The notes under the pieces: generated by a model | Database searches by the model: none | Told to the model about the DNA's origin: nothing | The model's input: only the letters and a program-made list of their open reading frames with translations | DNA from: Escherichia phage kaaroe | Length of the DNA stretch: 64,000 nucleotides | Sequence record: MN850574.1 | Reading direction: 5' to 3' (one strand) | In this document: positions 1 through 64,000 of the stretch, piece after piece | Numbering within the stretch: the stretch's first letter is position 1 | Layout: every line of letters starts with the position of its first letter | Position numbers and translations under genes: made by a program

Positions 1-422
1 AGACCAAATATATGACGATTAAAACTCATGAGTTAGCGAGTAAGGTCTATGGTCTTGAACGAGCCGATCCGAGTAAACCAGTGTATTTCTTAGAAGGTCC
101 GATCGATTCATTGTTTATTGATAACGGGTGTGCAATTACTGGCGGTACTTTGGGATTAGATGAAATTCCTTTCCCTGATCAGCGAGTGTTTGTACTTGAT
201 GCGGAACCACGGTCTGCCGATACAATGCACCGACTGGAAAAGTTTATCAATGCAGGGGAAAAGATTGTATTGTGGGACCGTTGCCCGTGGCATTCTAAAG
301 ACGTTAACGCCATGATTCAAGACGAGGGCGCTACACGCGACCAGATCATGGAATATATCAAAGAGAACACCGTACAAGGTCTGATGGCTAAAATGCGGTT
401 TATGAAATATTGTAAATTTTAA
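1..422 (+). CDS. 61: DNA primase gp61, C-terminal part (5' end lies outside window)
   Basis: ORF open to window start; Toprim-like acidic motifs (FLEGPIDS, VLDAEPR); position next to gene 56 as in T4-like genomes. Confidence 0.65.
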   Translation, partial: TKYMTIKTHELASKVYGLERADPSKPVYFLEGPIDSLFIDNGCAITGGTLGLDEIPFPDQRVFVLDAEPRSADTMHRLEKFINAGEKIVLWDRCPWHSKDVNAMIQDEGATRDQIMEYIKENTVQGLMAKMRFMKYCKF

Positions 423-436
423 TTAATGAGGTGAAT

Positions 437-955
437 ATGTCAGAATTTAATTCTTGTGCTGGTCTGGTTAACGAAAAAGATATTAACGCGGCTATCGCCG
501 CATATCATCACGCGATTGCAGAAGGTAAAGATCCGTTTCAGGTGATGCTCGAAATGCAAACTGGTTTGCAGGTTGCATTATCCGAAAAATTTGATTGGGT
601 CCCAAATCCAACTAAGCTAGAGACTTGCGGTGAAATGCTGGATTGGATGCAACGGATGGATGACGCTATCGCAGACGAAACACGAGAGCTTTACACATCG
701 CTGGGTGGAATGTCCAATGGTAAAGATGCAAGTGCAATCTGGAAAATGTGGAAAAAGAACCACGGAGAAGCGCGAGCGCGTAAATTCTCTGAACTGTCAC
801 CGGAAGATCAGCTTGAAGTGAAATTTGAATTTGTGGACGCGATCCACTTCATTCTGTCAAAGATGATCCCGCTGGGTATTGACGCTCAAGAACTCTTTAT
901 TCTGTACTATCTGAAAAATGCTGAAAACTTCGCCCGTCAAGAACGCGGCTACTAA
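437..955 (+). CDS. 56: dCTP pyrophosphatase (dCTPase) gp56
   Basis: KDPFQVMLEMQ, MSPEDQLEVKFE, YYLKNAENFARQERGY closely match T4 gp56; SD GAGGTG before ATG 437. Confidence 0.9.
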   Translation: MSEFNSCAGLVNEKDINAAIAAYHHAIAEGKDPFQVMLEMQTGLQVALSEKFDWVPNPTKLETCGEMLDWMQRMDDAIADETRELYTSLGGMSNGKDASAIWKMWKKNHGEARARKFSELSPEDQLEVKFEFVDAIHFILSKMIPLGIDAQELFILYYLKNAENFARQERGY

Positions 956-991
956 AAATTAGTTGACACTACTCTATAATGGTTTTATTAT

Positions 992-1024
992 GCCTCCCGT
1001 CGAAAGATTGGAGGCTTTTTTATT
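992..1024 (+). terminator. rho-independent terminator (hairpin GCCTCC..GGAGGC + T-run)
   Basis: GC stem followed by TTTTTTATT directly after gene 56; GGAGG of stem may double as SD for ATG 1025. Confidence 0.6.
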
Positions 1025-1528
1025 ATGCAATTTACACCAGAAGAACTTAACATCATTGATGAAGTGATGAACTCTAAAGAAAATATCGATATGTCGATCC
1101 TTAATGGATTGATCGAAAAGACTGAGCGGTTAGTGCATCATGAAGCCTTGTATCGCGGTGTGAGCAAAAGAGAAGGCCGTAAGCTGGATACCTTAATTGT
1201 TGGTGATTCTTTCGTTGTAGAGCGTCCTATGAGCTTTACGCCACTGCAATCAACAGCAGAGGACTTTGCAACCGATGTTTATGCAACAGGAAAGATTATT
1301 GCAATAAAACCTACCAAGCCTTGCATGAATTATTACGAACATGCTATTGACCGAGTGGTGTCTAAAGAGTATGACAATCCGACTACTCGACTGTCTTTGT
1401 ATGCTATGTTGGCAGATGAGCGCGAGTGCATATACAAGACAGGGACGACCATGATCCTTGATGAGATCGAGGAAGTTTACGCGTGTAACGGCGATCTGAT
1501 AGAGATTTACAAATTTTCTTTAATTTAA
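1025..1528 (+). CDS. putative ADP-ribosyltransferase (ModA/ModB-like)
   Basis: R-S-ExE-like triad (ALYRG ... MSFT ... ERECIY) resembling the Alt catalytic motifs in this window; position between 56 and dda as modA/modB in T4. Confidence 0.5.
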   Translation: MQFTPEELNIIDEVMNSKENIDMSILNGLIEKTERLVHHEALYRGVSKREGRKLDTLIVGDSFVVERPMSFTPLQSTAEDFATDVYATGKIIAIKPTKPCMNYYEHAIDRVVSKEYDNPTTRLSLYAMLADERECIYKTGTTMILDEIEEVYACNGDLIEIYKFSLI

Positions 1529-1531
1529 GTG

Positions 1532-1560
1532 TTGACAGGACAAACCAGATAGACAATAAT
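1532..1560 (+). promoter_or_regulatory. sigma70-type early promoter
   Basis: TTGACA-17-AATAAT, then conserved leader ACACACATACC..AAGGAGAATCAA and ATG 1590. Confidence 0.6.
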
Positions 1561-1589
1561 ACACACATACCAACTAAGGAGAATCAATT

Positions 1590-2345
1590 ATGAAACTGTT
1601 TGCTTTTAAATCTAACGAAGAATTGGCGCTGGTTGTTTTCCGGCTGAACTCTATCATGGCTGGCGCTTCACGTCGCAACAAAGACTTCTCTATGAGCTTA
1701 GTCACTGTGCGTAACATTTACCGTCAGACTCATTGCGCCTATTCAGGTGAAGCGTTCGGTGAAGGTGATGATGGACTCTCCTTAGAGCGCATTGATTGCA
1801 ATCTGGGATATGTTGATGGCAATGTAATTCCGGTTAAACTGAAATACAATTCTTTCCGTGGAAATCACACTATCGAATCTCTTAAAGAGATCCAGGAACT
1901 GGGAACTAACGGTAAACTTTCTGATGATGAAATTGCCCTACGTGCGAAGTACATCGAGTGGATCGAACTTAACGAGAATCGCATCAAAAATCAGGAAATG
2001 GCAATCGAAGAAAAGAAATTAGCAATCGAGCGCCACAAAAAGCACAACGAACCGGAGAAAGCAGAGGCAGCCGAGCGAGCGATTAAAAATACTCTCTTCC
2101 GTATGGAAGAACGTTATCAGAAAATTGCAGATCTCAAGCAAGCACTTAGCGAAATCAACAAGAAAGAAGAAAAACTTAAGGCTATTGCAAACAATACCGA
2201 AATCGTGCTAAAATATACCAGCGTTTTGATTGAATCTCTTTCTAAGTATGAGAACTTAACGCCAGCACAAAAAGAACGCGTGAAATACGGGCTTCCGATT
2301 GATGCGTCGTGGATTGAATTGATGAAAGCGAAGGTAGGTTTATAA
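1590..2345 (+). CDS. hypothetical protein (srd-position); degenerate HNH-like N-terminus plus K/E-rich coiled-coil C-terminus
   Basis: Complete ORF with promoter and SD; CAYSGE...ERIDCNLGYVDGNVIPV resembles an inactivated HNH motif. Confidence 0.55.
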   Translation: MKLFAFKSNEELALVVFRLNSIMAGASRRNKDFSMSLVTVRNIYRQTHCAYSGEAFGEGDDGLSLERIDCNLGYVDGNVIPVKLKYNSFRGNHTIESLKEIQELGTNGKLSDDEIALRAKYIEWIELNENRIKNQEMAIEEKKLAIERHKKHNEPEKAEAAERAIKNTLFRMEERYQKIADLKQALSEINKKEEKLKAIANNTEIVLKYTSVLIESLSKYENLTPAQKERVKYGLPIDASWIELMKAKVGL

Positions 2346-2659
2346 TGCATGTATTTGCTGTATGTTATCGTGATAAAGACGGATTCTTTCAATACTCAGT
2401 GGACGCGAAAGGTCGCGTCCTAACTTGCGAAACACATGATGCTGCGTTAGCGTCAATGTGTGATCAGATAGATTATTGTGAGAGTCTATTGGCGGGTGAA
2501 CCGAAATACAAGGTTGTACCTAAACGAAAATTTGGCATAATCCGGTCTTCTGAAATTGTTCGGGATGGTATCGAATATAAAATTCCTGAATATGAAAAAG
2601 AACGGGTACGGCGAGAACTCAATACTATCTGTGTTCGCAAGGTGAGGATTTTAGGATAA
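2345..2659 (+). CDS. hypothetical protein
   Basis: ORF start overlaps upstream stop (ATAATG); coupled to dda. Confidence 0.5.
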   Translation: MHVFAVCYRDKDGFFQYSVDAKGRVLTCETHDAALASMCDQIDYCESLLAGEPKYKVVPKRKFGIIRSSEIVRDGIEYKIPEYEKERVRRELNTICVRKVRILG

Positions 2660-4050
2660 TGAGCAGAGTATTAACTTTCGATATGTTAACAGACGGGCAA
2701 AAACATGCTTTTGATGTTCTAATGAAACGCATTGAACAAAAGAAGCATACAACTGTCCGTGGTGCGGCGGGTACTGGTAAAACCGCAATGATGAAATTCA
2801 TTGTTCAGGAAATGGTCCGCCGTGGTGTAACTGGTGTGGTTTTGGCAACGCCTACCCACCAGGCTAAAAAAGTTTTGAGTAAAGCGGTAGGTCGTCAAGC
2901 ATTTACTTTACATGCACTACTGCGACTAAACCCGACCAACTATGAAGATACTCAAGTATTTGAGCAAAAAGATACTCCTAAGCTAGATGATGTTCAGATC
3001 ATCATTGTTGATGAAGCGAGTATGGTCGATAAGAAACTATTTGATATTCTCATGAAGAGTATCAACGGTCGAATTGTTATTATTGCCGTGGGTGATCTGT
3101 ACCAGTTACGACCAGTTGATCCGAGCGGTGCAACGTCGATCTCTCCTTTCTTCACCGATGAAAGGTTTCAGAATGTAGAACTTACAGAGATTAAACGATC
3201 TAATGCGCCAATAATTGATGTGGCGACCGCTGTCCGTAATGGTAAATGGGTATTCGAAAAGCAGTGCGGTAACGAGGGTGTATTCCATAGCTCAACTCTG
3301 CCGGAGTTTATGAAGCATTATTTCGAAACCGTTAAAACGCCGGAAGACCTTCTAGAAAACCGTATTCTGGCCTACACTAACAAGAGCGTCGAAAAACTCA
3401 ATGAAATTGTGCGTAAGCGCGTTTATAACACCGATGAACCAGTGATTGTAGATGAAATTCTGGTTACTCAGGAACCATTGATCGAATATCTGCGAGATGA
3501 ACGCGGGAAGAAGATTCCCAATGTTATTTTTAACAATGGTGAGATGATCCGAGTTAAAGAGGTCATCCCGCGTGAATTTACATTACGTTGCACGGGGGTA
3601 GATCCGCAACCAGTTTTAGGATATACTCTGAAAGTGGAAAGCGTCGATGATGACGAAGACAAAGAAATCCTAAATCAGAAAGTCGGTTTAGATGCAGTCG
3701 GAATCACTACAGATAAACCAGATTTAGTAGAAATCAACATTCTGACAGAACAACGTCAGAAGAACATTTTCTCTATCTATCTGAATACGGTCGCCGGACA
3801 ATATCGCGAAATGAAGAAAGAGAATCCAAAATTTAAACCAGATTGGGATTCCTTCTGGACGATGAAGCGTATGTTCTTGAATGTAAAAGCATTACCAGCT
3901 TGCACCATTCATAAGTCACAAGGGATCAGCGTAGACCGCGTGTTCCTGTATACTCCTTGCATGTGTACAGACAATGTTGACTTTGAACTGGCAATGCAGT
4001 TATTATATGTGGGTGTTACCCGTGCGCGGTATCGAGTAGACTATATTTGA
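2659..4050 (+). CDS. dda: Dda DNA helicase (SF1)
   Basis: Walker A GAAGTGKT, APTHQAKKVL, TEIKRSNAPIIDVATAVRNGKW, LLYVGVTRARY match T4 Dda. Confidence 0.93.
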   Translation: MSRVLTFDMLTDGQKHAFDVLMKRIEQKKHTTVRGAAGTGKTAMMKFIVQEMVRRGVTGVVLATPTHQAKKVLSKAVGRQAFTLHALLRLNPTNYEDTQVFEQKDTPKLDDVQIIIVDEASMVDKKLFDILMKSINGRIVIIAVGDLYQLRPVDPSGATSISPFFTDERFQNVELTEIKRSNAPIIDVATAVRNGKWVFEKQCGNEGVFHSSTLPEFMKHYFETVKTPEDLLENRILAYTNKSVEKLNEIVRKRVYNTDEPVIVDEILVTQEPLIEYLRDERGKKIPNVIFNNGEMIRVKEVIPREFTLRCTGVDPQPVLGYTLKVESVDDDEDKEILNQKVGLDAVGITTDKPDLVEINILTEQRQKNIFSIYLNTVAGQYREMKKENPKFKPDWDSFWTMKRMFLNVKALPACTIHKSQGISVDRVFLYTPCMCTDNVDFELAMQLLYVGVTRARYRVDYI

Positions 4051-4060
4051 GGAAATTATT

Positions 4061-4228
4061 ATGATTATGCGAAGTATCCCAGAATTTAATGATGTGACGG
4101 TAAGCCGTCACAATGGAACTGTTACCATGTGCTTTAGATGGGGTCTATACGGCTGGAACGTGTCCGGCGATAGTGAAGCTGCATGTATCAATAAAATGAT
4201 CGAGCATTTCACTAAGCGAGGGTTTTGA
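4061..4228 (+). CDS. hypothetical small protein (55 aa)
   Basis: ATG 4061 after SD GAGGAA; below the ORF-track size cutoff, translated manually. Confidence 0.4.
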   Translation: MIMRSIPEFNDVTVSRHNGTVTMCFRWGLYGWNVSGDSEAACINKMIEHFTKRGF

Positions 4229-4229
4229 T

Positions 4230-4472
4230 ATGGTTGTTATTAATAATGTGGCTAATGTAATACATCTACAATCAATTGTCGCGTGGAACCGTCAAAAGAT
4301 TCATTGTGACTATGCACAACATGTAATGAATTTTAACAACAAAGTACGCGCATACATGGCAACGGAACGACTGTTAACCGATAATTACGGTAACGGGATT
4401 ATTGATTGTAGCGGTTTCATTCTGGATAAAAACGATCTGGAGTTGTTCCGGCATATCGCGGAGGATATTTAA
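4230..4472 (+). CDS. hypothetical protein
   Basis: ORF tightly packed between small ORF and dexA. Confidence 0.45.
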   Translation: MVVINNVANVIHLQSIVAWNRQKIHCDYAQHVMNFNNKVRAYMATERLLTDNYGNGIIDCSGFILDKNDLELFRHIAEDI

Positions 4473-4473
4473 A

Positions 4474-5142
4474 ATGCTTCCAGTGGATTTAATGATTGAC
4501 TTTGAAAGTTTAGGTTATCCGCCTGATGGGGCGGTTATCAATATGGCGGCAATCGGATTTAAAGAAGATCCGCACAATCCACCTACATTTAAAGAACTGG
4601 TTGGCAATTCCTTTCTGGTAAAATTTGATATTCCTTCCCAGAAAGGTGTAAGGGTGTTTGATCATGGTGTGGTTGAATGGTGGAAGAATACCACCTCAGA
4701 AGGCATGAGAAAGCAATTAATCACAAATGGTACGGAAGTATCAACTAAAGAAGGTTTAGCGCGTTTTAACGCATTCTGTGAAGCCGTAGGAGTAGATCCG
4801 GTTAAATCCGTATTGTGGTCACGCGGTAATGCGTTTGATATTCCGTTACTAGTTGATATGATCCGCCGTGCACACAATACACGAGAGACGTTCAGCCTTG
4901 AACCTGTGCGATTCTGGAATATCCGAGATGTTCGCACCGCCATTGAGCGTACATTGATGCATCGCGGGATGTGTGAGTGTCCGTTACCAATGGGTACGCT
5001 AGATGGTTTTATCGCACATGATGCAATTCATGATTGCGCTCGCGATATTCTTATGCTAATCTATGCACAACGTTATGCTATGGGTCTGGAAGACCTACCA
5101 GAAAATCCAGATCCAAATTCAGTTAAGAAACAAAGGGGATAA
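4474..5142 (+). CDS. dexA: exonuclease A (DexA)
   Basis: DFESLG, KFDIPSQKG, VEWWKN, FDIPLLVDMIRR match T4 DexA (DEDD exonuclease). Confidence 0.88.
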   Translation: MLPVDLMIDFESLGYPPDGAVINMAAIGFKEDPHNPPTFKELVGNSFLVKFDIPSQKGVRVFDHGVVEWWKNTTSEGMRKQLITNGTEVSTKEGLARFNAFCEAVGVDPVKSVLWSRGNAFDIPLLVDMIRRAHNTRETFSLEPVRFWNIRDVRTAIERTLMHRGMCECPLPMGTLDGFIAHDAIHDCARDILMLIYAQRYAMGLEDLPENPDPNSVKKQRG

Positions 5143-5143
5143 T

Positions 5144-5317
5144 ATGCCATTATACGATTATTCTTGTGAAGAACACGGTCAATTTCAGAAAATCCGCAAA
5201 ATTTCCGAGCGTGAAAAGGCAGAATGCCCTGAATGCGGTAAAGAATGCAAACAGGGATTGACTGCCCCGCGCGGGATTAATGGCGGGTACTATGATAAAA
5301 ATGTGCGCGTGTCATGA
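5144..5317 (+). CDS. FmdB-like zinc-ribbon protein
   Basis: MPLYDYSCEEHG...CPECG: CxxC...CxxC zinc ribbon; start overlaps dexA stop. Confidence 0.55.
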   Translation: MPLYDYSCEEHGQFQKIRKISEREKAECPECGKECKQGLTAPRGINGGYYDKNVRVS

Positions 5318-5416
5318 GTCATATACTTGACAATCACTCAATTTTTAATATGATTGTTGCAGCCGTCTTTGTGGCGGTTGCAGTAAGTTATGGTTATGTT
5401 ATGAAGAGGTTTAATA

Positions 5417-7240
5417 ATGAGTGAGTTTCGCATTTTATCTGATCGTGAACATGTCCTTAAGCGTGCAGGAATGTATATAGGATCAACAACTTACGAAGAA
5501 CATCAACGTTTCCTGTTCGGTAAATGGACAAAAATTTCATACGTTCCTGGACTGGTTAAAATCATTGATGAGATCATCGACAACTCTGTAGACGAGGCGA
5601 TCCGCACTAACTTTGAATTTGCCAATGTGATTAGCGTCGATATCCAAAACAATATTGTTACTGTAACAGACAATGGTCGCGGTATTCCTCAACATATGGT
5701 TACTACCCCAGAGGGTACGCAGATTCCGCAACCTGTCGCCGCATGGACACGAACAAAAGCAGGGTCTAACTTTGATGATACCAATCGATTAACGCAAGGG
5801 ATGAACGGTGTGGGGTCGTCGTTGTCAAATTTCTTTAGCGATTGGTTTACTGGTGTGACCTGTGACGGCGAAACAGAAATGACCGTTCAATGTACAAACG
5901 GTGCTGAAAATATCACATGGTCATCGAAACCATCAAAATTGAAGGGAACAAAGGTTACATTTTGCCCAGACTTCGACCACTTCGAAGGTTATATGATGGG
6001 CAACTCTGTTTTAGATATTGTTCATGATCGTCTGCAATCATTGAGCGTAATATTTCCTAAGATCACGTTTAAGTTTAATGGTAAACGTATTGTTAGTAAG
6101 TTCAAGGATTATGCTAAACTATACAATGATGATCCGTTTGTCATTGAAGATAAAAACTTTTCACTTGCCCTAGTTCCTGCGGTCGAGGGAGAAGGTTTTA
6201 AATCAGTATCCTTTGCTAATGGTCTGTTTACCAAAAACGGGGGAACACACGTTGATTATGTGACAGATGATCTTTGTGAAGAGATTGTAAAACGAATCAA
6301 GAAAGAATATAAGGTTGATGTTACTAAAGCTGCGGTTAAGTCTGGATTGACCTGTATTCTTATTGTTCGTGAATTGCCTAACCTTCGTTTTGATTCACAG
6401 ACAAAAGAACGATTGACTAATCCAACTGGTGATATCAAGCGTCATATTGATCTTGATTTTAAAAAGCTGGCTAAAGTCATTGCTAAGAAAGAAAACATTA
6501 TCATGCCTATTATTGCTGTAGTCCTGGCACGCAAAGAGGCAGCAGATAAAGCGGCAGCGACTAAGGCAGCAAAGGCAGCGAAACGGGCTAAGGTGGCAAA
6601 ACACGTTAAAGCTAACCTTATTGGAACTGACGCAGAAACTACCCTGTTTTTGACGGAAGGTGATTCCGCGATCAACTATCTGATCTCTGTACGTGATCAA
6701 GATTTACATGGAGGTTTCCCGTTGCGAGGCAAAACTCTTACAACGTGGGAACAACCGGAGGCAAAGATCGTTAAGAACGCCGAAATTTTTAACATCATGG
6801 CGATCACTGGCTTGCAATTTGGTGTTGATGCATTGGAAGTTATGCAATACAAAAATATTGCGATTATGACCGACGCTGATACTGACGGGATCGGGTCTAT
6901 TAAACCTAGTCTGATCTCTTTCTTTGCACGTTGGCCTGAATTGTTCGAAGATGGACGAATCCGGTTTATCAAAACACCTATTATCATTGCGGAACCAAAG
7001 AAAGGTGATGATGTTCGATGGTATTATGACCTAGAAGATTTCGAGAACGACCGAGATAATATCAAAGGTTACAACATTCGATATATCAAAGGTTTAGCAT
7101 CGCTCACAGAATCAGACTATCATCGCGTGATCAACGATCCTGTCATGGAGATCATCACGTTACCGGAAAACTATAAAGAGCTATTCGATTTGCTCTATAG
7201 TGAAGATGCAGATCAGCGCAAAATTTGGATGCAATCATAA
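5417..7240 (+). CDS. 39: DNA topoisomerase II large subunit, fused gp39+gp60 (GHKL ATPase + Toprim)
   Basis: N-terminal GyrB-like ATPase motifs (IDNSVDE, DNGRGIP, GLNGVG-like) and C-terminal Toprim (EGDSA, DADTDG) in one 607-aa ORF. Confidence 0.93.
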   Translation: MSEFRILSDREHVLKRAGMYIGSTTYEEHQRFLFGKWTKISYVPGLVKIIDEIIDNSVDEAIRTNFEFANVISVDIQNNIVTVTDNGRGIPQHMVTTPEGTQIPQPVAAWTRTKAGSNFDDTNRLTQGMNGVGSSLSNFFSDWFTGVTCDGETEMTVQCTNGAENITWSSKPSKLKGTKVTFCPDFDHFEGYMMGNSVLDIVHDRLQSLSVIFPKITFKFNGKRIVSKFKDYAKLYNDDPFVIEDKNFSLALVPAVEGEGFKSVSFANGLFTKNGGTHVDYVTDDLCEEIVKRIKKEYKVDVTKAAVKSGLTCILIVRELPNLRFDSQTKERLTNPTGDIKRHIDLDFKKLAKVIAKKENIIMPIIAVVLARKEAADKAAATKAAKAAKRAKVAKHVKANLIGTDAETTLFLTEGDSAINYLISVRDQDLHGGFPLRGKTLTTWEQPEAKIVKNAEIFNIMAITGLQFGVDALEVMQYKNIAIMTDADTDGIGSIKPSLISFFARWPELFEDGRIRFIKTPIIIAEPKKGDDVRWYYDLEDFENDRDNIKGYNIRYIKGLASLTESDYHRVINDPVMEIITLPENYKELFDLLYSEDADQRKIWMQS

Positions 7241-7244
7241 CACT

Positions 7245-7271
7245 TGACATACAAGGGAGATTCTCTATAAT
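7245..7271 (+). promoter_or_regulatory. sigma70-type early promoter
   Basis: TTGACA-15-TATAAT; inverted repeat GGGAGA/TCTCCC flanks the -10. Confidence 0.45.
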
Positions 7272-7305
7272 GGGAGTCTCCCTTTTCTTTTATGAGGATT
7301 TAACG

Positions 7306-7605
7306 ATGAGCAAAAAGAATAACATGATGATGAGTATGGCAAAGTTCATGGAAGCAGACCTGATCAAAAATACAGTACAGCATGAACGCCAGCGAGAAGC
7401 CGCAGTGATTGCAGAACAAGGTTTTCAGGTTATCCGCAATCCACCTAAAGATACGATTAAATCGAAATACAGAGAAGATCTGAAAGACCATGAAGTACGG
7501 GAACTGGTTAATGATCTGCGTGACATTGCCATCAAATATCATGGTTATCAGTGCTTACGAGAACTGATCGCAGAGCGAGTAATGGATGCATTGAAAAAAG
7601 ATTAA
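7306..7605 (+). CDS. hypothetical protein
   Basis: ATG 7306 with SD GAGGA; preceded by promoter. Confidence 0.55.
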   Translation: MSKKNNMMMSMAKFMEADLIKNTVQHERQREAAVIAEQGFQVIRNPPKDTIKSKYREDLKDHEVRELVNDLRDIAIKYHGYQCLRELIAERVMDALKKD

Positions 7606-7612
7606 AAATCTG

Positions 7613-7641
7613 TTGACACTGGATCGGGGATATATCATAAT
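7613..7641 (+). promoter_or_regulatory. sigma70-type early promoter
   Basis: TTGACA-17-CATAAT with GGGGAT/ (A)TCCCC dyad around -10. Confidence 0.55.
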
Positions 7642-7671
7642 GTCCCCATCGAAAACAAAAGGTTGACTTAT

Positions 7672-7866
7672 ATGAAACCGTTTAAGAATGAAGAAACTCA
7701 AAAATTTTGTGAAAAAATTGCAGAAATCTACTTGACAGGGAATAAGGAAAAAGCTAATATTATGTTCAAAGAGTCAGTTTCCATGATGAAAGTAGCACGC
7801 TGGGAACTGATCGCAATGCAAGACCAAATTCGTTATCTAGTAACAAAGGAGAATCAAAATGCGTAA
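7672..7866 (+). CDS. hypothetical protein
   Basis: ATG 7672 downstream of promoter. Confidence 0.5.
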   Translation: MKPFKNEETQKFCEKIAEIYLTGNKEKANIMFKESVSMMKVARWELIAMQDQIRYLVTKENQNA

Positions 7867-8053
7867 CCATTACATCGAATTGGCAAGCCGTAAAGTTTCA
7901 GACCTGAAAGGCGTAATTGCTTACTATGAAGAAGTCCTGAAAAACGAAATTGCCGAGTGGGAACGTAAAGAATACAGCAAGTGCTTAGAGAAAAGCCGCG
8001 CTGAACTGGTTGACGCAGAAGCCCATCTGCAATGGGTAATTGAAAATGTATAA
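7859..8053 (+). CDS. hypothetical protein
   Basis: SD AAGGAGA before ATG 7859; overlaps previous stop. Confidence 0.5.
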   Translation: MRNHYIELASRKVSDLKGVIAYYEEVLKNEIAEWERKEYSKCLEKSRAELVDAEAHLQWVIENV

Positions 8054-8064
8054 GGAGTAGAAAA

Positions 8065-8322
8065 ATGAGTCGAAGTTTTGATTTTATGATCGCCAAGTGT
8101 CATAGAGAAAAGAAATCGATGGACCTATTTATGAAATGTCTGAGATATGAATATGCGCACCTTCGTAAACACAAAATTGACCCGCAAGTTTCCTACGAAA
8201 ACATCAAGAAATATGCGAAAGAAGTGATTGACAACGATTGCACCGTGACATATAATGCGTTTATTGATTTATGGGCGTGGGATGTAATCTACGCAGAGAT
8301 GGACAAAGAAGATTTTAATTAA
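8065..8322 (+). CDS. hypothetical protein
   Basis: SD AAGGAG before ATG 8065. Confidence 0.5.
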   Translation: MSRSFDFMIAKCHREKKSMDLFMKCLRYEYAHLRKHKIDPQVSYENIKKYAKEVIDNDCTVTYNAFIDLWAWDVIYAEMDKEDFN

Positions 8323-8336
8323 GTGAGGATTATATT

Positions 8337-10445
8337 ATGAAAATGCATATTGATAATGAAGAAGTATTTGGCAGTGACTTGAGCGGTGCGGTTGATTTTT
8401 CACTGAAAGCAAGTAGCAAGGCTTTTATGGTGCTTTCTAAGAACACTTATCAATATTGTGAACGTGCTTGCGTCCGTGAGTATTCGTGCAATGCTACCGA
8501 CACTCACAAAGAAGCCGGAACCTTAGATCGTCCGTTTGATATTCATTTACCGACTGCAATCGAACCGTATTTTTCTGTGCGTGATTATGGTACTGGTATT
8601 CCGTCTAAGAAAGAATTAGAACAACTGTTTACGGTTTACTTTGAATCAACAAAAGACCAGACTAATGATTATATCGGATCTTTTGGTTTAGGTGCGAAAT
8701 CTGCTTATAGCTATACCGACACCTTTACAATCGTAAACTATTACAATGGTCGCGCTTATGGCTTTACGGCATTTGTGCAAAACTCTATGCCGAAAATGGT
8801 GCAGATTTTCGACGAACCGACCTATGAAGACAACGGTCTGAAAATCACTATTCCGGTGAAAGAAAAAGACATTCAGACATGGCATCGAGAAGCGCAATTT
8901 GTACTGCGTCATTTTGGGGAACACAAACCTAATATCAATGCAATCGAAATTAATTATTTCCCTAGCTTTGATAATTATTATGTGTGTAATGGGCGTGATA
9001 ACGATTCCTATGTAGTATATGCAATCATGGGTAAGATCCAGTATCCGATCCCGTATGAATATGTTCGCGGAACATGGTTAGAAGCTGTAAACCGCCAGCA
9101 CCAGACCATTTACATTAATTTTGAGTTGGGTGATCTGGACCTTATGCCATCGCGTGAAGAAGTTCACTTGTCAATTGAGACTAAAGCGAACATCGAAAAA
9201 CGCATTGCAGAAATCAATGAAATGATGTTGGAAAAGGTTAAAGAAAAGATCGCCAACATTAAAACAGAGCGTAAACTTGCGCAATTTATGAGCGAGTATT
9301 CATCGACTCAACGCAATATTATTAGCAAGATGGGTAAGATCGGACAATGGGACGATCCGGTAGCAATCTATAATAAGTTTGTTAATGCGGGTAAAGATTC
9401 GCCTAATGACGTAGAAGGTCAGGTGTATACTCTGTATCGTACTCGTCACACAATAAGTAAATTGCGCCCTGCTTTCGTTAGCAGTCAATACAACATTACG
9501 CATTTTGTATGGATGCATAAAGAAGATATTACGTGTCTTATTGATGATACCGATAAACCGAAACTGCGTGCACTGACTCTTAACGGCATGGTCCAGGAAT
9601 ACGGCATCAATAAAAAGGTACTGGTGTTCCGTCAGAAAAACGAAAAACATATGGAGACTTTCGAGTACATCAAACAGTATTATGATGATTCTGAAATGAC
9701 CGTGATTAAAGTGTCTGAGGCCGATGATCTGCGTGCTAAAGCAGTTAAACCGGAGAAGACCGAGCGTACACAACGTGAAGCGACTCCTAAGCTGCCTAAC
9801 GTGTATATCATGGAAAAGATTGGTGACAGTTGGCATAAAACCAGCCATCACATGAAAGCGGCAGAGATTCGCGAGTTATCAGGCTTGCACATGTTCCGCG
9901 TAGGTGATGCATTCGAAAGCCGTAGTCGTAAATCGATCCATAGTGAAAATACATTACACACGGCGCTTGACTACTTCGGGGTAACAAAGTATATTATTAC
10001 TCGAAACGAGACACAAAAATATCTCGTTGACGAACAATTGGAATGTGCGCTAGAATTTGTTCGCGGTAAGCTGGCTGGTCTGGCTAAGAAGGTTAAGACC
10101 AATCATCTGGGGTATGGCGAATATCTGGGTGTGATCACTATGTTGTTTCATGACGATGAACTAGAACGCTGTGTTCCAGAATTTATTGACAGACTGTACG
10201 GTCGTCATTATAATAAAGAGGTTTCCAAGTTACTCCTTCGTACTCGTTGGATTATGGACGCAGAAACTAAAAAGATTTGTGATGAAAAATTCACGGTAGC
10301 AAACGAACGAATTAAAGCAGTTTGTGCGAAGTTTAAAGAGAATAGCCCGTTACTGTATGATATTGTAGATAACTGGTATCGTATTCTGCATAATGACAAA
10401 CGCGCACAAGACTTTATGAAACTGGTTAAGAATGTTAAATTTTAA
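8337..10445 (+). CDS. rIIA: rIIA membrane-associated protein (GHKL ATPase-like)
   Basis: 702 aa (T4 rIIA ~725); N-terminal HATPase-like motifs (DYGTGIP, GSFGLGAKSAY); followed by rIIB. Confidence 0.85.
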   Translation: MKMHIDNEEVFGSDLSGAVDFSLKASSKAFMVLSKNTYQYCERACVREYSCNATDTHKEAGTLDRPFDIHLPTAIEPYFSVRDYGTGIPSKKELEQLFTVYFESTKDQTNDYIGSFGLGAKSAYSYTDTFTIVNYYNGRAYGFTAFVQNSMPKMVQIFDEPTYEDNGLKITIPVKEKDIQTWHREAQFVLRHFGEHKPNINAIEINYFPSFDNYYVCNGRDNDSYVVYAIMGKIQYPIPYEYVRGTWLEAVNRQHQTIYINFELGDLDLMPSREEVHLSIETKANIEKRIAEINEMMLEKVKEKIANIKTERKLAQFMSEYSSTQRNIISKMGKIGQWDDPVAIYNKFVNAGKDSPNDVEGQVYTLYRTRHTISKLRPAFVSSQYNITHFVWMHKEDITCLIDDTDKPKLRALTLNGMVQEYGINKKVLVFRQKNEKHMETFEYIKQYYDDSEMTVIKVSEADDLRAKAVKPEKTERTQREATPKLPNVYIMEKIGDSWHKTSHHMKAAEIRELSGLHMFRVGDAFESRSRKSIHSENTLHTALDYFGVTKYIITRNETQKYLVDEQLECALEFVRGKLAGLAKKVKTNHLGYGEYLGVITMLFHDDELERCVPEFIDRLYGRHYNKEVSKLLLRTRWIMDAETKKICDEKFTVANERIKAVCAKFKENSPLLYDIVDNWYRILHNDKRAQDFMKLVKNVKF

Positions 10446-10456
10446 GAGGTGATATT

Positions 10457-10588
10457 ATGACTAAACTGACCGCTATCCAGAAAGAAACCATCCGTAAACA
10501 ATACGCTCGCGGCTTGACTAAAGGCGAACTGGCACGAATCTATAATGTATCAGACCGCACAATCCGCAAGGTTGTCGAAGCAAAATAA
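10457..10588 (+). CDS. small helix-turn-helix protein (43 aa)
   Basis: TKGELARIYNVSDRTIRKVV HTH-like; manually translated, below ORF-track cutoff. Confidence 0.4.
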   Translation: MTKLTAIQKETIRKQYARGLTKGELARIYNVSDRTIRKVVEAK

Positions 10589-10650
10589 TTCTGGTATAAT
10601 GATGTGAATCGGGCGGCGATAGTCGCCCAACTAATAGAGGAATGAATACT

Positions 10651-11643
10651 ATGACTAAAGCAAAAATCACCGTCTCTGACCGTAACGTTCAATGCCTGGA
10701 TTCTGAAAAACAAATCAAACTGGCTAAACAGTGGGGCGAAGGTAAGTTTACTACCCGCGAAGCACTTGCGGCAGCATTTGGGGTATCTCGTCGTACTGCC
10801 TCCCGTGTATTACTGATTCAGAAAGACGCAGTAGCGGAAGGTCGCAAGGCACTAGAAAAACGTAAAGCACGCCGTAAAACCAGTAAAGGAAAAGGCGGTG
10901 AACGCGCAAAAAAGCCCGTGACTACTTCCTCAAAAATCGTAGCAATAGCCTCAACTAAGTTTATTACTATTACATGTGGTGACATTGTTTATACTGCTGA
11001 TCCATCGCATGTTAACTTTAATGAAGCACTGGAAGCGATTAAACATAATGATTTCATCAAAGCTATTACGCTGATTGACATTAAGAAAGCGGTTGAAGTA
11101 TATTATCACGGCGCTTTCCGTATCGAAAATGGTATTGTGTATTATCATAATATTGTTCTTGATAATAATCTGACTCGTCGAGTTGTGGAGTCGATTAAAG
11201 AGAATAAGCCATATACGCACTATCTGAACTTCTTTGAGAAGTGCAAGAAGAATCCTAGCCGTAAGGCGGTAGATCGTCTGTTTGACTTCTTAGAGCACAA
11301 CGACATTGAGATCGGGGAAGATGGTTGTTTCTATGCATGGAAACGTGTTGATGTTGATTATAAAGATTTCTTTACGCATACGTTTGATAATAGCCCAGGG
11401 CGCACGGTTAAAATGAAGCGTAAAGACGTGGACCCAGATGATGATCGCACTTGCTCTAATGGCCTCCACGTTGCAGCGAAACACTATATTCCTCACTATG
11501 GCGGTGGACGAGGCCGAATCATTAAATGCAAAGTTGATCCGCGTCACGTTGTAAGTATCCCGAAAGATTATGCGAATGCCAAAATGCGCTGCCATCGTTA
11601 CTATGTGGTTGAAGATGTAACCGAAGGTTTTAGCCATTACTAA
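10651..11643 (+). CDS. rIIB: rIIB protein
   Basis: SRLFDFLEHNDIEIGEDGCFYAWKRV, FDNSPGRTVKM, VSIPKDYANAKMRCHRYYVVEDVTE match T4 rIIB; alternative ATG at 10642. Confidence 0.93.
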   Translation: MTKAKITVSDRNVQCLDSEKQIKLAKQWGEGKFTTREALAAAFGVSRRTASRVLLIQKDAVAEGRKALEKRKARRKTSKGKGGERAKKPVTTSSKIVAIASTKFITITCGDIVYTADPSHVNFNEALEAIKHNDFIKAITLIDIKKAVEVYYHGAFRIENGIVYYHNIVLDNNLTRRVVESIKENKPYTHYLNFFEKCKKNPSRKAVDRLFDFLEHNDIEIGEDGCFYAWKRVDVDYKDFFTHTFDNSPGRTVKMKRKDVDPDDDRTCSNGLHVAAKHYIPHYGGGRGRIIKCKVDPRHVVSIPKDYANAKMRCHRYYVVEDVTEGFSHY

Positions 11644-11657
11644 CAGAGGAATTAATT

Positions 11658-11984
11658 ATGGTTGATATGAAAGTTACTTGCGAAAGTGCACATGTTGAAG
11701 TTGAAAGTAGCCAATATTCATTGCGTCCGTCCGGTCGCGTTACTGTGACTATGGATGATGTTGATTTGGTTAATAATGTTAGTGTTGAAGATATCGTTAA
11801 TGAGTATGATCATAGCGAACTACTAGACGCAATTCCTGAACATGTTGTGATCCAGCACGTAGTAAGCAATAATGATCCATCGACTTTCATTAAAGAATAT
11901 GGCGCTGATGAAATGCTCGATGAAATTGGCGAAAAGATTGTTATTGCATGGCTTGAAAACAACGGTTATACTGTAGAACAATAA
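11658..11984 (+). CDS. hypothetical strongly acidic protein
   Basis: About 23 D/E versus about 5 K/R in 108 aa. Confidence 0.5.
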   Translation: MVDMKVTCESAHVEVESSQYSLRPSGRVTVTMDDVDLVNNVSVEDIVNEYDHSELLDAIPEHVVIQHVVSNNDPSTFIKEYGADEMLDEIGEKIVIAWLENNGYTVEQ

Positions 11985-11992
11985 TCAACATA

Positions 11993-12015
11993 GGCCGCTT
12001 TGCGCGGCCTTTCTT
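11993..12015 (+). terminator. rho-independent terminator
   Basis: GGCCGC-TTTG-GCGGCC hairpin followed by TTTCTT. Confidence 0.55.
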
Positions 12016-12029
12016 AGAGGGAATACATT

Positions 12030-12323
12030 ATGACGGTCACGGTTATTACCAAATACGACGACGAAAATGTGATTTACGGTGACGTGGTTGTTGTTCACGG
12101 TCGTAGCATGAAAGTTACTGGTAATTGTAAAGATGGTGCTATTATTTGCGGTGAATTGGTGAGAACAGTCAATCCTATCACCGACGAACAAAAGCGAGTC
12201 ATTATCAGAAAACTTAAAGACAGTGGATATTGTAACGTCGTGGTGATTCAAGAAAAAATTGAAGTAGGTCACTTATACACAAATCAGAAAACAATTCCTG
12301 TATCAATGGTTAAAGGCGGTTAA
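12030..12323 (+). CDS. hypothetical protein
   Basis: SD GAGGGAA before ATG 12030. Confidence 0.5.
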   Translation: MTVTVITKYDDENVIYGDVVVVHGRSMKVTGNCKDGAIICGELVRTVNPITDEQKRVIIRKLKDSGYCNVVVIQEKIEVGHLYTNQKTIPVSMVKGG

Positions 12324-12325
12324 TA

Positions 12326-12688
12326 ATGCTAGGTCATTCTAAAATAGAAGATTGCTCATTCAGAGCAATGAAAGATGATTTTTCGGTCCTGTACGCGTCT
12401 ATCCGAGAGTTGTTTGTAGATTTTAAGCAATTCAGAGAATACAAAGGCGTTAAGATGCGGGAGTGGGTATTCTGGCCTTTCTATATCATTACTCTGTTTT
12501 CTATGGTATTTTGTTTTGTCGGGATCACTATCGCTAGTTTTGTCACTTGCGTTTTCCTGATTATCAGGTGTATCATGTTTGCTTTGATTGCTGCCCCGTT
12601 TATTGTGTCAATCCTTCCGTTAAAATGGCTATTGGATTGGGCTGATAAATCTGATAAAGTAAAGAATGTGATTTGTAAGCGTGTATGA
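12326..12688 (+). CDS. hypothetical membrane protein
   Basis: Long hydrophobic segments (FYIITLFSMVFCFVGITIASFVTCVFLIIRCIMFALIAAPFIVSILPL). Confidence 0.5.
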   Translation: MLGHSKIEDCSFRAMKDDFSVLYASIRELFVDFKQFREYKGVKMREWVFWPFYIITLFSMVFCFVGITIASFVTCVFLIIRCIMFALIAAPFIVSILPLKWLLDWADKSDKVKNVICKRV

Positions 12689-12695
12689 GGTGAAG

Positions 12696-14042
12696 ATGAA
12701 TAAATCAGTTACTTACCGCAGCCTTGAAAGCATTGTACATAATGAAGCTAAGGAATATGCGATCTATTCTGCCGAGGAACGCGGGATTCCTCAATTAGTG
12801 GATGGGCTTAAACCAGTGCAACGCTTTGTTATGGAGTGCGCACTTCAAAAGAGTAAAGGTGACCGTAAGAAATTCCGTAAGATGGCAGATATTGGATCTG
12901 GTGTTGCTGAGTTGGGGTATCACCACGGCGAAACTAATGCCGTAGAAGCCGGATCACTCATGGCGAATACATGGAGCAATAATACTCCACTGCTTGACGG
13001 TCAAGGTAACTTCGGATCGCGTTTAGTCCAGAAAGCAGGTGCGGCACGTTATATCTTTGCTCGCGTGCATGAAAACTTCTTTAAAATCTATAAAGATATG
13101 AATTGCGCACCTAAGCACGAAGATCTGGAACACATCCCGCCAGCGTTCTACTTGCCAGTTGTGCCAATGGTATTGGCTAACGGTATTAGTGGTATTGCTA
13201 CAGGGTATAAAACTGACATTTTACCGCATTCACTGGAAAGCCTTATTGAATGCACAGAGCTAGCACTTGCCGGAAAACTGGATAAAGAACCTAGTGTTCA
13301 ATTCCCGAAATTCACGGGTAAAGTTATCCCGCGAGATGATCGCGATGGTGTGATTCTTGAGGGTACATATGAACTAAACGGCAAGACTAAACTGACAATA
13401 TCAGAAGTTCCTTATAAGTTCGACCGTGAAGAATATGTAGCGGTACTGGATGCACTGGAAGAAAAAGATCTGATTGTATCGTATAATGACCGTTGCTCTA
13501 AGGACGGATTCAGATTTGAAGTAACACTGAAACGCGATTATTTCAAAAGCGAAGATGAATCCGCTCGACATGAGCAAATCATGAAGGATTTTAAACTAAC
13601 GCAGTTAGTAGCCCAGAATATCGTAGTAGTTAACGAACGTGGTTTAGTAGAAGTATTCGAGAAAGCGAGCGATCTGATCCGTCGATTCGTCGAAATCCGA
13701 TTAGGGTATGTCGATAAACGCATTGAATTGATGCAAGCGGAAACGCTGGAAGCATACAATTATGCAATGGCTAAAGCCGAATTTATCGATCGCGTAATTA
13801 AGGGCGAAATCGAGCTACAGGGCAAGAAAAAGGCCGAGGTAATGCAATCCATCAATGGACATGAAAAACTGCGTCCATACGCCGATAAGCTAGTTTCTAT
13901 GCCATTGTATAGCGTTACTCAAGAAGAGTATGATCGACTGGTCAAAGATGCCGATAAACATCATAGTGAATATGAGTATTGGACAAAGACGACCGCAATG
14001 AAGGAATATAAGAAAGATCTTAAAGAACTTAAGAAGGGTTGA
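12696..14042 (+). CDS. 52: DNA topoisomerase II medium subunit gp52 (GyrA-like)
   Basis: KPVQRFV, GYHHGE, LLDGQGNFGSR, ARYIFARV, IPPAFYLP match T4 gp52. Confidence 0.93.
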   Translation: MNKSVTYRSLESIVHNEAKEYAIYSAEERGIPQLVDGLKPVQRFVMECALQKSKGDRKKFRKMADIGSGVAELGYHHGETNAVEAGSLMANTWSNNTPLLDGQGNFGSRLVQKAGAARYIFARVHENFFKIYKDMNCAPKHEDLEHIPPAFYLPVVPMVLANGISGIATGYKTDILPHSLESLIECTELALAGKLDKEPSVQFPKFTGKVIPRDDRDGVILEGTYELNGKTKLTISEVPYKFDREEYVAVLDALEEKDLIVSYNDRCSKDGFRFEVTLKRDYFKSEDESARHEQIMKDFKLTQLVAQNIVVVNERGLVEVFEKASDLIRRFVEIRLGYVDKRIELMQAETLEAYNYAMAKAEFIDRVIKGEIELQGKKKAEVMQSINGHEKLRPYADKLVSMPLYSVTQEEYDRLVKDADKHHSEYEYWTKTTAMKEYKKDLKELKKG

Positions 14043-14044
14043 TT

Positions 14045-14242
14045 ATGAAAGAATATCCAGAAGGCGGTTATATTGCATTTGTGTACAACAATAAAAAGAT
14101 TGTGCCAATGGTCGTTGAGACTATGGAAGAAGCCAACCGGATCACTATTGAATCTCTGAGCAAATTAGCAGAGATGACAAACACACCAGAACACAGAGCA
14201 AAGATCGACAGCTTGATGAAAGAATTTTCAGAGAGGAAATAA
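14045..14242 (+). CDS. hypothetical protein
   Basis: ATG immediately after gene 52 stop. Confidence 0.45.
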   Translation: MKEYPEGGYIAFVYNNKKIVPMVVETMEEANRITIESLSKLAEMTNTPEHRAKIDSLMKEFSERK

Positions 14243-14245
14243 ATT

Positions 14246-14641
14246 ATGACTGAACGACGCATTACTTCAAATGGTTTGGGTACTCATCATGCCTGGATGG
14301 TTGACCCAGACAAAAATCCTTATAAACTTTACGATACAACGATTAAACCGTGGAATAATGGCGTATGGAAAACACCACCCACAACAGCACCTATTATGAC
14401 TGATCAGAAACCGTTTAGCCCGATGGCGGAACCAGTACAGATTAAGCCGTTACCTTACCAGATAACGACGAATAGCATCACCAACAAACAAGAAAATGAT
14501 ATTGATATGATCTACGAGATGATTAAACTTTGGCGTGATGTTTATCTGGGTGTTCTCTGCAACACAGATAAAAGTGCACATGCGGCAGCGGTACTGGCAT
14601 CTCATGCAGTAGACGAAGCCAAAAAGAAATTTAGTAAGTAA
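14246..14641 (+). CDS. hypothetical protein
   Basis: SD AGAGGAAA before ATG; followed by terminator. Confidence 0.5.
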   Translation: MTERRITSNGLGTHHAWMVDPDKNPYKLYDTTIKPWNNGVWKTPPTTAPIMTDQKPFSPMAEPVQIKPLPYQITTNSITNKQENDIDMIYEMIKLWRDVYLGVLCNTDKSAHAAAVLASHAVDEAKKKFSK

Positions 14642-14651
14642 CTGATTATTA

Positions 14652-14680
14652 AGCCGATCCTTGTGGTCGGCTTTTTTATT
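14652..14680 (+). terminator. rho-independent terminator
   Basis: GCCGATCC..GGTCGGC hairpin followed by TTTTTTATTTT. Confidence 0.7.
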
Positions 14681-14690
14681 TTAAAAGTTG

Positions 14691-14719
14691 TTGACTTCCA
14701 TAATCCATCATTGCATAAT
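14691..14719 (+). promoter_or_regulatory. sigma70-type early promoter
   Basis: TTGACT-17-CATAAT plus conserved leader ACACACATACC..AGGAGAATCAAAG, ATG 14751. Confidence 0.6.
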
Positions 14720-14750
14720 ACACACATACCAAACAAAAGGAGAATCAAAG

Positions 14751-15023
14751 ATGAACAACGAAAACAGCAAAGTGTTGGCAATTGCAGATAAAGTAGGTTA
14801 CTGGAAATGCTGGGATGATATGGAGAAATTAGGCGGTCGCTATCTCGATAACTTAGAGTTGCATTATTGCCAAGCGCGTAATGCAGAAGTTGCGGGAGTA
14901 GCAATCGAAGATATTCCGTCTAAAGTCTTCGGATTCTCTAAAGATGATACTCTAGAATATGTTTTCAAGGCTGTTATGGATCAAGCATGGGAAGACGCAG
15001 AGACACGCGCTCTTGACTGGTGA
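14751..15023 (+). CDS. hypothetical protein
   Basis: ATG 13 nt after conserved RBS cassette. Confidence 0.55.
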   Translation: MNNENSKVLAIADKVGYWKCWDDMEKLGGRYLDNLELHYCQARNAEVAGVAIEDIPSKVFGFSKDDTLEYVFKAVMDQAWEDAETRALDW

Positions 15024-15027
15024 TAAT

Positions 15028-15198
15028 ATGAACTGGTATAAAATTTGGAAAAATCAGGTGGAGGCTTATCTAGGGTATAAGCCAACCGACGAAGAATTAC
15101 TTGAAGCAATGTACGAAGACGGCTTAAATCCGAAAGTAGCCGCGCAAGAATACGCGGAATGGGTGAAGGTCGAAGATAACCTAAAGGGGAAACTATGA
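15028..15198 (+). CDS. hypothetical protein
   Basis: ATG 15028 just after upstream stop. Confidence 0.45.
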   Translation: MNWYKIWKNQVEAYLGYKPTDEELLEAMYEDGLNPKVAAQEYAEWVKVEDNLKGKL

Positions 15199-15395
15199 AG
15201 AAAATGATTGCGATTGCTTTGCTGGCTAGTGCATGTACGGTAAATGCTAATACCGCAGCGATGGTCGCGGCTGTAACTGCTGCAAATGCGTCTGTTATGG
15301 CATCGCAAGAGGCAGCACGCCAGCAAGCACAACAAGAAGCCCAGCGAAAAGCACATGAGGCGACGAAAAATTTCACGAAAATAACAAAAAACTAG
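15195..15395 (+). CDS. hypothetical secreted small protein
   Basis: N-terminal signal-peptide-like MKKMIAIALLASACTVNA; start overlaps upstream stop. Confidence 0.5.
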   Translation: MKKMIAIALLASACTVNANTAAMVAAVTAANASVMASQEAARQQAQQEAQRKAHEATKNFTKITKN

Positions 15396-15396
15396 T

Positions 15397-15425
15397 TGAC
15401 GCCAAAGGTCATCGGTAGTATTATA
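15397..15425 (+). promoter_or_regulatory. sigma70-type early promoter
   Basis: TTGACG-17-TATTAT, leader CATACCGAAACGAACTGGAGG, ATG 15459. Confidence 0.55.
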
Positions 15426-15458
15426 CTCCCATACCGAAACGAACTGGAGGAAATAAAA

Positions 15459-15701
15459 ATGGTTAAAGTTAATGTTATCGAAGTTGCACTGTACGACGCT
15501 GGGATCTTCCTGAATGAAAAAGAAGCTGCCGTCCTCGACGAACTGAAAACTGTTTTTGTTCCTGTAGTAGAAGACGTAGAAGCAATCAAAATCGCTTCTC
15601 GTAAACTGTCCCGCGAAGCATTCGACATGATTGATCCGGTTTTCAAAGTTATGCACGAATGCGCGGTTATGATGACCGAAGAAGAAGCGAAAAATTTCTA
15701 A
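15459..15701 (+). CDS. hypothetical protein
   Basis: ATG after conserved leader. Confidence 0.55.
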   Translation: MVKVNVIEVALYDAGIFLNEKEAAVLDELKTVFVPVVEDVEAIKIASRKLSREAFDMIDPVFKVMHECAVMMTEEEAKNF

Positions 15702-15708
15702 AAACTAG

Positions 15709-15737
15709 TTGACGTAAAGATAAGGGAGTAGTAACAT
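15709..15737 (+). promoter_or_regulatory. sigma70-type early promoter with dyad over -10
   Basis: TTGACG-17-TAACAT; inverted repeat GGGAGTA/TACTCCC brackets the -10; ATG 15767. Confidence 0.55.
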
Positions 15738-15766
15738 ACTCCCATACCAAACGAAAGGAGAATCAC

Positions 15767-15976
15767 ATGAAATCTATCGAGCAAGTAGTAACAGAGTTTA
15801 TGAGCTACGAAGGAAACCGCATCTTTGGACGTTCTCAAGTTCGCGAGATCGTAGAAGAAGTTGCTGGAGAGTTTGCGGAATCTGGTCACATTATCACGCA
15901 AGAACGTAAAGAAGAAGCAGTAAACCAGATCATGGCTATACAGAAAATGCGTATTAATGCACGAGCGGGGGCTTAA
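15767..15976 (+). CDS. hypothetical protein
   Basis: ATG after AGGAGAATCA RBS. Confidence 0.55.
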   Translation: MKSIEQVVTEFMSYEGNRIFGRSQVREIVEEVAGEFAESGHIITQERKEEAVNQIMAIQKMRINARAGA

Positions 15977-15977
15977 A

Positions 15978-16277
15978 ATGAATTTTACCGATAAAGTTTT
16001 TGAAATTAGTCGCACTACTTCAATTAAAAATCTTAGGGCGGCTGCATTTATGGTTGATAAAGGGTTTAATATGGCATCGTCTGACGGTGTACCGTACTTT
16101 GCACCAACTTTCGTTGGCTGGATGACTGATCGTAAACGTGATTACACTAAAGCATATCCGCATATGGTACTTAGTAAAATTATCACTAAAGTGTATCCAC
16201 ATATGGTACTTAATGACGTTATCACGGACCACGATCACTTTACAAACTTTATTGTTTCCGGTGAATGGCGAAAATAA
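15978..16277 (+). CDS. hypothetical protein with internal direct repeat
   Basis: AYPHMVLSKIITKVYPHMVLNDVIT repeat; ATG 15978. Confidence 0.45.
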   Translation: MNFTDKVFEISRTTSIKNLRAAAFMVDKGFNMASSDGVPYFAPTFVGWMTDRKRDYTKAYPHMVLSKIITKVYPHMVLNDVITDHDHFTNFIVSGEWRK

Positions 16278-16288
16278 TTTAAAACTAG

Positions 16289-16317
16289 TTGACACCGGAT
16301 TAAGGGAGTAGTAACAT
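16289..16317 (+). promoter_or_regulatory. sigma70-type early promoter with dyad over -10
   Basis: TTGACA-17-TAACAT, GGGAGTA/TACTCCC dyad, ATG 16352. Confidence 0.55.
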
Positions 16318-16351
16318 ACTCCCATCAAGACAAAACACTGAGGAATATATT

Positions 16352-17110
16352 ATGAAAAACATTATCGCTGCTATCGTTCTTTCTGCTACTGCTTTCGGTG
16401 CTAACGCTGCGTCCTTTGATTGCGCTAAAGCTACTACCAAATCAGAGAAGTTTATTTGTGCTAATGAGTCTATCTCCGCACTGGACTCTAAACTTCATGA
16501 GGTGTATGTTAAGGCTGTTAAGATTGATCCGTCTCTGAAACAAGAGCAACGAAACTGGAATAAAACTGTTCGTGATACAATGATCAATATAGGGCAGATT
16601 CAGCCACTGGAGGCTGTATATAACGCTCAAATCCAAAACTTGATGAATGTATTACCTAAAGAAGAAACCGCGTCAGAAAGCGATTCAGAGACTTCTGCGA
16701 AGGTTGAAGAAGAACAACCGAAACAGGAAGCAAAAGTGGTAGAAGAACCGAAGGTCGAAACTTTTACCTATCAATGTACCGTTCGTTATGAGTGGAGTAT
16801 GAAAGATGGAATTTCCACAAAAATTAAAGAGGCTCCACTGTATGCAAAATATGGAAACCAGCCAGGGGATCTTAAAGTAACCATTAAAAATGGGAAGATG
16901 GTTGATTTTGTATACACTGATGAATACAACGTACACAAAGCAAACGTACAAGAAACCGTTATGACTAAAGGCGGGTTTTATAAGAATGTTGGCAAGAAAG
17001 ATCTATATGAATACTCCGTTTTCGAACCAAACGACGGAACTATTCGATTTGAAAAACGTCATCCTACATTCGGTGGAGCAATTGATGTAGATCAATACGT
17101 TTGCAAGTAA
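16352..17110 (+). CDS. secreted protein with LprI/DUF1311-like N-terminal domain
   Basis: Signal peptide MKNIIAAIVLSATAFGANA; FDCAKA..FICANE..LD..L..VY...Q..W...RD pattern. Confidence 0.6.
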   Translation: MKNIIAAIVLSATAFGANAASFDCAKATTKSEKFICANESISALDSKLHEVYVKAVKIDPSLKQEQRNWNKTVRDTMINIGQIQPLEAVYNAQIQNLMNVLPKEETASESDSETSAKVEEEQPKQEAKVVEEPKVETFTYQCTVRYEWSMKDGISTKIKEAPLYAKYGNQPGDLKVTIKNGKMVDFVYTDEYNVHKANVQETVMTKGGFYKNVGKKDLYEYSVFEPNDGTIRFEKRHPTFGGAIDVDQYVCK

Positions 17111-17121
17111 GAGGTTAAATT

Positions 17122-17409
17122 ATGCAATTCAATAACATGAAGATTACAAAAGATTGGTGGAAGGCGATGCAAGATACTCCAGAAACCAAATTAAGCGAGA
17201 CAACAACCACAATACAAGTTGATTACGAAGATCCGAAAGACATATACAGAGAGATTTTAATCAGAGAGCTTATAAAAGCTGGAAACTATCAAACACCAGA
17301 TGGCCTTATTGACATGATGGTTAAAGGTCTGTATAGTGGTAAAAATCCAGATATTTTACCGTGGTACGAGGGATATTTTAAAACATATCGTGACCACAAC
17401 CGAAAATAA
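17122..17409 (+). CDS. hypothetical protein
   Basis: SD GAGG before ATG 17122. Confidence 0.5.
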   Translation: MQFNNMKITKDWWKAMQDTPETKLSETTTTIQVDYEDPKDIYREILIRELIKAGNYQTPDGLIDMMVKGLYSGKNPDILPWYEGYFKTYRDHNRK

Positions 17410-17432
17410 GTTGTTGACGTGAGGATTATATT

Positions 17433-17624
17433 ATGGTAATTTTTAATCGCGATGGTATCATAGTTCGGCAGCATCCATTCCTTGAATACTATCAGGTTGA
17501 ACAATGGGGATATGGAGATTGCAACCGCTCATACGGTCAAAGCTGGGGATACCGTACAGTTTTTGAATCAACTAATATTGACAAAGTACGACAGAAAGTT
17601 TTAGAACTTCTTAACGATAAGTGA
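17433..17624 (+). CDS. hypothetical protein
   Basis: Preceded by recurrent GTGAGGATTATATT-ATG initiation cassette. Confidence 0.5.
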   Translation: MVIFNRDGIIVRQHPFLEYYQVEQWGYGDCNRSYGQSWGYRTVFESTNIDKVRQKVLELLNDK

Positions 17625-17634
17625 GGATTACATC

Positions 17635-18003
17635 ATGGAAATTCAAAACAATTACGAAAAATGTGTTATTATCAATGATTTGCAACGTCAATTGCACAAC
17701 TACGAAACCGATTATAAAACAGCAACCAAAACTGGAAAGCTGAAAGTGTGGGAAGTCTGGTATAACCGGAACTATCTGGGAAGCATCCACAAACTTGATC
17801 GCAGTGATGTTTATACAATGCATGTAGGCGCTTGTGGTGAATCGGATGTAGCATTTAATTTCATGGAAGCACTTGCATTCTATGTAGAATATCTGGTAGA
17901 CTATATCGAGTTGGAAGAGGAAGTTGTAGAATTGCTTCCTCCACCGGAAGAAGCGCCGGAAGCAACGATCCTGAAAGCATTAAAGAAAATCTTTGTTAAG
18001 TGA
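17635..18003 (+). CDS. hypothetical protein
   Basis: GTGAGGATTACATC-ATG cassette; acidic proline-rich C-terminus. Confidence 0.5.
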   Translation: MEIQNNYEKCVIINDLQRQLHNYETDYKTATKTGKLKVWEVWYNRNYLGSIHKLDRSDVYTMHVGACGESDVAFNFMEALAFYVEYLVDYIELEEEVVELLPPPEEAPEATILKALKKIFVK

Positions 18004-18011
18004 GGTGAACT

Positions 18012-18344
18012 ATGAAAAATGTACTGATTGTGTGGGAACTGATTCCAGAAACTACTGAATTATACATGGTACAGGTTGACAATAAAGAATTTGAAATTCT
18101 GAAACGCGTCAACTGCAAATATATTAACATTGATGACATGACCCCAGAAATGGACTATGTAAACTATGCTCTCATGCAGCCTAGTTGGATTATGGATGAA
18201 ACTAAAGCAGACGCCGAATCGCTGGGTGTACCGGAAGAAGTATTAGCGAAATGGCATCAATTCAAAGTTGAAATAAAAGAGGGCGAACCGTTTATTCCTA
18301 GCGGTAAGATCGATGCGGTGATCGTAACAGGTTTTCATCTGTAA
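18012..18344 (+). CDS. hypothetical protein
   Basis: SD GAGGTGAA before ATG. Confidence 0.5.
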   Translation: MKNVLIVWELIPETTELYMVQVDNKEFEILKRVNCKYINIDDMTPEMDYVNYALMQPSWIMDETKADAESLGVPEEVLAKWHQFKVEIKEGEPFIPSGKIDAVIVTGFHL

Positions 18345-18356
18345 GGAGATTATACA

Positions 18357-18689
18357 ATGTTTAACTATGACAAATATGAATCATGGAAAGCGACCGAATT
18401 GAAAGAGGCAGCGCGGTTAATCACACCGCGTCTTTATCCGGTGTTGTTTAGCGCAGATAAAGTAACAAGGGAAGTAAACGAGGCGCTATCGGTTTTAGGC
18501 TATCTGATCGATAAAGTAGAGAAAACATCGGTATTCACAAATAGCGTAGAATATACCCGGTATCGAGTGTTTTTAGATTCCTTGCTCGTTGTCATTAAGG
18601 CACTAAATGATCATAACTACACCATGAACATGACGAAAATAATCGACGAAGCAAGAATTATGACAGAGAATATTTTCGGTAAATTTTGA
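18357..18689 (+). CDS. hypothetical protein (paralog of 18804-19127)
   Basis: Shares EVN.A.., AR...EN.(F/Y)GKF C-terminal motifs with the next-but-one ORF. Confidence 0.5.
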   Translation: MFNYDKYESWKATELKEAARLITPRLYPVLFSADKVTREVNEALSVLGYLIDKVEKTSVFTNSVEYTRYRVFLDSLLVVIKALNDHNYTMNMTKIIDEARIMTENIFGKF

Positions 18690-18803
18690 TTATGAAAGAT
18701 GATGAATCATTGAAAATTGCACTGGTTATGCTATTACAAGGTATAGAATTAGCAAACCACGAAAAAATGTTGAAACAACAGCGTGAAATTATGAGAGGTG
18801 ATT

Positions 18804-19127
18804 ATGATCGAGTTTGAAATTGACAACTTTCACGAAAAAGCAGAAGACCTAACCAAAATTTTGATTAGTCGAGGTGCATATAATACGAAAGATATTATAA
18901 AAGAAGTTAATGTAGCGATGGACGCGATCCGAAAGGAATTTAAACATATTTCAGCGATTGGAGAAAATGGTCATCTTGAAGATGTTGAGCTGGTAGCACT
19001 GCGACGCTATTACTTCTTTGTTGATTGCATCATTGATCTAGCTAAAAATTATAGTCATTACATGAAAGATATTGTAAAAGATGCACGTAAGCTGGCAGAG
19101 AATGTTTACGGGAAGTTTCCAGAATGA
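18804..19127 (+). CDS. hypothetical protein (paralog of 18357-18689)
   Basis: ATG 18804 after SD GAGAGGTG; similar length and C-terminal motif. Confidence 0.5.
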   Translation: MIEFEIDNFHEKAEDLTKILISRGAYNTKDIIKEVNVAMDAIRKEFKHISAIGENGHLEDVELVALRRYYFFVDCIIDLAKNYSHYMKDIVKDARKLAENVYGKFPE

Positions 19128-19372
19128 AATTAGAACAAGCGATTGTATACTTTGAGATGGGCTATGATATTGCTCGTGTAGAGTGGGAAGATGGTGATTT
19201 TGTCCGATTGATTGATCTTCCAGAAACAGCTATTGCACTGGTCAAAGTAGAAAACGGCGTACAACGAAATTACGCGTTTTCTGACGAAGACAAACAAGCC
19301 GATGACTGGTACGCTACCTGTTTTCATCATACAGCGTCAAAATGCGATTCAGGCGCGTCTATGCGCCAATAA
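19124..19372 (+). CDS. hypothetical protein
   Basis: Start overlaps upstream stop (ATGA). Confidence 0.45.
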   Translation: MKLEQAIVYFEMGYDIARVEWEDGDFVRLIDLPETAIALVKVENGVQRNYAFSDEDKQADDWYATCFHHTASKCDSGASMRQ

Positions 19373-19375
19373 AAA

Positions 19376-19402
19376 GAAGGGGAGGCCGAAAGGCTTCCCC
19401 TT
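19376..19402. terminator. bidirectional hairpin terminator between convergent genes
   Basis: AGGGGAGGCC-GAAA-GGCTTCCCCT between + ORF (stop 19372) and minus-strand holin (stop 19407), T-runs on both sides. Confidence 0.6.
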
Positions 19403-19406
19403 TAAG

Positions 19407-20063
19407 TTATCTAATCCTTCCGAGGATTCTGGCAGATTGATTGCAAAGAGTATCTAAATTCTCAATGTCAATATCCGGTTTATTCTTCCATGAAATGGCG
19501 ATACTACCAGAATAGACATTATCGAGATTGAATATAGGACAAGAATACATGAAACCTATATCGATATTCTCTAATTTCTTTTCTCTTGATGGAATATACT
19601 GGAAATCTTTATCGGTAAAATATGATTTACCTAAAAGATGCCTACGATATTCTTCACTCGTTTTATTGATAGGGAATCCGCCTAAATTTTTTTCATCGAT
19701 TGTGTGAGGTAGCTTTCCTTCATATGCCACCAAATCAACAAAATAGTTTAGGTTTTTCGGACGAAAACTAAAAACAGCAGAAAAATCGGCATCAGCCGAC
19801 ACATGAACTATCTGTAACTGCTCCTGTGCTGCATTATCAAAATTGCGGTCTTTCTCTACCTGGAGAATGTGAGCATAAGTCTCATAACGAGTCTCTTTAT
19901 AAAGCGCAAATAACTCGTTTTTACTATAAACGACAAATGCTAATATGGACAACACGACGGCAGCAAAAACACGAAGTACGAGCAACTCCGTGCTTTTAGT
20001 TGTGAAAATAGCGCGCAGGACATTTGAGATAGCAAAGTCTTTCCCTTTTTCAGAAACTTGCAT
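19407..20063 (-). CDS. t: holin (T4 gpt family)
   Basis: LEQLQIVHVSADADFSAVFSFRPKNLNYFVDLVAYEGKLP, MYSCPIFNLDN, ICNQSARILGR match T4 holin T. Confidence 0.93.
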   Translation of the reverse strand: MQVSEKGKDFAISNVLRAIFTTKSTELLVLRVFAAVVLSILAFVVYSKNELFALYKETRYETYAHILQVEKDRNFDNAAQEQLQIVHVSADADFSAVFSFRPKNLNYFVDLVAYEGKLPHTIDEKNLGGFPINKTSEEYRRHLLGKSYFTDKDFQYIPSREKKLENIDIGFMYSCPIFNLDNVYSGSIAISWKNKPDIDIENLDTLCNQSARILGRIR

Positions 20064-20096
20064 ATAATGCCCTAAGATAACTATGACAGTGTACTC

Positions 20097-20336
20097 TTAT
20101 TTAGGTAGTTGACTATCACTAGGTTTATCTTGCTCGTTACTATCTTCTGACTGATCTTTATTAAACTCCTTATAAAGTTCTTCCACAAAACGATCATCAA
20201 TTGGCGTATTGGTATAAGCCGCAAGACGACGAGCGCAATAGAAGAAAATTTTAGTGAGCATCTTTTCACTAATTAACTTTGACAATAATTTCATTCCGAA
20301 ATTAGACAAAGCACCAATGACGATATTATAGACCAT
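20097..20336 (-). CDS. hypothetical small protein between gene 37 and holin
   Basis: SD AAGGAGA; hydrophobic N-terminus; occupies the position of gene 38 but is only 79 aa. Confidence 0.5.
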   Translation of the reverse strand: MVYNIVIGALSNFGMKLLSKLISEKMLTKIFFYCARRLAAYTNTPIDDRFVEELYKEFNKDQSEDSNEQDKPSDSQLPK

Positions 20337-20376
20337 AGCCGTTTCTCCTTAGTAGTTCCCTTCCCTGGGAGTTTCC

Positions 20377-23139
20377 TTAATTCTTTTTAAGTTCCGCTAG
20401 TTCAGCTTTAACGGCATTCAATTCTTCGCTCATTTCCTGAAACGCCTTAATTAAAAGAGCGTTGACAGCAGAGTTAGAAATTGTTAAGATCTCTTCTGGC
20501 TTATCGGGATCGCCGATGTTAGAAGTTGTTACTGCTTCCGGTAATTCTTTTTCAAGATCCTGAGCAATAATACCAACTTCATGAGCAATGACAGTACGGT
20601 CGGTTAAAGATTTAACCTTGTCATAGGTGTATACCGTCAAGCGATTAACTTTATCAGTGGCATTCTCCTTATACTCTTCCTTGTTGATTTTAAGGCGAGC
20701 ATCAGAGCGAATGTAAACGTCGTTAAAGTTACCATTGCGTCCAGCTTGGAAATCGCCGTTTTTATAGAAGGTAGTATTAGATTCAACACCAGAACCTTTA
20801 ACATGAACTCGCCATGAACCTTCATTAAGAAGCATACCCAACGAGAATGTTACTGCACCTTGAACATAACGTTGCTTGATCAAAGGAACATATGTAGACG
20901 CATCACCACGGTCTAAACGTTGGAAAATAGGTGCTTTGACGTTATCATCATGTTGAGATGCAAAAGAACCAGCACCCGCAGAACCAGAATCTATAGTAAT
21001 GACGCTAGCGCCGCGTTGAATAGCATTACCAAAATTCAGACTACCGCCTACGTTAGCATCGCTTCCGCTATAGAAAGAACCTGCAACAGAGAACTTAACC
21101 GGACCAGTTCCACCCGCAGTACGTTCGGTATACCAATGATAACTTGTTGCATCCGTACATTCAAAAACTTGTTTTCGTGATTCATTACCCCATGTATGGA
21201 GACTAAATTGCGAAGAAGAACCACGGTTAGCATGGAATGTAATTTCGCCAGATTCTACACGCACAAATCCTTTAAATCGCGCAGTAATTTCACCGGTTGC
21301 CATTTTACGTTCAGTTGTGAAGTGTGCACCGCTATTGTCTTCAAACTGCAAAATGTTATCACGGGCGTTATTGCTATCACCCCAATGGTTGATTTTAAAG
21401 AAATCACGAGATCCTAATCGTCCACTAGAGAAATGAAGGAAACCTTTTTCTACATAAACATCACCCGTAAAACGAGCGGCTTTGCTTGCACGTTCTAACG
21501 TTAATGCAGCTTCGTTACCGTCACCGCCTAATTGAACGTTACCGGAAGTCAAATCGTAAATGAATGGTCGGTTGCCGTTCCACCCACCAAAACGATCATT
21601 TTCGGCAGTAGAAAGAAGATAAACTTTAGTGCCGTCATTACGCCAGAATGCACCATAATTACCAAAGATCATACGGTATGCATCAGAATTGGCAGCTACA
21701 TATTGACCATTAGTGTATACAATTTTGGTTGCACCTGCGCTTAAAGATACTTGACCACTTGCTTCTAGCTTAACAAAGTTTTTACCTTCGTCACTATACC
21801 ATTGAAAATCGTTGGTTTCTGTAGAACCAAAACCAAACCAGCCTTGACGTTTATTAGCCCCGTCTCGCTGATCCATATATTCAAAATAGTTACTACAACC
21901 AGTAGGACGCCACATACGAATCGCGTTATTGCCTTGCAGATGAAGTCTATTGACAAATAAACCATCACTACCAACAATTTTTAATACTTCTTTTTGGTCG
22001 GTGGAACCAGTAGCCAAACGATACACATCACCTTGAACAGTTTCATGCCATATTGTTTCCGCCGCACGACTGCGGAATTTACGCATATATTTTTTATTGT
22101 TGTCTGGTACGTTATTAAGGCTCACAATATCATAGGTTGCTTGTGAGTTATTATCAAACATCAACGTTCCGGCTTTGTTTTCTGTGTTGAACATCGTAAT
22201 AACACGAGCATCAAATTTAGTTCCGGTTGCTGGTGCAGTCGCCGAAAATTCAGGAACATCATAAACAGTCAATGCGACGTCAACAGTTTTTCCAAACTCT
22301 ACAATAACGTTATCGGTGTAACGACCATAGTTAACATAAATGTCATAGTTATCACCGGAAGTATTAATTGCAAATACTTCATGGACGTTCAAAGAATTTC
22401 GACGATATGCAGCAATAGTAACACCTTTAGGATTTCCATTCCCACCACGAATCACGATTTCAAGGAAATCCACCTGGTCGTAGGATTTAACATTAAATCC
22501 GTTTCCACCATAGATACGAATAAATGCCATTTTTCCTTGCTGGGGGATCATTGCGGTTGCAATCTTAAAGTAGCCACGAGTTGCGTCACCGGAAGGAACA
22601 GACATTTTAACGTTCTTAACAAACATACGGTCAATTTCTTGTTTGCTATAAACGTTCAATTCTCCTGGAGTTGGTTTATCACCTTCGTGATACATTTTAT
22701 AACTAAATGCTTTTTGACCTTCTCTATTATAGCCATAAGTTTCTACACGCGATCCAGTGTGCCCATACTGGAAAGTAAATCCTCGACCATGTTGGACACC
22801 GGAAGAGTGAGGAACGTTTAGCGTGAGTTCGAGAAGACCATCAAGACCATTGGTACGGAAAGCGCCAAAGTAGTTAAGATCTCTCGCTGTCTGATCTTCC
22901 AGATAGTTAGCGGTTTTACTTAAGATATAATTATTACCTTTAACCTTACCCGCCATTGTAACATCGCGGTCATAAACCGGAGGACAACTTAAATTGATAA
23001 TAGTACCGGAATCATTTTTAGTAAGAAGATATTGATCCGCAAGGTTGATTGCCAATTCCCCCGGATTCATCGTACTAGCATCAGGTTTACGACCTTTAGT
23101 GCTAGTGCGTTTAAATTGGATTCTGCTTAAATCTGCCAT
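20377..23139 (-). CDS. 37: long tail fibre distal subunit gp37 with C-terminal intramolecular-chaperone-like domain
   Basis: N-terminus MADLSRIQFKR..GELAINL and GAGSFASQ..ASTYVPLIKQRYVQG match T4 gp37; C-terminal 100 aa resemble S74-type autoproteolytic chaperone domains. Confidence 0.9.
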   Translation of the reverse strand: MADLSRIQFKRTSTKGRKPDASTMNPGELAINLADQYLLTKNDSGTIINLSCPPVYDRDVTMAGKVKGNNYILSKTANYLEDQTARDLNYFGAFRTNGLDGLLELTLNVPHSSGVQHGRGFTFQYGHTGSRVETYGYNREGQKAFSYKMYHEGDKPTPGELNVYSKQEIDRMFVKNVKMSVPSGDATRGYFKIATAMIPQQGKMAFIRIYGGNGFNVKSYDQVDFLEIVIRGGNGNPKGVTIAAYRRNSLNVHEVFAINTSGDNYDIYVNYGRYTDNVIVEFGKTVDVALTVYDVPEFSATAPATGTKFDARVITMFNTENKAGTLMFDNNSQATYDIVSLNNVPDNNKKYMRKFRSRAAETIWHETVQGDVYRLATGSTDQKEVLKIVGSDGLFVNRLHLQGNNAIRMWRPTGCSNYFEYMDQRDGANKRQGWFGFGSTETNDFQWYSDEGKNFVKLEASGQVSLSAGATKIVYTNGQYVAANSDAYRMIFGNYGAFWRNDGTKVYLLSTAENDRFGGWNGNRPFIYDLTSGNVQLGGDGNEAALTLERASKAARFTGDVYVEKGFLHFSSGRLGSRDFFKINHWGDSNNARDNILQFEDNSGAHFTTERKMATGEITARFKGFVRVESGEITFHANRGSSSQFSLHTWGNESRKQVFECTDATSYHWYTERTAGGTGPVKFSVAGSFYSGSDANVGGSLNFGNAIQRGASVITIDSGSAGAGSFASQHDDNVKAPIFQRLDRGDASTYVPLIKQRYVQGAVTFSLGMLLNEGSWRVHVKGSGVESNTTFYKNGDFQAGRNGNFNDVYIRSDARLKINKEEYKENATDKVNRLTVYTYDKVKSLTDRTVIAHEVGIIAQDLEKELPEAVTTSNIGDPDKPEEILTISNSAVNALLIKAFQEMSEELNAVKAELAELKKN

Positions 23140-23185
23140 TTTATAAAATCCTTAAACGGTTATTAGAATAATATTATTTAGAAAA

Positions 23186-23204
23186 GCGGGGATTGTCTCC
23201 CCGC
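23186..23204 (-). terminator. hairpin (possible attenuator) between genes 36 and 37
   Basis: GCGGGGAGACAATCCCCGC followed by TTTTC on minus strand. Confidence 0.4.
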
Positions 23205-23209
23205 TAAAA

Positions 23210-24700
23210 TTAGAAAGTACCAAAATCAATCACCGCATTAAGTGGAACTGCGCCAACATCAGCCGGAGTAGGTTTATTACCTTCATGATAAAGCTGATAG
23301 CGGTCCACGGTTTGAGTATTGTTTCTAGAACGGAAAAACACGACCTTTGAGTCGTGGGTGATCCCCAGCTTTTCGGTCCCTTTAATATCACTAATGCGGT
23401 GAATCATAGCAGTACCATCAGCACCGCTTAACGCCGCATAACAGTTATCCCCGTTATAGTTAGTTTTAGCTGTTCTAACACCGTTTGCAGCCGGAACAGT
23501 TAACGGTCCTGTCATGGTATCGCCAGTGACGTTAACATAGCGAATATCAGCCAATTTACGGTGATCTACATAGTTCCATGCAGTCCATGATTCATTAGAA
23601 CACGAACGCCAGCACATCGGATGGTCAATAGATTCAGGATAATACACCTGAACAATTCGACGAGTACCAACAGCATCTTCTGGGCGATATACCATCAAAA
23701 CGCCGTTATAATAGCTATCAGACGGTTTATTAGTACCTGATCCAGCATTTTCCACACGATAGATACCGCGATTAATAAGAGTGTTCCAATCAACGTTTCC
23801 AATGATGGTTGGATTTGCTACCATTGATTTTCTCTCAAAGTAGCTCAAACGAACCAATTCATTAGGACCAGCAGGATCGTTTGTCGCCAACATTCTAGGC
23901 GCTTGCAAGTTACCTTCCATAATATCACCAGCACGTTTAACCTGTGCATCATTGGTGACATTGCCTAGCCCAACATCGGCTTTAGTTGGTTTATTGTTGG
24001 TGTGATAAAAACGACCTTCTCTGCCATTAACAAAAATGGTAGGCTCATCTTTACTTCGGAAGACCAACGTGTCAAGAACGTTACCATAATAGATCTTAGT
24101 CGCATCAAAATTAATTAAATCACGTTCCCTTGCAATTAATTTCGAATCAACCGATAGTTTAACAGTGACAGTGTTTAAATTATATGTTCCTGTGAGGGTA
24201 TCACCGCGACGAGACACCAAATCTAAATCATTATTCGTTGGTTTATTAACAGGGCTATAGACGCGTTGACCTGTGTCTTTAATGGTTGTCCCTTCGATAG
24301 TCCCTTTAGACTTAAATTCGCCCGTTGTGGTGTCAATATACGCCATAATAACGCCATCACGGGCATTAACAAAGCCGATTGACTTCCATGAATGCAAACC
24401 CCAGCTTACGCCGTCAAAATTAGCAGCGTCGCTCTGACCTTTAAAGATACCATTCTTTTTGGTTTCTCCAGCCGATGCGCTACCTACGCTTAAACCTTCC
24501 TCGAAATGAACTTGCTTTTGAAATGTGCCACCTTCGGATGCACTAACAGCATCAAAATCGGTAGCCGAAGGTCTATCAAAAGCGGTATAGATTTTATGAC
24601 CTTTGTAGAAAAGCTGATCCCCCGCTGGCTGGATCGTCAAGTTTCCTTGCGTCCAAATGGGAGATCCACCTACAGTAGATCCATATTTCAAATCTGCCAT
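23210..24700 (-). CDS. 36: long tail fibre subunit gp36 (extended, 496 aa)
   Basis: N-terminus MADLKYGSTVGGSPIWTQGN..PAGD matches T4 gp36 N-terminus. Confidence 0.85.
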   Translation of the reverse strand: MADLKYGSTVGGSPIWTQGNLTIQPAGDQLFYKGHKIYTAFDRPSATDFDAVSASEGGTFQKQVHFEEGLSVGSASAGETKKNGIFKGQSDAANFDGVSWGLHSWKSIGFVNARDGVIMAYIDTTTGEFKSKGTIEGTTIKDTGQRVYSPVNKPTNNDLDLVSRRGDTLTGTYNLNTVTVKLSVDSKLIARERDLINFDATKIYYGNVLDTLVFRSKDEPTIFVNGREGRFYHTNNKPTKADVGLGNVTNDAQVKRAGDIMEGNLQAPRMLATNDPAGPNELVRLSYFERKSMVANPTIIGNVDWNTLINRGIYRVENAGSGTNKPSDSYYNGVLMVYRPEDAVGTRRIVQVYYPESIDHPMCWRSCSNESWTAWNYVDHRKLADIRYVNVTGDTMTGPLTVPAANGVRTAKTNYNGDNCYAALSGADGTAMIHRISDIKGTEKLGITHDSKVVFFRSRNNTQTVDRYQLYHEGNKPTPADVGAVPLNAVIDFGTF

Positions 24701-24734
24701 AAAGTAACCTCAAAAAATTAGTTATAGTTCCGAG

Positions 24735-24742
24735 TATTTATA
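24735..24742 (-). promoter_or_regulatory. T4-type late promoter (TATAAATA)
   Basis: Minus-strand TATAAATA about 35 nt upstream of gene 36 ATG. Confidence 0.7.
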
Positions 24743-24872
24743 GAATGTTAACAAAATATCGCTTCGCGACGTGCCGTAGGCACTGGCTATTTTTTAACCG
24801 AAACAAATTTCTATTATTCTAAAGATCTTTCTTCGTTTTGGTTACATTTTAACCAACTGTATAAAAAATAAA

Positions 24873-24896
24873 GCCGACCACATGGGTCGGCTTGTT
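24873..24896 (-). terminator. rho-independent terminator after gene 35
   Basis: GCCGACCCATGTGGGTCGGC hairpin followed by TTTATTTTTT on minus strand. Confidence 0.7.
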
Positions 24897-24903
24897 AAAA
24901 ATG

Positions 24904-26043
24904 TTAATCAACATCGAACTCTTTAAAGTTGTTGGATGTGATGTGTTTATTATCTCTGGGTAGTTTAAGAAGACTCATTACAGGGTTAGTAAAATCACCG
25001 TTATCCTGAATATGAGTTGTTCTAACACCATTAACACCAAATGAAGTAGGACCAGTAGTTTTGACAACTCCACTGATCGGCGTTATTAGTATGTTTCTAA
25101 TTTTAACAATACCTTCATTGGAGTTGGTTGGATATCTGATACAACCAGTTACTACACTATCAACTCCTTCCGGTACGGTATAGACGGCTTCAAACTTTTC
25201 CCATTGGTCTTTTTTGCTGGCATTGTATCGAACACCAGTTTGATATTGTCCATCGGTGAAGTAGTTGTGATAGAAACGCGCTGTTACGTTGGCTGCGGCT
25301 GCGGCACTATCACGGAACAATTCAAAGGATATTGATAGTTTGTCACCTGCCTTTATGTTAAAATCCTCAAGTGGGGCGCTGGTCTCATCATGAGGCCATT
25401 GTATTAGCTCGAAATGTTCGGCATCTTCGCTAACATACTCAACCGGATAATCTAAAAATCGTTGTGGTGTTCCTGTTATAGCAAGATCATCTATAGTATC
25501 ATAGACTTTCTCAATTTGTATAGATGAATCTTGTCCTTCCCCGTGAGTTGCTTGCATCCCTTCGCACACAATTTTACCCATTTTAGTAGAATAAATTGCT
25601 GCATATGATACACGAGGCATTTGCTGTAGCAAAATGTGATTCGGGAATGATACAGATCCCAGCTTAGAGAATACACCATCACTGATCGGATCTGCAAACA
25701 ATTCTCCATGCGTTGCCATCGCAATGATATAGTCACCTTTCAGCAAAGAAAGATAATCACGCATTGCCAAAACAGCACCGCGACCATAGAATACCTTTTC
25801 TTCGTGTAGTTGTCCAGTTGGAGTAAGAACTTTAAAATTTAGGCCATTTTCATAGCCAGTGCCAACGATCTCCACTCCATTAAATCTAATCCTTGCTGGT
25901 TTGGTAGAATCCGCATTAGATCCGCGCACTTCCAGCTTATACATCACAGAGTTATTTTCTGAAATGCTGGTAAATGTCGCAGAGTCTTCGTCGAAATGCG
26001 CAAACCTAATTCCAGTGTTGCGTAATTCTATATCTTGTGTCAT
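24904..26043 (-). CDS. 35: long tail fibre hinge protein gp35
   Basis: SVMYKLEVRG, VSYAAIYSTK, SFGVNGVRT resemble T4 gp35; position between 34 and 36. Confidence 0.75.
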   Translation of the reverse strand: MTQDIELRNTGIRFAHFDEDSATFTSISENNSVMYKLEVRGSNADSTKPARIRFNGVEIVGTGYENGLNFKVLTPTGQLHEEKVFYGRGAVLAMRDYLSLLKGDYIIAMATHGELFADPISDGVFSKLGSVSFPNHILLQQMPRVSYAAIYSTKMGKIVCEGMQATHGEGQDSSIQIEKVYDTIDDLAITGTPQRFLDYPVEYVSEDAEHFELIQWPHDETSAPLEDFNIKAGDKLSISFELFRDSAAAAANVTARFYHNYFTDGQYQTGVRYNASKKDQWEKFEAVYTVPEGVDSVVTGCIRYPTNSNEGIVKIRNILITPISGVVKTTGPTSFGVNGVRTTHIQDNGDFTNPVMSLLKLPRDNKHITSNNFKEFDVD

Positions 26044-26051
26044 AATAACCC

Positions 26052-26067
26052 CATAGGGGGCTTTCGC
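26052..26067 (-). other. GNRA-tetraloop hairpin GGGGGCGAAAGCCCCC between genes 34 and 35
   Basis: Perfect 6-bp G/C stem with GAAA loop on the minus strand; identical element at 37780-37795 (+). Confidence 0.5.
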
Positions 26068-26076
26068 CCCCTTTAA

Positions 26077-29000
26077 TTAGTCTTCCCAGATAAAGTCTAC
26101 GGTACGAGTCAGATTATTGGCGATGATTTTAACATTACCAACTTTGATCCAATCACGAACCGTCATAGAGTTCATTAAACCACCTTCTGCAACTACTGCC
26201 CCGATTTCCTGAGCGGTAGGCTTATTCTGTTTGGTGTAAATTTCACCCCATGCTGTCCATTGACCACCAGTACCGGAACGGATATAATGTTTATGAGTAC
26301 CATCAGGGGACCAAAGCTGGGTAAGCCCGTCCGCGTCAGTACCCCATTGCATCAGAGTACCGTTTTTCTTCTCTGGATAAGTTTCTTTGATGTTCTGGGT
26401 AGTAACTCGCATATTCCAGAAACCGATGTTACCGATTGCCGGAGCGGTTGCCGCGCTAGCTTCATGCTTAACAGAAACAATAGGCGCATTATCCATAGTC
26501 AGCTTACCGACCATTGTATCGCCAGCATTCTTAACAAACTGACGGTTAAGAACTTCGTCGGCGTTTCCTGCGTGTACGATCTGATATTTCTGTCCGGCGA
26601 TCTCTGTAGTTAACGTTTGATGACCTGCCTTGATGTTAACACTTCCACCGTGACCGATATTCAGCATACCATCTGAGGAACGAGTCATTGCCGGATTAGA
26701 CTGGTCAACTATGTATAAACCGCCTTGTTTCGCATACAGGTTACGACCTGCAATAAAGTCTCTATATGCTGTCGCGTCGCCATTGTGTTTCATAGCAAAG
26801 GCGTAATGCTCAACGACTCCACCATCATTGATTTTACCGAAAGCGATAGCATCACTATCAACAACTTGCGCTGTTCCAGTACCACCAACGATAATAGACC
26901 AAGAGTTTTTCATGCCTTCCGATGCGGTTGTGCCATGCAGAGTAATTCCGGTGTGACCGTCAACTCCACGCTCACCCAACACCAGATGACCATTACTCGG
27001 AACATCGGTCGAGTTCTTAGTCACAGACAGAGTTTCAAAGGAACCTGATTTTAAGCACTCTAAATCGCCCTTCACGTTAACGTTTTTATTAAACGTGTAA
27101 TTGCTCTCTATGGTCTGATCAATGTCTCTACGCGCCCATTTAGCGGCCTCTACGTTACCCAATTTCAAACTATTCTGAGCGGTTGCCATCTTAGGTAAGA
27201 AATTAGCAAGTGCGTAGTTTAATCCTTTAGGGGTAACAGCAATTCCGTCATGCTGGTAGTTTCCTAGTTCTTGAGTAGAACCTTGCAGATTATCACCAAC
27301 AAAACAGTTTTCCTGAGTAGCAACTTTCAAGAAGCCACGACGCGCTTCGGTTGCTTTCCATGTATCCTCTGTCTGAACAACATATTTGAAGTTCTTCGGA
27401 GAAATTGCTACATTGTCCATAATACCAGCCACGGTTTCGGCTTGAGTACCAACTCGGATAATACCTTCTTTACCTTCGGTGGCCTTTTTGCCTTGCAGCT
27501 TTTTAGGCGTGATGATTGTAGTATCATCTTGACCAGCGTCAGTAAGCTGAGTAGTCGCAACTTTAGCGACACCTTTTGTATCTTCGGTTGCATCCAGACC
27601 GCTGATCATGATACCTTGCCACAAATCACCAGTAAGGTTAAGCCCCTGAGTCGGATCTACTTTCAAACGCTGTGCATTCTCAAAGAAGGTTTTAATCTTC
27701 AATGGGGTAGAAATGCGATCATCGTCACGACCTGCGTCAAATTCCGGCTGAGTTGCAATTTCTGCTAAACCGTGTAAAGTTTCCGTTGCGCGGCGAGTAT
27801 GCAACTTTTTAGGCGTGATGATATGGTTATCACTTTGACCTAAGTTTGTTTCTTCCTGAGTTGCAATTTCAGCGATACCAGTGCGCGATTCGGTAGCAGT
27901 ACGTTTCGTTAGCGTGCGAGTCGTGATGAGTAAAGCATCTTGCTGGGTTGATTCTGTAGCCCCTTGCACTTCCGCGTCAGTTGCCAGATAGCCAACACCA
28001 CGGGAAGTTTCGGTCGCCTTGACTTCGTTGATGTTTTTTGGCGTAACAATTTTAGCATGGTCATTGATGTTATAGATCCCTGTACCAGCTTCGCCACGTC
28101 GAGCGGCAGCACTGCCGCCAGCCTGAACAATTTCAGCAATACCAGCGAGATCTTCGGAAGCGCGACGTTCTTCTAATTTCTTAGGAGTAATAGCGCGGGT
28201 ATCGTCTAAACCTTCATTGGTTTCGTGCTGGGTTGCAATTTCCATCACACCACGACGGGCTTCGGTAGCAACACAGTCATTTAACTTTTTAGGCGTAACG
28301 ATAACATCATCCAGGAAGTTGGAACCAGTATCTTGATGCGTTTCCGCTTGAGTCGCAATGCGAGCAATACCGCGTCGAGTTTCGTTGGCGGTTTTATTAG
28401 CCAGCATTTTTGGTGTTACTGCAACTTCGTCGCTAGGATTCTCTTCATGGTTTTTATTCGTTTCAGTTTGGGTAGCCAGTGCAATTACACCAACACGATC
28501 TTTACGAGTCGGATCTACTCGTTCTACAATCGGGTGAGCATGTGCCACCAACCAGTATTTCTTACCATCATCACCTTCTGAATAAGAGAACTCCAGATAA
28601 GGTACATAATCATTTGCAGCGTTGAAAGACAATTCAGATACTCCCGTCCATGTATCGGTCCCATTGAATGGGTACTCGCTACGCTTAGGAAACTGAACCA
28701 TGTTTTTCTGCATAAGGATTTTTGTATCCTCTGTGGCGGTGATAATACGGCAATTCTGGTTTCCGTTCATATACTGCATAGAAACTTGAATACGATCACC
28801 CGGCTCGACATTGGTCGGCAGCGTCAGAGTAACATCACGACCACCAAATACAGCAACATAGCTATTAGGTTGCAAGCGAGTGTCATCGATGATCGGTTTA
28901 AGACGAACAGACTGATCACCATCCCACAAACGCCATAAGTTTTCCGTCTTGTCAAAGATGAATACACCATGACCGCTACGCTTACCGATAATCTCTTTTA

Positions 29001-29817
29001 GACCGGACGTGCCAATTGATTGTTCTTCTGCGTGCTCATGAACTTTAACCGTAACGTGGTTGGTTGCGGTTAATCCGTCAAGGTCTGTAGTCTGGATCAT
29101 GTCGCCATTGTTGGCAAACTTAGGAAGCACTAAGGTAATATTACCCAACGAACTACGACGAAATACCTGATCACCATTCTGCATTTGAATAGCATCAATC
29201 GCTGGCTGTGCGTACACACCGCGTGGCTCTGTTCCTGTCTGATAAACATGCCAACGATTACGAACAAAGATGAAATAGTTCATTGCATACGGGGTAGTGC
29301 AATACCATTTTCGGTTGTACACATTACCGTTATGGTAAAACTCATGTCCTGTACTCAAGAACGATAATTCGTTAACACCACACTTGCCACCGATATCTTT
29401 TACTGTTATAGTGTCTCCCTCTGCTGGTTTAGTTGGCATAGAGAAAGTCAAGTTTGCAAATTGACCATCTGCTGCGATATAATCACCAGACTGTAAAGGA
29501 GTATCACCGGAAGTTGCTGCAATATAATCCCAACGTGGGTCCGTGCGCAGTGCTTGCCATTTAGTCGGGTCAAAATCACCTGCTGGCTTTGTGATATCTT
29601 CTTTTGCATAATACGGACGGTTTTGATAGATTGTAGTTCCGTATTGATCATAACCGCGAGTTGTGTCATACTGAGTAATACCATTATGGTAATTGAAAAA
29701 TTCAACGTTGACCGCATCGGTGTTGACATTCTTATCAGCCAATGCTACATTGACGACCTTTTCATTACCAGCGTCAAAGCCAAATGTGGCCTTGAAATGT
29801 TGAGAAAAATCTGCCAT
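26077..29817 (-). CDS. 34: long tail fibre proximal subunit gp34
   Basis: KPAGDFDPTKWQALRTD, LTLPTNVEPGD, FPKRSEYP, RRGIARIATQ, ISTPLKIKT and C-terminal VKIIANNLTRTVDFIWED match T4 gp34. Confidence 0.93.
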   Translation of the reverse strand: MADFSQHFKATFGFDAGNEKVVNVALADKNVNTDAVNVEFFNYHNGITQYDTTRGYDQYGTTIYQNRPYYAKEDITKPAGDFDPTKWQALRTDPRWDYIAATSGDTPLQSGDYIAADGQFANLTFSMPTKPAEGDTITVKDIGGKCGVNELSFLSTGHEFYHNGNVYNRKWYCTTPYAMNYFIFVRNRWHVYQTGTEPRGVYAQPAIDAIQMQNGDQVFRRSSLGNITLVLPKFANNGDMIQTTDLDGLTATNHVTVKVHEHAEEQSIGTSGLKEIIGKRSGHGVFIFDKTENLWRLWDGDQSVRLKPIIDDTRLQPNSYVAVFGGRDVTLTLPTNVEPGDRIQVSMQYMNGNQNCRIITATEDTKILMQKNMVQFPKRSEYPFNGTDTWTGVSELSFNAANDYVPYLEFSYSEGDDGKKYWLVAHAHPIVERVDPTRKDRVGVIALATQTETNKNHEENPSDEVAVTPKMLANKTANETRRGIARIATQAETHQDTGSNFLDDVIVTPKKLNDCVATEARRGVMEIATQHETNEGLDDTRAITPKKLEERRASEDLAGIAEIVQAGGSAAARRGEAGTGIYNINDHAKIVTPKNINEVKATETSRGVGYLATDAEVQGATESTQQDALLITTRTLTKRTATESRTGIAEIATQEETNLGQSDNHIITPKKLHTRRATETLHGLAEIATQPEFDAGRDDDRISTPLKIKTFFENAQRLKVDPTQGLNLTGDLWQGIMISGLDATEDTKGVAKVATTQLTDAGQDDTTIITPKKLQGKKATEGKEGIIRVGTQAETVAGIMDNVAISPKNFKYVVQTEDTWKATEARRGFLKVATQENCFVGDNLQGSTQELGNYQHDGIAVTPKGLNYALANFLPKMATAQNSLKLGNVEAAKWARRDIDQTIESNYTFNKNVNVKGDLECLKSGSFETLSVTKNSTDVPSNGHLVLGERGVDGHTGITLHGTTASEGMKNSWSIIVGGTGTAQVVDSDAIAFGKINDGGVVEHYAFAMKHNGDATAYRDFIAGRNLYAKQGGLYIVDQSNPAMTRSSDGMLNIGHGGSVNIKAGHQTLTTEIAGQKYQIVHAGNADEVLNRQFVKNAGDTMVGKLTMDNAPIVSVKHEASAATAPAIGNIGFWNMRVTTQNIKETYPEKKNGTLMQWGTDADGLTQLWSPDGTHKHYIRSGTGGQWTAWGEIYTKQNKPTAQEIGAVVAEGGLMNSMTVRDWIKVGNVKIIANNLTRTVDFIWED

Positions 29818-29845
29818 TATTGGGTCTCCTTTTATAGTATGTTCA

Positions 29846-29853
29846 TATTTATA
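29846..29853 (-). promoter_or_regulatory. T4-type late promoter (TATAAATA)
   Basis: Minus-strand TATAAATA about 30 nt upstream of gene 34 ATG in the divergent 34/rnh intergenic region. Confidence 0.7.
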
Positions 29854-29891
29854 AAATAAGGCTTGATAGAAACAAAAGAGGATGATATATT

Positions 29892-30077
29892 ATGGTTAAA
29901 GTTGATTTGTCAGAAGGTGCAAAATGGGTAGTTGACAGAATCCCTGATAAGGATTACAATTATTTCCGCGCCGAATTAAACAATGCAATTCTGCGAGTTA
30001 TGGAGAAGTACGGGTATGACCGTGAAGTATCTAACTCGTTTGGCGAATATGTTGTTGTGAGAGTGGAGAGAACTTAA
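29892..30077 (+). CDS. hypothetical protein
   Basis: SD AAGAGGATGA before ATG. Confidence 0.45.
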   Translation: MVKVDLSEGAKWVVDRIPDKDYNYFRAELNNAILRVMEKYGYDREVSNSFGEYVVVRVERT

Positions 30078-30079
30078 TT

Positions 30080-31027
30080 ATGACGTATAACCCATTTACA
30101 AAAACGACCGCTACACTTAATGATTTCTTCGATGATCCAGAAGATAAACTGCCGGAAGGTGTGCATTTGATTGATATGTCGCAGCTTATGATTGCTACTA
30201 TCTCACATACCTTTAAACCGGAAGATCCTATTAATGAAGGTATGATCCGTCATCTTATCCTTGACACCATGCGTTATAATATGACAAAATTCAAAGAGCA
30301 ATACCCAATTACGGTACTTGCCTTTGATTCAAGCAAAGGTTACTGGCGACGTGATATCGCACCTTACTATAAACGCAACCGTAAGGAAAAACGAGACGCA
30401 GATCCGCGTGATTGGGAGATGATCTTTGCTGCGATCAATAAGATCACCGAAGAGTTTAAAGAGAACATGCCTTATCACGTTATTAAGGTTGACAAAGTTG
30501 AAGCGGATGATATAATCGCTGTGTTAACTAAAAAGTTTTCTGTCGAAGGTCGCCAGGTGCTGATCAACTCAGGCGATGGTGACTACACACAGTTACACAA
30601 ATACAAAAACGTGAAACAGTGGTCGCCAGTACAGAAAGCGTGGAAGAAATGCAAATATGGTAGCCCTTACAAAGACCTTATGGTAAAATGTGTTAAGGGT
30701 GACGCAAAAGACGGTGTAGCTTCTATCAAGTGCCGTAGTGATTTCATTATCTCACGACTGGAAGGAGAACGAGCTAAACCAATTGCAACCAAATGGTTAG
30801 AGCAAATTTTCGATGCCGAAGATCCAAAGTCTTTGATGACAGAGGAAGAAGCACGACGCTTTGACGAAAACCGCGAACTTATTGATTTTGAATTTATTCC
30901 TGATAACATCGAATATGAAATTTTGTTAGCATGGGAGAAATCTAAACCAGCACCACGCGGTAAAATTTATAACTATTTTGTAACAAATGCGTTAGTTAAA
31001 ATGTTGCAGAAAATTGGTGAGTTCTAA
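30080..31027 (+). CDS. rnh: RNase H / 5'-3' exonuclease (FEN family)
   Basis: KGYWRRDIAPYYKRNR, MPYHVIKVDKVEADDIIAVL, GDGDYTQLHKYKNVKQWSP, PRGKIYNYF match T4 RNase H. Confidence 0.93.
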   Translation: MTYNPFTKTTATLNDFFDDPEDKLPEGVHLIDMSQLMIATISHTFKPEDPINEGMIRHLILDTMRYNMTKFKEQYPITVLAFDSSKGYWRRDIAPYYKRNRKEKRDADPRDWEMIFAAINKITEEFKENMPYHVIKVDKVEADDIIAVLTKKFSVEGRQVLINSGDGDYTQLHKYKNVKQWSPVQKAWKKCKYGSPYKDLMVKCVKGDAKDGVASIKCRSDFIISRLEGERAKPIATKWLEQIFDAEDPKSLMTEEEARRFDENRELIDFEFIPDNIEYEILLAWEKSKPAPRGKIYNYFVTNALVKMLQKIGEF

Positions 31028-31037
31028 GGGTTGATAT

Positions 31038-31634
31038 ATGAAAGAACTTGAATTAAAATACTATGCACACTCACAAATTGGCGTCGAAACAATCTGTGAT
31101 TTGTGGGTAGCAATGTATGACGGGTACAATCTAGTAGATCGTGCTAACACTCTAAAACACGAATTTTATTATGATACCGAAGATCATGCACTGCGTCGAA
31201 AAGGAATTTATGCTCGACTTGACGTTAATAGATCATTGATCATGGTCAAAATAGGTGATAGTGAATCTGGACTCTTCAACCGAGAAGAAATTACTTTTTC
31301 AACAATGGATGATTTCTATCATTATGTTGATAGTCTAGGCGTAAACTCCGACCTTATCGTTCCTTTATTGCAAGTAATGACATACCGCAAGTCATTGACA
31401 CTTGACCTTGAGGGTGCTATAGTGGAAATGTGCAAAGACACTTTCTATTATTGCAAAGTCGGCGAAAGAATGGGAGAGGCTCACTATGAACTTGAGTTCG
31501 AGTTAAAATCAGGTGATGAAAAAGCACTTGACATTATCCGAGAAATGATGCTAGAATATGTTGGTGACGATTTAAGTCCTAGCGAATTTTCAAAAGCTGA
31601 ACGTGGTTTTCAATTAATGACGAAAGAGGGTTAA
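31038..31634 (+). CDS. hypothetical protein
   Basis: 198-aa ORF with no T4 counterpart recognised between rnh and dsbA. Confidence 0.5.
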   Translation: MKELELKYYAHSQIGVETICDLWVAMYDGYNLVDRANTLKHEFYYDTEDHALRRKGIYARLDVNRSLIMVKIGDSESGLFNREEITFSTMDDFYHYVDSLGVNSDLIVPLLQVMTYRKSLTLDLEGAIVEMCKDTFYYCKVGERMGEAHYELEFELKSGDEKALDIIREMMLEYVGDDLSPSEFSKAERGFQLMTKEG

Positions 31635-31638
31635 TATT

Positions 31639-31914
31639 ATGACTGAACAGAAAAAAGAAAAAGTAGTATTTGACGAAGCAGTGCACGGAAATACCCTGGC
31701 ACAACTGATTAAAGAAGCCAGCGATCAGAAAACCATTCAAGAAGCATATGGCGATAAGATCAAAGAGATCAAACAGCGTGCTAAAGAAGAATTAGGCGTA
31801 GATGGTAAAATGTGGGGCATTCTGTTTAAACTGTATCACCAGCAACAGCGCGAAACCTTCGAAGCAGAACGCGATGAAGCAGTAGAACTCTATGATCGGG
31901 TGTTCAATGCTTAA
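31639..31914 (+). CDS. dsbA: putative dsDNA-binding protein DsbA-like
   Basis: About 90 aa, position rnh-dsbA-33-59 as in T4; ELGVDGKMW and VELYDRVF recalled as DsbA-like. Confidence 0.5.
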   Translation: MTEQKKEKVVFDEAVHGNTLAQLIKEASDQKTIQEAYGDKIKEIKQRAKEELGVDGKMWGILFKLYHQQQRETFEAERDEAVELYDRVFNA

Positions 31915-32161
31915 TGAACATGCGGTAAAAGCCGCGAATAAAACAGCAAACGGTCTTGCAATCGAAAAACTGGTTGTTGAAGAGGGATTGACTTATCTTG
32001 AAGCGACAACTCAGTTTGTAGAGGAAAACTCTATAGAATATGGTCACTATCAGAAATATATTCCGGTGTCCATTATTGACAAGATCACACAAGAATGTAT
32101 AGTAAATAGAACGCTCAGGAAGGGAGTGATCGACGAACCGACCAACACTCTCGATATTTAA
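31907..32161 (+). CDS. 33: putative late transcription co-activator gp33 (position-based)
   Basis: Small ORF immediately upstream of gene 59, as gene 33 in T4; no sequence confirmation. Confidence 0.4.
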   Translation: MLNEHAVKAANKTANGLAIEKLVVEEGLTYLEATTQFVEENSIEYGHYQKYIPVSIIDKITQECIVNRTLRKGVIDEPTNTLDI

Positions 32162-32170
32162 GGGGTATGT

Positions 32171-32851
32171 ATGATCAGAAACCGTCTTCCTCCAGATCCA
32201 GATATGCGAATTAATGCTAAATCTGTGTATATGTTATATTGCATGATGAAAGCTCATATGAACGGGCGTTATGATTGCGTAAAATACAATTGGAGGATGC
32301 GGTTATCTGATGCCGCATTCAATAAACGCAGAGATAAGTATTATTTCGCGAAATTAGCGGAAAAGTACAATCTAAGAGAATTATACTTCCTATTCCTAAG
32401 CAATCTGGTAGCTAATACCGATGCATGGGTAGGTGAAATCACCGATGTTGACGCATACGGGTTTTACATGGAGTACATCGGTAAAATCACTGATGCGGCA
32501 ACACGATTTGACGATGACATTAAAAGTCTTGTATACTTCTCAGAGAAACGCGGGGTTACTCTTAAAGAGCTAATTACATACAATCCCGCAACCGAAACTA
32601 GCGGTATATTTAAACTACTGCAAAATCGGATTATATCGTTTGAGTCGTTTATGTTGTTAGATAGCTTTCTAAATATAATCGACGAACACGACAAGGTAGC
32701 CAAAGACTTGATTTGGCAAACTTATAGTGTTAAAATGAAGGCGTACAAGAAACTACTTGTTATTGACGCCGCAAAAGCAAGAGCATTATTTGTTAAAGTA
32801 GTTAAAGAGTGTAAAGAAATATCTCAATTAAAAGCCGAAACAAATAGTTGA
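32171..32851 (+). CDS. 59: helicase loader gp59
   Basis: KSVYMLYCMMKAHMNGRYDCVKYNWRMRLSDAAFNKRRDKYYF, LVANTDAWVGEI, ISFESFMLLDSFLNIIDEHD match T4 gp59. Confidence 0.93.
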   Translation: MIRNRLPPDPDMRINAKSVYMLYCMMKAHMNGRYDCVKYNWRMRLSDAAFNKRRDKYYFAKLAEKYNLRELYFLFLSNLVANTDAWVGEITDVDAYGFYMEYIGKITDAATRFDDDIKSLVYFSEKRGVTLKELITYNPATETSGIFKLLQNRIISFESFMLLDSFLNIIDEHDKVAKDLIWQTYSVKMKAYKKLLVIDAAKARALFVKVVKECKEISQLKAETNS

Positions 32852-32875
32852 CAAGTAAATTTAAATCTGTATAAT
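32848..32875 (+). promoter_or_regulatory. sigma70-type promoter upstream of gene 32
   Basis: TTGACA-16-TATAAT about 37 nt upstream of ATG 32912. Confidence 0.6.
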
Positions 32876-32911
32876 AGTCTAGTAAATTAATCAAAAGAAG
32901 GAATAGTGAAT

Positions 32912-33880
32912 ATGTTTAAACGCCAAGATTCTTCCAAACTGCAAGCTCAACTGGCCGCACTGAAAGGTGGCAACGGTTTCTCCAAAGAAGATCCGAAAGA
33001 GTGGAAGATTAAGACTGATGCAGCAGGTAACGGTGAAGCCCTGATTCGCTTCCTGCCGTCTAAGACAGAAGACGGTCTGCCGATTGTGAAACTGGTAAAC
33101 CATTCCTTCAAAGTTAATGGCAAATGGTATTGGGAAAACTGCTCAAGCACCCACGGTGATTTTGATTCTTGCCCTGTGTGCAAATATATTAACGAAAAAG
33201 ACTTGTACAATACCGATAAAACCGAATGGCAACTGATTAAGCGTAAAGCGTCTTACTACGCAAACATTCTGGTACTGAAAGATCCTCAAGCACCAGAAAA
33301 TGAAGGTAAGGTATTCAAATTCCGCTTCGGTCAGAAAATTTATGATAAGATCGTTGCAATGGTGAACGTGAATACCGATATGGGCGAAGTTCCGGTAGAT
33401 GTAACTTGTGTGTTCTCTGGTGCTAACTTCCTCCTGAAAGCTAAGAAGGTTGATAAACACCAGAACTATGATGATTCTCGTTTCATGCAGCAATCACAGC
33501 TTCCGAAAATTGAAGACGAAGCATATCAGAAATATCTGATGGAAAACATGGTTGATCTGAGTGAGATTGTAGCGCCTAGCCAGTTTAAACCGTTCGATGA
33601 ACTGGAAACCAAATTTAAGAAAACTATGGGCGTTTCTATGGTAGCTGGTGCTGCGGCTTCCAGTGCTGCGGCAGCGATTAACAGCCAGCTTGACGATTTT
33701 GACGCACAGATGAATGCATTCGATTCTGGTATGACCGCAGCTAGCACTGTAGTTGGTATTAACGCAGCTAGCACGGCGTTAGATTCTTCCGCTGATGACC
33801 TGATGGCATCTCTGGACCTGGGTGGCGGTACTTCCTCCGCTTCTGATCTGGATGATCTTGACGCTCTGTTAGGGATGTAA
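32912..33880 (+). CDS. 32: ssDNA-binding protein gp32
   Basis: [66 protein letters not shown] match T4 gp32; acidic C-terminus. Confidence 0.95.
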
Positions 33881-33891
33881 TGAATTTTACA

Positions 33892-33916
33892 GCCTCCCTT
33901 CGGGGAGGCTTTTTAT
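33892..33916 (+). terminator. rho-independent terminator after gene 32
   Basis: GCCTCCC-TTCG-GGGAGGC followed by TTTTTATT. Confidence 0.75.
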
Positions 33917-33942
33917 TGCCTAAAATTTTATGAAAAAAGATG

Positions 33943-33970
33943 TTGACATGTTGGCGAGGTAATGTATAAT
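33943..33970 (+). promoter_or_regulatory. sigma70-type promoter
   Basis: TTGACA-16-TATAAT, then SD GGAGGA and ATG 34001. Confidence 0.55.
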
Positions 33971-34000
33971 GAACTCATCGAAACAACGGAGGATAAAAAT

Positions 34001-35245
34001 ATGAAAACTTACTTTGCAAAAGATGTTTGTTATATTATCAAAAATAAATCCGTCTCAAAAACACCAGAACATTACGAGAATCGCTCAATAAATTATGCAT
34101 TGTCTCATGGTTTCGTTTATTTGGGGTTTATTGGAGAATATTCTGGATGCCAAACCTTGTCAAATTTTGAATGTAAAAGACATGGAACGTTTGCGGTCAG
34201 AGTACAAAATCTAAATCATGCTAAACATGGTTGCCCAAAATGTGCCATTGAGGATAGGGCAGAAAAAAGAAAATTGAGTATAGAAAAGATTTATAACGAC
34301 ATAAATCGAATCTGTGACGAGAACGGAACTATAGAATTAACAGAAATTAAAGGTGGGTATAAAACAACAAAAACACGAAATTTATTTTTTAAATGTAAAT
34401 TGTGTAATGGCATGTTTAATACATCACATGATCATTTAAAACGAGGTCAAGCATGTCCAAAATGTCGGTATAAAAAAATTTCTGTGTGTAATACTAGAAA
34501 CCAACTTGATATTGAACTTGACATAAAAATAGAATGTAAAAAAAGAAAAACCGTTGAATTTGTAGAATTTGAAAATGGATATTGCAGATACAAGTCAAAA
34601 AATTTAATAATGAGATGTTTGCGTGGACACGGAAATTACACAACAACAGCAAACGACTTTTTTAAGGGACGTGGTTGTCCTACATGCGGAGGAACGAAAA
34701 GACTAACAGAAAAACAAGCATCTGAACAAATGATAAAAGAGTGTGAAATTAGAGGTTATGATTTTTTGGGATTTTTTAATGGGTATAAAAAGTCGGCAGA
34801 ACCTAATGCAAAATTAAAATGTAAACGCAGTGGGGTAGTTTTTTATACATCACACAACAATTTTATGAAAGGACAAAACTGTAAGTGTTGCTCTGAATTT
34901 GGATATAGAACAACGAAATCTGGTGTTTTCTATGTACAGAAACTGTTAGAAAATAATATTTTTTGTGGTGTTAAATTTGGTGTAACCAATAGAACAACAA
35001 AAGAACGAATTGGAGGTCAATCTCGCCTTTCCAAATTCGACCACGAGATCTTTTATGAACTTACTTTACAAGACGGTCAAAAGATCTTAGACTTAGAGAA
35101 CAAGATCAAGGAAGCGATGAAAGGTAAAACTTCCTATATCTCAAAAGAAGATATGCCGGATGGCTACACAGAAACAGTAGCGCCGTCAGAATTGAGCACT
35201 ATCATGTATATCGTAAAAACTTTTGAAAAAGAGTTGACAGCGTAA
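34001..35245 (+). CDS. multi-zinc-ribbon protein with C-terminal GIY-YIG/T5orf172-like domain (putative homing endonuclease)
   Basis: Four repeats of HG.F...N...GCPKC-type CxxC ribbons; C-terminal GVFYV..KFGVTNR..R motif; inserted between genes 32 and frd. Confidence 0.6.
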   Translation: MKTYFAKDVCYIIKNKSVSKTPEHYENRSINYALSHGFVYLGFIGEYSGCQTLSNFECKRHGTFAVRVQNLNHAKHGCPKCAIEDRAEKRKLSIEKIYNDINRICDENGTIELTEIKGGYKTTKTRNLFFKCKLCNGMFNTSHDHLKRGQACPKCRYKKISVCNTRNQLDIELDIKIECKKRKTVEFVEFENGYCRYKSKNLIMRCLRGHGNYTTTANDFFKGRGCPTCGGTKRLTEKQASEQMIKECEIRGYDFLGFFNGYKKSAEPNAKLKCKRSGVVFYTSHNNFMKGQNCKCCSEFGYRTTKSGVFYVQKLLENNIFCGVKFGVTNRTTKERIGGQSRLSKFDHEIFYELTLQDGQKILDLENKIKEAMKGKTSYISKEDMPDGYTETVAPSELSTIMYIVKTFEKELTA

Positions 35246-35261
35246 CGCAATAGTGTATAAT
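35234..35261 (+). promoter_or_regulatory. sigma70-type promoter
   Basis: TTGACA-16-TATAAT overlapping 3' end of the endonuclease-like ORF; ATG 35293. Confidence 0.5.
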
Positions 35262-35292
35262 GTACATATCGAAACAAAGAGAGGATTATATT

Positions 35293-35622
35293 ATGTGGAC
35301 TGTAGAACAAATCGTAGATGAAAAAGTAAGTATTATCTCATGTGGCACTATTGAAGAATGCCTAAAAGCCGCCAATCGTGAATGTATTACGGTTTATGAA
35401 GCCCGTCGCGGGGATGGTACTGTGTTAACCAGCGACTATCGATATGAACCAAAAATGATTACCTTTCGTTTCTGGGAAAATGGTGTTAATGTTGGGGTAT
35501 CTCACTTAAAACGTTTTCGTGATTATTCTGACCGTTATTTCATCACACCGGATAACGGTCAAGAATTTAAGACAGCAATCACAGAAGAAAATGTAAACGA
35601 AAACTATTTCAAACTGATTTGA
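35293..35622 (+). CDS. hypothetical protein
   Basis: GAGAGGATTATATT-ATG cassette. Confidence 0.5.
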   Translation: MWTVEQIVDEKVSIISCGTIEECLKAANRECITVYEARRGDGTVLTSDYRYEPKMITFRFWENGVNVGVSHLKRFRDYSDRYFITPDNGQEFKTAITEENVNENYFKLI

Positions 35623-35637
35623 TGGGAGATTTATATT

Positions 35638-36207
35638 ATGATTCAATGTGTATTTGCGATTGGTGACACTAAAATGTCAGATGAAAACTGGGCTTTTGGT
35701 TTTAAAGGCGGTTTACCGTGGGGTCGTCCAATCAAAAAGGACATGGAAAACTTTAAAATGCGCACTATGGGAGATGTTGATCTTGCGGCGGTAGTAATGG
35801 GACGTAATACCTTTGAAAGTCTGCCTAAAGCACTGGAAGGTCGTCTTAATGTGGTTATTAGTACCGATGCCAGCAAGCCGACACCGAAAGCCAAAAACGG
35901 CGACCAGCCTAATGTGTATACTGGAATTGAATTAAAGGATCTGTTAAAAGTCCTGGAGAAAACGCAAGGTTTGGTAAGTGTTATCGGCGGACCTTCCCTG
36001 ATTGAAAAAGCGGTTGACTTTGCGGATCGTATTGTGTTAACGTATGTTCAACGTTCAGGAATCAACGATCCATTTGAATATGATGTTGGTATCTCTAAGG
36101 AAATGATTCAGGAATTATATTTTGACTTTGTAACCAAAGAAGAACATAATTACTTCCTTGATGATTACCTGATCAGCGAACAAATTTTAGAACGTAAGAA
36201 GGCGTAA
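35638..36207 (+). CDS. frd: dihydrofolate reductase
   Basis: AFGFKGGLPWG, MGRNTFESLP, VIGGPSL motifs of DHFR. Confidence 0.88.
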   Translation: MIQCVFAIGDTKMSDENWAFGFKGGLPWGRPIKKDMENFKMRTMGDVDLAAVVMGRNTFESLPKALEGRLNVVISTDASKPTPKAKNGDQPNVYTGIELKDLLKVLEKTQGLVSVIGGPSLIEKAVDFADRIVLTYVQRSGINDPFEYDVGISKEMIQELYFDFVTKEEHNYFLDDYLISEQILERKKA

Positions 36208-36208
36208 C

Positions 36209-36298
36209 ATGAAAATTCTGACAGATTATGAGTGCAAACATTGTGGTGAATCTTTGATGTTTGCTGGTAGTCGGTGTTTACACTGCGGACGGGAACAA
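36209..36298 (+). CDS. tiny zinc-ribbon peptide (29 aa)
   Basis: MKILTDYECKHCGESLMFAGSRCLHCGREQ; ATG overlaps frd stop; manually translated. Confidence 0.3.
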
Positions 36299-36300
36299 TA

Positions 36301-36570
36301 ATGAAAGTCGGTATTATTCAATTATGGACGGCTACCAGTGAAAACTACGCAGTAGCCGTAGATTATTACGGTTTACAATATCTCTATGATGAAGCGAGCG
36401 CATCATGGCTTCCTGTGCAAGAAAATAGCGATATATCAAGACCTGCTACTATATTCGACCGTGGCGTTGTCTTTATCGATATTGACGAGACAGTAGCAAA
36501 ACTGCGTAAGAAAGCAATCAATAAGAAAAAGGTGATGTGGGATGAAAGAATATTTGAAACTATTGCGTGA
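36301..36570 (+). CDS. hypothetical protein
   Basis: ATG 36301; 3' end overlaps td start. Confidence 0.4.
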   Translation: MKVGIIQLWTATSENYAVAVDYYGLQYLYDEASASWLPVQENSDISRPATIFDRGVVFIDIDETVAKLRKKAINKKKVMWDERIFETIA

Positions 36571-37774
36571 TGTTCTTGATAATGGATGGCCTCGTGAAGA
36601 CCGAACTGGGGTAGGTACGCTATCTAAATTCGGCGCAGAGATGCGAATTGATTTAAGCAAGGGTTTCCCATTACTGACCACTAAAAAGATGGCTACAGCC
36701 TCTGTAATTGGCGAATTGCTATGGTTTATGGAGGGATCACTTGACCGCCGTCGCTTACAGGAAATTACACGCGGTAAGTTTGACGAAGAAGCCTTCGACA
36801 TTTGGCGCGGCAACTGTCTTGATATGAAAGAAAAGAATCCTTTGCGATTCAATGGTTATAATGTCGGCAATATGTATGGTATGGCATGGCGACGCAAACC
36901 GATTCATCCACACGGTGAAATCAAAATTAAGCGCGTTAAGAGCAAATATGCACATACATTTAAGCACCCGTGGGTAGAAGACTTTACGCCAACCAATGAA
37001 ACAGAAGACCGTTTATGTGCTATCTGGCGTGGTATGCGTTATGAAGAGTTTGATTCTGAATATAATCAATTCTTAGTAGCAGACCACTGGAAGACTCAAT
37101 CTAATTTTGTTAATGATGCATATTGCTTGTGGGGATTCCAGGAATGGGTAGATGATGGTTATTTCGGTTATCTGCTTGATAGTGATTATCTGGGCGGGGA
37201 TATTTTAGCGCCAGATACCACGATCTTTGCTAGTATGGACGTAGACACATCGAGCACTAAAGACGATGAAGAATATGTCTATCGACCGAAGATTTGGGAA
37301 GACCAGTTACAAAACGTGATTGAACAAATTAAAAACAATCCAACGGATCGACGTATCATCATTGACTCATGGAACGTACAAGGAACACATAATGCTGTAT
37401 TAGGTGTATGTCATCCTTTCGTGCAATTCTACGTCAATGAAGGTAAACTGTCTTGTATGTGGTTTCAGCGAAGCGTAGACAGCTTTTTAGGCTTGCCCTT
37501 TAACGTCGCCAGCTATGCGCTGTTAACTCACATCATAGCGAAAATGTGTGATCTTGAGGTAGGAGAACTGATTTTCTCTGGTGGAGATACTCACATTTAC
37601 AAAAACCATTTTGATCAAGTTATGGAACAGTTAAGCCGTGTTCCGTTTGATAAACCAACGATTGAGTTGCCGGAATTTAAATCTTTAGATGAGGTATTGA
37701 CAAAGACTCCGAAAGACTTTAAAATTCACAACTATCAAAGCCATCCAGCAATCACCGCTCAAATGGCAGTATAA
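36542..37774 (+). CDS. td: thymidylate synthase with ~105-aa in-frame insertion, no intron
   Basis: DRTGVGT, LLTTKK, DRRIIIDSWN, CHPFVQFYV, QRSVDSFLGLPFNVASYALL, SGGDTHIYKNH conserved; 410 aa versus 286 in T4. Confidence 0.93.
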   Translation: MKEYLKLLRDVLDNGWPREDRTGVGTLSKFGAEMRIDLSKGFPLLTTKKMATASVIGELLWFMEGSLDRRRLQEITRGKFDEEAFDIWRGNCLDMKEKNPLRFNGYNVGNMYGMAWRRKPIHPHGEIKIKRVKSKYAHTFKHPWVEDFTPTNETEDRLCAIWRGMRYEEFDSEYNQFLVADHWKTQSNFVNDAYCLWGFQEWVDDGYFGYLLDSDYLGGDILAPDTTIFASMDVDTSSTKDDEEYVYRPKIWEDQLQNVIEQIKNNPTDRRIIIDSWNVQGTHNAVLGVCHPFVQFYVNEGKLSCMWFQRSVDSFLGLPFNVASYALLTHIIAKMCDLEVGELIFSGGDTHIYKNHFDQVMEQLSRVPFDKPTIELPEFKSLDEVLTKTPKDFKIHNYQSHPAITAQMAV

Positions 37775-37779
37775 ACAAA

Positions 37780-37795
37780 GGGGGCGAAAGCCCCC
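37780..37795 (+). other. GNRA-tetraloop hairpin GGGGGCGAAAGCCCCC downstream of td
   Basis: Perfect stem-loop without a T-run; identical to the minus-strand element at 26052-26067. Confidence 0.5.
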
Positions 37796-37842
37796 AATAT
37801 GGAGGATAAACTTGTTCCTGCTAAAATATGAAGTGAGGTAAT

Positions 37843-40086
37843 ATGATTAAAAATGTTGTTAAGTCTTCCGGTCTGACTGTTCCTTTTGAAAAAGAAAAAG
37901 TAATGAAAATTCTGGAAGCGGCAGCCGAAGGTCATAACGTTGATCCATATGAATTGTTTGATATGGTTGAACCACTTCTGACAGAAGGTATGTCTACCAA
38001 CGATATCCAGAAAGTATTGATTAAGGTCGCAGCAGATAACATTACTGTAGAAACACCCGATTATCAATATGTAGCAAGTAACCTTGCAATGTTCGCGCTT
38101 CGCAAATCAGTATACGGTCAATTCCAACCGATTGATTTTTACAGCCATATTGAGCGTAATATTGCAACCGGAAAATATGATCGCGAAATTCTGCAAAAGT
38201 ATTCCCGTGAAGAAGTGGAATATCTGGAGAAATTCATCGACCATAAACTTGATTTTAAAATGACCTATGCTGGTGCGATGCAGTTAAAAGAGAAATATCT
38301 TGTTCAAGATCGCAGCACTAAGAAAATCATCGAAACACCGCAATTTGCGTATATGCTGATCGGTATGTGCTTGCATCAAGAAGAGACAGAAAATCGACTT
38401 GAACATGTGATTGATTTTTATAATGCGGTTGCGAATAAGCAAATCTCTCTGCCTACTCCGATTATGGCAGGTGTGCGTACCCCAACACGCCAATTTAGTT
38501 CGTGTGTGGTGATTGAAAGTGATGACTCATTGCAGGGTATTAATGAAACCGCAAATGCAATCATCAAGTATATTAGCAAGCGTGCTGGTATCGGTATCAA
38601 CGCTGGCATGATTCGCGCGGAAGGATCTAAGATCGGGCATGGTGAAGTTCGTCATACTGGAGTTATCCCATTCTGGAAACATTTTCAGACTGCCGTTAAG
38701 TCATGCTCACAAGGCGGTATTCGTGGCGGGGCAGCGACACTCTATTACCCAATGTGGCATTTAGAGTTTGAAAGTCTGATTGTGTTAAAGAACAATAAGG
38801 GCGTGGAAGATAACCGCATTCGCCATCTTGACTACGGCGTACAGATTAATAACCTGATGGTAGAGCGATTCCTTAAACGGGATTACATTACTCTGTTTAG
38901 TCCAGATGTTGCGGGTGGCTTGTTGTGGGATCTGTACTTCCGAGACGAGGAAGGTTTCCGCCAACTTTACGAAAAACTGGAAAAAGATCCGAGTGTTCGT
39001 AAAACTCGTGTTAAAGCCGAAGACCTGTTTTTAGCGGTGGCAATTGAACGTTTTAACACTGGTCGAATCTATCCAACGTTCACAGACAACATGAACAATC
39101 ACGGGGCGTTTATTCGTAATGTAGCACCGATTAAACAATCTAACCTGTGTTGTGAAATTGCTCTGCCTACTAAACCGATGGGTCGTGATGATTCAGAGAT
39201 CAGCCTATGTACTTTGGCAGCATATGTTTTAGGAAACTTTGATATCGAAAATATGGAAGAAGTAGAACGCATTGCTATGGTTATGGTGCGTGCACTTGAC
39301 AACCTGTTAGATTATCAGGATTATCCTGTAGAGCAAGCTATGACAGCCAAAAAACGTCGCTCTCTGGGTGTTGGGGTGACTAACTTTGCATCGTATCTCG
39401 CGGATAATTTCTTCACATATGAAGACGCTAACGAGTTTACGCATAAAACGTTTGAACGCTTGCAATATGCTCTGATTAAGGCTAGTGTGCAACTGGCTAA
39501 AGAGAAGGGTGCTTGCGAACTGATGCACGAAACCCGCTATGGTCGCGGTGAACTGCCTATCGACTGGTACAAAAAGACAGTAGATGAACTGGTTGATCCG
39601 GTGTATGAGATGGATTGGGAAGAACTGCGCGAAGACCTGAAAAAATATGGCATTCGTAATAGTACGCTTTCGGCTCTGATGCCTTGTGAGTCGTCTTCTC
39701 AGGTATCTAACAGCACAAACGGTATTGAACCACCTCGCGGGATTGTATCGGTTAAAGGATCGAAAGAAGGGCAATTTAATCAGGTTATTCCGAACGTAGA
39801 GAATAATGCTGATGTTATTGACCTGCTTTGGACACTGATCAAGAAAGGTAACAAGCCCTATCTGACACTGGCAGCGATCATGCAGAAGTTTGTAGATCAG
39901 GCGATTAGTTCCAATACATCCTATGATCCAAGCACTTATAAGACTGGTAAAGTCGATATTGCTGATGTGTTAGATGATATGTTGTTCGCTCAACATTACG
40001 GTCTGAAAACCCTGTATTATGCGAACGTTCGCGACGGTGCAGATGGTACGGAAGACGCTAGCGAGTGCTCATCTTGCAAGCTGTAA
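37843..40086 (+). CDS. nrdA: ribonucleotide reductase large subunit (class Ia NrdA)
   Basis: ATP-cone N-terminus, SSCVVIE-like, ESSSQVSNSTNGIEP and other NrdA motifs; 747 aa. Confidence 0.95.
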   Translation: MIKNVVKSSGLTVPFEKEKVMKILEAAAEGHNVDPYELFDMVEPLLTEGMSTNDIQKVLIKVAADNITVETPDYQYVASNLAMFALRKSVYGQFQPIDFYSHIERNIATGKYDREILQKYSREEVEYLEKFIDHKLDFKMTYAGAMQLKEKYLVQDRSTKKIIETPQFAYMLIGMCLHQEETENRLEHVIDFYNAVANKQISLPTPIMAGVRTPTRQFSSCVVIESDDSLQGINETANAIIKYISKRAGIGINAGMIRAEGSKIGHGEVRHTGVIPFWKHFQTAVKSCSQGGIRGGAATLYYPMWHLEFESLIVLKNNKGVEDNRIRHLDYGVQINNLMVERFLKRDYITLFSPDVAGGLLWDLYFRDEEGFRQLYEKLEKDPSVRKTRVKAEDLFLAVAIERFNTGRIYPTFTDNMNNHGAFIRNVAPIKQSNLCCEIALPTKPMGRDDSEISLCTLAAYVLGNFDIENMEEVERIAMVMVRALDNLLDYQDYPVEQAMTAKKRRSLGVGVTNFASYLADNFFTYEDANEFTHKTFERLQYALIKASVQLAKEKGACELMHETRYGRGELPIDWYKKTVDELVDPVYEMDWEELREDLKKYGIRNSTLSALMPCESSSQVSNSTNGIEPPRGIVSVKGSKEGQFNQVIPNVENNADVIDLLWTLIKKGNKPYLTLAAIMQKFVDQAISSNTSYDPSTYKTGKVDIADVLDDMLFAQHYGLKTLYYANVRDGADGTEDASECSSCKL

Positions 40087-40094
40087 AATAAGTG

Positions 40095-40123
40095 TTGACG
40101 CGGGGAGAAATCCCCGCTATAAT
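40095..40123 (+). promoter_or_regulatory. sigma70-type early promoter with palindromic spacer
   Basis: TTGACG-17-TATAAT; spacer is CGGGGAGAAATCCCCG. Confidence 0.6.
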
Positions 40124-40154
40124 ACAACCATCAAAAACAAGTGAGGATTTTATT

Positions 40155-40323
40155 ATGACCAAATTAAAATGTGTTGCTGTAGATTTTTGAACTAGCTGAT
40201 AGCTTTGTTGTTGGTGATGAATATGATGCTCAACATGATGGGACTTGCTACTACGTCGAGGATGAATATGGTGTAGAATGGGCGATTCTTCCTGATGATA
40301 AATGTTTTGAGGTTGTCGGATAA
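40155..40323 (+). CDS. small ORF interrupted by +1 frame change at TTT-TGA (programmed frameshift or homopolymer error)
   Basis: MTKLKCVAVDF stops at UGA after UUU; +1 frame continues ELADSFVVGDEYDAQHDGTCYYVEDEYGVEWAILPDDKCFEVVG with no start codon of its own. Confidence 0.4.
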
Positions 40324-40496
40324 TGGCTACTGTATGGTTATTGATTGCAATCAGCAATTCAATGTATAATTACGGAAATATGTCAAGCATTGAATTTGCA
40401 ACAAAGCAGGATTGCGTTAAAGCTCGCGAGATTATCCGCGAAGACAATAAACGCTTTATGAATCTATATTGCGTTGAAAAACAAAAGGTGAACTAA
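40323..40496 (+). CDS. small hydrophobic-N-terminus protein (57 aa), tandem paralog A
   Basis: MATVWLLIAISNS...; start overlaps upstream stop (TAATG). Confidence 0.5.
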   Translation: MATVWLLIAISNSMYNYGNMSSIEFATKQDCVKAREIIREDNKRFMNLYCVEKQKVN

Positions 40497-40663
40497 TGGC
40501 TACATTATGGTTATTGCTTTCCGTTAGCGTAGGCTCATATAATAAAGGAACTGTTACCAGCGTGGAGTTTTCATCACATCAAAGCTGTTTTGAAGCCGTG
40601 CAGGAATTGCAACAGGATAACGAAATAAACAGAAATACTAAGTTCTTTTGTGTTAAAAAGTGA
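40496..40663 (+). CDS. small hydrophobic-N-terminus protein (55 aa), tandem paralog B
   Basis: MATLWLLLSVSVG..., same length and conserved Cys spacing as paralog A; TAATG overlap. Confidence 0.5.
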   Translation: MATLWLLLSVSVGSYNKGTVTSVEFSSHQSCFEAVQELQQDNEINRNTKFFCVKK

Positions 40664-40678
40664 TAGTGAGGTGAATTA

Positions 40679-41839
40679 ATGAGCGTATTTAACCGCGAAC
40701 ATGTTGATATTATGAACGAACCAATGTTTCTGGGTAGTGGGTTGGGTATCGCTCGCTATGATATTCAGCGTCATCAAGTATTTGAAGAACTGATCGAAAA
40801 GCAATTGTCATTTTTCTGGCGTCCAGAAGAAATTTCACTTGCAACCGACCGCATTCAATATCTTAATATGGGTGACGTTGAAAAGCGTTTCTTTACTGAA
40901 AACTTGAAGTATCAGACATTACTTGATTCTATTCAAGGTCGCGCACCGTCCGCAGCATTTGGTCCAATTGTATCTGATCCAACTCTCGATACATGGTTGC
41001 AAACATGGACATTCAGCGAAACGATTCATAGCCGAAGCTATACACACATTATGCGTAACTGTTTCATTGATCCGGCTAGTGAGTTCGACCAGATCATCGA
41101 TAACCCTGCTATCATGAAGCGAGCGGAATCTATCGGGAAATATTATGATGATGTTCTTTATTGGATTCGTAAGTATGAGAATGCAAAAGAAGATCTCCGC
41201 TATTGGGAAGAACGAGACGACCAGACAGCATTAGATGATGCAAGAAGATTTTTTGAAGATACAAAACGAGATCTGATGGCTTCGATTTATCTGTGTGCAC
41301 ACTGCGTCAATGCACTGGAAGCAATTCGTTTTTATGTGTCCTTTGCATGTACTTTCAGCTTTGCCGAACGTGGTTTACTGGAAGGTAACGCGAAGATCAT
41401 GAAATTTATTGCGCGTGATGAACAACTTCACTTAAAAGGCACACAATACATTATTCGTCAATGGCAAACGGGGGTTGATGGTGATGAGTGGAAACAGATT
41501 GCGGAAGAACTTGAAGGCGAAGCAACGAAAATCTTTCTGGATGTTGTCGAGCAAGAAAAAGAATGGGTAGACCACCTATTCGCAATGGGGGCAATTCCTA
41601 ACCTGTCACCGGAAATTCTGAAAACCTATGTAGAATACCTGGCAGATTCCCGTATGCGTGCTGCCGGACTGAAAAGCCCGTTTAGTGTTCGTCGTCATCC
41701 GTTACCGTGGATGCGTAAATGGTTGAACTCTGACGAAGTACAGAATGCAGCGCAGGAAGTAGAGATTATGTATCTGGTATCTCAGGTTAATACCGATTTA
41801 ACAGATGACGACTACAACCGATTCGGGAAATATCTATGA
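40679..41839 (+). CDS. nrdB: ribonucleotide reductase small subunit (NrdB)
   Basis: Diiron/tyrosyl radical motifs (FSETIHSRSYTHI, FACTFSFAERG, ARDEQLH); 386 aa, uninterrupted. Confidence 0.95.
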   Translation: MSVFNREHVDIMNEPMFLGSGLGIARYDIQRHQVFEELIEKQLSFFWRPEEISLATDRIQYLNMGDVEKRFFTENLKYQTLLDSIQGRAPSAAFGPIVSDPTLDTWLQTWTFSETIHSRSYTHIMRNCFIDPASEFDQIIDNPAIMKRAESIGKYYDDVLYWIRKYENAKEDLRYWEERDDQTALDDARRFFEDTKRDLMASIYLCAHCVNALEAIRFYVSFACTFSFAERGLLEGNAKIMKFIARDEQLHLKGTQYIIRQWQTGVDGDEWKQIAEELEGEATKIFLDVVEQEKEWVDHLFAMGAIPNLSPEILKTYVEYLADSRMRAAGLKSPFSVRRHPLPWMRKWLNSDEVQNAAQEVEIMYLVSQVNTDLTDDDYNRFGKYL

Positions 41840-42312
41840 TATATTTTGTCGATTTAGATTTTACGATCACAGATCCAACACATCGACTAGCAAAGATGCC
41901 AACCGAAAATCTTGATAAAGTCGAGTCATGGATCGAATATAACAAAGCATGTGGGGGAGATTCCCCCATTTACGATGTAATTCGTGTTATTAATGCTCTT
42001 TCCGACAACGGGCATTTGATTTACATCCTCACCGGACGAAGTTCACATGCTTACATGGAAACAATTGATTGGTTAATTTCTAACGGGGTGTGTTTTGATA
42101 AAATCTTTATGAGAGGCCGTACCGATTCCCGTAAAGATTATCACATCAAATTAGAGGTAATTAAATCCTTTGATAAAGATGAAGTTGTCGGAGTCTTTGA
42201 GGATAACCCAGAAGTGATTAAAGTTTTGCGTGAAAATGGTTATCGTGTCTTTGACGTAGGAAATCACAAAGATAAGACGCGAGCGGATATTGCAAATCAC
42301 GGTCATGATTAA
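41836..42312 (+). CDS. HAD-superfamily phosphatase-like protein
   Basis: N-terminal DxDxT motif (FVDLDFTIT); start overlaps nrdB stop. Confidence 0.6.
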   Translation: MIYFVDLDFTITDPTHRLAKMPTENLDKVESWIEYNKACGGDSPIYDVIRVINALSDNGHLIYILTGRSSHAYMETIDWLISNGVCFDKIFMRGRTDSRKDYHIKLEVIKSFDKDEVVGVFEDNPEVIKVLRENGYRVFDVGNHKDKTRADIANHGHD

Positions 42313-42323
42313 TGTTTGTTCAA

Positions 42324-42348
42324 AGTCGCCCATAGTGGCGACTTTTTT
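42324..42348 (+). terminator. rho-independent terminator
   Basis: GTCGCC-CATAGT-GGCGAC followed by TTTTTTGTT. Confidence 0.7.
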
Positions 42349-42359
42349 GTTATTGGGTG

Positions 42360-42388
42360 TTGACAATCTGATCTTGCCATAGCATAAT
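42360..42388 (+). promoter_or_regulatory. sigma70-type early promoter
   Basis: TTGACA-17-CATAAT, leader ACGCACATCGAAACGGAGGAA, ATG 42413. Confidence 0.6.
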
Positions 42389-42412
42389 ACGCACATCGAA
42401 ACGGAGGAACAT

Positions 42413-42631
42413 ATGGAAACAGAAGAACAAGTCATTGCATATTTTCATCGTAAAAAGATGAAACTTAGAATTGAAAAGCAGTACATCAATCACTACATTG
42501 ACCGAGTTCACTTAACAAGTACACCTTACCTATTCCGGTTGATAAACCCTAGAAAACGGTGGGAGAAGTTGGATAGAAACACAAAAATAATTGATAAGCT
42601 CACCCAGTGGTGGAATGAATACAACAAGTAA
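42413..42631 (+). CDS. hypothetical protein
   Basis: ATG after conserved leader. Confidence 0.55.
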   Translation: METEEQVIAYFHRKKMKLRIEKQYINHYIDRVHLTSTPYLFRLINPRKRWEKLDRNTKIIDKLTQWWNEYNK

Positions 42632-42638
42632 AAAGTAG

Positions 42639-42667
42639 TTGACACTGAATAACGGGGGTAGTAAGAT
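42639..42667 (+). promoter_or_regulatory. sigma70-type early promoter with dyad over -10
   Basis: TTGACA-17-TAAGAT; GGGGGTA/TACTCCC dyad; ATG 42701. Confidence 0.55.
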
Positions 42668-42700
42668 ACTCCCATCGAAACGAAACAAAGGAGAATCAAA

Positions 42701-42919
42701 ATGAAATTTACTTGCACCGACTCTATCAGCAAACACTTTGTAGTAGGCGAAGTATACGAATCTACTACCATTCGCCAGCGTGACCTGATGGGTCGCCTTT
42801 ACAATCAGCCAGTATTCATTATTGGCGAAGAATTGTTCTACATTGAAAACCGTCCGTGGGTTGCTTTCAATAAACGAGGACGCAAGGTAGCAAAATTCGA
42901 ACTTGTCATTAAAAAGTAG
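42701..42919 (+). CDS. hypothetical protein
   Basis: AGGAGAATCAAA-ATG cassette. Confidence 0.55.
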   Translation: MKFTCTDSISKHFVVGEVYESTTIRQRDLMGRLYNQPVFIIGEELFYIENRPWVAFNKRGRKVAKFELVIKK

Positions 42920-42948
42920 TTGACAGCATGAAACGGGGGTAGTAATAT
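42920..42948 (+). promoter_or_regulatory. sigma70-type early promoter with dyad over -10
   Basis: TTGACA-17-TAATAT; GGGGGTA/TACCCCC dyad; ATG 42987. Confidence 0.55.
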
Positions 42949-42986
42949 ACCCCCATCGAAACGAAATACACTTTAAGGAGAATCAA

Positions 42987-43136
42987 ATGAACAACTTTGA
43001 CGCGGTACTGAAAATGGCAATCGAAACTTACGCGGAGATCTCCGGCGAGAAAGTAGAGGACATTATCAAAGAATGTCAGAACTTTGAAAGCCAGACAGCC
43101 AAGAATGTTCAAATGTTGATGTTTGCGGTTGCATAA
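42987..43136 (+). CDS. hypothetical small protein (49 aa)
   Basis: AGGAGAATCAA-ATG cassette; manually translated. Confidence 0.45.
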   Translation: MNNFDAVLKMAIETYAEISGEKVEDIIKECQNFESQTAKNVQMLMFAVA

Positions 43137-43144
43137 AAAAGCAG

Positions 43145-43173
43145 TTGACAGCATATCACGGGAGTAGTAAGAT
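43145..43173 (+). promoter_or_regulatory. sigma70-type early promoter with dyad over -10
   Basis: TTGACA-17-TAAGAT; GGGAGTA/TACTCCC dyad; ATG 43207. Confidence 0.55.
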
Positions 43174-43206
43174 ACTCCCATACCAAAACAACTAAGGAGT
43201 ATCAAG

Positions 43207-43605
43207 ATGATTAAATTTCAAACTCGCAAAGATGTTCTGGACTTCGTTAAAGTTTTCGGTTACGCTGCATTGCAACATGCAATGGACAAAATGACCATCT
43301 CCCCAGATCAGACTATGCTGATCCGTATGGTTAAAGCAACCGCCTACAAAAACGACATTACCCTCTCAGAAATCAACGACGGTAATACTGTTCGCGAGGT
43401 AATTGTTTCTTTCGAATCACCGAAAATTGGCGGTTTTCATACCACGATGTTAGGTGAAATCACTGTCACTGTATACGGGCAAGGTGGCGGAGTGTTTACC
43501 GTCAAAGAAGCAATGGAAAATGGAACGCTGAACAAAGAAAAACTGGAATTTGTCCTGAAAATCATCAAGGAGCGTAACGAAGCTCGCGATATTCTGGAAA
43601 GTTAA
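43207..43605 (+). CDS. hypothetical protein
   Basis: AAGGAGTATCAAG-ATG cassette; followed by terminator. Confidence 0.55.
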   Translation: MIKFQTRKDVLDFVKVFGYAALQHAMDKMTISPDQTMLIRMVKATAYKNDITLSEINDGNTVREVIVSFESPKIGGFHTTMLGEITVTVYGQGGGVFTVKEAMENGTLNKEKLEFVLKIIKERNEARDILES

Positions 43606-43611
43606 TAAGGT

Positions 43612-43637
43612 GGGCGGGAGAAATCCCGCCTTTGTTG
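43612..43637 (+). terminator. rho-independent terminator
   Basis: GGGCGGGA-GAAA-TCCCGCC followed by TTTGTTG. Confidence 0.65.
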
Positions 43638-43655
43638 TGACGTGAGGAAAGGATA

Positions 43656-44117
43656 ATGATTAATGAGCTAATAGAAAACTATGGATTCGTTAAATATTCA
43701 TGTTTAGAGTGTAAAGATGGTGATGTGATTCTGCCGCCTCAGAAGAACCGTTTAAATGTTCTTTACGCTATTGTTGTTGATGATGAACTGGTATACATTG
43801 GTCAGACTGTCAATCTCAGAAAGCGGATCAATTATTACCGGACTAGCATTAACAGACAAACACCAACAGCGGATACTCGCAAGAGTAAGAATATTCATAA
43901 GGCGCTAGAGGAAGGTAAGACAGTAACATTCTATTACCGACAGTGCTTTGAGTTGTACATCGAGAATCCAACGGGTAAGGATATTATAAGCACTGCCGAT
44001 ATCGAAGAACCTGTTTTGATCACCAAATTTAAACCAGAATGGAACACAAATTATGTCAACAAAAGAAAACAACAAAAAAGTTTTAGCATTGTTCAAAAAT
44101 CTGATGGCACTATGTGA
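43656..44117 (+). CDS. GIY-YIG endonuclease (Seg-like homing endonuclease, short form)
   Basis: LYAIVVDDELVYIGQTVNLRKRINYYR contains GIY..YIG..NLRKR motif; 3' end overlaps rnlA by ~65 nt. Confidence 0.65.
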   Translation: MINELIENYGFVKYSCLECKDGDVILPPQKNRLNVLYAIVVDDELVYIGQTVNLRKRINYYRTSINRQTPTADTRKSKNIHKALEEGKTVTFYYRQCFELYIENPTGKDIISTADIEEPVLITKFKPEWNTNYVNKRKQQKSFSIVQKSDGTM

Positions 44118-45222
44118 CGGATCTGATACGTTCTATTACAAAGATGAAATTACGGCGATGCAAACCCGTATGCGCATTTTTAGTTATCTGTACTTGAGCA
44201 AACCGGAAATGTGGAATAAACCAGATGCGTTAGAGTGTCGCGGGATCATGTTTGAAATTGACGATAAAGGTCGTCCGGTCCGCATCGCATCTCGTCCTAT
44301 GGAGAAGTTTTTTAATTTGGGTGAGAATGATCGCGCTCGCTTTAAGCCGGAAGATGTGGAAATGGTCATGGACAAAATGGACGGTAGTCTAGTAAGCACA
44401 TACATTGATAACGGCTATGTTCAGTTGAAGTCTAAAGCGGCCTTGTACTCAAGCCAGGCAGAGAGAGCAAACGGTCTTCTGTATTCAGAGAAGTATGCGG
44501 ATCTACGCGCTAAGATTGCTGATATTGGGTCTGATTATACTTTCAACTTTGAATATACAGCGCCCAGCAACCGAATTGTTGTAGAATATTCTGAACCGTC
44601 GCTAACACTTCTGAATGTACGCCATAACGTCACAGGAGAGTACGTACCGCATCAAATGCTATTTTCTGACGCAATCCTACGTCCTCATCTGGTAAATGCG
44701 TTACAGGTTGATTCAGCGCGTTTTAGCAATATTCTTGATGAAGTTCGGACCGCAGAAGGTATCGAAGGAATTGTTGCACGCACTAAAGACGGTCAAATGT
44801 TCAAAGTGAAGAGTGAATGGTATATTGGTGTGCATAACATTAAAAACACATCGATGTTTCCTAATAACCTGATCTACTATGTCGTAGAAAGCGAAACCGA
44901 TGATTTGCGTGCTGCATATGAAGGCGAACCGGAAGCACTGGAACGAATCGAGCTATTCGAGGAAGCATTCAGGTCTATTCTTCGCAATGCCTTCACGACA
45001 GCAACAGAATTTTATAACGCACACGCGGGAGAAGACAGAAAGACATATGCATCAAATGCGACTATCGAATCACGTAAACATGGTGATGCACAAGCATATA
45101 TTTTCATGTGTCTGATGATTGCATTTGATGGTCTTGATTATGACCGTATTCTGGATTCAATGAAAACTTACTATCTACGGAATTATAAGAAACTTATTCC
45201 GGCTGATAAGATTGATTGGTAA
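44053..45222 (+). CDS. rnlA: RNA ligase 1 (Rnl1, gene 63)
   Basis: ALECRGIMFE, PVRIASRPMEKFFNLGEN, KMDGSLVSTY, NFEYTAPSNRIV, DRKTYA match T4 Rnl1. Confidence 0.93.
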   Translation: MSTKENNKKVLALFKNLMALCDGSDTFYYKDEITAMQTRMRIFSYLYLSKPEMWNKPDALECRGIMFEIDDKGRPVRIASRPMEKFFNLGENDRARFKPEDVEMVMDKMDGSLVSTYIDNGYVQLKSKAALYSSQAERANGLLYSEKYADLRAKIADIGSDYTFNFEYTAPSNRIVVEYSEPSLTLLNVRHNVTGEYVPHQMLFSDAILRPHLVNALQVDSARFSNILDEVRTAEGIEGIVARTKDGQMFKVKSEWYIGVHNIKNTSMFPNNLIYYVVESETDDLRAAYEGEPEALERIELFEEAFRSILRNAFTTATEFYNAHAGEDRKTYASNATIESRKHGDAQAYIFMCLMIAFDGLDYDRILDSMKTYYLRNYKKLIPADKIDW

Positions 45223-45228
45223 TAATAA

Positions 45229-45252
45229 GCGGGGCTAGTTCCCCGCCTTTTG
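45229..45252 (+). terminator. rho-independent terminator
   Basis: GCGGGG-CTAGTT-CCCCGC followed by CTTTTGTCG. Confidence 0.6.
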
Positions 45253-45266
45253 TCGTTGGGGGTAAT

Positions 45267-45590
45267 ATGTCAAAGCTGATATACATTGTTATCATCTCTG
45301 TGTTGCTAGGGGTAGGTGGTAATATGTGGTGGGAAAATAAAAAGGAGGTAGATCGACTGAATCAGGAATTTACAGAGTATAAGAAAAAGACAGATGAAAA
45401 GATGAAGGTCGTAGACTCACTACAAAAGGAGATGTACGGAATAAGAACTAAGTTTGCAGAAGAACAAAACAAAGCAATGAAAGACGCTACACGAGGCTAT
45501 GTAGTAGCACAAAAACCAAAGTTGGTAGAGAAACAGCTTAATGATTCATTTAAGGAGTTTACCGAAGAATTAAAGGAGGCTACTAAATGA
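45267..45590 (+). CDS. putative i-spanin (type II membrane protein with periplasmic coiled coil)
   Basis: N-terminal TM LIYIVIISVLLGVGG then K/E-rich helical region; adjacent to pseT as the T4 spanin pair. Confidence 0.5.
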   Translation: MSKLIYIVIISVLLGVGGNMWWENKKEVDRLNQEFTEYKKKTDEKMKVVDSLQKEMYGIRTKFAEEQNKAMKDATRGYVVAQKPKLVEKQLNDSFKEFTEELKEATK

Positions 45591-46039
45591 GCATAGAAAT
45601 ATTGCCTACACAAGAGCAGATAAGCAATTTTAATCTGGTTGATTATCTGTGGATAGGTGCAAGCATTATTATCCTGATGGTGTTTTCAATTTTCGTGATA
45701 CACTGGATGTTTAAGAAAGCACATAAGAATTTTCAGACCTCCATAATCCATGTCTTCGCTTTGCCTATTGTATTTGCGCTTTCTTCGTGTACAATGGACC
45801 ATTATTCACAGGAACCGAAATTACATCCTCCACTACCAGCACCAATAGAAAAAGTTGACATTGACCTGAAAGTGGATACAATAGACGGTAAACCTAGAGT
45901 TTCTATGTCGTGGGAGGACTCCCAAAAATTCAGAGTCTGGCTTGCGGATATTAAGAGATATACACTTGAAAGTAAGTTGATCATGTGTTATTATCGAAAA
46001 GAACTTAATGAGGAACGGTGCAAACCGAAGGAGAAATAA
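45587..46039 (+). CDS. putative o-spanin-like membrane/lipoprotein
   Basis: ATGA overlap with upstream ORF; hydrophobic segments and lipobox-like FALSSC; ends overlapping pseT start. Confidence 0.4.
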   Translation: MSIEILPTQEQISNFNLVDYLWIGASIIILMVFSIFVIHWMFKKAHKNFQTSIIHVFALPIVFALSSCTMDHYSQEPKLHPPLPAPIEKVDIDLKVDTIDGKPRVSMSWEDSQKFRVWLADIKRYTLESKLIMCYYRKELNEERCKPKEK

Positions 46040-46917
46040 TGCCGAAATGTGAAGTGATTTTAACCGTTGGTTGTTCTGGGTCCGGTAAAACTACATGGGC
46101 TATGGAAACGTGTAAACGGTTTAGTAATTATCGTAATGTGAATCGTGATGATCTTCGTCTTATGTTGTTTGGTGTTGACTCACATTTGAAATACAAGTAT
46201 ACTAAGGAAAAAGAAAAGCTGGTAGAGTCTATTCAGAGAATGATTGCTCGTGAGACTCTATCACGCGGATTGAGTATCATTATCTCCGATACCAACCTGA
46301 AAGAAAAACATCGTGTATTCTACAAAGAACTTGCAAAAGAATTTAACGCGGTGTATACTGAACAAGTGTTCAATGAATCATTTGAGACACTAAAGAAACG
46401 TAATTTCTATCGCGGCGAGAAAGCAATTCCACTTTCTCATTTGCGCAACCAATTTTATCTGATGCAGGAATATATGGGTCAAGAAGTATACAAACCGAAT
46501 ACTATGCTGCCAAAGGCAGTGATCTTTGATATTGATGGAACATTAGCGGATAAGGGCGGTCGTCATCCGTTTGACTGGACAAAGGTCAAAGAAGATAAAC
46601 CACGTCCGCAAGTGATCGAAATGCTTAAACTGTATCGTGATAATGGCTATCGTATCATTACATGCTCAGGTCGTGAGGATGTTTGCGAAGAAGATACTCT
46701 GCAATGGTTGCGTGAACAGGGTATTGAACCTAGTGATCACTTTCAACGTGAAACTAATGATCGTCGTCCTGATCATGAAGTAAAGAAAGAGATTTTCTTC
46801 TCTGAAATTGCACCGCGATATCATGTTGTTTTGGCAGTAGATGACCGTGATCAAGTGGTTGACATGTATCGCTCAATTGGTGTAGAATGTTTTCAGGTTA
46901 ACTACGGAGACTTTTAA
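46039..46917 (+). CDS. pseT: polynucleotide 5'-kinase / 3'-phosphatase
   Basis: GCSGSGKTTWA P-loop, IISDTNL, AVIFDIDGTLA HAD motif, AVDDRDQVVDMYRSIGVECFQV match T4 Pnkp. Confidence 0.93.
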   Translation: MPKCEVILTVGCSGSGKTTWAMETCKRFSNYRNVNRDDLRLMLFGVDSHLKYKYTKEKEKLVESIQRMIARETLSRGLSIIISDTNLKEKHRVFYKELAKEFNAVYTEQVFNESFETLKKRNFYRGEKAIPLSHLRNQFYLMQEYMGQEVYKPNTMLPKAVIFDIDGTLADKGGRHPFDWTKVKEDKPRPQVIEMLKLYRDNGYRIITCSGREDVCEEDTLQWLREQGIEPSDHFQRETNDRRPDHEVKKEIFFSEIAPRYHVVLAVDDRDQVVDMYRSIGVECFQVNYGDF

Positions 46918-47120
46918 TGTTTACCGATAAACTCAAGCAATTAGGCGAAGCACTTGCTAAACGTGGTTTTAATGTTGAAATTGAACCAGCACCAGTTAAC
47001 CCGTTTAGTGATGAGCGTCGCAGTGTGTATGTCATTATGAGCAATGATCATGGCGTGAATACATTCAATGTAAAACAGTATAGCGACGGATCAGTAGAAT
47101 ACTTTCGCGTATACGGTTAA
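46917..47120 (+). CDS. hypothetical protein
   Basis: ATG overlaps pseT stop (TAATG). Confidence 0.45.
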   Translation: MFTDKLKQLGEALAKRGFNVEIEPAPVNPFSDERRSVYVIMSNDHGVNTFNVKQYSDGSVEYFRVYG

Positions 47121-47141
47121 TTAATATGTGAGGATTATATT

Positions 47142-47648
47142 ATGTTGTCACAAACTTACATGCAGATCGCTTATCTAATCGCAAAGAACTCTAAATGCGT
47201 TTCGTGGAAGGTAGGCGCACTGATCGAAAAAGACGGGCGAATCATTTCTACTGGATTTAATGGCACTCCAGCAGGGCAAGTAAATTGTAGCTGTCATGCA
47301 CATAAAAGCGGTTGGCTGGATGATGACGGAAAAATGATCCCAGAAAAACGACCAGAACATAGTGCATGGTCACAGAAAAACGAGATCCATGCTGAATTAA
47401 ATGCTATTTTGTTTGCTGCCCGTAGCGGTGTATCGATTGAAGGCGCTAGTATGTGGTGTACTGCTTCACCGTGTCCAGATTGCGCTAAAGCAATTGCAAA
47501 CAGTGGTATTAAACATCTATACTATTGCGACACATATGATCGAAATGGTGGGCGTGATTGGGCTGATATTTTGGATAAAGCCGACATTACGGTTACTCGT
47601 ATTCCAAAAGCATTATTGTCTGATTTGAAGGTTATTGATAATGACTGA
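47142..47648 (+). CDS. cd: dCMP deaminase
   Basis: CDA zinc motifs HAE and CTASPCPDCAKAI. Confidence 0.9.
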   Translation: MLSQTYMQIAYLIAKNSKCVSWKVGALIEKDGRIISTGFNGTPAGQVNCSCHAHKSGWLDDDGKMIPEKRPEHSAWSQKNEIHAELNAILFAARSGVSIEGASMWCTASPCPDCAKAIANSGIKHLYYCDTYDRNGGRDWADILDKADITVTRIPKALLSDLKVIDND

Positions 47649-47955
47649 ACAAGTTGATAATATCGCACTTCGTGAAGCACTAAAGAAAATGTTTTCGGTC
47701 GGTACTCACTCTTTGCAGTTTACTAAGAAAGATGGTACTGTCCGTGAGATGATCGCCACGCGAGATCCGGCACTGATGCCTTTCGAAACATACGAAAAGT
47801 GGTTAGTTCCTAATGTTGAAAAACCGCGTAAAGAATCAGAAACATCTTTGCCAGTATATGAAATTGCAGTTGAAGGTTTCCGTAGTTTTGGGCTTGATAG
47901 TCTGATTAATGTAGACGGGCTGACTCCAGCGCAGATCGTCGAAATTTATAAATAA
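47641..47955 (+). CDS. hypothetical protein
   Basis: ATG 47641 overlaps cd stop. Confidence 0.45.
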   Translation: MTEQVDNIALREALKKMFSVGTHSLQFTKKDGTVREMIATRDPALMPFETYEKWLVPNVEKPRKESETSLPVYEIAVEGFRSFGLDSLINVDGLTPAQIVEIYK

Positions 47956-47996
47956 TTCATCATTAAACTGTATTGATTTGAAGAGGTAATAAAATT

Positions 47997-48320
47997 ATGA
48001 CCGTTAAAACTCCTAAAGCACTTGGTGACTATGTGATCATTGAAGCTAAAGCAGAAAGCGCAGGGACAGAAGTAAAAAGCTCTATGGGGATCATTATTGA
48101 GCAAAAGCGCACTATGGGCGAGATTCCGCTGGTAGGTAAGATTATTGATATCGGTGAAACGGTAGATAAAGAATTGCTGGGTAAAACTGTTTTACTGCCA
48201 CATGGCAAGATGAATAAAGTTCCTCATCCAGACGTTATTAACGGCGTTAAGAAGGAAGAAGAGATCGACCTGAAATGGACTGTAACGCACAAACAGAATA
48301 TTGTGGTAGTTTACGGTTAA
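47997..48320 (+). CDS. 31: co-chaperonin gp31 (GroES-like)
   Basis: GDYVIIEA, KVPHPDVI and ~110 aa as T4 gp31; position between cd and ligase. Confidence 0.8.
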   Translation: MTVKTPKALGDYVIIEAKAESAGTEVKSSMGIIIEQKRTMGEIPLVGKIIDIGETVDKELLGKTVLLPHGKMNKVPHPDVINGVKKEEEIDLKWTVTHKQNIVVVYG

Positions 48321-48330
48321 TGATTTTAAA

Positions 48331-48358
48331 CGGCGGGAAATAATCCCGCCTATATTTT
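48331..48358 (+). terminator. rho-independent terminator
   Basis: GGCGGGA-AATAA-TCCCGCC followed by TATATTTTG. Confidence 0.6.
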
Positions 48359-48403
48359 GACTATATGATTTTGTAAGTTATTGATTATTAAGGAAATTTT
48401 ATT

Positions 48404-48568
48404 ATGAAAACTATGAATGTAAACATCCACGAAATCCATACCGAAGTATTCACCGAAGAAGACCAGTTTGGTGTATGGGTAAACCCTCATTCGATTACTA
48501 TCGATATTCCTAATGACGATTATGATCCGTTCTCTCTGATTAGCGAGATTAGTTTCAATGACTTCTGA
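48404..48568 (+). CDS. hypothetical small protein (54 aa)
   Basis: ATG after AAGGAAATTTTATT; manually translated; 3' end overlaps NADAR ORF. Confidence 0.35.
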   Translation: MKTMNVNIHEIHTEVFTEEDQFGVWVNPHSITIDIPNDDYDPFSLISEISFNDF

Positions 48569-49037
48569 AATTGATATCTATGCGGGTGGACCTTATCCAT
48601 CGGGTGAATTGAGTAATTTCAATAAAAGACCATTCCGTCTATTTGGTTGCGATATTAACAGCACAGAAGGATTTTTACAGGGGCTAAGATTTAAGAACCC
48701 TCAGAGACAAAGAGAAATCTTTTTGATGCACGGTGGCAAAGCAAAAAGAACCGGAAGAACTGAAAAGATTGAGAATCACATGTTATATTTTCAGGGTCGC
48801 CAGATTCATCGAATGAGTGAGCATTATTACAGACTGGTACATCTGGCATTTGTTACGATGGCACGGAATAACCCAGAATTTTGTAAAGCATTACTCTCTA
48901 CCGGAAATAAGAAATTACGTCATAGCATAGGTGGAACTGATCCGTTAAAGACTATATTGACTGAATCGGAATTTTGTAGTATCCTCAATGATATTCGTGA
49001 ACGTTTAACAAAACGAGGTGAAAATGTCAATTCTTAA
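48558..49037 (+). CDS. NADAR-domain (YbiA/DUF1768-like) protein
   Basis: IDIYAGGPYPSGELSNFNKRPFRLFGCDINSTEGFLQGLRF parallels the YbiA N-terminal SNF...EH.FQ..KF core. Confidence 0.65.
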   Translation: MTSEIDIYAGGPYPSGELSNFNKRPFRLFGCDINSTEGFLQGLRFKNPQRQREIFLMHGGKAKRTGRTEKIENHMLYFQGRQIHRMSEHYYRLVHLAFVTMARNNPEFCKALLSTGNKKLRHSIGGTDPLKTILTESEFCSILNDIRERLTKRGENVNS

Positions 49038-50520
49038 TATCATTAATCAGCTTGCAGCAACAGACAAAACATCGCTGAAAGAAAAGATTCTGAAAGAATC
49101 CGCGAGCAATGAAACGCTGAAAGAATGCTTTTATCTGGCATATTGCAAACAGGTTACGTTTGGCGTAAAGAAATACGATAAACCGTCTCGCTATTCGTCT
49201 GTATTGTCTTTATCCGGTGCATTACAGGTCTTTAAAAATAAACTTGCCACGCGTCAAGTAACTGGTAATGCAGCATTACAGCTAGTTACCGATACTCTGA
49301 CTTGCTTGTCAGAAAATGATGCTAAAGTTGCAATGATGGTCCTGAATCGTGATCTGGAATGTGGTTGTTCCGCTACTACTGCAAACAAGGTATGGAAGAA
49401 ACTGATCCCTCAGCAACCGTGCCACCTTGCATCGTCATGTTCTGATAAGACTATTGCTAATATCAAGTATCCGGCGTATGCACAACTTAAAAGCGATGGC
49501 GCTCGTGGTATGGCTGATATTGACGGGGAAACATTAGCAATCTATACCCGCTCAGGTAATACCTATCAAGGGCTTGATGATTTGTTTGCGGTTTTAGAGC
49601 GTCTACGAGGCCGTGGAATTGTTCTAGATGGCGAATTGGTATATATGCCTACCCTTTCGCAAACACCAGCGCAGAACTTCGTTGAAAGCGTTTATGATGG
49701 TACTCTGTCATGGATATTTGAAGAAGAGGAAATGCCATTAACGCCAGTAGCGGAAGCAGTGAAAGAATCCGTTGTTGCAGATCGTCAGACCGGAAATGGT
49801 ATCCTCAACAAATCACTTAAAGGAACTATTCCAAAAGAAGAAGCCCAATGTATTGTTTACACTGTCTGGGATGTTATCGACCGTGATGTGTATTACGGAA
49901 ACGAGAAAGCAACGAAGCAATATAAAGATCGATTCGAAGAACTAAAACAGATTGTTGAAGAACTTAACGATCCTCGTGTTCAGATCATCGAAAACACTGT
50001 AGTTAACAATATCGATGAAGCTCGCGAAGTATATCATCGTTATGTCAACATGGGCTTAGAAGGTATTATCCTTAAAAATTTACATGGTGTATTTGAAGAT
50101 CGCCGTAGTAAAGATCAGGTTAAATTTAAAGAAGTGATTGACTTCGACGCGGAAATTGTTGATGTATATCCGCATAGTAAAGACCCCAATAAGGTAGGCG
50201 GTTTTACTGTCCGTAGTGCGTGCGGACGAATGATGACTAACACCGGATCGGGATTAACCGACACTACAACCGAAAAAGGTGATGATGGTATCGAACGTGT
50301 AATTCCGTTCGATCGTCGAAATGAACTCGACCGAGAAATGTTATGGGCTGACCGTCATAACCTGATTGGAAAAGTCATTGAGATGACATGCAACGGGTAT
50401 ATCCGCAGCAAATCACGTAAAGAAGATGAACCGGAGTTCTCTTTATTTCTCCCAATCATCAAACGTATTCGCTACGACAAGACCACTGCAAATACAGTAA
50501 AAGAGGTATTCGATGTGTGA
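49024..50520 (+). CDS. 30: ATP-dependent DNA ligase gp30
   Basis: AQLKSDGARG, LDGELVY, ANKVWKKLIPQQP, GLEGIILKN, GSGLTD match T4 DNA ligase. Confidence 0.93.
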   Translation: MSILNIINQLAATDKTSLKEKILKESASNETLKECFYLAYCKQVTFGVKKYDKPSRYSSVLSLSGALQVFKNKLATRQVTGNAALQLVTDTLTCLSENDAKVAMMVLNRDLECGCSATTANKVWKKLIPQQPCHLASSCSDKTIANIKYPAYAQLKSDGARGMADIDGETLAIYTRSGNTYQGLDDLFAVLERLRGRGIVLDGELVYMPTLSQTPAQNFVESVYDGTLSWIFEEEEMPLTPVAEAVKESVVADRQTGNGILNKSLKGTIPKEEAQCIVYTVWDVIDRDVYYGNEKATKQYKDRFEELKQIVEELNDPRVQIIENTVVNNIDEAREVYHRYVNMGLEGIILKNLHGVFEDRRSKDQVKFKEVIDFDAEIVDVYPHSKDPNKVGGFTVRSACGRMMTNTGSGLTDTTTEKGDDGIERVIPFDRRNELDREMLWADRHNLIGKVIEMTCNGYIRSKSRKEDEPEFSLFLPIIKRIRYDKTTANTVKEVFDV

Positions 50521-50989
50521 TAATGAAGGGGCGAAAGCCCCTAAACCTAAAAAATTGTCAAAGAAAGAGCAACGCCAGATCCTGAAAATGAAATATGGTG
50601 GACGTTGTGCCTATTGTGGCGAGGAACTAGGGGATCGCTGGCACGCGGACCACATCAAACCAGTATTGCGACGCTCAAAGGTAGTCTATGATGAAAATGG
50701 ACGAATTGCCCGTAATGATGATGGATCATGGAAATATAAGGTTGTAGGAATGCATAAACCGGAGCATGATATACTTGATAACATGAATCCGGCGTGTGTG
50801 CAATGCAATCTTTATAAAAGCTGTATGGGCTTAGAATACTGGCGTAAGTGTATACGCGAGAACTTCCAGAAGTACATTCAGCGCAATATGGGATTGCGAG
50901 CGGCTAAACGCTTTGGCTTGCTGTCAATCCACGACCAGCCAGTAGAATTTTATTTCGAAAAGTACGATCGCGAGCATCAAGAAAAATAA
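50513..50989 (+). CDS. HNH endonuclease
   Basis: CAYCGEEL...HADHIKPV...N...CVQCNLYK zinc-finger HNH motif; start overlaps ligase stop. Confidence 0.75.
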   Translation: MCDNEGAKAPKPKKLSKKEQRQILKMKYGGRCAYCGEELGDRWHADHIKPVLRRSKVVYDENGRIARNDDGSWKYKVVGMHKPEHDILDNMNPACVQCNLYKSCMGLEYWRKCIRENFQKYIQRNMGLRAAKRFGLLSIHDQPVEFYFEKYDREHQEK

Positions 50990-51002
50990 TTCAAAAAGTT
51001 GT

Positions 51003-51031
51003 TGACAGGGGATCGGTGATCCCCTATACTA
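51003..51031 (+). promoter_or_regulatory. early promoter cassette with palindromic spacer
   Basis: TTGACA-GGGGATCGGTGATCCCC-TATACT, conserved leader, ATG 51076. Confidence 0.65.
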
Positions 51032-51075
51032 CACACATCAAAACGAAACACACTTTCTTAAACGGAGAATCAAAA

Positions 51076-51387
51076 ATGAAATACATCGTAACGCTGCCAA
51101 TGATTGACTTCGACGGAACCATGAACACCCAGAAGACCATGAGCGCGGAGAACCAACTGAAAAACGCTACCCTGATTCGTGAAGTTCGCAAGGCACTGGC
51201 AAAAGAATTTAACACCAAAATTCATTCTGTAACTGGCGAACGTTTCGCGGATCATCTTGATATCAACATCAAACCAGTGCGCAACGGTGTTATCTCTGTA
51301 ACAACCAGCCGCCCACATGCTGACGCTGATAATCTGACCGCTCGCGCAGAAGATGTAATTATGACCGTTATCATGGAAAAACTTTAA
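51076..51387 (+). CDS. hypothetical protein
   Basis: GGAGAATCAAAA-ATG cassette. Confidence 0.55.
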   Translation: MKYIVTLPMIDFDGTMNTQKTMSAENQLKNATLIREVRKALAKEFNTKIHSVTGERFADHLDINIKPVRNGVISVTTSRPHADADNLTARAEDVIMTVIMEKL

Positions 51388-51395
51388 AAAAGTTG

Positions 51396-51424
51396 TTGAC
51401 AGGGGATCACCGATCCCCTATACT
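51396..51424 (+). promoter_or_regulatory. early promoter cassette with palindromic spacer
   Basis: TTGACA-GGGGATCACCGATCCCC-TATACT, ATG 51459. Confidence 0.65.
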
Positions 51425-51458
51425 ACACACATACCGAAACGAACTAGGAGAATCAATT

Positions 51459-51638
51459 ATGAACTTCAACGAAATCATCGCTAAAATCCGCTACAACGAA
51501 GAAACCATTGAACTGATGCAAAACAATATCACCAATGGCTATATGATTGCAGCGTCACAAGAAATCATTGATTTGACGGTAGCAGAAAATGCTCAGTTGA
51601 AACATCAACTTTCAACGGCTGGCGTGATTGTTATGTAA
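51459..51638 (+). CDS. hypothetical small protein (59 aa)
   Basis: Conserved leader/RBS then ATG 51459. Confidence 0.5.
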   Translation: MNFNEIIAKIRYNEETIELMQNNITNGYMIAASQEIIDLTVAENAQLKHQLSTAGVIVM

Positions 51639-51655
51639 TAAAGAGAGGTGACTAA

Positions 51656-51958
51656 ATGGCAAAAGTTCAGGTAGGTGAGGTCTTCAAAATGGAAGACCAC
51701 ACCGTGGAAGAGATGAAAGGCGCAGTATTGAAAGTAATTAATTCAATGTGGCGTAGTGTGCTTTACATCAACTTTATCGACGGTGATGTGTGGTGGGCTA
51801 GCGATAGCGATAAATGGGATATCAAGTTCTACAAAGGTCATACTCACTGGTTAGGATCAGAGGATGTTGTAGAAGTTCTTGCGGTTGATGTTATGCCAGG
51901 AGAGATCGAGAATCTTAGCGGAACAGCAAAAGAAGCATTGACACGCCATTTTGCGTAA
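51656..51958 (+). CDS. hypothetical protein, member of HxHW...AVDV paralog family
   Basis: GHTHWLGSEDVVEVLAVDV motif shared with four other ORFs (53007, 53709, 54034, 54731). Confidence 0.55.
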   Translation: MAKVQVGEVFKMEDHTVEEMKGAVLKVINSMWRSVLYINFIDGDVWWASDSDKWDIKFYKGHTHWLGSEDVVEVLAVDVMPGEIENLSGTAKEALTRHFA

Positions 51959-52014
51959 TGTAGTATAACAATAATCGGGAGGGTAATACTCTCCCACAAA
52001 TTGAGGATAATATT

Positions 52015-52206
52015 ATGTGTGGTCTTAAAATGGTTGCTGAATATAAGCGAACTGGTAATGTTATGATGTATCGACGCAATACCAACGAAGAATGGAAACC
52101 TTCAAACCGCATTAAATCCATCCAGACGTTTATGAATAACATAAAAGAAAACCTTTTCGTTAAGCGTGCTGGTGTTGGACATTGGGAAGTTTACGAAGCT
52201 GTATAA
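52015..52206 (+). CDS. hypothetical protein
   Basis: TTGAGGATAATATT-ATG cassette; upstream dyad GGGAGGGTAATACTCTCCC. Confidence 0.5.
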   Translation: MCGLKMVAEYKRTGNVMMYRRNTNEEWKPSNRIKSIQTFMNNIKENLFVKRAGVGHWEVYEAV

Positions 52207-52222
52207 TTTTGAGGAAAATACT

Positions 52223-52516
52223 ATGGAACATACTAATTTGTTTGTAGCCGAACCTTTCGTTGAAGGCAATAAAAATCTGGCTAATACCGTTATTCTTTAT
52301 GAAGATTGGATCTTTTACATCGACGAGCATTTAGATGTATTTTGTCGCACAGATAAAAGTGACCAATTTCCAATTGAAAAAAATCGAACATCAAATCATT
52401 GGTACGGCGGGAATGACGAAACCGACCTAGCTATTGTTCTAGAATCAGGCGTAGAATCTGAACATGCCAATGAAGTGGCAGACAAATTTATGAAATACGC
52501 ATATAAAGCATTATAA
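52223..52516 (+). CDS. hypothetical protein
   Basis: SD GAGGAAAATACT then ATG 52223. Confidence 0.5.
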   Translation: MEHTNLFVAEPFVEGNKNLANTVILYEDWIFYIDEHLDVFCRTDKSDQFPIEKNRTSNHWYGGNDETDLAIVLESGVESEHANEVADKFMKYAYKAL

Positions 52517-52521
52517 AGTTG

Positions 52522-52550
52522 TTGACAGGGGATCGGTGATCCCCTATAAT
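52522..52550 (+). promoter_or_regulatory. early promoter cassette with palindromic spacer
   Basis: TTGACA-GGGGATCGGTGATCCCC-TATAAT, ATG 52583. Confidence 0.65.
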
Positions 52551-52582
52551 GCACACATACCAACGAGATAGGAGAATCAAAA

Positions 52583-52750
52583 ATGTTCCAGACTAAAGCA
52601 GAATGCGAAGCATACATTGTAGCAAACCACGGTGAAGACTACCTGAAATTCGATATCGTAGTAGCACAGAAGATCACCGGAATGGTTGCAAAATATCTGG
52701 GTGTTAAAGAAGGTTACTATCCGAGCAACGCACCGGAAATCAACAAATAA
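52583..52750 (+). CDS. hypothetical small protein (55 aa), near-identical paralog of 55863-56030
   Basis: MFQTKAECEAYIVANHGEDYLKFDIVVAQKITGMVAKYLGVKEGYYPSNAPEINK versus MFETKAACEAYIIETHGEDYLKFDIVVAQKIVGMVAKYLGVKEGYYPSNAPEINK. Confidence 0.55.
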   Translation: MFQTKAECEAYIVANHGEDYLKFDIVVAQKITGMVAKYLGVKEGYYPSNAPEINK

Positions 52751-52753
52751 TAG

Positions 52754-52782
52754 TTGACAATGATTAAAGGGAGTAGTAAGAT
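52754..52782 (+). promoter_or_regulatory. early promoter cassette
   Basis: TTGACA-17-TAAGAT with GGGAGTA/ TACTC remnant dyad, ATG 52815. Confidence 0.55.
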
Positions 52783-52814
52783 ACTCACATCAAGACAACA
52801 AACGGAGAATCAAA

Positions 52815-52994
52815 ATGAAAGCTATCGAAGTTCAGAAGTACATGGAACTCATCATTGAAGGTAAAGCACATACAGTATTGACTACCCACGTAGGATATGA
52901 TAAAAATGTGCATATGCTGGTAGACAATATCGGCTGGATGAAGTTTAACCCTAACGAGAACGTACAAGCTCAAGAAATGACCATCCCTTTCTAA
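52815..52994 (+). CDS. hypothetical small protein (59 aa)
   Basis: GGAGAATCAAA-ATG cassette. Confidence 0.5.
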   Translation: MKAIEVQKYMELIIEGKAHTVLTTHVGYDKNVHMLVDNIGWMKFNPNENVQAQEMTIPF

Positions 52995-53006
52995 GAGGAA
53001 TATATT

Positions 53007-53285
53007 ATGATGCGAATTACTGCAACGCTGGATAAGACACACAAAGAAAGATTTTTCGGTATGATCTTAAAAACGCCGATTTTCGATAATTACCTTTATG
53101 TTGACTATGAAGGTCACATTAGCTATAAATGTAAAAATGATATTCGTGATTCCTTTGGTGATAAATCACAAGCTGATATTCATGACCACTGGTGGAACCA
53201 TGACGAACCTTTACGAGTTATCGCAGTTGATGTAAAAACAACAAAAGAAGCTGATAAGGTAGTGAATGATTATGAGCAAATTTAA
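53007..53285 (+). CDS. hypothetical protein, HxHW...AVDV paralog family
   Basis: IHDHWWNHDEPLRVIAVDV motif. Confidence 0.55.
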   Translation: MMRITATLDKTHKERFFGMILKTPIFDNYLYVDYEGHISYKCKNDIRDSFGDKSQADIHDHWWNHDEPLRVIAVDVKTTKEADKVVNDYEQI

Positions 53286-53529
53286 AGAATACAAAGCATA
53301 TCAACAGATCCTGCGAGTATACGCACCAGAGTTCGCCGAAAAGATGATGGAAGATGCATCAAAATGCCCGTCCTTTTCTGGAAACAAAAACCATTATTCT
53401 ACTCGTATTGTATCATGGAAAGAAACATGTTACACTCAACAGTGGATAAACGTTTTCTCAAAAACAATTGGTTGGAATGGTGTTAATTATGGGTATTCAG
53501 AGTCAATTCAAAGATTATCGAGTGTATAA
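53266..53529 (+). CDS. hypothetical protein (paralog pair with 53489-53707)
   Basis: FKEYKAY...AEKMMEDASKCPSF...NK..IV.W shared with next ORF. Confidence 0.5.
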   Translation: MIMSKFKEYKAYQQILRVYAPEFAEKMMEDASKCPSFSGNKNHYSTRIVSWKETCYTQQWINVFSKTIGWNGVNYGYSESIQRLSSV

Positions 53530-53707
53530 AGAAATCTGTGCTGTATTTGATGAGAAAACAGCAGATAAAATGATGAAAGAAGCGTCACAATGTTCATCTT
53601 TTGTTGATAACAAAGATTTAAGAGTAAATGAGATCGTGTGCTGGAGCGACACGAAACATGAAATTGTATGGCGTACCGTGTACTATAGCCGCGACCGAGG
53701 ATTATAA
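53489..53707 (+). CDS. hypothetical protein (paralog pair with 53266-53529)
   Basis: FKDYRVY...ADKMMKEASQCSSF; ATG 53489 inferred from paralog alignment. Confidence 0.45.
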   Translation: MGIQSQFKDYRVYKEICAVFDEKTADKMMKEASQCSSFVDNKDLRVNEIVCWSDTKHEIVWRTVYYSRDRGL

Positions 53708-53708
53708 A

Positions 53709-54029
53709 ATGAAATTAACTAAAAAGATTTTCCCAGAATTGCGTAACTGTCTGTTACTGGTTACTGAATATAAACCTTATACGATCTATTTGTACGTTGA
53801 TGAAAATCTGAAAATCCGTTACTATGATTATACGTCTCCAGTGATGAAATCATTTGCTCACTCGATCGCAAATAACTGTATGAATCACAATCATTGGGTA
53901 TCAGAAACGGATGACGATGCGTCAGAAGTTGTAGTGGTTGCATGGAATCTATCACCAGCGGAAGCAGATCAAGCACGCATTAAGCATTATGCGAAAAACA
54001 ATTGGTTTGACCTTATAAATGAGGACTAA
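53709..54029 (+). CDS. hypothetical protein, HxHW...AVDV paralog family
   Basis: MNHNHWVSETDDDASEVVVVAWNL motif variant. Confidence 0.5.
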   Translation: MKLTKKIFPELRNCLLLVTEYKPYTIYLYVDENLKIRYYDYTSPVMKSFAHSIANNCMNHNHWVSETDDDASEVVVVAWNLSPAEADQARIKHYAKNNWFDLINED

Positions 54030-54033
54030 TATT

Positions 54034-54312
54034 ATGTTCAAAGTAGGTGATAAGTTTATTCTTAGTCGTGATATTCTCCCTAATCTGAAAGGTTGTATCA
54101 TCAATCCTAGTAAAAATTCATGGTTTTATCTGTTTATCGATGATGATCTAAATGTACGCGCCGAATATAAAGAAGGTCTTCGTACTGGTCTTGGTTTCTT
54201 TCACGATCATGACCATAGCCATTGGCTAAACGGTGGATTCGAAGCAACGGTGATAGCGGTTGATGTGGATTACACAAACATCATAGAAAAATATCAAAAA
54301 ATTATTTTATAA
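54034..54312 (+). CDS. hypothetical protein, HxHW...AVDV paralog family
   Basis: HDHDHSHWLNGGFEATVIAVDV motif. Confidence 0.55.
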   Translation: MFKVGDKFILSRDILPNLKGCIINPSKNSWFYLFIDDDLNVRAEYKEGLRTGLGFFHDHDHSHWLNGGFEATVIAVDVDYTNIIEKYQKIIL

Positions 54313-54318
54313 AAAGTG

Positions 54319-54347
54319 TTGACATAAGATCGGGTGTATAGCATAAT
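54319..54347 (+). promoter_or_regulatory. early promoter cassette with dyad over -10
   Basis: TTGACA-17-CATAAT; perfect inverted repeat GGGTGTAT/ATACACCC brackets -10; ATG 54394. Confidence 0.6.
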
Positions 54348-54393
54348 ACACCCATCGAAACGAGATACACTTTCTAACTAGGAGAATCAAATT

Positions 54394-54681
54394 ATGGCAT
54401 ACATTACTATCACTCTGAAAGTTAACAAATTTGCTCACGCTGCACACGAAACCGATAATGCAATCCGTAACAACAAGTTCGCACGTCTGGTACGCGATGC
54501 AGTAGCTAAAGAGTTCAACTTCAAATTTGCAGATGGTAAAGTTATCACTAAATGGACTCATGACGGCGAAACTAAAGTAGAACTTGCTGACAACTTCGCA
54601 AATCAGGAATATGCACACCGTCGCATTAATGAAATCATCAGCGATGAACTCTACTACGGTGTACAGGAAGGACTGTTTTAA
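54394..54681 (+). CDS. hypothetical protein
   Basis: Conserved leader/RBS, followed by terminator. Confidence 0.55.
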   Translation: MAYITITLKVNKFAHAAHETDNAIRNNKFARLVRDAVAKEFNFKFADGKVITKWTHDGETKVELADNFANQEYAHRRINEIISDELYYGVQEGLF

Positions 54682-54684
54682 TAT

Positions 54685-54708
54685 ACGGGGCGTTAAGCCC
54701 CCTTTTCA
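54685..54708 (+). terminator. rho-independent terminator
   Basis: GGGGCGTTAAGCCCC hairpin followed by CTTTTCATC; same hairpin recurs at 58887. Confidence 0.65.
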
Positions 54709-54730
54709 TCCAACTATTGAGGATAATACT

Positions 54731-55039
54731 ATGAAAGATAATATCTTTGAATTTACCCGCGAAAATCTCCCAATGTTCCGAAAGTCTCTGCTTAAACTAG
54801 AGAACAGCAATTACGATGTATATTTTTACATCACCGAAGATCTAGAGATCCTTTACGCTGATTACCCAGGTCCGATCCGTACCTTCGAAGAAGCATCGCA
54901 GTATAAAAATGTTCACGGTCATGAGCACTGGTTACGAGAAAACCCAGGTCGCAAGAAAGCACGCGTTAAAGTGATTGCGATTGACGTAACACCAGCATAC
55001 GCCGACCGGATTGCACTGAATGATTATTTGTCTAAATGA
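54731..55039 (+). CDS. hypothetical protein, HxHW...AVDV paralog family
   Basis: HGHEHWLRENPGRKKARVKVIAIDV motif. Confidence 0.55.
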   Translation: MKDNIFEFTRENLPMFRKSLLKLENSNYDVYFYITEDLEILYADYPGPIRTFEEASQYKNVHGHEHWLRENPGRKKARVKVIAIDVTPAYADRIALNDYLSK

Positions 55040-55047
55040 TTTTATTA

Positions 55048-55075
55048 GCCGACCTTAGCGTCGGCTTTTTTATTG
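55048..55075 (+). terminator. rho-independent terminator
   Basis: AGCCGACC-TTAG-CGTCGGCT followed by TTTTTTATT. Confidence 0.75.
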
Positions 55076-55095
55076 CATAAAATTAAAAAAAAGAA

Positions 55096-55124
55096 TTGAC
55101 ACCAGATCACGCCTATAGCATAAT
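55096..55124 (+). promoter_or_regulatory. early promoter cassette
   Basis: TTGACA-17-CATAAT, leader ACACCCATCGAAACGAG.., ATG 55165. Confidence 0.6.
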
Positions 55125-55164
55125 ACACCCATCGAAACGAGATACCACTTAGGAGAATCAAACA

Positions 55165-55434
55165 ATGGCACTGACTAAAACCACTACCAACTTTGCAAAA
55201 CGTCACGGCTTCGACATTGAAATCAATAGCTTTAACGATTACACTCTTCTGTGTGTATATGAAATCGAAAATGATTGCGAGTGGATGTTCAGCTATCGCG
55301 TAAACGAAGACGGATCTTTCACTTGGAACGGAAATATCTATCTTGCACAGGAAGTAAAAGAAGAACTTCCGGCGAATATCAAAGATGAGAAACATTTACG
55401 TCAAGTTTTAAAATTTATTTCTGAAAATATCTAA
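55165..55434 (+). CDS. hypothetical protein
   Basis: AGGAGAATCAAACA-ATG cassette. Confidence 0.55.
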   Translation: MALTKTTTNFAKRHGFDIEINSFNDYTLLCVYEIENDCEWMFSYRVNEDGSFTWNGNIYLAQEVKEELPANIKDEKHLRQVLKFISENI

Positions 55435-55442
55435 AAAAGTTG

Positions 55443-55471
55443 TTGACACCAAAGTAAGAACATAGCATAAT
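55443..55471 (+). promoter_or_regulatory. early promoter cassette
   Basis: TTGACA-17-CATAAT, ATG 55505. Confidence 0.6.
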
Positions 55472-55504
55472 ACACCCATACCGAAACGAACTGGAGAATC
55501 AAAA

Positions 55505-55786
55505 ATGAAATTCATCAAAGCAACCGAAATCCTGAAAAACAAAGAAGCATACATCGGAAACATCGTTGGTATGAACATTCGCGGCGCTGGTAGCCAGTGG
55601 ACCAAACTGGTTGATGTTAAAGCTAAAGGCGATAAAATTGAGTTCACTGTAAAAATGCTTACTCATAACGCACATATGGGTATCAAGACAAAAACGATGG
55701 CAGCAGATAAAAGCATTAACTATCAGGGTCTGGGTGATTGGCTGAACTGGTGCAAAATGCACAATATCGAAACTAATCACGAATAA
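55505..55786 (+). CDS. hypothetical protein
   Basis: Conserved leader/RBS. Confidence 0.55.
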   Translation: MKFIKATEILKNKEAYIGNIVGMNIRGAGSQWTKLVDVKAKGDKIEFTVKMLTHNAHMGIKTKTMAADKSINYQGLGDWLNWCKMHNIETNHE

Positions 55787-55800
55787 TTTTAAAAAAGTTG

Positions 55801-55829
55801 TTGACGGGGATCGGGAGATCCCCTATAAT
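55801..55829 (+). promoter_or_regulatory. early promoter cassette with palindromic spacer
   Basis: TTGACG-GGGATCGGGAGATCCCC-TATAAT, ATG 55863. Confidence 0.65.
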
Positions 55830-55862
55830 ACACACATAACGAAACGAAATAGGAGAATCAAA

Positions 55863-56030
55863 ATGTTCGAGACTAAAGCAGCATGTGAAGCATATATCAT
55901 TGAAACCCACGGCGAAGATTATCTGAAATTTGACATTGTAGTAGCACAGAAGATTGTAGGGATGGTTGCAAAATATCTGGGTGTTAAAGAAGGTTACTAT
56001 CCGAGCAACGCACCAGAAATTAACAAATAA
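55863..56030 (+). CDS. hypothetical small protein (55 aa), near-identical paralog of 52583-52750
   Basis: See 52583 entry; about 90 percent identical at protein level by eye. Confidence 0.55.
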   Translation: MFETKAACEAYIIETHGEDYLKFDIVVAQKIVGMVAKYLGVKEGYYPSNAPEINK

Positions 56031-56044
56031 TTTTATAAAAAGTA

Positions 56045-56073
56045 TTGACAGGGGAGGATAACTCCCCTACAAT
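56045..56073 (+). promoter_or_regulatory. early promoter cassette with palindromic spacer (operon 56114-58346)
   Basis: TTGACA-GGGGAGGATAACTCCCC-TACAAT, ATG 56114; no further promoter until 58355. Confidence 0.65.
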
Positions 56074-56113
56074 ACAACCATCAAGACGAGATACCACTTA
56101 GGAGAATCAAACA

Positions 56114-56365
56114 ATGGCTAACATCGAAACCGCAAAGAAAATCGCTAAAGACCTGAACGTTAAAGGCTTCCGTAAACTGAAATTACAGCGTGTACGCTAC
56201 ACCATCGGCAAACAGTGCTCTTTCATGAGCGAAGAAGTTGCTAACAGCCTCATTGATAACCTGATTGCGGCTGGCTGGGAAGTTGCGGATCTGAAAACTT
56301 GCCGCGAACTGGCTAACAAAGGTCTTTTAGATTCTGTTACTATCAAACCAATGGGGGCAGCGTGA
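56114..56365 (+). CDS. hypothetical protein (operon gene 1)
   Basis: Conserved leader/RBS. Confidence 0.55.
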   Translation: MANIETAKKIAKDLNVKGFRKLKLQRVRYTIGKQCSFMSEEVANSLIDNLIAAGWEVADLKTCRELANKGLLDSVTIKPMGAA

Positions 56366-56607
56366 AAAGAAAATTAATTAAACGCAATAAGGAATTTCTT
56401 AATAACTGCATTAAGGCCGCTAATGGTTGGCCTTTGTGCCTCTTCCTTTATGATTGGTATTCTAAACAATCAGTTGAGGAAACACGACACTATAAGAAGA
56501 TCAGAAAAGAATCATATACAAAACAAGGCCGCATTAACGGACTTTACTTAATGTGGCACGGCAAAGAACCTTCTAAAATCTGCGTTGGATTAAAGGGGCG
56601 TATATGA
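56362..56607 (+). CDS. hypothetical protein (operon gene 2, GTG start)
   Basis: GTGA overlap with upstream stop; ORF track 56362-56607. Confidence 0.45.
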   Translation: MKRKLIKRNKEFLNNCIKAANGWPLCLFLYDWYSKQSVEETRHYKKIRKESYTKQGRINGLYLMWHGKEPSKICVGLKGRI

Positions 56608-57320
56608 AACAAAAATTAATATTCTGTAACTTTGACGGATCGGGGATAATGGGGCTAGAATGGGCTAAAGCAGGTCATAAGGTGATCTGCTTTAATGCTG
56701 ACGATGGCGACCACGGCACATACAAAAAGTATAATACCAGATTTGAACACCCAAACATTACCTATGTAAACACATGGATTGATTTGAACTGGCTAGAAAG
56801 AGCAATGGACCTTGAATGGGGGAAACCGGATATTATCTTTGCATTCCCACCGTGCACCAATTTAGCTGTTAGTGGCGCTGCACACTTTGAACGAAAGAAA
56901 CGAGAACAAGGACCATTGATTCAAGTTCATGATGTAAGGGCAGCTAAAATAACCGCTTATTTGGGTGAATGGCTAGGAGTTCCCTACATGATAGAGAATC
57001 CTGTAAGCGTTATCTCTAGCATGTGGCGTAAGCCTGATTACATGTTCCACCCGTGGGAATATGGCGGTTATTTGCCGGAAGATGATAAACATCCTACTTT
57101 TCCTGAGTATATCGCCGCCCGTGATATGTACCCGAAAAAGACTTGCTTATGGACCGGACAAGGCTTTATAATGCCAGAAAAGAAACCGTTGCAGATTAAT
57201 AAAGGGTACAGTAAACAGCATTCTAAGCTAGGCGGGAAAGGAACGAAAACAAAGACTATCAGGTCACTTACCCCGCGAGGATTCGCAAAGGCAGTATTTG
57301 AAGCAAATAAGGATCTATGA
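56604..57320 (+). CDS. C5-cytosine-methyltransferase-like catalytic core protein (operon gene 3)
   Basis: Motif-I-like FDGSGIMG, motif-IV-like FPPCTNLAVSG, motif-VI-like IENPVS; 238 aa, no obvious target-recognition domain. Confidence 0.45.
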   Translation: MKQKLIFCNFDGSGIMGLEWAKAGHKVICFNADDGDHGTYKKYNTRFEHPNITYVNTWIDLNWLERAMDLEWGKPDIIFAFPPCTNLAVSGAAHFERKKREQGPLIQVHDVRAAKITAYLGEWLGVPYMIENPVSVISSMWRKPDYMFHPWEYGGYLPEDDKHPTFPEYIAARDMYPKKTCLWTGQGFIMPEKKPLQINKGYSKQHSKLGGKGTKTKTIRSLTPRGFAKAVFEANKDL

Positions 57321-57655
57321 TGAGATTGTTTAAGTATTCGCTAACGTCAAATTACGATAAACAAGGTCATTGCATCCGTTGCCCTGATTGTCATAGCCAT
57401 AACATCGAAAGCAAGATCACCGATCATATTGATGGACTTTGGTCGCCAGCAAGTGAAATAGAATACTATTGCGCTGATTGTGGAATTGTAGTAGCATATT
57501 GGGCATACGGATCATATGATCCATACTTCCAGATGGGAGAACGTTCAATCCCTGCGCTTATCTGGAGAATTAAGAACAATATCCGCTATTCATGGGATGA
57601 GTTCTTAAAAGATATTGATTTACGTGATGATCCATTCAGGAGAACTATATTATGA
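57317..57655 (+). CDS. zinc-ribbon protein (operon gene 4)
   Basis: CIRCPDCHSH ... CADCG; ATGA overlap with upstream stop. Confidence 0.5.
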   Translation: MMRLFKYSLTSNYDKQGHCIRCPDCHSHNIESKITDHIDGLWSPASEIEYYCADCGIVVAYWAYGSYDPYFQMGERSIPALIWRIKNNIRYSWDEFLKDIDLRDDPFRRTIL

Positions 57656-57831
57656 TAACACCACAACTACACGGTAAAGAGATTTGCGATCTTACTTGGG
57701 AAGAGTTGGTCATGTATCGCGACACCTACAAATGGTTTGAATCCATGAAAGAATTTGTAGCAGCAGTACGAGAAGAAATGAGCATTCGCCAGTATGCGGA
57801 CGCATATATTGAAAAGGTAAGCACACTATGA
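57652..57831 (+). CDS. hypothetical small protein (59 aa, operon gene 5)
   Basis: ATGA overlaps at both ends; manually translated. Confidence 0.4.
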   Translation: MITPQLHGKEICDLTWEELVMYRDTYKWFESMKEFVAAVREEMSIRQYADAYIEKVSTL

Positions 57832-58346
57832 ACCGTTTAACGCCTAAACGCCGTTACTATACCAATACTAAAAACTTTGTCATCTCTGTTTATGAGGCGT
57901 GGTTAGAAGATGGCTTTATCAACATGAACCCAGATTATCAGCGTCCTTTGGTATGGGACACCGAAAACAAACGTATGTTTATCGAAAACCTGATTAATGA
58001 TTTTCCGGTTGGTGCTATCGCAATGGCTAAGATTGATGATGGCTCTCGCTATGAGATCGAAATCGTGGACGGTAAACAGCGTTTAAACGCAATATTCTCC
58101 TTCATGAAGGATGAGTTTAGCATTGCTGGTAATGATGATTCTATGTTGTATTACAGTGATTTTACGCCAGCAGAAAAGCGACGTTTCCGAAATCTCGGAC
58201 TACCCGCGATCATGATGGAAGAGAGCACACGAGAAGACCGATTAGAGTATTTCTACAAAACAAACTTTTTCGGTGTGCCTCAATCGGAAGAACATCGCCA
58301 GCATGTGATTGCCCTATTGCAAGATGAGCAATTAAAAAATAACTAA
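57828..58346 (+). CDS. DUF262/ParB-like nuclease-domain protein (operon gene 6)
   Basis: NPDYQRPLVW and IVDGKQRLNAIF (DGQQR-type) motifs typical of DUF262, the GmrSD N-terminal domain. Confidence 0.6.
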   Translation: MNRLTPKRRYYTNTKNFVISVYEAWLEDGFINMNPDYQRPLVWDTENKRMFIENLINDFPVGAIAMAKIDDGSRYEIEIVDGKQRLNAIFSFMKDEFSIAGNDDSMLYYSDFTPAEKRRFRNLGLPAIMMEESTREDRLEYFYKTNFFGVPQSEEHRQHVIALLQDEQLKNN

Positions 58347-58354
58347 AAAAGTTG

Positions 58355-58383
58355 TTGACAGGGGATCATCGATCCCCTATAAT
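58355..58383 (+). promoter_or_regulatory. early promoter cassette with palindromic spacer
   Basis: TTGACA-GGGGATCATCGATCCCC-TATAAT, ATG 58418. Confidence 0.65.
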
Positions 58384-58417
58384 ACACACATACCGAAACG
58401 AACTAGGAGAATCAAAC

Positions 58418-58597
58418 ATGAAACACTTAACCATCGAATCGGCAATCATCGCAATCGCTAAAGTTCAAGCGGCTTATAATTGCACTGACATTGAAGCCAT
58501 TTCAAAAATGCAAGCAGAAGCAGCAAAAGCGGGTGACGAGAAATCTTTAGATGTTCTCTGCGAAATCAAAGCAGAATTGATTTCAAAAATGTTCTAA
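58418..58597 (+). CDS. hypothetical small protein (59 aa)
   Basis: Conserved leader/RBS. Confidence 0.5.
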   Translation: MKHLTIESAIIAIAKVQAAYNCTDIEAISKMQAEAAKAGDEKSLDVLCEIKAELISKMF

Positions 58598-58603
58598 AAG
58601 TTG

Positions 58604-58632
58604 TTGACATAACAGAGGGTGTATATCACAAT
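58604..58632 (+). promoter_or_regulatory. early promoter cassette with dyad over -10
   Basis: TTGACA-17-CACAAT; inverted repeat GGGTGTAT/ATACACCC; ATG 58669. Confidence 0.6.
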
Positions 58633-58668
58633 ACACCCATACCGAAACGAACTACTAAGGAGTATCAA

Positions 58669-58881
58669 ATGGCTAACATCGAAATCATCATTACCGACGT
58701 AACTTATGACCGCATTAACGAAATCGGTACTGCATTACTGGAAGATGGAACAACTCGTACCATCAACTACGCAGAATACGTTGAAATGCGCGGTTGTATT
58801 AAACGAGTAGGAAAATATATCCTGATTGAAAAAGACTATTCAGGATACACCTTAGAGCAATTGCTCGATGGTGCATTATAA
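58669..58881 (+). CDS. hypothetical protein
   Basis: AAGGAGTATCAA-ATG cassette. Confidence 0.55.
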   Translation: MANIEIIITDVTYDRINEIGTALLEDGTTRTINYAEYVEMRGCIKRVGKYILIEKDYSGYTLEQLLDGAL

Positions 58882-58885
58882 TAAA

Positions 58886-58908
58886 TGGGGGCGTTAAGCC
58901 CCTTTTTC
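58886..58908 (+). terminator. rho-independent terminator
   Basis: GGGGCGTTAAGCCCC hairpin followed by TTTTTCAT. Confidence 0.7.
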
Positions 58909-58948
58909 ATAAATATAGGTTTATAGGTTATCAACTAGAGGATATAAA

Positions 58949-61000
58949 ATGTTTAACTTAGAAATCGACGATCTAATGATTGAATCTTTCGAGAAATGGC
59001 TGTTGACGGAAGAGGAAGAAAACTTTGGCAGTATTGCTCCGGTACAGTGCTTAAAGCCTAAGCAGAATCCTAAACAGCTTTTTGCAGTACAGACACGCGA
59101 TAAAGATGTGATTGTCCGTCTTTGTAACTTCACCAACAAAACACCTAAAATCATTCGTATGGGTGACAAGACCGCACATGTTGTACTGTGCGAAATGAAC
59201 AAAAGCGGTCGTATTGTACAGCTTAAAAATGGTCTAGGCGATAACCCGATTGCAGTTATGTCAAGTGCTTTTGATGTGGTTATGGAAACAGCCCGTAAAG
59301 CGCAATTAGACGCTGTTATGTTCCGTTTTAACGTATCCCGCATGAAAGGTAAGACCGAACTGGTTAAGCGCGTTATAGAGCGTTTGGTGCGTCGTACACC
59401 GAAGTTTGAAGTATTCCAGCAGGAAGTAATGACCAGCAAAAAGATCGCTTTAGTTGTTGTCAAGCGTCGCGGGATGGCGATTGATAAGATTAAAGGTATT
59501 AAACTTGATGAATCCTTGTTCACTAAAGTAGAAAGTGATTTAGGTGATCGCTGGGTATCTAAGGCTACTGGTGAATCTCTGACTAAAGATGAGGCATATG
59601 CGGCTAGTCTTGTGTCAGAAGAAGAACGAAACGCGGAAGCAGAACAACGCGTAGCGGCTAAATCTCGTTTGACTAAAGAAGAAATGCTGAAAACTCAAGC
59701 GACATATAACAGCGACTACGTGAATCATCCAGAAAAAATTAATCTTAAACCGGAAGAAGATATCACCGAAGCAGAACCTAAGAAACAGTTTAATACTCTG
59801 ATTGACCGTCAAGCCTTAGAACGTTCAACCGCCCGTTCTCTGAATGACTGGACAAGTGATATTATCACTCGCTATGGTTTCATGCGTACTATTTTTGAAA
59901 GCGAAGCCGATGCAAAATACGCAGTAAGCGAACTGGTAAAAGTTCAGGATCAATATGATCCATTGTCTGCGGAAGTTATCGCAGCCTCGGTCAAACGCTT
60001 AAAAGAAATCATGAGCGAGGAAGTATTCGAAAACAAGATCACCGCCCTGGCAATGGATCGAGTAGACCAGTCTATGCCAGCAGATGTAAAAGCTGAAATG
60101 CTGCGTAGTCATATCACCCAGATTAAAACAGATGCCCTACGTAATATTGCCTCCGGTATGTTTGAAGCAATTGCTAGCAACATGGGTGAAATGATGGCAG
60201 ATATTGATCTTGATCTGCCGGGCGCGGAAGGTTTTGTGTTGAGCGAATATGCCGATGCAGCATACATCAATATGAACAACTTCCTAACCGACCGTAAGCT
60301 GGAAGAGTTTGAAGGCATCGCAGATCCAGAAGAATTGGTCAAGATGTGCGATGCACTGGATAATGCCTTCTCCAACTATGGCGTTAAACTTGATCCGGGT
60401 ACTATTCTGTATCGTGGTATGGACTTCCGGTCGCAAATGTGGGAAACTGCACGTAAGCAAAAAGCGTTTTACTTTAAAAACTATGTGAGCACTTCCCTTG
60501 CACCTAACATTTTTGGCGGCTGGAATGCAAACGTGGCTAGTGCCGTTGCTGGTGTTGATTCTATGGCTGGCTCTCGCGGTGAAGGTGGCGCTAATGTTGC
60601 TTTCTCCATTGCTGGCGCGGAAAACATCCCTGTATTGCCAGTAGGTAACAAAGCATTTGCTTACAAAGAATGCGAGATTTTACTTCCTCGCGGTGTTGTG
60701 TTATCCTTTGATACGGTAACTCGTGCTACGGCATCGACGGATTCACAAGAAACTTATTACATCGAGGCACATATTATGAACAAAAATGAACTGGCAGCAT
60801 TACAAGAATCTGGCGAGATGATCGCGGACGGTGATGCATTCATCCGTGAAGGTGTTGTTAAACCGGCTTCTGACCTGTCTTTCTCCAGCTTCATTAGCGA
60901 AGCTAAAACCGAACGTAAGAAAGCAGATAAGGCAACTCTACGTCAGCTTATCGCTGATCTGGTATCTGTAGACGCAATGCCAGATAAATTTAAAATGTAA
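58949..61000 (+). CDS. alt: ADP-ribosyltransferase Alt (virion-packaged)
   Basis: 683 aa (T4 Alt 682); SLFTKVESDLGD, LYRGMDFRS, FYFKNYVSTSLAPNIFGG, ECEILLPRG (R-S-ExE) match T4 Alt. Confidence 0.9.
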   Translation: MFNLEIDDLMIESFEKWLLTEEEENFGSIAPVQCLKPKQNPKQLFAVQTRDKDVIVRLCNFTNKTPKIIRMGDKTAHVVLCEMNKSGRIVQLKNGLGDNPIAVMSSAFDVVMETARKAQLDAVMFRFNVSRMKGKTELVKRVIERLVRRTPKFEVFQQEVMTSKKIALVVVKRRGMAIDKIKGIKLDESLFTKVESDLGDRWVSKATGESLTKDEAYAASLVSEEERNAEAEQRVAAKSRLTKEEMLKTQATYNSDYVNHPEKINLKPEEDITEAEPKKQFNTLIDRQALERSTARSLNDWTSDIITRYGFMRTIFESEADAKYAVSELVKVQDQYDPLSAEVIAASVKRLKEIMSEEVFENKITALAMDRVDQSMPADVKAEMLRSHITQIKTDALRNIASGMFEAIASNMGEMMADIDLDLPGAEGFVLSEYADAAYINMNNFLTDRKLEEFEGIADPEELVKMCDALDNAFSNYGVKLDPGTILYRGMDFRSQMWETARKQKAFYFKNYVSTSLAPNIFGGWNANVASAVAGVDSMAGSRGEGGANVAFSIAGAENIPVLPVGNKAFAYKECEILLPRGVVLSFDTVTRATASTDSQETYYIEAHIMNKNELAALQESGEMIADGDAFIREGVVKPASDLSFSSFISEAKTERKKADKATLRQLIADLVSVDAMPDKFKM

Positions 61001-61017
61001 TTTTTAAGAAATAATGG

Positions 61018-61046
61018 TTGACTCAAACGGGGACTAGTTTTATACT
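61018..61046 (+). promoter_or_regulatory. promoter with dyad flanking -10
   Basis: TTGACT-17-TATACT; CGGGGACTAGT / ACTAGCCCCG inverted repeat; ATG 61079. Confidence 0.55.
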
Positions 61047-61078
61047 AGCCCCGTTTTCTGTTATATGGGAGGTTTAAA

Positions 61079-61903
61079 ATGTTCAAGAAATTACAGGATT
61101 TTCGTCTTTCAGAAGAATCACGCGAATCAATGATGGAACGTATGGATAATTACATCGAAACATATGACATTGAGGGGATTAATGGTTACATGATCACTGA
61201 GATGATCAGCGATCAGATTAACTTTGATGATTATGTGAAGGTTATCCGCTTCCTTGAGCGCGAGACACAAGATTATGGATTTGTAAAGAAAATCATTAAT
61301 GTGATGTATGAAGTACACTCCGAAGACTTTGGAGATAATGTATTCAAACATTACAAACATAACAACATAACCCCAGCAGAATATAATGCAATCTGTGATT
61401 ATGTGTCTGAACAATACGAATGGGTAAATGGTGCTCTCTTAGGGGAAGAAGACATGACCGATGAGATATCAGAGATTGTTGATTTGATGGATTGTGTCAT
61501 GGATAAAACCGAAAAGTTAAACGGTACTCTTTATCGAGGTCAACATCTTGACATTCAGACAATAGAGCGTATCATTGAAGATAAGGAGTTTACCTTTAAA
61601 AACTTTGTATCTACCAGCATGACACCGATCATCTTTGGAGGATGGCTATCAAACAGCACTAGCCTTTATTGTGAGAATCGATATGAATCAATGACCGGAA
61701 AGATGCAACATTCTTGTAATGTATCATGGGTAATTGACGTAAAAGATCATAAAGGTTTTGTTGTTGGGTCAATTGCATGGAACCCTTGCGAATGTGAAGT
61801 AATTTTACCGCGAGGGACTTGCGTCAAGGTAAACGACGTAGTAGAATCTTTCGGCGATGAGAATCGTAGACAATTTACAATTTTCGGTGAGGTGACTAAA
61901 TGA
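61079..61903 (+). CDS. second ADP-ribosyltransferase (Alt/Mod-like paralog)
   Basis: LYRGQHLD, FKNFVSTSMTPIIFGG, ECEVILPRG triad aligned to the Alt C-terminal domain. Confidence 0.75.
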   Translation: MFKKLQDFRLSEESRESMMERMDNYIETYDIEGINGYMITEMISDQINFDDYVKVIRFLERETQDYGFVKKIINVMYEVHSEDFGDNVFKHYKHNNITPAEYNAICDYVSEQYEWVNGALLGEEDMTDEISEIVDLMDCVMDKTEKLNGTLYRGQHLDIQTIERIIEDKEFTFKNFVSTSMTPIIFGGWLSNSTSLYCENRYESMTGKMQHSCNVSWVIDVKDHKGFVVGSIAWNPCECEVILPRGTCVKVNDVVESFGDENRRQFTIFGEVTK

Positions 61904-62385
61904 AAATGATTAAACTGATTGGTCTTGCGGCTGCATTCATGCTTACTGGTTGTGCCAACATGGAAGCTATGATGAATGCTAAATCAGATCCGGTTTTCTT
62001 GCTTCGTGAATGTAAAGCAGCATATGCAAGTGATGATCAGATCGAATCATGCTTTATTTCTAAAATGGAACGTCGAGACGTAGATCGAGTTAAAGTTGGT
62101 TTAGCACCACAAACGCAGATGTTCAAGGAGGCAATCAAAGAAGCGCGGGAAGAGAAAGCACAAGAAGAAAAGAAGCGTCAAGAAGAATTGCGCAAGCAGA
62201 AAGAAGAGTCTATACAACTTGAGAAGATGAAAGCGCGGGATCGCTGTATTATCATGTCTGACATGCAGATAGAGCAAGAAGCAAGAAAGGCAGCATTAAA
62301 CGGTGATTATGACCGTTATGAAGAACTTAACAGCGCAGAATTTCAAACTAAGGCACTAAAATATTGCAATGATTTAGCAAAATAA
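61900..62385 (+). CDS. putative lipoprotein with K/E-rich C-terminus
   Basis: Signal peptide with lipobox LTGC (MKMIKLIGLAAAFMLTGC); ATGA overlap with upstream ORF. Confidence 0.55.
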   Translation: MKMIKLIGLAAAFMLTGCANMEAMMNAKSDPVFLLRECKAAYASDDQIESCFISKMERRDVDRVKVGLAPQTQMFKEAIKEAREEKAQEEKKRQEELRKQKEESIQLEKMKARDRCIIMSDMQIEQEARKAALNGDYDRYEELNSAEFQTKALKYCNDLAK

Positions 62386-62388
62386 AAA

Positions 62389-62412
62389 GGCGGGGATAAT
62401 CCCCGCCTTTCG
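62389..62412. terminator. bidirectional hairpin terminator between convergent genes
   Basis: GGCGGGGA-TAA-TCCCCGCC flanked by A-run upstream and TTTCGC downstream; between + ORF and minus-strand gene 54. Confidence 0.7.
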
Positions 62413-62416
62413 CTTA

Positions 62417-63349
62417 TCAGAACCAGTTAGTGACAGTATTCACCACACGCCCACCAACGCCATTTAGACGCGATAAAGCATTACCAGCAGCAGATAACCC
62501 ACTATCAAGTAAATTATTGCCGAAAGTGTTTGTTATTGCGTTTATTGCCTTATCCTCAATCCATTCTCGCGCGGCTTGCTCTCCTACAGCACCAGTTTGC
62601 ATAGTCCTATACGCAAAAGTAACATCGAATGTTGTAATTTCGTTGTTATTTTCATAGGTTAATTCCGGTGCACTCACACCAACAGGAACACAACCATTAA
62701 ACATCATGATCGTGTGAGGAACTCCCATTCGGTTATGTAAGTTAACCTGAATATCTGCTTCAACGTCAACAGGAAGCGCACGAAGCCCTGTAACGGGGTC
62801 TTCTACTGAGTTAACCCAATCCTGCATTGCTCTATAGTTTGATGCGCTAGAGTCCATTCTAAAGCTCAATACAAGCGGATCGAAATCACGTCCGGTAATT
62901 CGAATGTTTGGCGCATTGTGGTTACGGTCCATTTCATAATTCAATCTGTTTTCTGGAACCTTAACAGCATACACCAGAAGACCGCTTGTCTTATATGCCA
63001 TATTGAACCAGTCAAGCGCATATGTACCAACATCAAATTGCCCCAGAAGAGATTGAACTACGCGGGATGACATTGCACCTAAAAGATACTTTTTGACACC
63101 GGATGAATCAACAGCACGCCTAACACCCTGTACAGCAAGATTTGTTAATGCGTCAGTATAATCACCACGAGTAATCCCGAAATAGTCATTTAATGCATTT
63201 GGTATAATATCATATACCGCACCGCCCATACTTTCTAGGATCGCTTGTGTCTTATTACTTGGAGTGGTGGCAAATGCCACGCTGAATAAGTTAGATCGCT
63301 GAAAGTCAAGGTTAGCGGCTTGTTCGTTAAAATCATTTAAATCAAACAT
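62417..63349 (-). CDS. 54: baseplate tail-tube initiator gp54
   Basis: FNMAYKTSGLLVYAVKVPENRLNYE, NIRITGRDFDPLVLSFRMDS, NYRAMQDWVNSVEDPVTGLRALP match T4 gp54. Confidence 0.93.
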   Translation of the reverse strand: MFDLNDFNEQAANLDFQRSNLFSVAFATTPSNKTQAILESMGGAVYDIIPNALNDYFGITRGDYTDALTNLAVQGVRRAVDSSGVKKYLLGAMSSRVVQSLLGQFDVGTYALDWFNMAYKTSGLLVYAVKVPENRLNYEMDRNHNAPNIRITGRDFDPLVLSFRMDSSASNYRAMQDWVNSVEDPVTGLRALPVDVEADIQVNLHNRMGVPHTIMMFNGCVPVGVSAPELTYENNNEITTFDVTFAYRTMQTGAVGEQAAREWIEDKAINAITNTFGNNLLDSGLSAAGNALSRLNGVGGRVVNTVTNWF

Positions 63350-64000
63350 TATACCACACTCCCAAATATAGTACCACGGGAAAGTGTCAAGATCTCTCTA
63401 AATGATACTTCCAGAACAAATGTACTAGGCAAGTTAGGAGAAATAGCAAGGCCATTAAACTTACCATCAGGCGACTTGTCCAGACGTACACTTGAGATCT
63501 GAGCGGGACCAAATGCATCGCTACGCCCTTCAAACGATGTACGCTTGCCGAAGTTAGAGATCATCCATATTGTCGGGTTAGATACAGTAATTGCGTTTGA
63601 TAGAAAATCGGTGATCCCTTCAAACAGAGTATCATTTCTCTTCGCTTCCTCTGGGGTGGATTTTCTCAATAGTGTATTTTTATACCACGCATCAACTTCC
63701 GCTTTTAATTCTTTTGCGGTGCTGGAAATACCACTAGACCCATAAGACAACTCTAAAAACGTTTCGTATATGATCAGAATATTGCGAAGGTCTTCAATAC
63801 TACGTGGGGTTAGATGCCATACGTAGTTTTTAGTTCGTGCGTCAGCACCAGCATACATGCTTCGCGCAGTATTATAAATCTGTTCACCGTGATCGGCAAG
63901 GTATCCACCAGTAATACTTTCGATACCACCAAAAACGGCAGTAGATGCCATATTAGAAAGAGCACCGCCTAAAGTACCACCACCGCGAGAAATAACAGAT
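63349..64000 (-). CDS. 48: baseplate tail-tube cap gp48, C-terminal part (N-terminus outside window)
   Basis: Minus-strand frame stays open to the window edge; stop overlaps gene 54 start (TAATG); position as gene 48 in T4. Confidence 0.6.
   Translation of the reverse strand, partial: SVISRGGGTLGGALSNMASTAVFGGIESITGGYLADHGEQIYNTARSMYAGADARTKNYVWHLTPRSIEDLRNILIIYETFLELSYGSSGISSTAKELKAEVDAWYKNTLLRKSTPEEAKRNDTLFEGITDFLSNAITVSNPTIWMISNFGKRTSFEGRSDAFGPAQISSVRLDKSPDGKFNGLAISPNLPSTFVLEVSFREILTLSRGTIFGSVV

What the first reader, a model, noticed from the sequence alone, without database searches (positions are those of the whole stretch)
40155..40663. nrdA-nrdB intergenic cluster: small ORF needing a +1 shift at UUU-UGA plus two tandem paralogous hydrophobic-N-terminus peptides
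The ORF MTKLKCVAVDF stops at UGA directly after UUU, within a run of five T. The +1 frame continues for 44 codons without any start codon and ends TAATG-coupled to the next gene. This is either a prfB-like programmed +1 frameshift (the P-site tRNA-Phe can re-pair on the overlapping UUU) or a homopolymer-length error or pseudogene. It is followed by two coupled paralogs (MATVWLLIAISNS..., MATLWLLLSVSVG...) of 57 and 55 aa with signal-peptide-like N-termini and two conserved Cys. In T4 this interval holds different content (the nrdB intron lies in this neighbourhood).
Basis: seen in the sequence. Interest (0 to 1): 0.55.

Follow-up and report, generated by a model that had tools for sequence, protein, structure and literature searches.

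The report
Frameshift-broken small phage early gene
One extra T has broken a small, otherwise conserved early gene of an RB49-like coliphage; it is one of at least eight independent natural knock-outs of that gene, not a programmed ribosomal frameshift.

Summary
ATG 40155 opens an 11-codon ORF that stops at TGA 40188-40190, inside a T5 run. The +1 frame stays open for 44 codons and ends TAATG-coupled to two tandem paralogs. The window is a Krischvirus (RB49-like T4-type phage).

The two pieces are the homologue of one annotated 55-aa gene, RB49p233. That gene is intact, with a T4 run, in 55 of 58 GenBank records and in all four metagenome/IMG-VR loci. Only the window, FL04 and FL38 carry T5.

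The gene carries at least eight independent inactivating lesions across genomes and metagenomes: seven different indels and one TGC>TGA nonsense. Intact alleles are under strong purifying selection (pN/pS 0.07). The neighbouring same-sized genes are never disrupted.

The window is otherwise free of internal frameshifts over about 41 kb of coding sequence. FL04 and FL38 are Illumina assemblies, and T5 sits in three mosaic genomes. It is therefore a real natural null or hypomorphic allele. It is neither an assembly error nor a conserved recoding signal: there is no SD-like stimulator, the stop context is UGA-A, and the site is not conserved.

Low-level incidental +1 slippage at UUU_UGA would rebuild the exact wild-type protein and cannot be excluded. 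The finding is ordinary. The recurrent loss is a mildly interesting side result.

The parts
40095..40123 (+). Early sigma-70-type promoter with a G/C stem-loop in its spacer (PeSL type): TTGACG, then CGGGGAGAAATCCCCGC (17 nt), then TATAAT. It lies just after the nrdA stop and heads the three-gene cassette.
   Evidence: 11/12 consensus match with a 17-nt spacer. 6-bp perfect stem. Invariant in 7 relatives. Fits the PeSL description in PMC2839356 section 14.
40143..40147 (+). Shine-Dalgarno GAGGA, 7 nt before ATG 40155
   Evidence: Read directly from the sequence
40155..40190 (+). 5' fragment of the RB49p233 homologue: 11 codons (MTKLKCVAVDF) plus a premature TGA created by the extra T
   Evidence: alignment to RB49
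40184..40188 (+). T5 run, which is T4 in intact alleles. This is the frameshift lesion. It also forms a potential shifty-stop +1 site, U_UUU_UGA.
40189..40323 (+). 3' fragment of the RB49p233 homologue in the +1 frame: 44 codons plus TAA. It carries the window-specific R26Q change (CGA>CAA at 40232).
   Evidence: R26 is invariant in intact alleles.
40323..40496 (+). RB49p232 homologue, 57 aa, phrog_5579, intact. It has its own GAGG 10 nt upstream of the ATG.
40496..40663 (+). RB49p231 homologue, 55 aa, phrog_5579, a paralog of the preceding gene, intact
37843..40086 (+). nrdA (upstream flank)
40679..41839 (+). nrdB (downstream flank)

Best explanation
The interval is a three-gene early cassette between nrdA and nrdB of a Krischvirus (RB49-like) phage. 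It is homologous to RB49p233-p232-p231 and is driven by a PeSL-type early promoter.

The first gene normally encodes a 55-aa, very acidic, single-domain SH3-like beta-barrel protein of unknown function. In this genome a genuine one-base insertion (T4 to T5) at codons 11/12 shifts the frame and creates an immediate UGA. The gene is therefore a natural loss-of-function allele, or at most a strongly hypomorphic one.

This gene is conditionally dispensable and is knocked out again and again in nature. T5 is simply one of those knock-outs. The two downstream paralogs stay intact and can be translated from their own ribosome-binding sites.

Shown: the lesion, its rarity, the independence of the other lesions, purifying selection on intact alleles, and the quality of the assembly.
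Inferred: that little or no full-length protein is made, and that the loss is tolerated or favoured in some hosts.
For: 1. Identity. The fused product matches phrog_16302 over 55/55 positions (E=7.6e-41). It aligns base for base with RB49p233 apart from the extra T.

2. Rarity. Of 58 GenBank Krischvirus records, 55 span 80 nt (T4), only FL04 and FL38 span 81 nt (T5), and pEJ01 spans 79 nt. The four true Krischvirus loci from IMG/VR and metagenomes all have T4.

3. One fold. AlphaFold gives a confident (pLDDT 89) five-strand barrel. Strand 1 (residues 2-6) lies before the shift and strands 2-5 after it, so the 11-aa peptide is not a product in its own right.

4. Recurrent knock-outs. There are eight independent lesions:
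- +T: window, FL04, FL38
- delCT: FL20, FL37
- +T in GGT: AV108
- delA: pEJ01
- delA in GGGACT: SRR15275265
- +AT: ERZ28586303
- delT near the 3' end: SRR4051861
- TGC>TGA nonsense: ERZ10407628, GCA_019973215, SRR15057925

5. Controls. p232 is disrupted in 0 of 52 records. All 13 p231 protein clusters are full length, against 5 of 11 aberrant clusters for p233. Fisher p=0.011 and p=0.019 (the samples are not phylogenetically independent).

6. The gene is real. pN/pS is 0.07 among intact alleles.

7. It is not an assembly artefact.
- Over 43,373 aligned RB49-CDS bases, p233 is the only internal uncompensated frameshift in the window.
- It is also the only early truncation in FL38 and FL04.
- The FL genomes are Illumina MiSeq 2x250 assemblies (PMC12032242).
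- T5 sits in three genomes that differ by dozens of SNPs on either side of a shared block.

8. No recoding signals. There is no anti-SD-complementary 4-mer anywhere between the ATG and the T run, and the stop context is UGAA. There is no Rfam match.

9. The window allele has a nonsynonymous change (R26Q) at a residue that is invariant in every intact allele. This is consistent with relaxed constraint, but n=1.
Against: - I cannot see the raw reads of the window itself.
- The other two T5 carriers come from one laboratory's collection.
- U_UUU_UGA is a bona fide shift-prone 'shifty stop'. tRNA-Phe can re-pair perfectly in +1, and the shifted product would be exactly the wild-type protein.
- The same heptamer, TTTTTGA, is the natural prfB shift site in 21 genomes.
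- E. coli K-12, the host on which FL04 and FL38 were isolated, has a weak RF2 that favours frameshifting next to UGA (PMC3082878).
- Some protein may therefore still be made, and 'null' is not proven.
- The allele has persisted across recombinant backgrounds. That fits neutrality, but it equally fits residual function.
Confidence: 0.85

Rival explanations
1. Programmed prfB-like +1 ribosomal frameshift. Expression of the 55-aa protein is deliberately made dependent on slippage of tRNA-Phe from UUU to the overlapping UUU when UGA is slow to decode, coupling its level to RF2 activity.
For: The slip site allows perfect +1 re-pairing next to a UGA. The trans-frame product is the full conserved protein. 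TTTTTGA is used as the prfB shift site in 21 genomes.
Against: - The shift requirement is absent from 55 of 58 GenBank records and from all 4 metagenomic loci.
- There is no SD-like stimulator, and A rather than C follows UGA. In prfB these elements are near-universal, and they are retained even in the TTTTTGA variants.
- UUU_U is much less efficient than CUU_U in E. coli (PMC5009743).
- The stop is an automatic result of inserting T before GAA.
- Seven other unrelated lesions hit the same gene, and none of them has a slip site.
Confidence: 0.03
2. Sequencing or assembly error: the true genome has four T and an intact gene.
For: The lesion is a length change in a homopolymer. The window's reads are not available.
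Against: - T5 is a short run.
- The window has no other internal CDS frameshift in about 41-43 kb of coding sequence compared with RB49.
- The same allele is in two Illumina MiSeq assemblies and in three mosaically different genomes.
- Other lesions in the gene include a substitution (nonsense) seen in three separate samples, so real inactivation of this gene is common.
Confidence: 0.05
3. Leaky 'savior indel'. T5 is a genuine mutation that lowers expression rather than abolishing it. Incidental +1 slippage at the shifty stop supplies a few percent of exact wild-type protein. That is enough for function while avoiding a cost of full expression.
For: - The shifty-stop concept, and about 2% or less for an unstimulated CCC_UGA, rising to 15% in a favourable context (PMC3082878).
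- The savior-indel precedent in herpesvirus thymidine kinase (PMC5009743).
- An acidic residue at the penultimate position and the weak K-12 RF2 both favour shifting.
- The allele persists across recombinant backgrounds.
- Among the eight lesions, only this one can be repaired exactly by a single-tRNA slip.
Against: - There is no measurement.
- UUU_U is a poor shifter in E. coli, and there is no stimulator.
- Seven other alleles, including a nonsense codon and a 2-bp deletion, show that complete loss is tolerated, so no residual function needs to be invoked.
- The R26Q change in the window hints at relaxed constraint.
Confidence: 0.1
4. Contingency (phase-variable) locus: the T run switches between 4 and 5 at high frequency to turn the gene on and off.
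For: The lesion is in a homopolymer. The gene shows on/off polymorphism in nature.
Against: - A 4-5 nt run is far shorter than known contingency tracts.
- Only one of the eight lesions is at this run, and the others are scattered.
- 55 of 58 records are fixed at T4.
Confidence: 0.02

Closest known systems
RB49p233 / RB49p232 / RB49p231 (hypothetical proteins between nrdA and nrdB of Escherichia phage RB49, NC_005066); PHROGs phrog_16302 and phrog_5579
   Same: Same position, order, TAATG couplings and promoter. 97-99% nucleotide identity.
   Different: The window's copy of p233 carries one extra T and an R26Q change. No function has been assigned to any of the three (no match in Pfam, NCBIfam, PADLOC or PDB sequences).
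prfB (RF2) autoregulatory +1 frameshift site
   Same: A P-site codon that can re-pair in +1, directly followed by UGA. A rare prfB variant uses the identical TTTTTGA.
   Different: There is no SD-like AGGGGG 3 nt upstream, A instead of C follows the stop, the site is not phylogenetically conserved, and there is no link to RF2 function.
[quoted passage not shown]
   Same: A slow stop next to a slippery codon can give percent-level +1 products. An indel can be partly compensated by ribosome slippage (PMC3082878, PMC5009743).
   Different: Nothing has been measured here. UUU_U is reported as a much weaker site than CUU_U, and no 5' stimulator is present.
PeSL (promoter-early stem-loop) ORFan cassettes of RB49/phi1-type phages (Arbiol et al. 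2010, PMC2839356; Comeau et al. 2014, PMC4122927)
   Same: An upstream stop codon in A/T-rich sequence, consensus -35/-10 boxes with a polyG/polyC stem-loop between them, then an SD and small genes of unknown function. The locus is variable between relatives.
   Different: This particular PeSL was not named in the text I read (no mention of nrdA or nrdB). It lies between two core genes rather than in a large hyperplastic region.

Membership tests
prfB-type programmed +1 ribosomal frameshift | P-site codon whose tRNA can re-pair in the +1 frame (CUU_U, rarely UUU_U) | tested here: met
   GAU UUU UGA inside T5. UUU at 40185-87 overlaps UUU at 40186-88.
prfB-type programmed +1 ribosomal frameshift | In-frame UGA in the A site | tested here: met
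   TGA at 40188-40190. It is an automatic consequence of inserting T before GAA.
prfB-type programmed +1 ribosomal frameshift | Internal Shine-Dalgarno-like stimulator about 3 nt upstream of the slip codon | tested here: not met
   No 4-mer or longer complementary to the anti-SD anywhere in 40155-40188.
prfB-type programmed +1 ribosomal frameshift | Weak termination context (C after UGA) | tested here: not met
   The context is UGAA.
prfB-type programmed +1 ribosomal frameshift | Requirement for the shift conserved among orthologues | tested here: not met
   T5 is in 2 of 58 GenBank records plus the window. It is in 0 of 4 metagenome/IMG-VR loci.
prfB-type programmed +1 ribosomal frameshift | Measured trans-frame product | not testable with these tools
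   Needs a reporter assay or mass spectrometry.
PeSL early promoter / stem-loop cassette | Sigma-70 consensus -35 and -10 boxes with proper spacing | tested here: met
   TTGACG, 17 nt, TATAAT: 11/12.
PeSL early promoter / stem-loop cassette | Stable stem-loop with polyG/polyC tracts between or overlapping the boxes | tested here: met
   CGGGGA-GAAA-TCCCCG fills the spacer. Six more with GGGGATC-type stems are at 51002, 51396, 52522, 55801, 56045 and 58355.
PeSL early promoter / stem-loop cassette | Upstream gene's stop in A/T-rich sequence; SD and start of a small gene downstream | tested here: met
   nrdA TAA at 40084-86 followed by AATAAG; GAGGA at 40143-47; ATG at 40155.
PeSL early promoter / stem-loop cassette | Promoter and terminator activity; mini-circle formation | not testable with these tools
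   Experimental properties described in PMC2839356.
phrog_16302 (RB49p233 family) | Full-length profile match | tested here: met
   E=7.6e-41 over 1-55 of 55 for the frame-corrected protein.
phrog_5579 (RB49p232/p231 family) | Full-length profile match | tested here: met
   E=6.8e-24 and 1.2e-24. 49 distant relatives by profile search.
Sec-type signal peptide (for the two paralogs) | Positively charged n-region | tested here: not met
   No K/R in the first 12 residues of either paralog, nor in 12 of 13 distant relatives.
Sec-type signal peptide (for the two paralogs) | Hydrophobic h-region of adequate length, or a transmembrane-length segment | tested here: inconclusive
   A hydrophobic run of about 8-10 residues. 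The maximal 19-residue KD mean is 0.6-0.8 (family 0.6-1.4), below the usual transmembrane threshold. No SignalP or TMHMM was available.
SH3-like small beta-barrel fold (p233) | Five-strand barrel superposable on SH3 domains | tested here: inconclusive
   Model pLDDT 89. The best PDB hits are SH3 domains, but at E=0.1 and TM 0.62. TM is 0.7-0.84 to many uncharacterised small phage proteins, including a DUF7244 protein. The Pfam DUF7244 match is below cut-off.

The most novel reading that the evidence does not exclude
RB49p233 is a conditionally harmful early protein. It could be, for example, a small acidic host-factor binder or DNA mimic that is useful on some hosts but is sensed by, or costly in the presence of, a defence system in others. 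Natural Krischvirus populations would therefore knock it out repeatedly: at least 8 independent lesions against pN/pS 0.07 in retained copies, with three of the lesions found in Danish pig-derived isolates. On this reading the T5 allele is the one lesion that works as a dimmer rather than a switch, because incidental +1 slippage at U_UUU_UGA rebuilds the exact wild-type protein at a low level (a phage 'savior indel').
Probability: 0.1. Interest if true: 0.6.

Novelty: already known. Interest (0 to 1): 0.2.

Why it matters
The flagged '+1 frameshift' should not be annotated or pursued as a recoding event. It is an ordinary frameshift allele of an annotated hypothetical gene, inside a known type of promoter-led accessory cassette.

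The useful by-product is a short list of natural knock-outs of one tiny, strongly conserved early gene. A gene that is both under purifying selection and recurrently lost is a reasonable candidate for a host-specific accessory or defence-interacting function. Isogenic T4/T5 phages would be easy to build and compare.

Tried and rejected
- **Rfam:** scan of 39800-40900 at E<=1 found nothing.
- **Protein family and structure libraries:** Pfam, NCBIfam, PADLOC and PDB-sequence searches of all three proteins gave no significant match. The only weak hits were DUF7244, below cut-off, and chance-level copper-chaperone and FtsX hits.
- **Paralog structure:** the model has low confidence (pLDDT 67.5), and its fold search in BFVD gave nothing. 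No fold or function is claimed for the paralogs.
- **Deep profile search for the paralogs:** this returned two long proteins, P0027 with 10 repeats and P0049 with 5. On inspection they look like translated tandem repeats with a chance pattern match rather than homologues.
- **Metagenome pattern scan:** 10 hits, of which only 2 were Krischvirus. The rest were chance 20-mer matches in marine contigs.
- **Look-up of the 32-aa GTG-extended ORF that gene callers produce on a T5 allele:** this found only FL38.
- **-1 slippage on the T run:** considered and rejected as productive. That frame reads UUG AAC UAG and stops after two codons (direct reading).
- **Reinitiation inside the 3' fragment:** rejected, because there is no ATG, GTG or TTG in that frame.
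- **Transcriptional slippage:** judged negligible for a 5-nt run. This rests on general knowledge and was not tested.

Full report
**What is there.**
An SD (GAGGA 40143-47) and ATG 40155 open MTKLKCVAVDF. The ORF then runs GAT TTT TGA, with the stop at 40188-90 inside a run of five T (40184-88).
- From 40189 the +1 frame is open for 44 codons (ELADS...EVVG) with no ATG, GTG or TTG. It ends at TAA 40321-23, which overlaps the ATG of a 57-aa ORF (40323-40496). That ORF is in turn TAATG-coupled to a 55-aa ORF (40496-40663).
- nrdA (37843-40086) and nrdB (40679-41839) flank the cluster.
- Immediately after the nrdA stop lies TTGACG-CGGGGAGAAATCCCCGC-TATAAT (40095-40123). This is an 11/12 sigma-70 consensus with a 17-nt spacer that is itself a G/C hairpin.

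**Where the window comes from.** Megablast places it in the genus Krischvirus (RB49-like T4-type coliphages). There are 58 GenBank records at 90-99.9% identity across the interval. In RB49 the interval holds three annotated hypothetical genes: RB49p233 (55 aa), p232 (57 aa) and p231 (55 aa).

**The 'frameshift ORF' is RB49p233 with one extra T.**
- Alignment shows the window, FL38 and FL04 with T5, and RB49, UPWr_E1, FL37 and OZ035808 with T4.
- An 81-nt query centred on the run matches 81/81 only in FL04 and FL38. It spans 80 nt in 55 records and 79 nt in pEJ01.
- Flexible-pattern scans of IMG/VR and of the metagenome collection gave four true Krischvirus loci, all T4.
- The frame-corrected protein matches phrog_16302 end to end (E=7.6e-41).
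- Inserting a T into GAT TTT GAA necessarily yields GAT TTT TGA. The stop abutting the slippery codon is therefore a by-product of the mutation, not a designed feature.

**It is one protein, not two.** AlphaFold2 on the intact family gives a confident model (mean pLDDT 89). It is a five-strand barrel with strands at residues 2-6, 22-27, 32-35, 41-44 and 51-54. The first strand is encoded before the lesion and the rest after it. The closest solved folds are SH3 domains, although only weakly (E=0.1, TM about 0.6). In the viral structure library it superposes at TM 0.7-0.84 on many uncharacterised small phage proteins. The protein is very acidic, with 14 D+E against 3 K+R and pI about 4. No function can be assigned.

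**Is it a sequencing artefact? Unlikely.**
- Over 46,490 aligned bases against RB49, of which 43,373 lie in RB49 CDSs, half of the 68 indel events are intergenic. Among the coding events, p233 is the only internal uncompensated frameshift. The others sit at gene ends, at alignment-block edges, or are compensated.
- A per-gene census gives the same picture for the window, FL38 and FL04: p233 is the only early truncation in about 38-41 kb of CDS each.
- The FL genomes were sequenced on Illumina MiSeq 2x250 and assembled de novo (PMC12032242).
- The three T5 carriers are different, mosaic genomes. They share a near-identical block around the lesion, with one SNP at 40232 in the window. They differ from each other by dozens of SNPs just upstream (33 between the window and FL38 in 39000-40000) or downstream (10 between the window and FL04 inside p231). 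The allele is therefore heritable and has circulated in a recombining population.

**Is it programmed? No.** A survey of 12,751 genomes (10.1101/2024.09.24.614795) sets out the prfB motif:
- an SD-like AGGGGG 3 nt upstream;
- CTTT as the slip sequence, with TTTTTGA in 21 genomes that still keep the SD-like element and its spacing;
- TGA as the stop;
- a following C.

Here the slip codon and UGA are present. However, there is no anti-SD-complementary 4-mer anywhere between the ATG and the T run, and the next base is A. The Atkins et al. review (PMC5009743) notes that CUU_U is by far the most efficient site in E. coli substitution experiments, with much lower levels for UUU_U. Unstimulated CCC_UGA gives at most about 2% (PMC3082878). 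Above all, the need for a shift is not conserved.

**The unexpected part: this gene is broken repeatedly.**
- tblastn of the intact protein against all phage records shows split or partial matches in six of them: FL04, FL38, FL20, FL37, AV108 and pEJ01.
- The protein database holds several odd-length clusters.
- DNA alignments resolve eight independent lesions:
  1. +T in the T4 run: window, FL04, FL38
  2. delCT in TGCTAC: FL20, FL37, on the same haplotype as lesion 1
  3. +T in GGT: AV108
  4. delA in the A4 run at codons 4-5: pEJ01
  5. delA in GGGACT: Logan SRR15275265
  6. +AT: ENA ERZ28586303
  7. delT in TGTTTT near the 3' end: SRR4051861
  8. TGC>TGA nonsense at Cys31: three separate samples (ERZ10407628, GCA_019973215, SRR15057925)
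- None of lesions 2-8 offers a slip site.
- Same-sized neighbours serve as controls. p232 is full length in all 52 records that have it. All 13 p231 protein clusters are 54-55 aa, against 5 of 11 aberrant clusters for p233. Fisher one-sided p=0.011, and p=0.019 for GenBank records. Both are rough, because the samples are not phylogenetically independent.
- Intact p233 alleles are nevertheless under strong purifying selection: pN/pS is 0.07, against 0.02 for p232 and 0.24 for p231.
- The simplest reading is a real accessory gene that is useful in some settings and dispensable or costly in others.
- The window's own copy has R26Q at a residue invariant in every intact allele. This hints at relaxed constraint, but it is a single change.

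**Mechanistic consequences in this genome (inferred).** Ribosomes starting at 40155 terminate at 40188-90 after 11 codons.
- A +1 slip of peptidyl-tRNA-Phe from 40185-87 to 40186-88 would continue with GAA and rebuild the wild-type sequence exactly, apart from R26Q.
- A -1 slip reads UUG AAC UAG and stops.
- With no stimulator, I expect at most percent-level rescue. It may be somewhat higher in K-12, whose RF2 terminates poorly, and with Asp at the penultimate position.
- Translation of p232 loses its TAATG coupling to p233, but it has GAGG 10 nt upstream of its ATG. It remains under strong constraint in the T5 carriers.

**The two paralogs.** They are true paralogs (40% identity, E=1e-16). 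Both belong to phrog_5579. A full-database profile search finds about 45 further small (50-65 aa) proteins with the same pattern: a short hydrophobic N-terminus (W-[IL]-L-[IL]-x-[IV]-S), then YN-x-G, then [IV]-E-F, and two invariant Cys.
- The N-terminus does not look like a classical Sec signal. It has no basic n-region in 14 of 15 members, a hydrophobic run of about 8-10 residues, and a 19-residue KD maximum of 0.6-1.4.
- The structure model is of low confidence and finds no fold match.
- Their function remains unknown. The two conserved Cys would fit an exported, disulfide-bonded protein, but that is untested.

**Context.**
- The promoter fits the PeSL class of Arbiol et al. (PMC2839356): a sigma-70 consensus with a polyG/polyC stem-loop between -35 and -10, followed by an SD and small ORFans. 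Six more such elements lie at 51-58.4 kb of the window.
- As expected for such cassettes, the locus is plastic:
  - a DNA-methyltransferase gene is inserted in Delraymugoa, Aragogtheria, KMB43 and LF73P4;
  - a homing endonuclease follows p233 in AV108;
  - a NUMOD3 gene follows p231 in SRR15275265;
  - FL20 has a single paralog;
  - one cluster (P0025) is a p232/p231 hybrid.

**Verdict.** The programmed-frameshift interpretation is not supported, and the pseudogene or mutation alternative is. This is an ordinary natural frameshift allele of an annotated hypothetical gene in a known kind of cassette. The recurrent, independent inactivation of a strongly conserved 55-aa gene is a modestly interesting side finding that could guide a simple experiment.

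Noticed in passing
window 40095-40123; also 51002-51030, 51396-51424, 52522-52550, 55801-55829, 56045-56073, 58355-58383 (all + strand): Consensus early promoters whose 17-nt spacer is a G/C-rich hairpin (for example TTGACA-GGGGATCGGTGATCCCC-TATAAT). These are PeSL elements as described for RB49/phi1. Many of the window-versus-RB49/FL38 indels fall inside their loops.
   Followed up: partly
nrdA-nrdB interval in relatives: Delraymugoa/Aragogtheria/KMB43/LF73P4, L009 AV108 639-966, L026 1277-1520, L010 FL20: The same interval gains or loses genes between close relatives. There is a DNA methyltransferase insertion of roughly 0.9 kb, a homing endonuclease after p233 in AV108, and a NUMOD3-type gene after p231 in a Logan contig. 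FL20 has only one phrog_5579 copy. There is also a 44-aa hybrid of p232 N-terminus and p231 C-terminus (P0025).
   Followed up: partly
GEC-3S allele of p233 (P0003): A 7-aa in-frame tandem duplication (DVYDARR-DEYDARH) in the loop between strands 1 and 2 gives a 62-aa variant that still folds like the family (BFVD top hit).
   Followed up: no
L025 (FL04) 16105-16629; RB49 dsbA nt 194: FL04 has a +2 indel in dsbA relative to RB49. Its annotation shows one 525-nt CDS covering dsbA plus the gp33-like late regulator, which suggests a fusion or another frameshift allele. FL04 also has a +2 indel in p207.
   Followed up: no
window 36542-37774 (+): The thymidylate synthase gene encodes 410 aa, the same length as in RB49. 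That is well over 100 aa longer than typical ThyA or T4 Td (from my own knowledge), and the extra length is apparently an in-frame internal insertion. Its nature (extra domain or degenerate mobile element) was not examined.
   Followed up: no
window 57644 and 48396: A single-base insertion relative to RB49 six nt before the stop of the p188 homologue changes only the last residues and is shared with FL04. Another single-base insertion (AAGGAA-A-TTTT) lies in an intergenic SD region.
   Followed up: no
P0027 (775 aa) and P0049 (351 aa): Two long database proteins hit the phrog_5579-like profile in 10 and 5 tandem stretches. They look like translated tandem DNA repeats with a coincidental hydrophobic/Cys pattern rather than true relatives.
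   Followed up: partly
Isolation metadata of lesion carriers: Three of the eight independent p233 lesions (T5, delCT, +T in GGT) come from Danish pig-faeces or pig-waste isolates (the FL and AV collections). Two of these lesions are on an otherwise identical local haplotype. This could reflect local selection or simply dense sampling.
   Followed up: no

Follow-up and report, generated by a model that had tools for sequence, protein, structure and literature searches.

A Krischvirus NADAR protein encoded next to DNA ligase: probable orthologue of the T4 anti-DarT factor AdfN (gene 30.3) with arginine at the phosphate-coordinating lysine site

What does the short gene directly preceding the DNA ligase gene of an RB49-like phage encode, and could its product serve the phage against ADP-ribosylation of its DNA? 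We addressed this question for a stretch of 64,000 nucleotides from Escherichia phage kaaroe (record MN850574.1), referred to below as the window. The phage, which infects E. coli, belongs to Krischvirus (RB49-like Straboviridae). Over the 2.7 kb around the gene, sequence identity is 99.7% with phages MIZ6, MIZ2, and MIZ3 and 98.4% with RB49. A first, sequence-only reading had proposed a NADAR-domain protein encoded between gp31 and DNA ligase. From the presence of three ADP-ribosyltransferases (ARTs) in the same window, it had derived either an anti-defence role or a regulation of phage-driven ADP-ribosylation. The gene, here called adfN after its T4 counterpart, and its surroundings contain the following features:

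47997-48320, upstream of adfN: GroES-like co-chaperonin gene (Cpn10 17.6 bits, below threshold)
48332..48350, + strand: terminator-like GC hairpin followed by a T-run, just 3' of the co-chaperonin gene (consensus scan only, 1 found vs 0.5 expected)
48404-48568, + strand: ORF54, a conserved 54-aa ORF of unassigned function (phrog_15277, 3.7e-42; annotated in W115, MIZ6, and ECD7)
48558..49037, + strand: adfN, the probable gene 30.3 orthologue, encoding a 159-aa single-domain phage-NADAR protein (ATG start, stop codon included)
49024..50520, + strand: ATP-dependent DNA ligase (gene 30; PF01068, 2.8e-22), overlapping the 3' end of adfN by 14 nt
50513-50989, + strand: HNH endonuclease ORF, overlapping the 3' end of the ligase gene by 8 nt

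The local gene order is polynucleotide kinase, dCMP deaminase, WYL_2/SH3 protein, GroES-like co-chaperonin, ORF54, adfN, ATP-dependent DNA ligase, and HNH endonuclease. The WYL_2/SH3 protein (window 47635-47955) is the homologue of T4 31.1, and the co-chaperonin is consistent with CocO of RB49. The location initially given for adfN was therefore right with respect to the co-chaperonin upstream and the ligase downstream, but needs to be refined, since ORF54 intervenes. The stop codon of ORF54 overlaps the start codon of adfN (ATGACTTCTGA), and the two genes are therefore probably translationally coupled. The terminator-like hairpin precedes the ORF54-adfN-ligase block; a promoter scan of positions 47900-49300 revealed no promoter-like site above chance. 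ORF54 shares no similarity with T4 30.4 and is therefore not a positional homologue of this gene by sequence. As T4 AdfN needs a phage cofactor, a probably coupled partner gene deserves mention, but nothing here ties ORF54 to AdfN function. The HNH ORF at the other end of the block looks like an insertion of the homing-endonuclease type and is without an equivalent at this place in T4.

All three ARTs were recovered in the window, at some distance from adfN:

1025-1528, + strand: ModA-like ART ORF (phrog_832, 1e-20; without a Pfam match)
58949-61000, + strand: Alt-like ART ORF (PF03496)
61079-61903, + strand: short Alt-like ART ORF of 274 aa, directly after the preceding one (PF03496, 4e-16; phrog_15144)
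61900-62385, + strand: 161-aa ORF of unassigned function, overlapping the short Alt-like ART (phrog_16112)

Just upstream of the Alt-like gene, in the phage early region, a 172-aa ORF (57828-58346, + strand) consists of a GmrSD_N/DUF262 N-terminal domain only (PF03235, 5e-20; phrog_1583). It is related to a type IV restriction enzyme domain and has the appearance of a fragment.

Judged by its sequence, the adfN protein clearly belongs to the PF08010/gp30.3 family, the 'phage NADAR' family of the literature, with matches far beyond chance. It scored 127.7 bits against PF08010 (Phage_30_3, 'Bacteriophage protein GP30.3'; cutoff 36, E=3.5e-37), with a match that spans residues 13-148 and profile positions 2-138 of 138, and it also matched PHROG 652 (phrog_652; E=9e-45). 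Its relatives at E<=1e-3 formed 968 representative clusters in a library of 1.8 billion proteins. The generic NADAR model PF08719 gave only 16.8 bits (gathering score 35.1, E=0.0083), and some relatives of the adfN protein score 21-27 bits against it. The sequence-only reading had proposed exactly this model as a check and the lack of a significant profile hit as a refutation; taken literally, the sub-threshold score comes close to the latter.

Nevertheless, the link to the NADAR superfamily is firm, based on the alignment of the family profile onto known NADARs and on a structural model. A profile of 62 family sequences (alignment A1) found E. coli YbiA (PDB 2b3w; E=0.0011) and, more weakly, the crystallised Phytophthora NADAR 8bau. 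In the alignment with YbiA, LSNF...E-x3-Q-x2-K-F falls onto 'FSNF...SEHYFQAQKF', and with both proteins, the SNF and E-x6-K columns line up. This confirms the parallel to the YbiA/NADAR core that had been drawn for the block GGPYPSGELSNFNKRPFRLFGCDINSTEGFLQGLRF, which corresponds to residues 10-45 of the 48558..49037 translation. An AlphaFold2 model built on the 62-sequence alignment was of high confidence, with a pLDDT of 95.7 and a pTM of 0.90. It displays a core-only NADAR fold without an N-terminal extension, and fold searches with this model matched only NADAR structures. Given the PF08010 membership and the exclusive fold matches, the NADAR assignment stands despite the low PF08719 score.

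Some additional matches were discarded. The D-alanine carrier-protein ligase DltA (7vhv), found by a single-sequence phmmer search against the PDB (E=6.8e-4), is spurious and disappeared with the 62-sequence profile and in both fold searches; the NCBIfam DltA model also turned up, at E=0.17. The NCBIfam model 'NADAR family anti-phage protein DS32_2' was too weak (15 bits vs a cutoff of 240), and PADLOC returned no match for either the adfN protein or T4 AdfN. In a number of metagenomic relatives (P0086, P0040, P0132, P0015, P0032, P0050, P0010, P0014, P0060, P0135), the gp30.3 domain is fused or tandem-duplicated. The fusion partners are calcineurin-like phosphoesterase (Metallophos), BspA-type LRRs (LRR_5), an LGT domain, and unannotated N-terminal regions of about 320 aa, but these fusions did not provide a coherent functional clue. 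The second copies of the tandem duplicates lack both the catalytic Glu and the Lys.

To describe the conservation of individual residues, we used an alignment of 156 domains drawn from the 968 representative clusters. The positions of interest are:

48666..48668, + strand: GAA codon of E37, the predicted catalytic glutamate, aligned with T4 E36 and equivalent to E88 of the E. coli C7 NADAR and E43 of PnNADAR
48687..48689, + strand: AGA codon of R44, at the phosphate-coordinating lysine site (T4 K43, C7 K95, PnNADAR K50), in each case seven residues past the Glu
48921..48923, + strand: CAT codon of H122, the family-signature histidine at the site of the Glu/Asp in other NADAR families
48963..49031, + strand: C-terminal alpha-helix, residues 136-157, with E136-x-E138 and R147 (DSSP on the model)

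E37, for which a catalytic role of the equivalent residue has been described (PMC11825919; PMC11543638), is invariant in A1 and is a glutamate in 152 of the 156 domains. H122 is likewise invariant in A1 (His in 154/156) and corresponds to the signature of the AdfN(T4)-like phage family, in all of whose members the conserved Glu of other NADARs is a His (PMC11825919; PMC12945103). E138 and R147 are nearly invariant both across the 156 domains and in A1; the C-terminal helix is intact and a little longer than that of T4, and the protein reaches seven residues past the C terminus of T4 AdfN. Overall, the adfN protein keeps all near-invariant positions of the 156-domain alignment (S19, N20, F26, E37, Q41, Q51, A62, R85, H122, G125, T132, T135, E138, and R147) and departs from the family consensus by D29F, W70K, and W78F. 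The mapping of C7 K115/PnNADAR K75 was dropped, because the weak HMM alignment to 8bau is too uncertain in this region. Residue 82 (codon 48801-48803) is Gln in the window allele and Pro in W115, MIZ6, ECD7, and RB49, a substitution seen in this allele alone, at a position that varies across the family. Of the catalytic residues expected from the sequence-only reading, the glutamate was thus found, but the 'K' of the motif, seven residues further on, is an arginine in this protein, which had been missed.

The best-studied member of this family is the product of T4 gene 30.3. It was noted as a phage NADAR by bioinformatics (Schuller et al., Mol Cell 2023; Cihlova et al., Toxins 2024, PMC11125620), and its activity in vitro followed in 2024: the purified protein strips ADP-ribose off guanine in DNA but leaves ADP-ribosylated thymidine untouched, and it offers uninfected cells no rescue from DarT1 (PMC11125620; the latter also PMC11825919). 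In 2025, it was renamed AdfN (anti-DarT factor NADAR) as a counter-defence against DarTG1, being necessary and sufficient for the resistance of T-even phages, as demonstrated for the T4 and T2 alleles (Johannesman et al., Nat Commun 2025, PMC11825919). The variants E36A and K43A provided partial rescue only. Full activity needs the C-terminal helix, which is lost by a frameshift in the defective RB69 allele, and T4 AdfN fully works only during T-even infection, as its full activity depends on a T-even factor (PMC11825919). A 2026 study distinguishes four NADAR families, 'phage NADARs' among them, confirms the His, and reports that G-ADPr, but not C-ADPr, is removed by T4 NADAR (PMC12945103). 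Already in 2022, the NADARs of T4-like phages had been described as early genes co-expressed with ARTs (Iyer et al., PMC9503650). Both the NADAR assignment proposed for our gene and the argument from the ART context are therefore already in print. The family and its function are known, and adfN, as a member of a characterised family, is not a new discovery.

T4 AdfN (152 aa) and the adfN protein (159 aa) share 37% identity over residues 3-150 (E=2e-28). Both match PF08010 and have in common the core-only NADAR fold, the catalytic Glu, the signature His, and the C-terminal helix, whereas K43 of T4 is R44 in the Krischvirus protein. Their genes also occupy the same slot upstream of DNA ligase in the T4-type early region. 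The order in T4 is cd, 31.2, 31.1, 31, rIII, 30.9 to 30.3, 30.2, 30.1, 30, compared with cd, 31.1-like, co-chaperonin, ORF54, adfN, ligase in the window. With T4 genes 30.1 and 30.2 missing in between, adfN here adjoins the ligase gene without a gap. The MIZ6 genome, which is nearly identical, carries a single adfN copy; in it, tblastn (E<=1e-3) found no match for T4 30.1, 30.2, 30.4-30.9, rIII, and gp31; only 31.1 was found. adfN is the sole gene of the T4 30.x/rIII interval that was kept next to ligase, which argues for its selective retention. AdfA (T4 gp61.2), the other known anti-DarT1 factor, gave no tblastn match in either the window or the complete MIZ6 genome, and the 211-aa gene in the AdfA-equivalent slot is unrelated to it. 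Krischvirus differs from T4 in being placed outside the Tevenvirinae and in having no detectable AdfA homologue. In the record of Krischvirus ECD7, the adfN product is already labelled 'gp30.3 conserved hypothetical protein'.

The most conspicuous feature of the Krischvirus protein is R44. At this site, the 156 domains have K (142), R (10, about 6%), T (2), Q (1), or V (1). Parsimony on a neighbour-joining tree gave at least six independent Arg clades. In four of them, the Glu and the remaining motif residues (E-G-F-L-Q-G/S-L-R) are preserved, whereas two consist of degenerate second copies from proteins with a tandem duplication. All five Krischvirus alleles that we examined carry R44 as a fixed residue. 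Between adfN and its ECD7 allele, there are 18 synonymous and 4 non-synonymous differences (pN/pS about 0.06), so the gene is under strong purifying selection. Taken together, the fixation, the recurrence, and the selection make the arginine look like a tolerated natural state rather than decay. The adfN protein lacks the Lys, but since Arg is a minority natural state of the family, this bears on activity rather than on homology. The corresponding K95R exchange in the E. coli C7 DarG1-NADAR kept hydrolysis in vitro, but lost the rescue of cells from DarT1 (Schuller et al.; PMC11543638). Therefore, the in vivo efficiency or specificity of the R44 allele cannot be assumed.

Based on these results, adfN is likely to be the Krischvirus orthologue of T4 gene 30.3 (adfN), and to encode an early DNA ADP-ribosylglycohydrolase that would restore DarT1-modified phage DNA. 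Our analysis contributes the family membership, the fold, the residue conservation, the synteny, and the purifying selection. The enzymatic activity, the guanine specificity, and the DarTG1 counter-defence were demonstrated in T4, and we infer from there that the R44 allele probably does the same job. According to the gene order, adfN would be expressed early, together with the replication genes. Its product would then bind the ADP-ribose that DarT1-type toxins of the host (DarTG1) attach to guanine N2 in phage DNA and cleave the N-glycosidic bond, thereby releasing ADP-ribose and restoring a replicable template. In this reaction, E37 is expected to position the distal ribose and R44, a Lys in most relatives, to hold the diphosphate, while H122 might stand in for the acidic residue of other NADAR families. 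The anti-defence role against DarT-type guanine ADP-ribosylation that had been suggested from the sequence is thus backed by the T4 orthologue (PMC11825919; PMC11125620). Arguments against an AdfN function in this phage are R44 itself together with the data on C7 K95R and T4 K43A, the 37% identity, the three departures from the consensus, and the need for a T-even factor in a genome in which the T4 neighbouring genes are undetectable. The AdfN paper tested only Tevenvirinae against DarTG1 (Bas35-47, T2, T4, T6, and RB69; PMC11825919), and in the literature that we searched, no DarTG test appeared for RB49-like phages or Krischvirus alleles.

One alternative is that the exchange from Lys to Arg has weakened or altered the AdfN orthologue, resulting in poor G-ADPr hydrolysis in vivo and Krischviruses that are partly or fully sensitive to DarTG1, or in a protein retuned to another DarT variant. 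The failure of C7 K95R to rescue cells in spite of its in vitro activity and the strong preference for K (142/156) agree with this explanation, but we consider it unlikely: Arg recurs together with E37 and the rest of the motif in at least four independent lineages, R44 is fixed across the Krischvirus alleles under strong purifying selection, and a gene in decay would not preserve all its remaining invariant residues along with a complete C-terminal helix, as adfN does. A related idea, to which we give an equally small chance, is that R44 marks a distinct AdfN subtype in a lineage without AdfA and without T4's neighbouring genes. Such a subtype could be tuned to another DarT variant or substrate (e.g. 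RNA G-ADPr), be independent of the T-even cofactor, or leave Krischviruses sensitive to DarTG1. Since the same exchange recurs in several unrelated lineages, it might represent an adaptive switch rather than drift.

The orthology to AdfN could also be combined with a main substrate other than DarT1-modified DNA, such as guanine-ADPr in RNA, soluble ADPr derivatives or other NAD-dependent defence signals, or with mere binding of ADPr-modified nucleic acid. RNA G-ADPr is a further substrate of every NADAR family tested (PMC12945103), soluble ADPr derivatives are the main targets of phage NADARs as argued by Iyer et al. (PMC9503650), and a non-enzymatic phage NADAR acting on Retron-Eco1 is mentioned in the AdfN paper with reference to Carabias 2024 (PMC11825919). 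Moreover, T4 AdfN fails to neutralise DarT1 outside infection. We nevertheless regard this as very unlikely, because deletion and complementation of the T4 orthologue tie the phenotype to DarTG1, with catalytic mutants being impaired (PMC11825919), and neither thymidine-ADPr nor cytidine-ADPr is a substrate of T4 NADAR. Finally, the adfN protein could regulate or reverse the ADP-ribosylation performed by the phage itself through the Alt-like and ModA-like ARTs, in line with the three ART-like ORFs of the window and with the early co-expression of NADAR and ART in T4-like phages (PMC9503650). This second function put forward from the sequence received no support and is extremely improbable. Alt, ModA, and ModB of T4 modify protein arginines, e.g. 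R265 of the RNA polymerase alpha subunit, whereas NADARs cleave base-linked, N-glycosidic ADP-ribose; this explanation is disfavoured for that reason. In addition, the nearest ART gene is located about 10 kb away in another operon, and such a phenotype is not reported for T4 adfN mutants (PMC11825919). Therefore, restoration of DarT1-modified phage DNA by an AdfN orthologue remains our preferred interpretation.

The practical gain is one of annotation: a gene listed as 'hypothetical protein' in nearly all of about 59 Krischvirus genomes can be renamed as encoding an AdfN-family NADAR ADP-ribosylglycohydrolase. The point of interest is a natural exchange from Lys to Arg at the very residue where, in a bacterial NADAR, a K-to-R mutation leaves the enzyme active in vitro but no longer protective in vivo. 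The Krischvirus R44 allele thus bears on whether the Lys/Arg site tunes in vivo efficacy or specificity.

Compared with other known NADAR systems, the adfN protein shows a functional likeness to the DarG1 antitoxins and would be expected to work like them, but it is not a DarG1 member. The DarG1 NADARs (DarT1-NADAR = DarTG1 systems; E. coli C7, Geobacter lovleyi PDB 8bat; Schuller et al., Mol Cell 2023) have an N-terminal extension and an adjacent DarT1 gene. Krischvirus adfN, in contrast, is flanked by ORF54 and DNA ligase, without an adjacent DarT1 gene, and its product lacks such an extension. The catalytic Asp (C7 D171) and Lys (K95) of DarG1 correspond to His and Arg in the adfN protein and, unlike DarG1, T4 AdfN cannot act as an antitoxin in uninfected cells. 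YbiA-type NADARs (E. coli YbiA, PDB 2b3w), N-glycosidases of riboflavin intermediates, have a conserved Glu where the adfN protein has H122. YbiA is a housekeeping enzyme of a LexA-controlled operon, with a bacterial/plant context for the type, whereas adfN is found in a phage early region. By sequence comparison, the adfN protein belongs to a different NADAR family from YbiA. AdfN(Bas32) and AdfN(Bas60) from T5-like phages and Vequintavirinae are phage NADARs that also reverse guanine ADP-ribosylation and counter DarTG1. These were independently acquired, belong to archaeal-like and bacterial stand-alone clades, and need no phage cofactor; the adfN protein, unlike them, falls into the T4-type cluster.

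Follow-up and report, generated by a model that had tools for sequence, protein, structure and literature searches.

On sequence comparison, the repeats that punctuate positions 50990-58910 of the window, a stretch of 64,000 nucleotides from Escherichia phage kaaroe (MN850574.1), are the published promoter-early-stem-loop (PeSL) cassettes of the RB49 type in their type locus, and hence both real and already known. Taken as a whole, we consider it very probable that they are composite early promoter/stem-loop/ribosome-site cassettes of the Krischvirus HPR3 locus. The source phage is itself a Krischvirus by sequence comparison, i.e. an RB49/phi1-like T4-type coliphage. Krischvirus genomes, phi1 and RB49 among them, match the region at 93-98% identity, and it is collinear with ORF210c-ORF185c of RB49, the HPR3 locus at which PeSLs were first defined in RB49 and phi1 by Arbiol et al. 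in 2010 (PMC2839356). The cassette finding is therefore not new, as PeSLs had already been published from this same variable region, and correctly recognizing a known element where it was first described is useful for annotation only. The present study adds natural chimeras between cassettes, with their crossovers mapped, and a cargo slot with three states; both strengthen the published model. It also finds that cassettes are not used at about half of the rearrangement end-points. Our own data cover the anatomy of the cassettes, the confinement of conservation to them, stem covariation, orthology to published elements and hybrids in relatives; for the activity of the elements as promoters and terminators, and for the formation of mini-circles, we rely on the published RB49/phi1 work (PMC2839356).

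Cassette family and the genes behind it

In the HPR3 setting, HNH/ligase genes lie on one side and alt on the other, and the flanks named by the first-pass annotation were recovered here as an HNH endonuclease (50513-50989; Pfam PF01844, with endonuclease-VII-like PHROG matches) upstream and an ADP-ribosyltransferase, named Alt in relatives, downstream (58949-61000). Between them, where content varies across the 63 relatives compared, we found 11 full cassettes and one weak variant at 51938, all on the + strand, so that the earlier count of at least 12 stands for eleven copies and reaches its twelfth only through the weak variant. The -35 hexamers, by which the full cassettes are labelled here (c51002 and so on), start at 51002, 51396, 52522, 52754, 54319, 55096, 55443, 55801, 56045, 58355 and 58604, and the GEC-3S record carries 11 annotated promoters at these same 11 sites and none at 51938. 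In each copy an A-rich tract lies upstream of TTGACA-N17-TATAAT-like hexamers, which are followed by a conserved leader and GGAGAATCAAA-ATG, and c58355 agrees almost letter for letter with the consensus proposed earlier. The spacer is 17 nt in all 11 copies, the hexamers match at 10 or more of 12 positions in each (two copies are perfect), and GGAG(A/T)ATCAA lies 0-3 nt before every ATG, or 1-4 nt if counted past the first ten bases of the GGAGAATCAAA 11-mer. All 11 are intergenic, with the stop codon of the upstream gene 6-14 nt 5' of the -35 in ten; the exception, c55096, follows a terminator.

The family is clearly over-represented, as GTTGACA-N17-TATAAT with up to two mismatches gave 36 matches in the 64-kb window against 3.4 expected, a number reached in none of 100 shuffles, and a looser promoter scan of the window found 52 sites on the + strand against 7 on the - strand. 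In pairwise comparisons the copies had a mean identity of 0.97 at the -35 and 0.75 at the -10, falling to 0.68 over the first 20 leader nucleotides and 0.61 over the 20 nt of upstream A-rich tract (consensus AAAAAGTTG), compared with 0.27-0.29 for the flanking ORFs and a random background of 0.267. Conservation is thus confined to the cassette, and alignment bore out the suggestion that the copies are more conserved than their flanks. Subtypes of upstream tract, spacer and leader combine differently among copies, giving mosaic cassettes. Every copy listed earlier outside the region is present as well (1532, 14691, 15396, 15709, 16289, 40095, 42360, 42639, 42920, 43145 and 61018), that at 61018 being a divergent subtype. 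An 83-nt cassette query matched 58 of 50,697 phage records, Krischvirus genomes only, with about 9 detectable copies per genome. Since the family is confined to Krischvirus, the word mobile should be read as exchange within that gene pool.

The region encodes 25 small ORFs (55-238 aa; 51076..58881, + strand) in about 11 transcription units, a number that the first-pass annotation had right. Its statement that each ORF is driven by a cassette was too strong, because only 11 of the 25 directly follow one and the other 14 are located further down in multi-ORF units, where they use a different, GAGGA-type ribosome site (GGAG in one of the 14). PHROG and domain searches left 23 of the 25 without an assigned function, the exceptions being a DNA methyltransferase (56604-57320, + strand) and a GmrSD_N/DUF262 protein (57828-58346, + strand) within the six-ORF unit headed by c56045. 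The cassette-first ORFs match only PHROGs of unknown function, and Pfam and PHROG searches of the 25 ORFs revealed no transposase or integrase. Nowhere in the window is codon bias towards E. coli stronger than in cassette-first ORFs (Fop 0.64 versus 0.49 for other genes), and the seven top Fop values of the 64 kb all belong to them.

Stem-loops and the predicted insulation of early units

That the cassettes carry the PeSL stem-loop proved correct for eight of the 11, in which a stable G-rich/C-rich hairpin (-12.8 to -19.4 kcal/mol, z -1.9 to -5.8) is found in the spacer (six copies) or across the -10 (two); it is weakened in one copy and missing from two. The spacer type includes c51002 (50987..51078; -35 at 51002-51007, -10 TATACT at 51025-51030, long leader, ATG 51076), whose palindrome GGGGATCGGTGATCCCC at 51008-51024 folds with about -12.8 kcal/mol, and c51396 (51385..51461; -10 TATACT, ATG 51459), whose palindrome GGGGATCACCGATCCCC has its loop inverted relative to c51002. 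It also includes c52522 (52514..52585; perfect TTGACA-N17-TATAAT, ATG 52583), c55801 (55784..55865; TTGACG, GGGGATCGGGAGATCCCC, TATAAT, ATG 55863), c56045 (56028..56116; GGGGAGGATAACTCCCC, -10 TACAAT, ATG 56114; -19.4 kcal/mol, z = -5.8) and c58355 (58344..58420; perfect consensus, GGGGATCATCGATCCCC, ATG 58418). The -10 lies within a stem-loop of the form GGGTGTAT-N6-ATACACCC in c54319 (54310..54396; CATAAT, long leader, ATG 54394; stem-loop 54332-54353, -13.8 kcal/mol) and in c58604 (58595..58671; CACAAT, GGAGTATCAA, ATG 58669; stem-loop 58617-58638, -13.6 kcal/mol). In c52754 (52748..52817; -10 TAAGAT, ATG 52815), which heads another six-ORF unit, the stem across the -10 is weakened by TACTCAC (-5.2 kcal/mol) where relatives have TACTCCC (-12.2 kcal/mol). 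The two copies without a stem-loop, c55096 (55076..55167; ATG 55165), which has lost the 5' arm (-0.8 kcal/mol, z = 0.28), and c55443 (55432..55507; ATG 55505; -2.0 kcal/mol, z = 0.06), retain promoter, leader, ribosome site and the 3' arm ATACACCC and represent promoter-only derivatives. The weak variant (51938..52017, + strand) combines TTGACA-N17-TAGTAT with a GAGGA-type ribosome site, ATG 52015 and a stem-loop GGGAGGGTAATACTCTCCC at 51977-51996, 3' of the -10 (segment -18.8 kcal/mol).

Comparison of paralogues and orthologues revealed covariation in the stem, with compensatory double changes at three base pairs and G-U intermediates. The hairpins are followed by UAUAAU or AUCGAAAC without a U-run, and canonical intrinsic termination is therefore not predicted from the sequence. 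In line with this, a terminator scan of the + strand of the region called none of the PeSL hairpins and only three true terminators: GGGGCGTTAAGCCCC followed by a T-run (54687..54709), 3' of ORF 54394-54681 and also a terminator in GEC-3S; AGCCGACCTTAGCGTCGGCT followed by TTTTTT (55047..55075), 3' of ORF 54731-55039; and one with the same hairpin core as that at 54687 (58887..58908), which closes the region before alt. Thus, the PeSL hairpins are not canonical terminators, although they may still act by attenuation as published. In alignment, c51002, c52522 and c55801 are near-identical to RB49 PeSL211/210, PeSL206/205 and PeSL192/191, respectively, which together with genus and locus upholds the PeSL identification. 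The first two of these RB49 elements have been assayed: the PeSL211/210 stem-loop lowered lacZ expression to about the same degree as rrnB T1, and PeSL206/205 acted as a strong promoter of about 13,000 Miller units (PMC2839356).

In the proposed reading, each cassette occupies the interval between one ORF's stop codon and the ATG that follows, with the A-rich tract being UP-like and the near-consensus sigma-70 promoter being served by unmodified host RNA polymerase straight after infection. Most copies add a G-rich/C-rich hairpin, set between the -35 and -10 or overlapping the latter, and every cassette has a short A/C-rich leader, predicted to be unstructured, and a strong GGAG ribosome site. 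Because of its position at the spacer or the -10, the hairpin would appear only in read-through transcripts arriving from upstream, which it would attenuate or terminate, while the cassette's own transcript would be free of it, and the first ORF would therefore be an insulated immediate-early unit. What is said here on timing, on in vivo insulation and on the leader's role is our inference from this arrangement.

Rearrangement at cassettes and competing explanations

As cassettes of 70-90 bp recur every 0.2-2 kb in one orientation, the phage's own homologous recombination could cross over between them and delete, duplicate or swap the ORFs in between, with promoter and ribosome site always being regenerated. 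Synteny across 17 relatives, compared with two genomes in the 2010 study, is supportive of this model. Hybrid cassettes were detected between c51002 and c51396 in JK32 (one ORF lost), between c58355 and c58604 in JK32, Cognac and phiS (one ORF lost), between c51002 and c52522 in phiS (five ORFs lost), and between c52522 and c55801 in Cognac (3.3 kb and 11 ORFs lost). All four crossovers map to the longest runs of identity 3' of the stem-loop, namely the -10/discriminator, the leader or the ribosome site. In addition, the slot just 5' of c55801, empty in our phage, is occupied by ORF192 in RB49 and FL38 and by an unrelated ORF in JSE. Sequence comparison of these hybrids and alternative cargoes thus supports cassette-mediated shuffling, as the first-pass annotation had suggested. 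The same suggestion accounts for only about half of the breakpoints: cassettes make up about 15% of the region and contain 13 of about 28 distinct junction end-points (binomial 8e-5), and some 15 lie at ordinary ORF borders without a cassette. The enrichment is modest when set against the share of gene borders that bear a cassette (11 of about 26). PeSLs are therefore one main route of rearrangement and not the sole one; deletions outside cassettes use other short repeats of 16-17 nt.

Could the stem rather than homology guide these exchanges? The stem-loop might mainly be a DNA-level signal, a hairpin/cruciform or protein-binding palindrome directing site- or structure-specific recombination, as Arbiol et al. 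themselves speculated in their Discussion (PMC2839356). The GGGG...CCCC common to the stems and the HNH endonuclease with endonuclease-VII-like matches at the region edge fit this idea, as does the 3-nt palindrome loop that flips between GGT and ACC among paralogues and within three orthologous groups, which hairpin-templated switching would produce. Nevertheless, we regard it as unlikely, since the four mapped crossovers lie 3' of the stem-loop and not in or at the stem, stemless c55096 is still a recurrent breakpoint (at 55143), and the 16-17 nt repeats serve deletions without any cassette. The loop flips could equally stem from gene conversion between paralogous cassettes already holding both orientations, and the stem sequence varies by subclass while pairing is kept, which favours structure over a fixed protein-recognition sequence.

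Two further explanations seem highly improbable to us. If independent sigma-70 promoters and ribosome sites resembled each other through the host consensus only, there would be no cassette family, and the -35, -10 and GGAG are indeed both host consensus and the most conserved parts. Yet identity of 0.61-0.68 extends to parts without a known consensus requirement (upstream AAAAAGTTG, discriminator ACACACAT, leader CCGAAACGAAC), particular copies have long leader variants in common, ACACTTTCT and GATACCACTTAGGAGAATCAAACAATGGC among them, the hybrids in relatives represent real exchange, and the restriction of the 83-nt match to Krischvirus among 50,697 phage records is at odds with convergence. 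A transposon-like or homing-type element moved by its own enzyme, which we rate just as low, could draw on the high copy number, the nearby HNH gene and the published mini-circles (PMC2839356), although the cassette-plus-ORF units lack terminal inverted repeats and target-site duplications, transposase and integrase are absent from the 25 ORFs, the copies are strictly intergenic in one orientation, and homology explains the junctions. Arbiol et al. likewise found no recombinase (PMC2839356), and in the 17 relatives no cassette-plus-ORF unit was seen at non-homologous sites with target duplications. Homologous exchange between PeSL cassettes remains the preferred reading.

A putative RegB site and relation to known systems

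The invariant ribosome site of the cassettes, GGAGAATCAAA/GGAGAAUCAAA, agrees at 10 of 11 positions with GGAGRAYARAA, the 11-nt consensus for RegB/S1 targets in early T4 mRNAs (Durand et al. 2006; PMC1702504), having C at position 8 where the T4 consensus prefers A. A relaxed RegB pattern matched 15 times where 1.2 matches were expected, and 14 of the matches are ribosome sites on the + strand. As in T4, the candidate site is part of the Shine-Dalgarno region of early genes, and the leader before it is predicted to be single-stranded. A RegB homologue is encoded by Krischviruses, although RB49 RegB is divergent from that of T4 (42% identity), and the cassette sites are candidate targets. Here we speculate, tentatively and with the odds somewhat against it, that the cassette might be a complete pulse module, namely a time-zero consensus promoter, host-tuned codons in the first ORF and a ribosome site, GGAGAAUCAAA, that doubles as a putative RegB/S1 site. 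By virtue of this dual site, the phage endoribonuclease would switch off the cassette-first ORFs and spare the downstream ORFs with GAGGA-type sites. Neither the codon bias nor the RegB-site match is mentioned in the two PeSL papers (PMC2839356, PMC4122927). If both observations hold, PeSLs would be a compact module, of natural design, by which small host-takeover or anti-defence proteins are made in a strong and self-limiting burst, and such a design, if true, could guide the choice of ORFans to study.

Compared with the RB49/phi1 PeSLs (Arbiol, Comeau, Kutateladze, Adamia and Krisch 2010, Genome Biol Evol 2:140; PMC2839356), nothing categorical is different: genus and HPR3 locus (ORF210-ORF185) are the same, as is the build of an AT-rich tract with upstream stop, TTGACA-N17-TATAAT, a G-rich/C-rich stem-loop (stable in eight of the 11 copies here) that usually sits in the spacer or overlaps the -10, a Shine-Dalgarno and ATG. 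The isolate carries its own set of alleles, including the weakened stem at 52754, an extra 59-aa ORF (57652-57831) and the absence of ORF211; like phi1, it also lacks ORF192. The PeSLs of T4/PST and KVP40/nt-1 are the same in concept, being composite promoter-terminator motifs that lie at the borders of ORFans within hyperplastic regions and are implicated in indels (Comeau, Arbiol and Krisch 2014; PMC4122927). Their promoters (TTTACW...TAYWAT and TTGYVH...TAWWAT) and stems (AGNA/TCNT and A3-4G3/C3T3-4, 5' of the promoter) make them analogues, not sequence homologues, of the cassettes described here (PMC4122927). Small cargo swapped at repeated boundaries that supply expression is likewise a feature of integron gene cassettes and of the moron and Botstein linker models for the modular evolution of phages. 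Unlike integrons, the present system has neither integrase nor attC, each cassette brings its own promoter, and exchange seems to proceed by general homologous recombination on identity runs of 15-50 nt.

The PeSL family of hyperplastic region 3

Region 50990-58910 is bordered by ligase and HNH genes on one side and alt on the other and, judged from the annotated regions of RB49, phi1 and GEC-3S, is collinear with RB49 ORF210c to ORF185c. Its 63 matching phage records belong almost entirely to Krischvirus, the genus of RB49-like T4-type coliphages, with 97.5% identity to phage kvi, 93.6% to phi1 and a partial match to RB49. The region is hyperplastic region 3 (HPR3), where Arbiol et al. (2010; PMC2839356) defined promoter-early stem-loops (PeSLs) and performed mini-circle experiments on ORF192 and ORF210 (PMC2839356), and the PeSL element is hence already known in this very locus. 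The first-pass annotation had named the HNH gene and alt as flanks and likened the recurrent cassettes to the PeSLs of T4-type phages; the flanks are confirmed by Pfam PF01844 for HNH and an ADP-ribosyltransferase for Alt, and the cassettes are indeed PeSLs, three of them (c51002, c52522 and c55801) being orthologues of RB49 PeSLs.

With up to two mismatches allowed, the promoter core GTTGACA-N17-TATAAT has 36 occurrences in the window where 3.4 would be expected, and a looser promoter scan of the window gave 52 hits on the + strand and 7 on the - strand. Within the region we count 11 cassettes, named here by the start of their -35 element (c51002, c51396, c52522, c52754, c54319, c55096, c55443, c55801, c56045, c58355, c58604), plus a weak variant at 51938, so that the initial figure of at least 12 is essentially right as 11-12, and every further copy listed outside the region is present. 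Mean pairwise identity among cassettes is 0.97 in the -35, 0.75 in the -10, 0.68 in the leader and 0.61 in the upstream tract, versus 0.27-0.29 in adjoining ORF sequence, which equals the background of 0.267; the copies are thus conserved far above their flanks, contrary to what had been proposed as grounds for dismissing them. Cassettes are mosaics in which upstream tract, spacer and leader subtypes are combined differently, and c55096 and c56045, for instance, combine different promoters with a common 37 nt running from the leader through the ribosome site into the first codons. In the GenBank record of GEC-3S, all 11 sites already carry a promoter annotation. An 83-nt cassette query run against 50,697 phage genomes matched 58 records, all Krischvirus, and no cassette beyond this genus; exchange is therefore confined to the Krischvirus gene pool.

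Palindromic tetranucleotides deviate from expectation across the window (GGCC 0.24x, CTAG 0.42x, AGCT 0.53x, GATC 1.57x, CGCG 1.74x), a pattern that resembles avoidance of restriction sites in a phage that presumably has unmodified cytosine. In 8 of 23 cassette promoters the over-represented GATC occupies one fixed position of the spacer; Dam/GATC control of these promoters was set aside, because the cassettes share ancestry and are not independent observations.

The 25 small ORFs counted agree with the roughly 25 first estimated. That each is driven by a cassette is wrong in detail, as only 11 lie directly behind one (cassette-first ORFs) and the remaining 14 come further downstream in multi-ORF units, where stop and start codons often overlap; it is essentially right that about 11 units hold the 25 ORFs and are served by 11-12 cassettes. 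A second ribosome site, TGAGGAtAATAtTATG, recurs in front of the 14 non-cassette ORFs. Searches of Pfam and PHROGs returned only 'unknown function' apart from a methyltransferase, GmrSD_N, HNH and Alt. Six non-cassette ORFs with the TGAGGAtAATAtTATG site form a paralogous family of 91-106 aa (51656-51958, 52223-52516, 53010-53285, 53709-54029, 54034-54312 and 54731-55039). Its members share an invariant H-W (HxHW) and, at the C-terminus, a V(I/L)A(V/I)DV-like strand, and their PHROGs are all of unknown function. Paralogous pairs are also formed by the ORFs at 52583 and 55863 (89% identity) and at 53272 and 53489 (39%); those at 51076 and 54394 do not match by BLASTP and are treated as probable distant paralogues because both match phrog_7474 full-length (~1e-43). 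At 58908-58915, some 33 nt before the alt start, CATAAATA matches the T4 late-promoter motif TATAAATA in 7 of 8 positions, consistent with alt encoding a late, virion-packaged protein rather than belonging to an early unit.

Stem-loops and terminators

A 17-nt palindrome fills the -35/-10 spacer in six cassettes (e.g. GGGGATCGGTGATCCCC), and GGGTGTAT-N6-ATACACCC spans the -10 in two. c52754 has a weakened form of GGGAGTA-N6-TACTCCC, in which a point change at 52771-52787 (TACTCAC here versus TACTCCC in more than ten relatives) lowers stability from about -12 to -5 kcal/mol, and c55096 and c55443 have no stem and retain the 3' arm. Eight good stems have folding energies of -12.8 to -19.4 kcal/mol. 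Since compensatory double changes and G-U intermediates occur at three stem positions across the window and 17 relatives, it is pairing rather than sequence that is kept.

No stem extends beyond about +1, so that each would be present only in transcripts from upstream, which fits the published attenuator role. Promoter strength, attenuation and mini-circles are known from the PeSL literature (PMC2839356): RB49 PeSL211/210, to which c51002 is orthologous, has a stem-loop that lowers lacZ expression roughly as strongly as rrnB T1 does (PMC2839356); PeSL206/205, the counterpart of c52522, gave about 13,000 Miller units (PMC2839356); and c55801 corresponds to PeSL192/191. A literature search found no Krischvirus transcriptome; the units would be immediate-early in timing and may be insulated in vivo. 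The hairpins were rejected as canonical terminators from the sequence, because a terminator scan found no U-run after any of them. Separate canonical terminators lie at 54687, 55047 and 58887, two of which have an identical hairpin, GGGGCGTTAAGCCCC (54687-54701 and 58888-58902), that is another repeated regulatory module of the region.

In the spacer palindrome GGGGATC-NNN-GATCCCC, the 3-nt loop alternates between GGT and its complement ACC, both between paralogous cassettes (51008-51024 versus 51402-51418) and within the orthologous groups of c51002, c52522 and c58355, as seen in phiS, GEC-3S, RB49, W115 and ELT4. Such flips could result from inversion of the hairpin loop or from gene conversion among cassettes. 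The c54319 orthologue of FL20 (7697-7737) combines the 5' arm GGGTGTAT with the other allele's 3' arm ATATCCCC in a mismatched stem (-7.5 kcal/mol), and is apparently a recombinant within the loop.

Recombination at cassettes and gene borders

The region was compared with 17 relatives by dynamic-programming chained alignments, a few middle segments of W115 and GoldenSnicker remaining unplaced; a greedy HSP chain was dropped for synteny, being confused by cassette and paralogue cross-hits. Four chimeric cassettes were found, with parent-specific bases bracketing each crossover: c51002 x c51396 in JK32, within the -10/discriminator identity run; c58355 x c58604 in JK32, Cognac and phiS, within CATACCGAAACGAACTA; c51002 x c52522 in phiS, within GGAGAATCAAAAATG; and c52522 x c55801 in Cognac, within the ribosome site, with removal of 3.3 kb and 11 ORFs. 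Three states occur in the slot immediately preceding c55801, which is empty in this phage and phi1, holds ORF192 in RB49 (a 57%-identical allele in FL38), and holds an unrelated secreted-looking ORF in JSE; the alternative cargo of this ORF193/ORF191 slot spans 9930-10305 in JSE, 9348-9893 in RB49 and 6986-7459 in FL38. RB49 ORF192 and JSE_199 both start with signal-peptide-like N-termini, and each is preceded by a stem-loop and ribosome site with a promoter that is poor at best.

Thirteen of about 28 distinct junction end-points fall in cassettes, which make up ~15% of the region (binomial 8e-5), and 9 of the 11 cassettes are hit; relative to gene borders generally, 11 of about 26 of which have a cassette, the enrichment is modest. 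The proposal that cassettes mark shuffling is borne out by the four natural chimeras and the three-state slot, although about 15 end-points lie outside cassettes, at ordinary ORF borders (51656, 52017/52209, 53465/53709, 56378/56605, 57643/57828), where two deletions use other 16-17 nt repeats. The insertion of a 59-aa ORF at 57652-57831 has no cassettes at its edges; this ORF sits between the homologues of ORF188 and ORF187, shows ATGA-type overlaps, has no PHROG or Pfam match, and is present in FL04 and absent in at least 13 of the 17 relatives (W115, GoldenSnicker and MIZ4 not called). Because all mapped crossovers lie in identity runs and none in stems, the data are better explained by plain homologous recombination, presumably carried out by the general machinery of the phage, than by a site-specific mechanism directed by the stems.

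Codon bias and RegB/S1-like sites

The codon usage of cassette-first ORFs leans strongly towards the optimal codons of E. coli. Within the region, CTG makes up 49% of their Leu codons versus 11% in other ORFs, and they contain no ATA, AGA, AGG or CTA codons. Window-wide, their Fop, computed with an Ikemura-type list of optimal codons, is 0.64 versus 0.49 (p = 9e-8), and the seven highest-Fop genes of the 64-kb window are all cassette-first; third codon positions in the downstream ORFs of these units are AT-rich (GC3 0.36 versus 0.42).

GGAG occurs in 11 of 11 cassette ribosome sites versus 1 of 14 non-cassette sites, which are GAGGA-type. The cassette site GGAGAATCAAA matches 10 of 11 positions of GGAGRAYARAA, the target consensus of RegB/S1 (PMC1702504), the endoribonuclease system cutting T4 early mRNAs. 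Such sites lie at 51064, 52571, 52804, 54381, 55152, 55493, 55852, 56101 and 58406, and also at 7848, 14739, 42690 and 42977, and a relaxed pattern gives 15 matches versus 1.2 expected. RB49 RegB is reported active (PMC3014915). A tblastn search with T4 RegB found no match in the window; the Krischvirus homologue, 42% identical to T4 RegB, lies outside it (about 65-70 kb away in Krischvirus G2494). We infer that the cassette ribosome sites may be RegB/S1 targets, and the codon-bias point is likewise a reading of the sequence. Compared with the PeSL papers, which mention neither codon bias nor a RegB/S1 match at the cassette ribosome sites, these two observations are the residual novelty.
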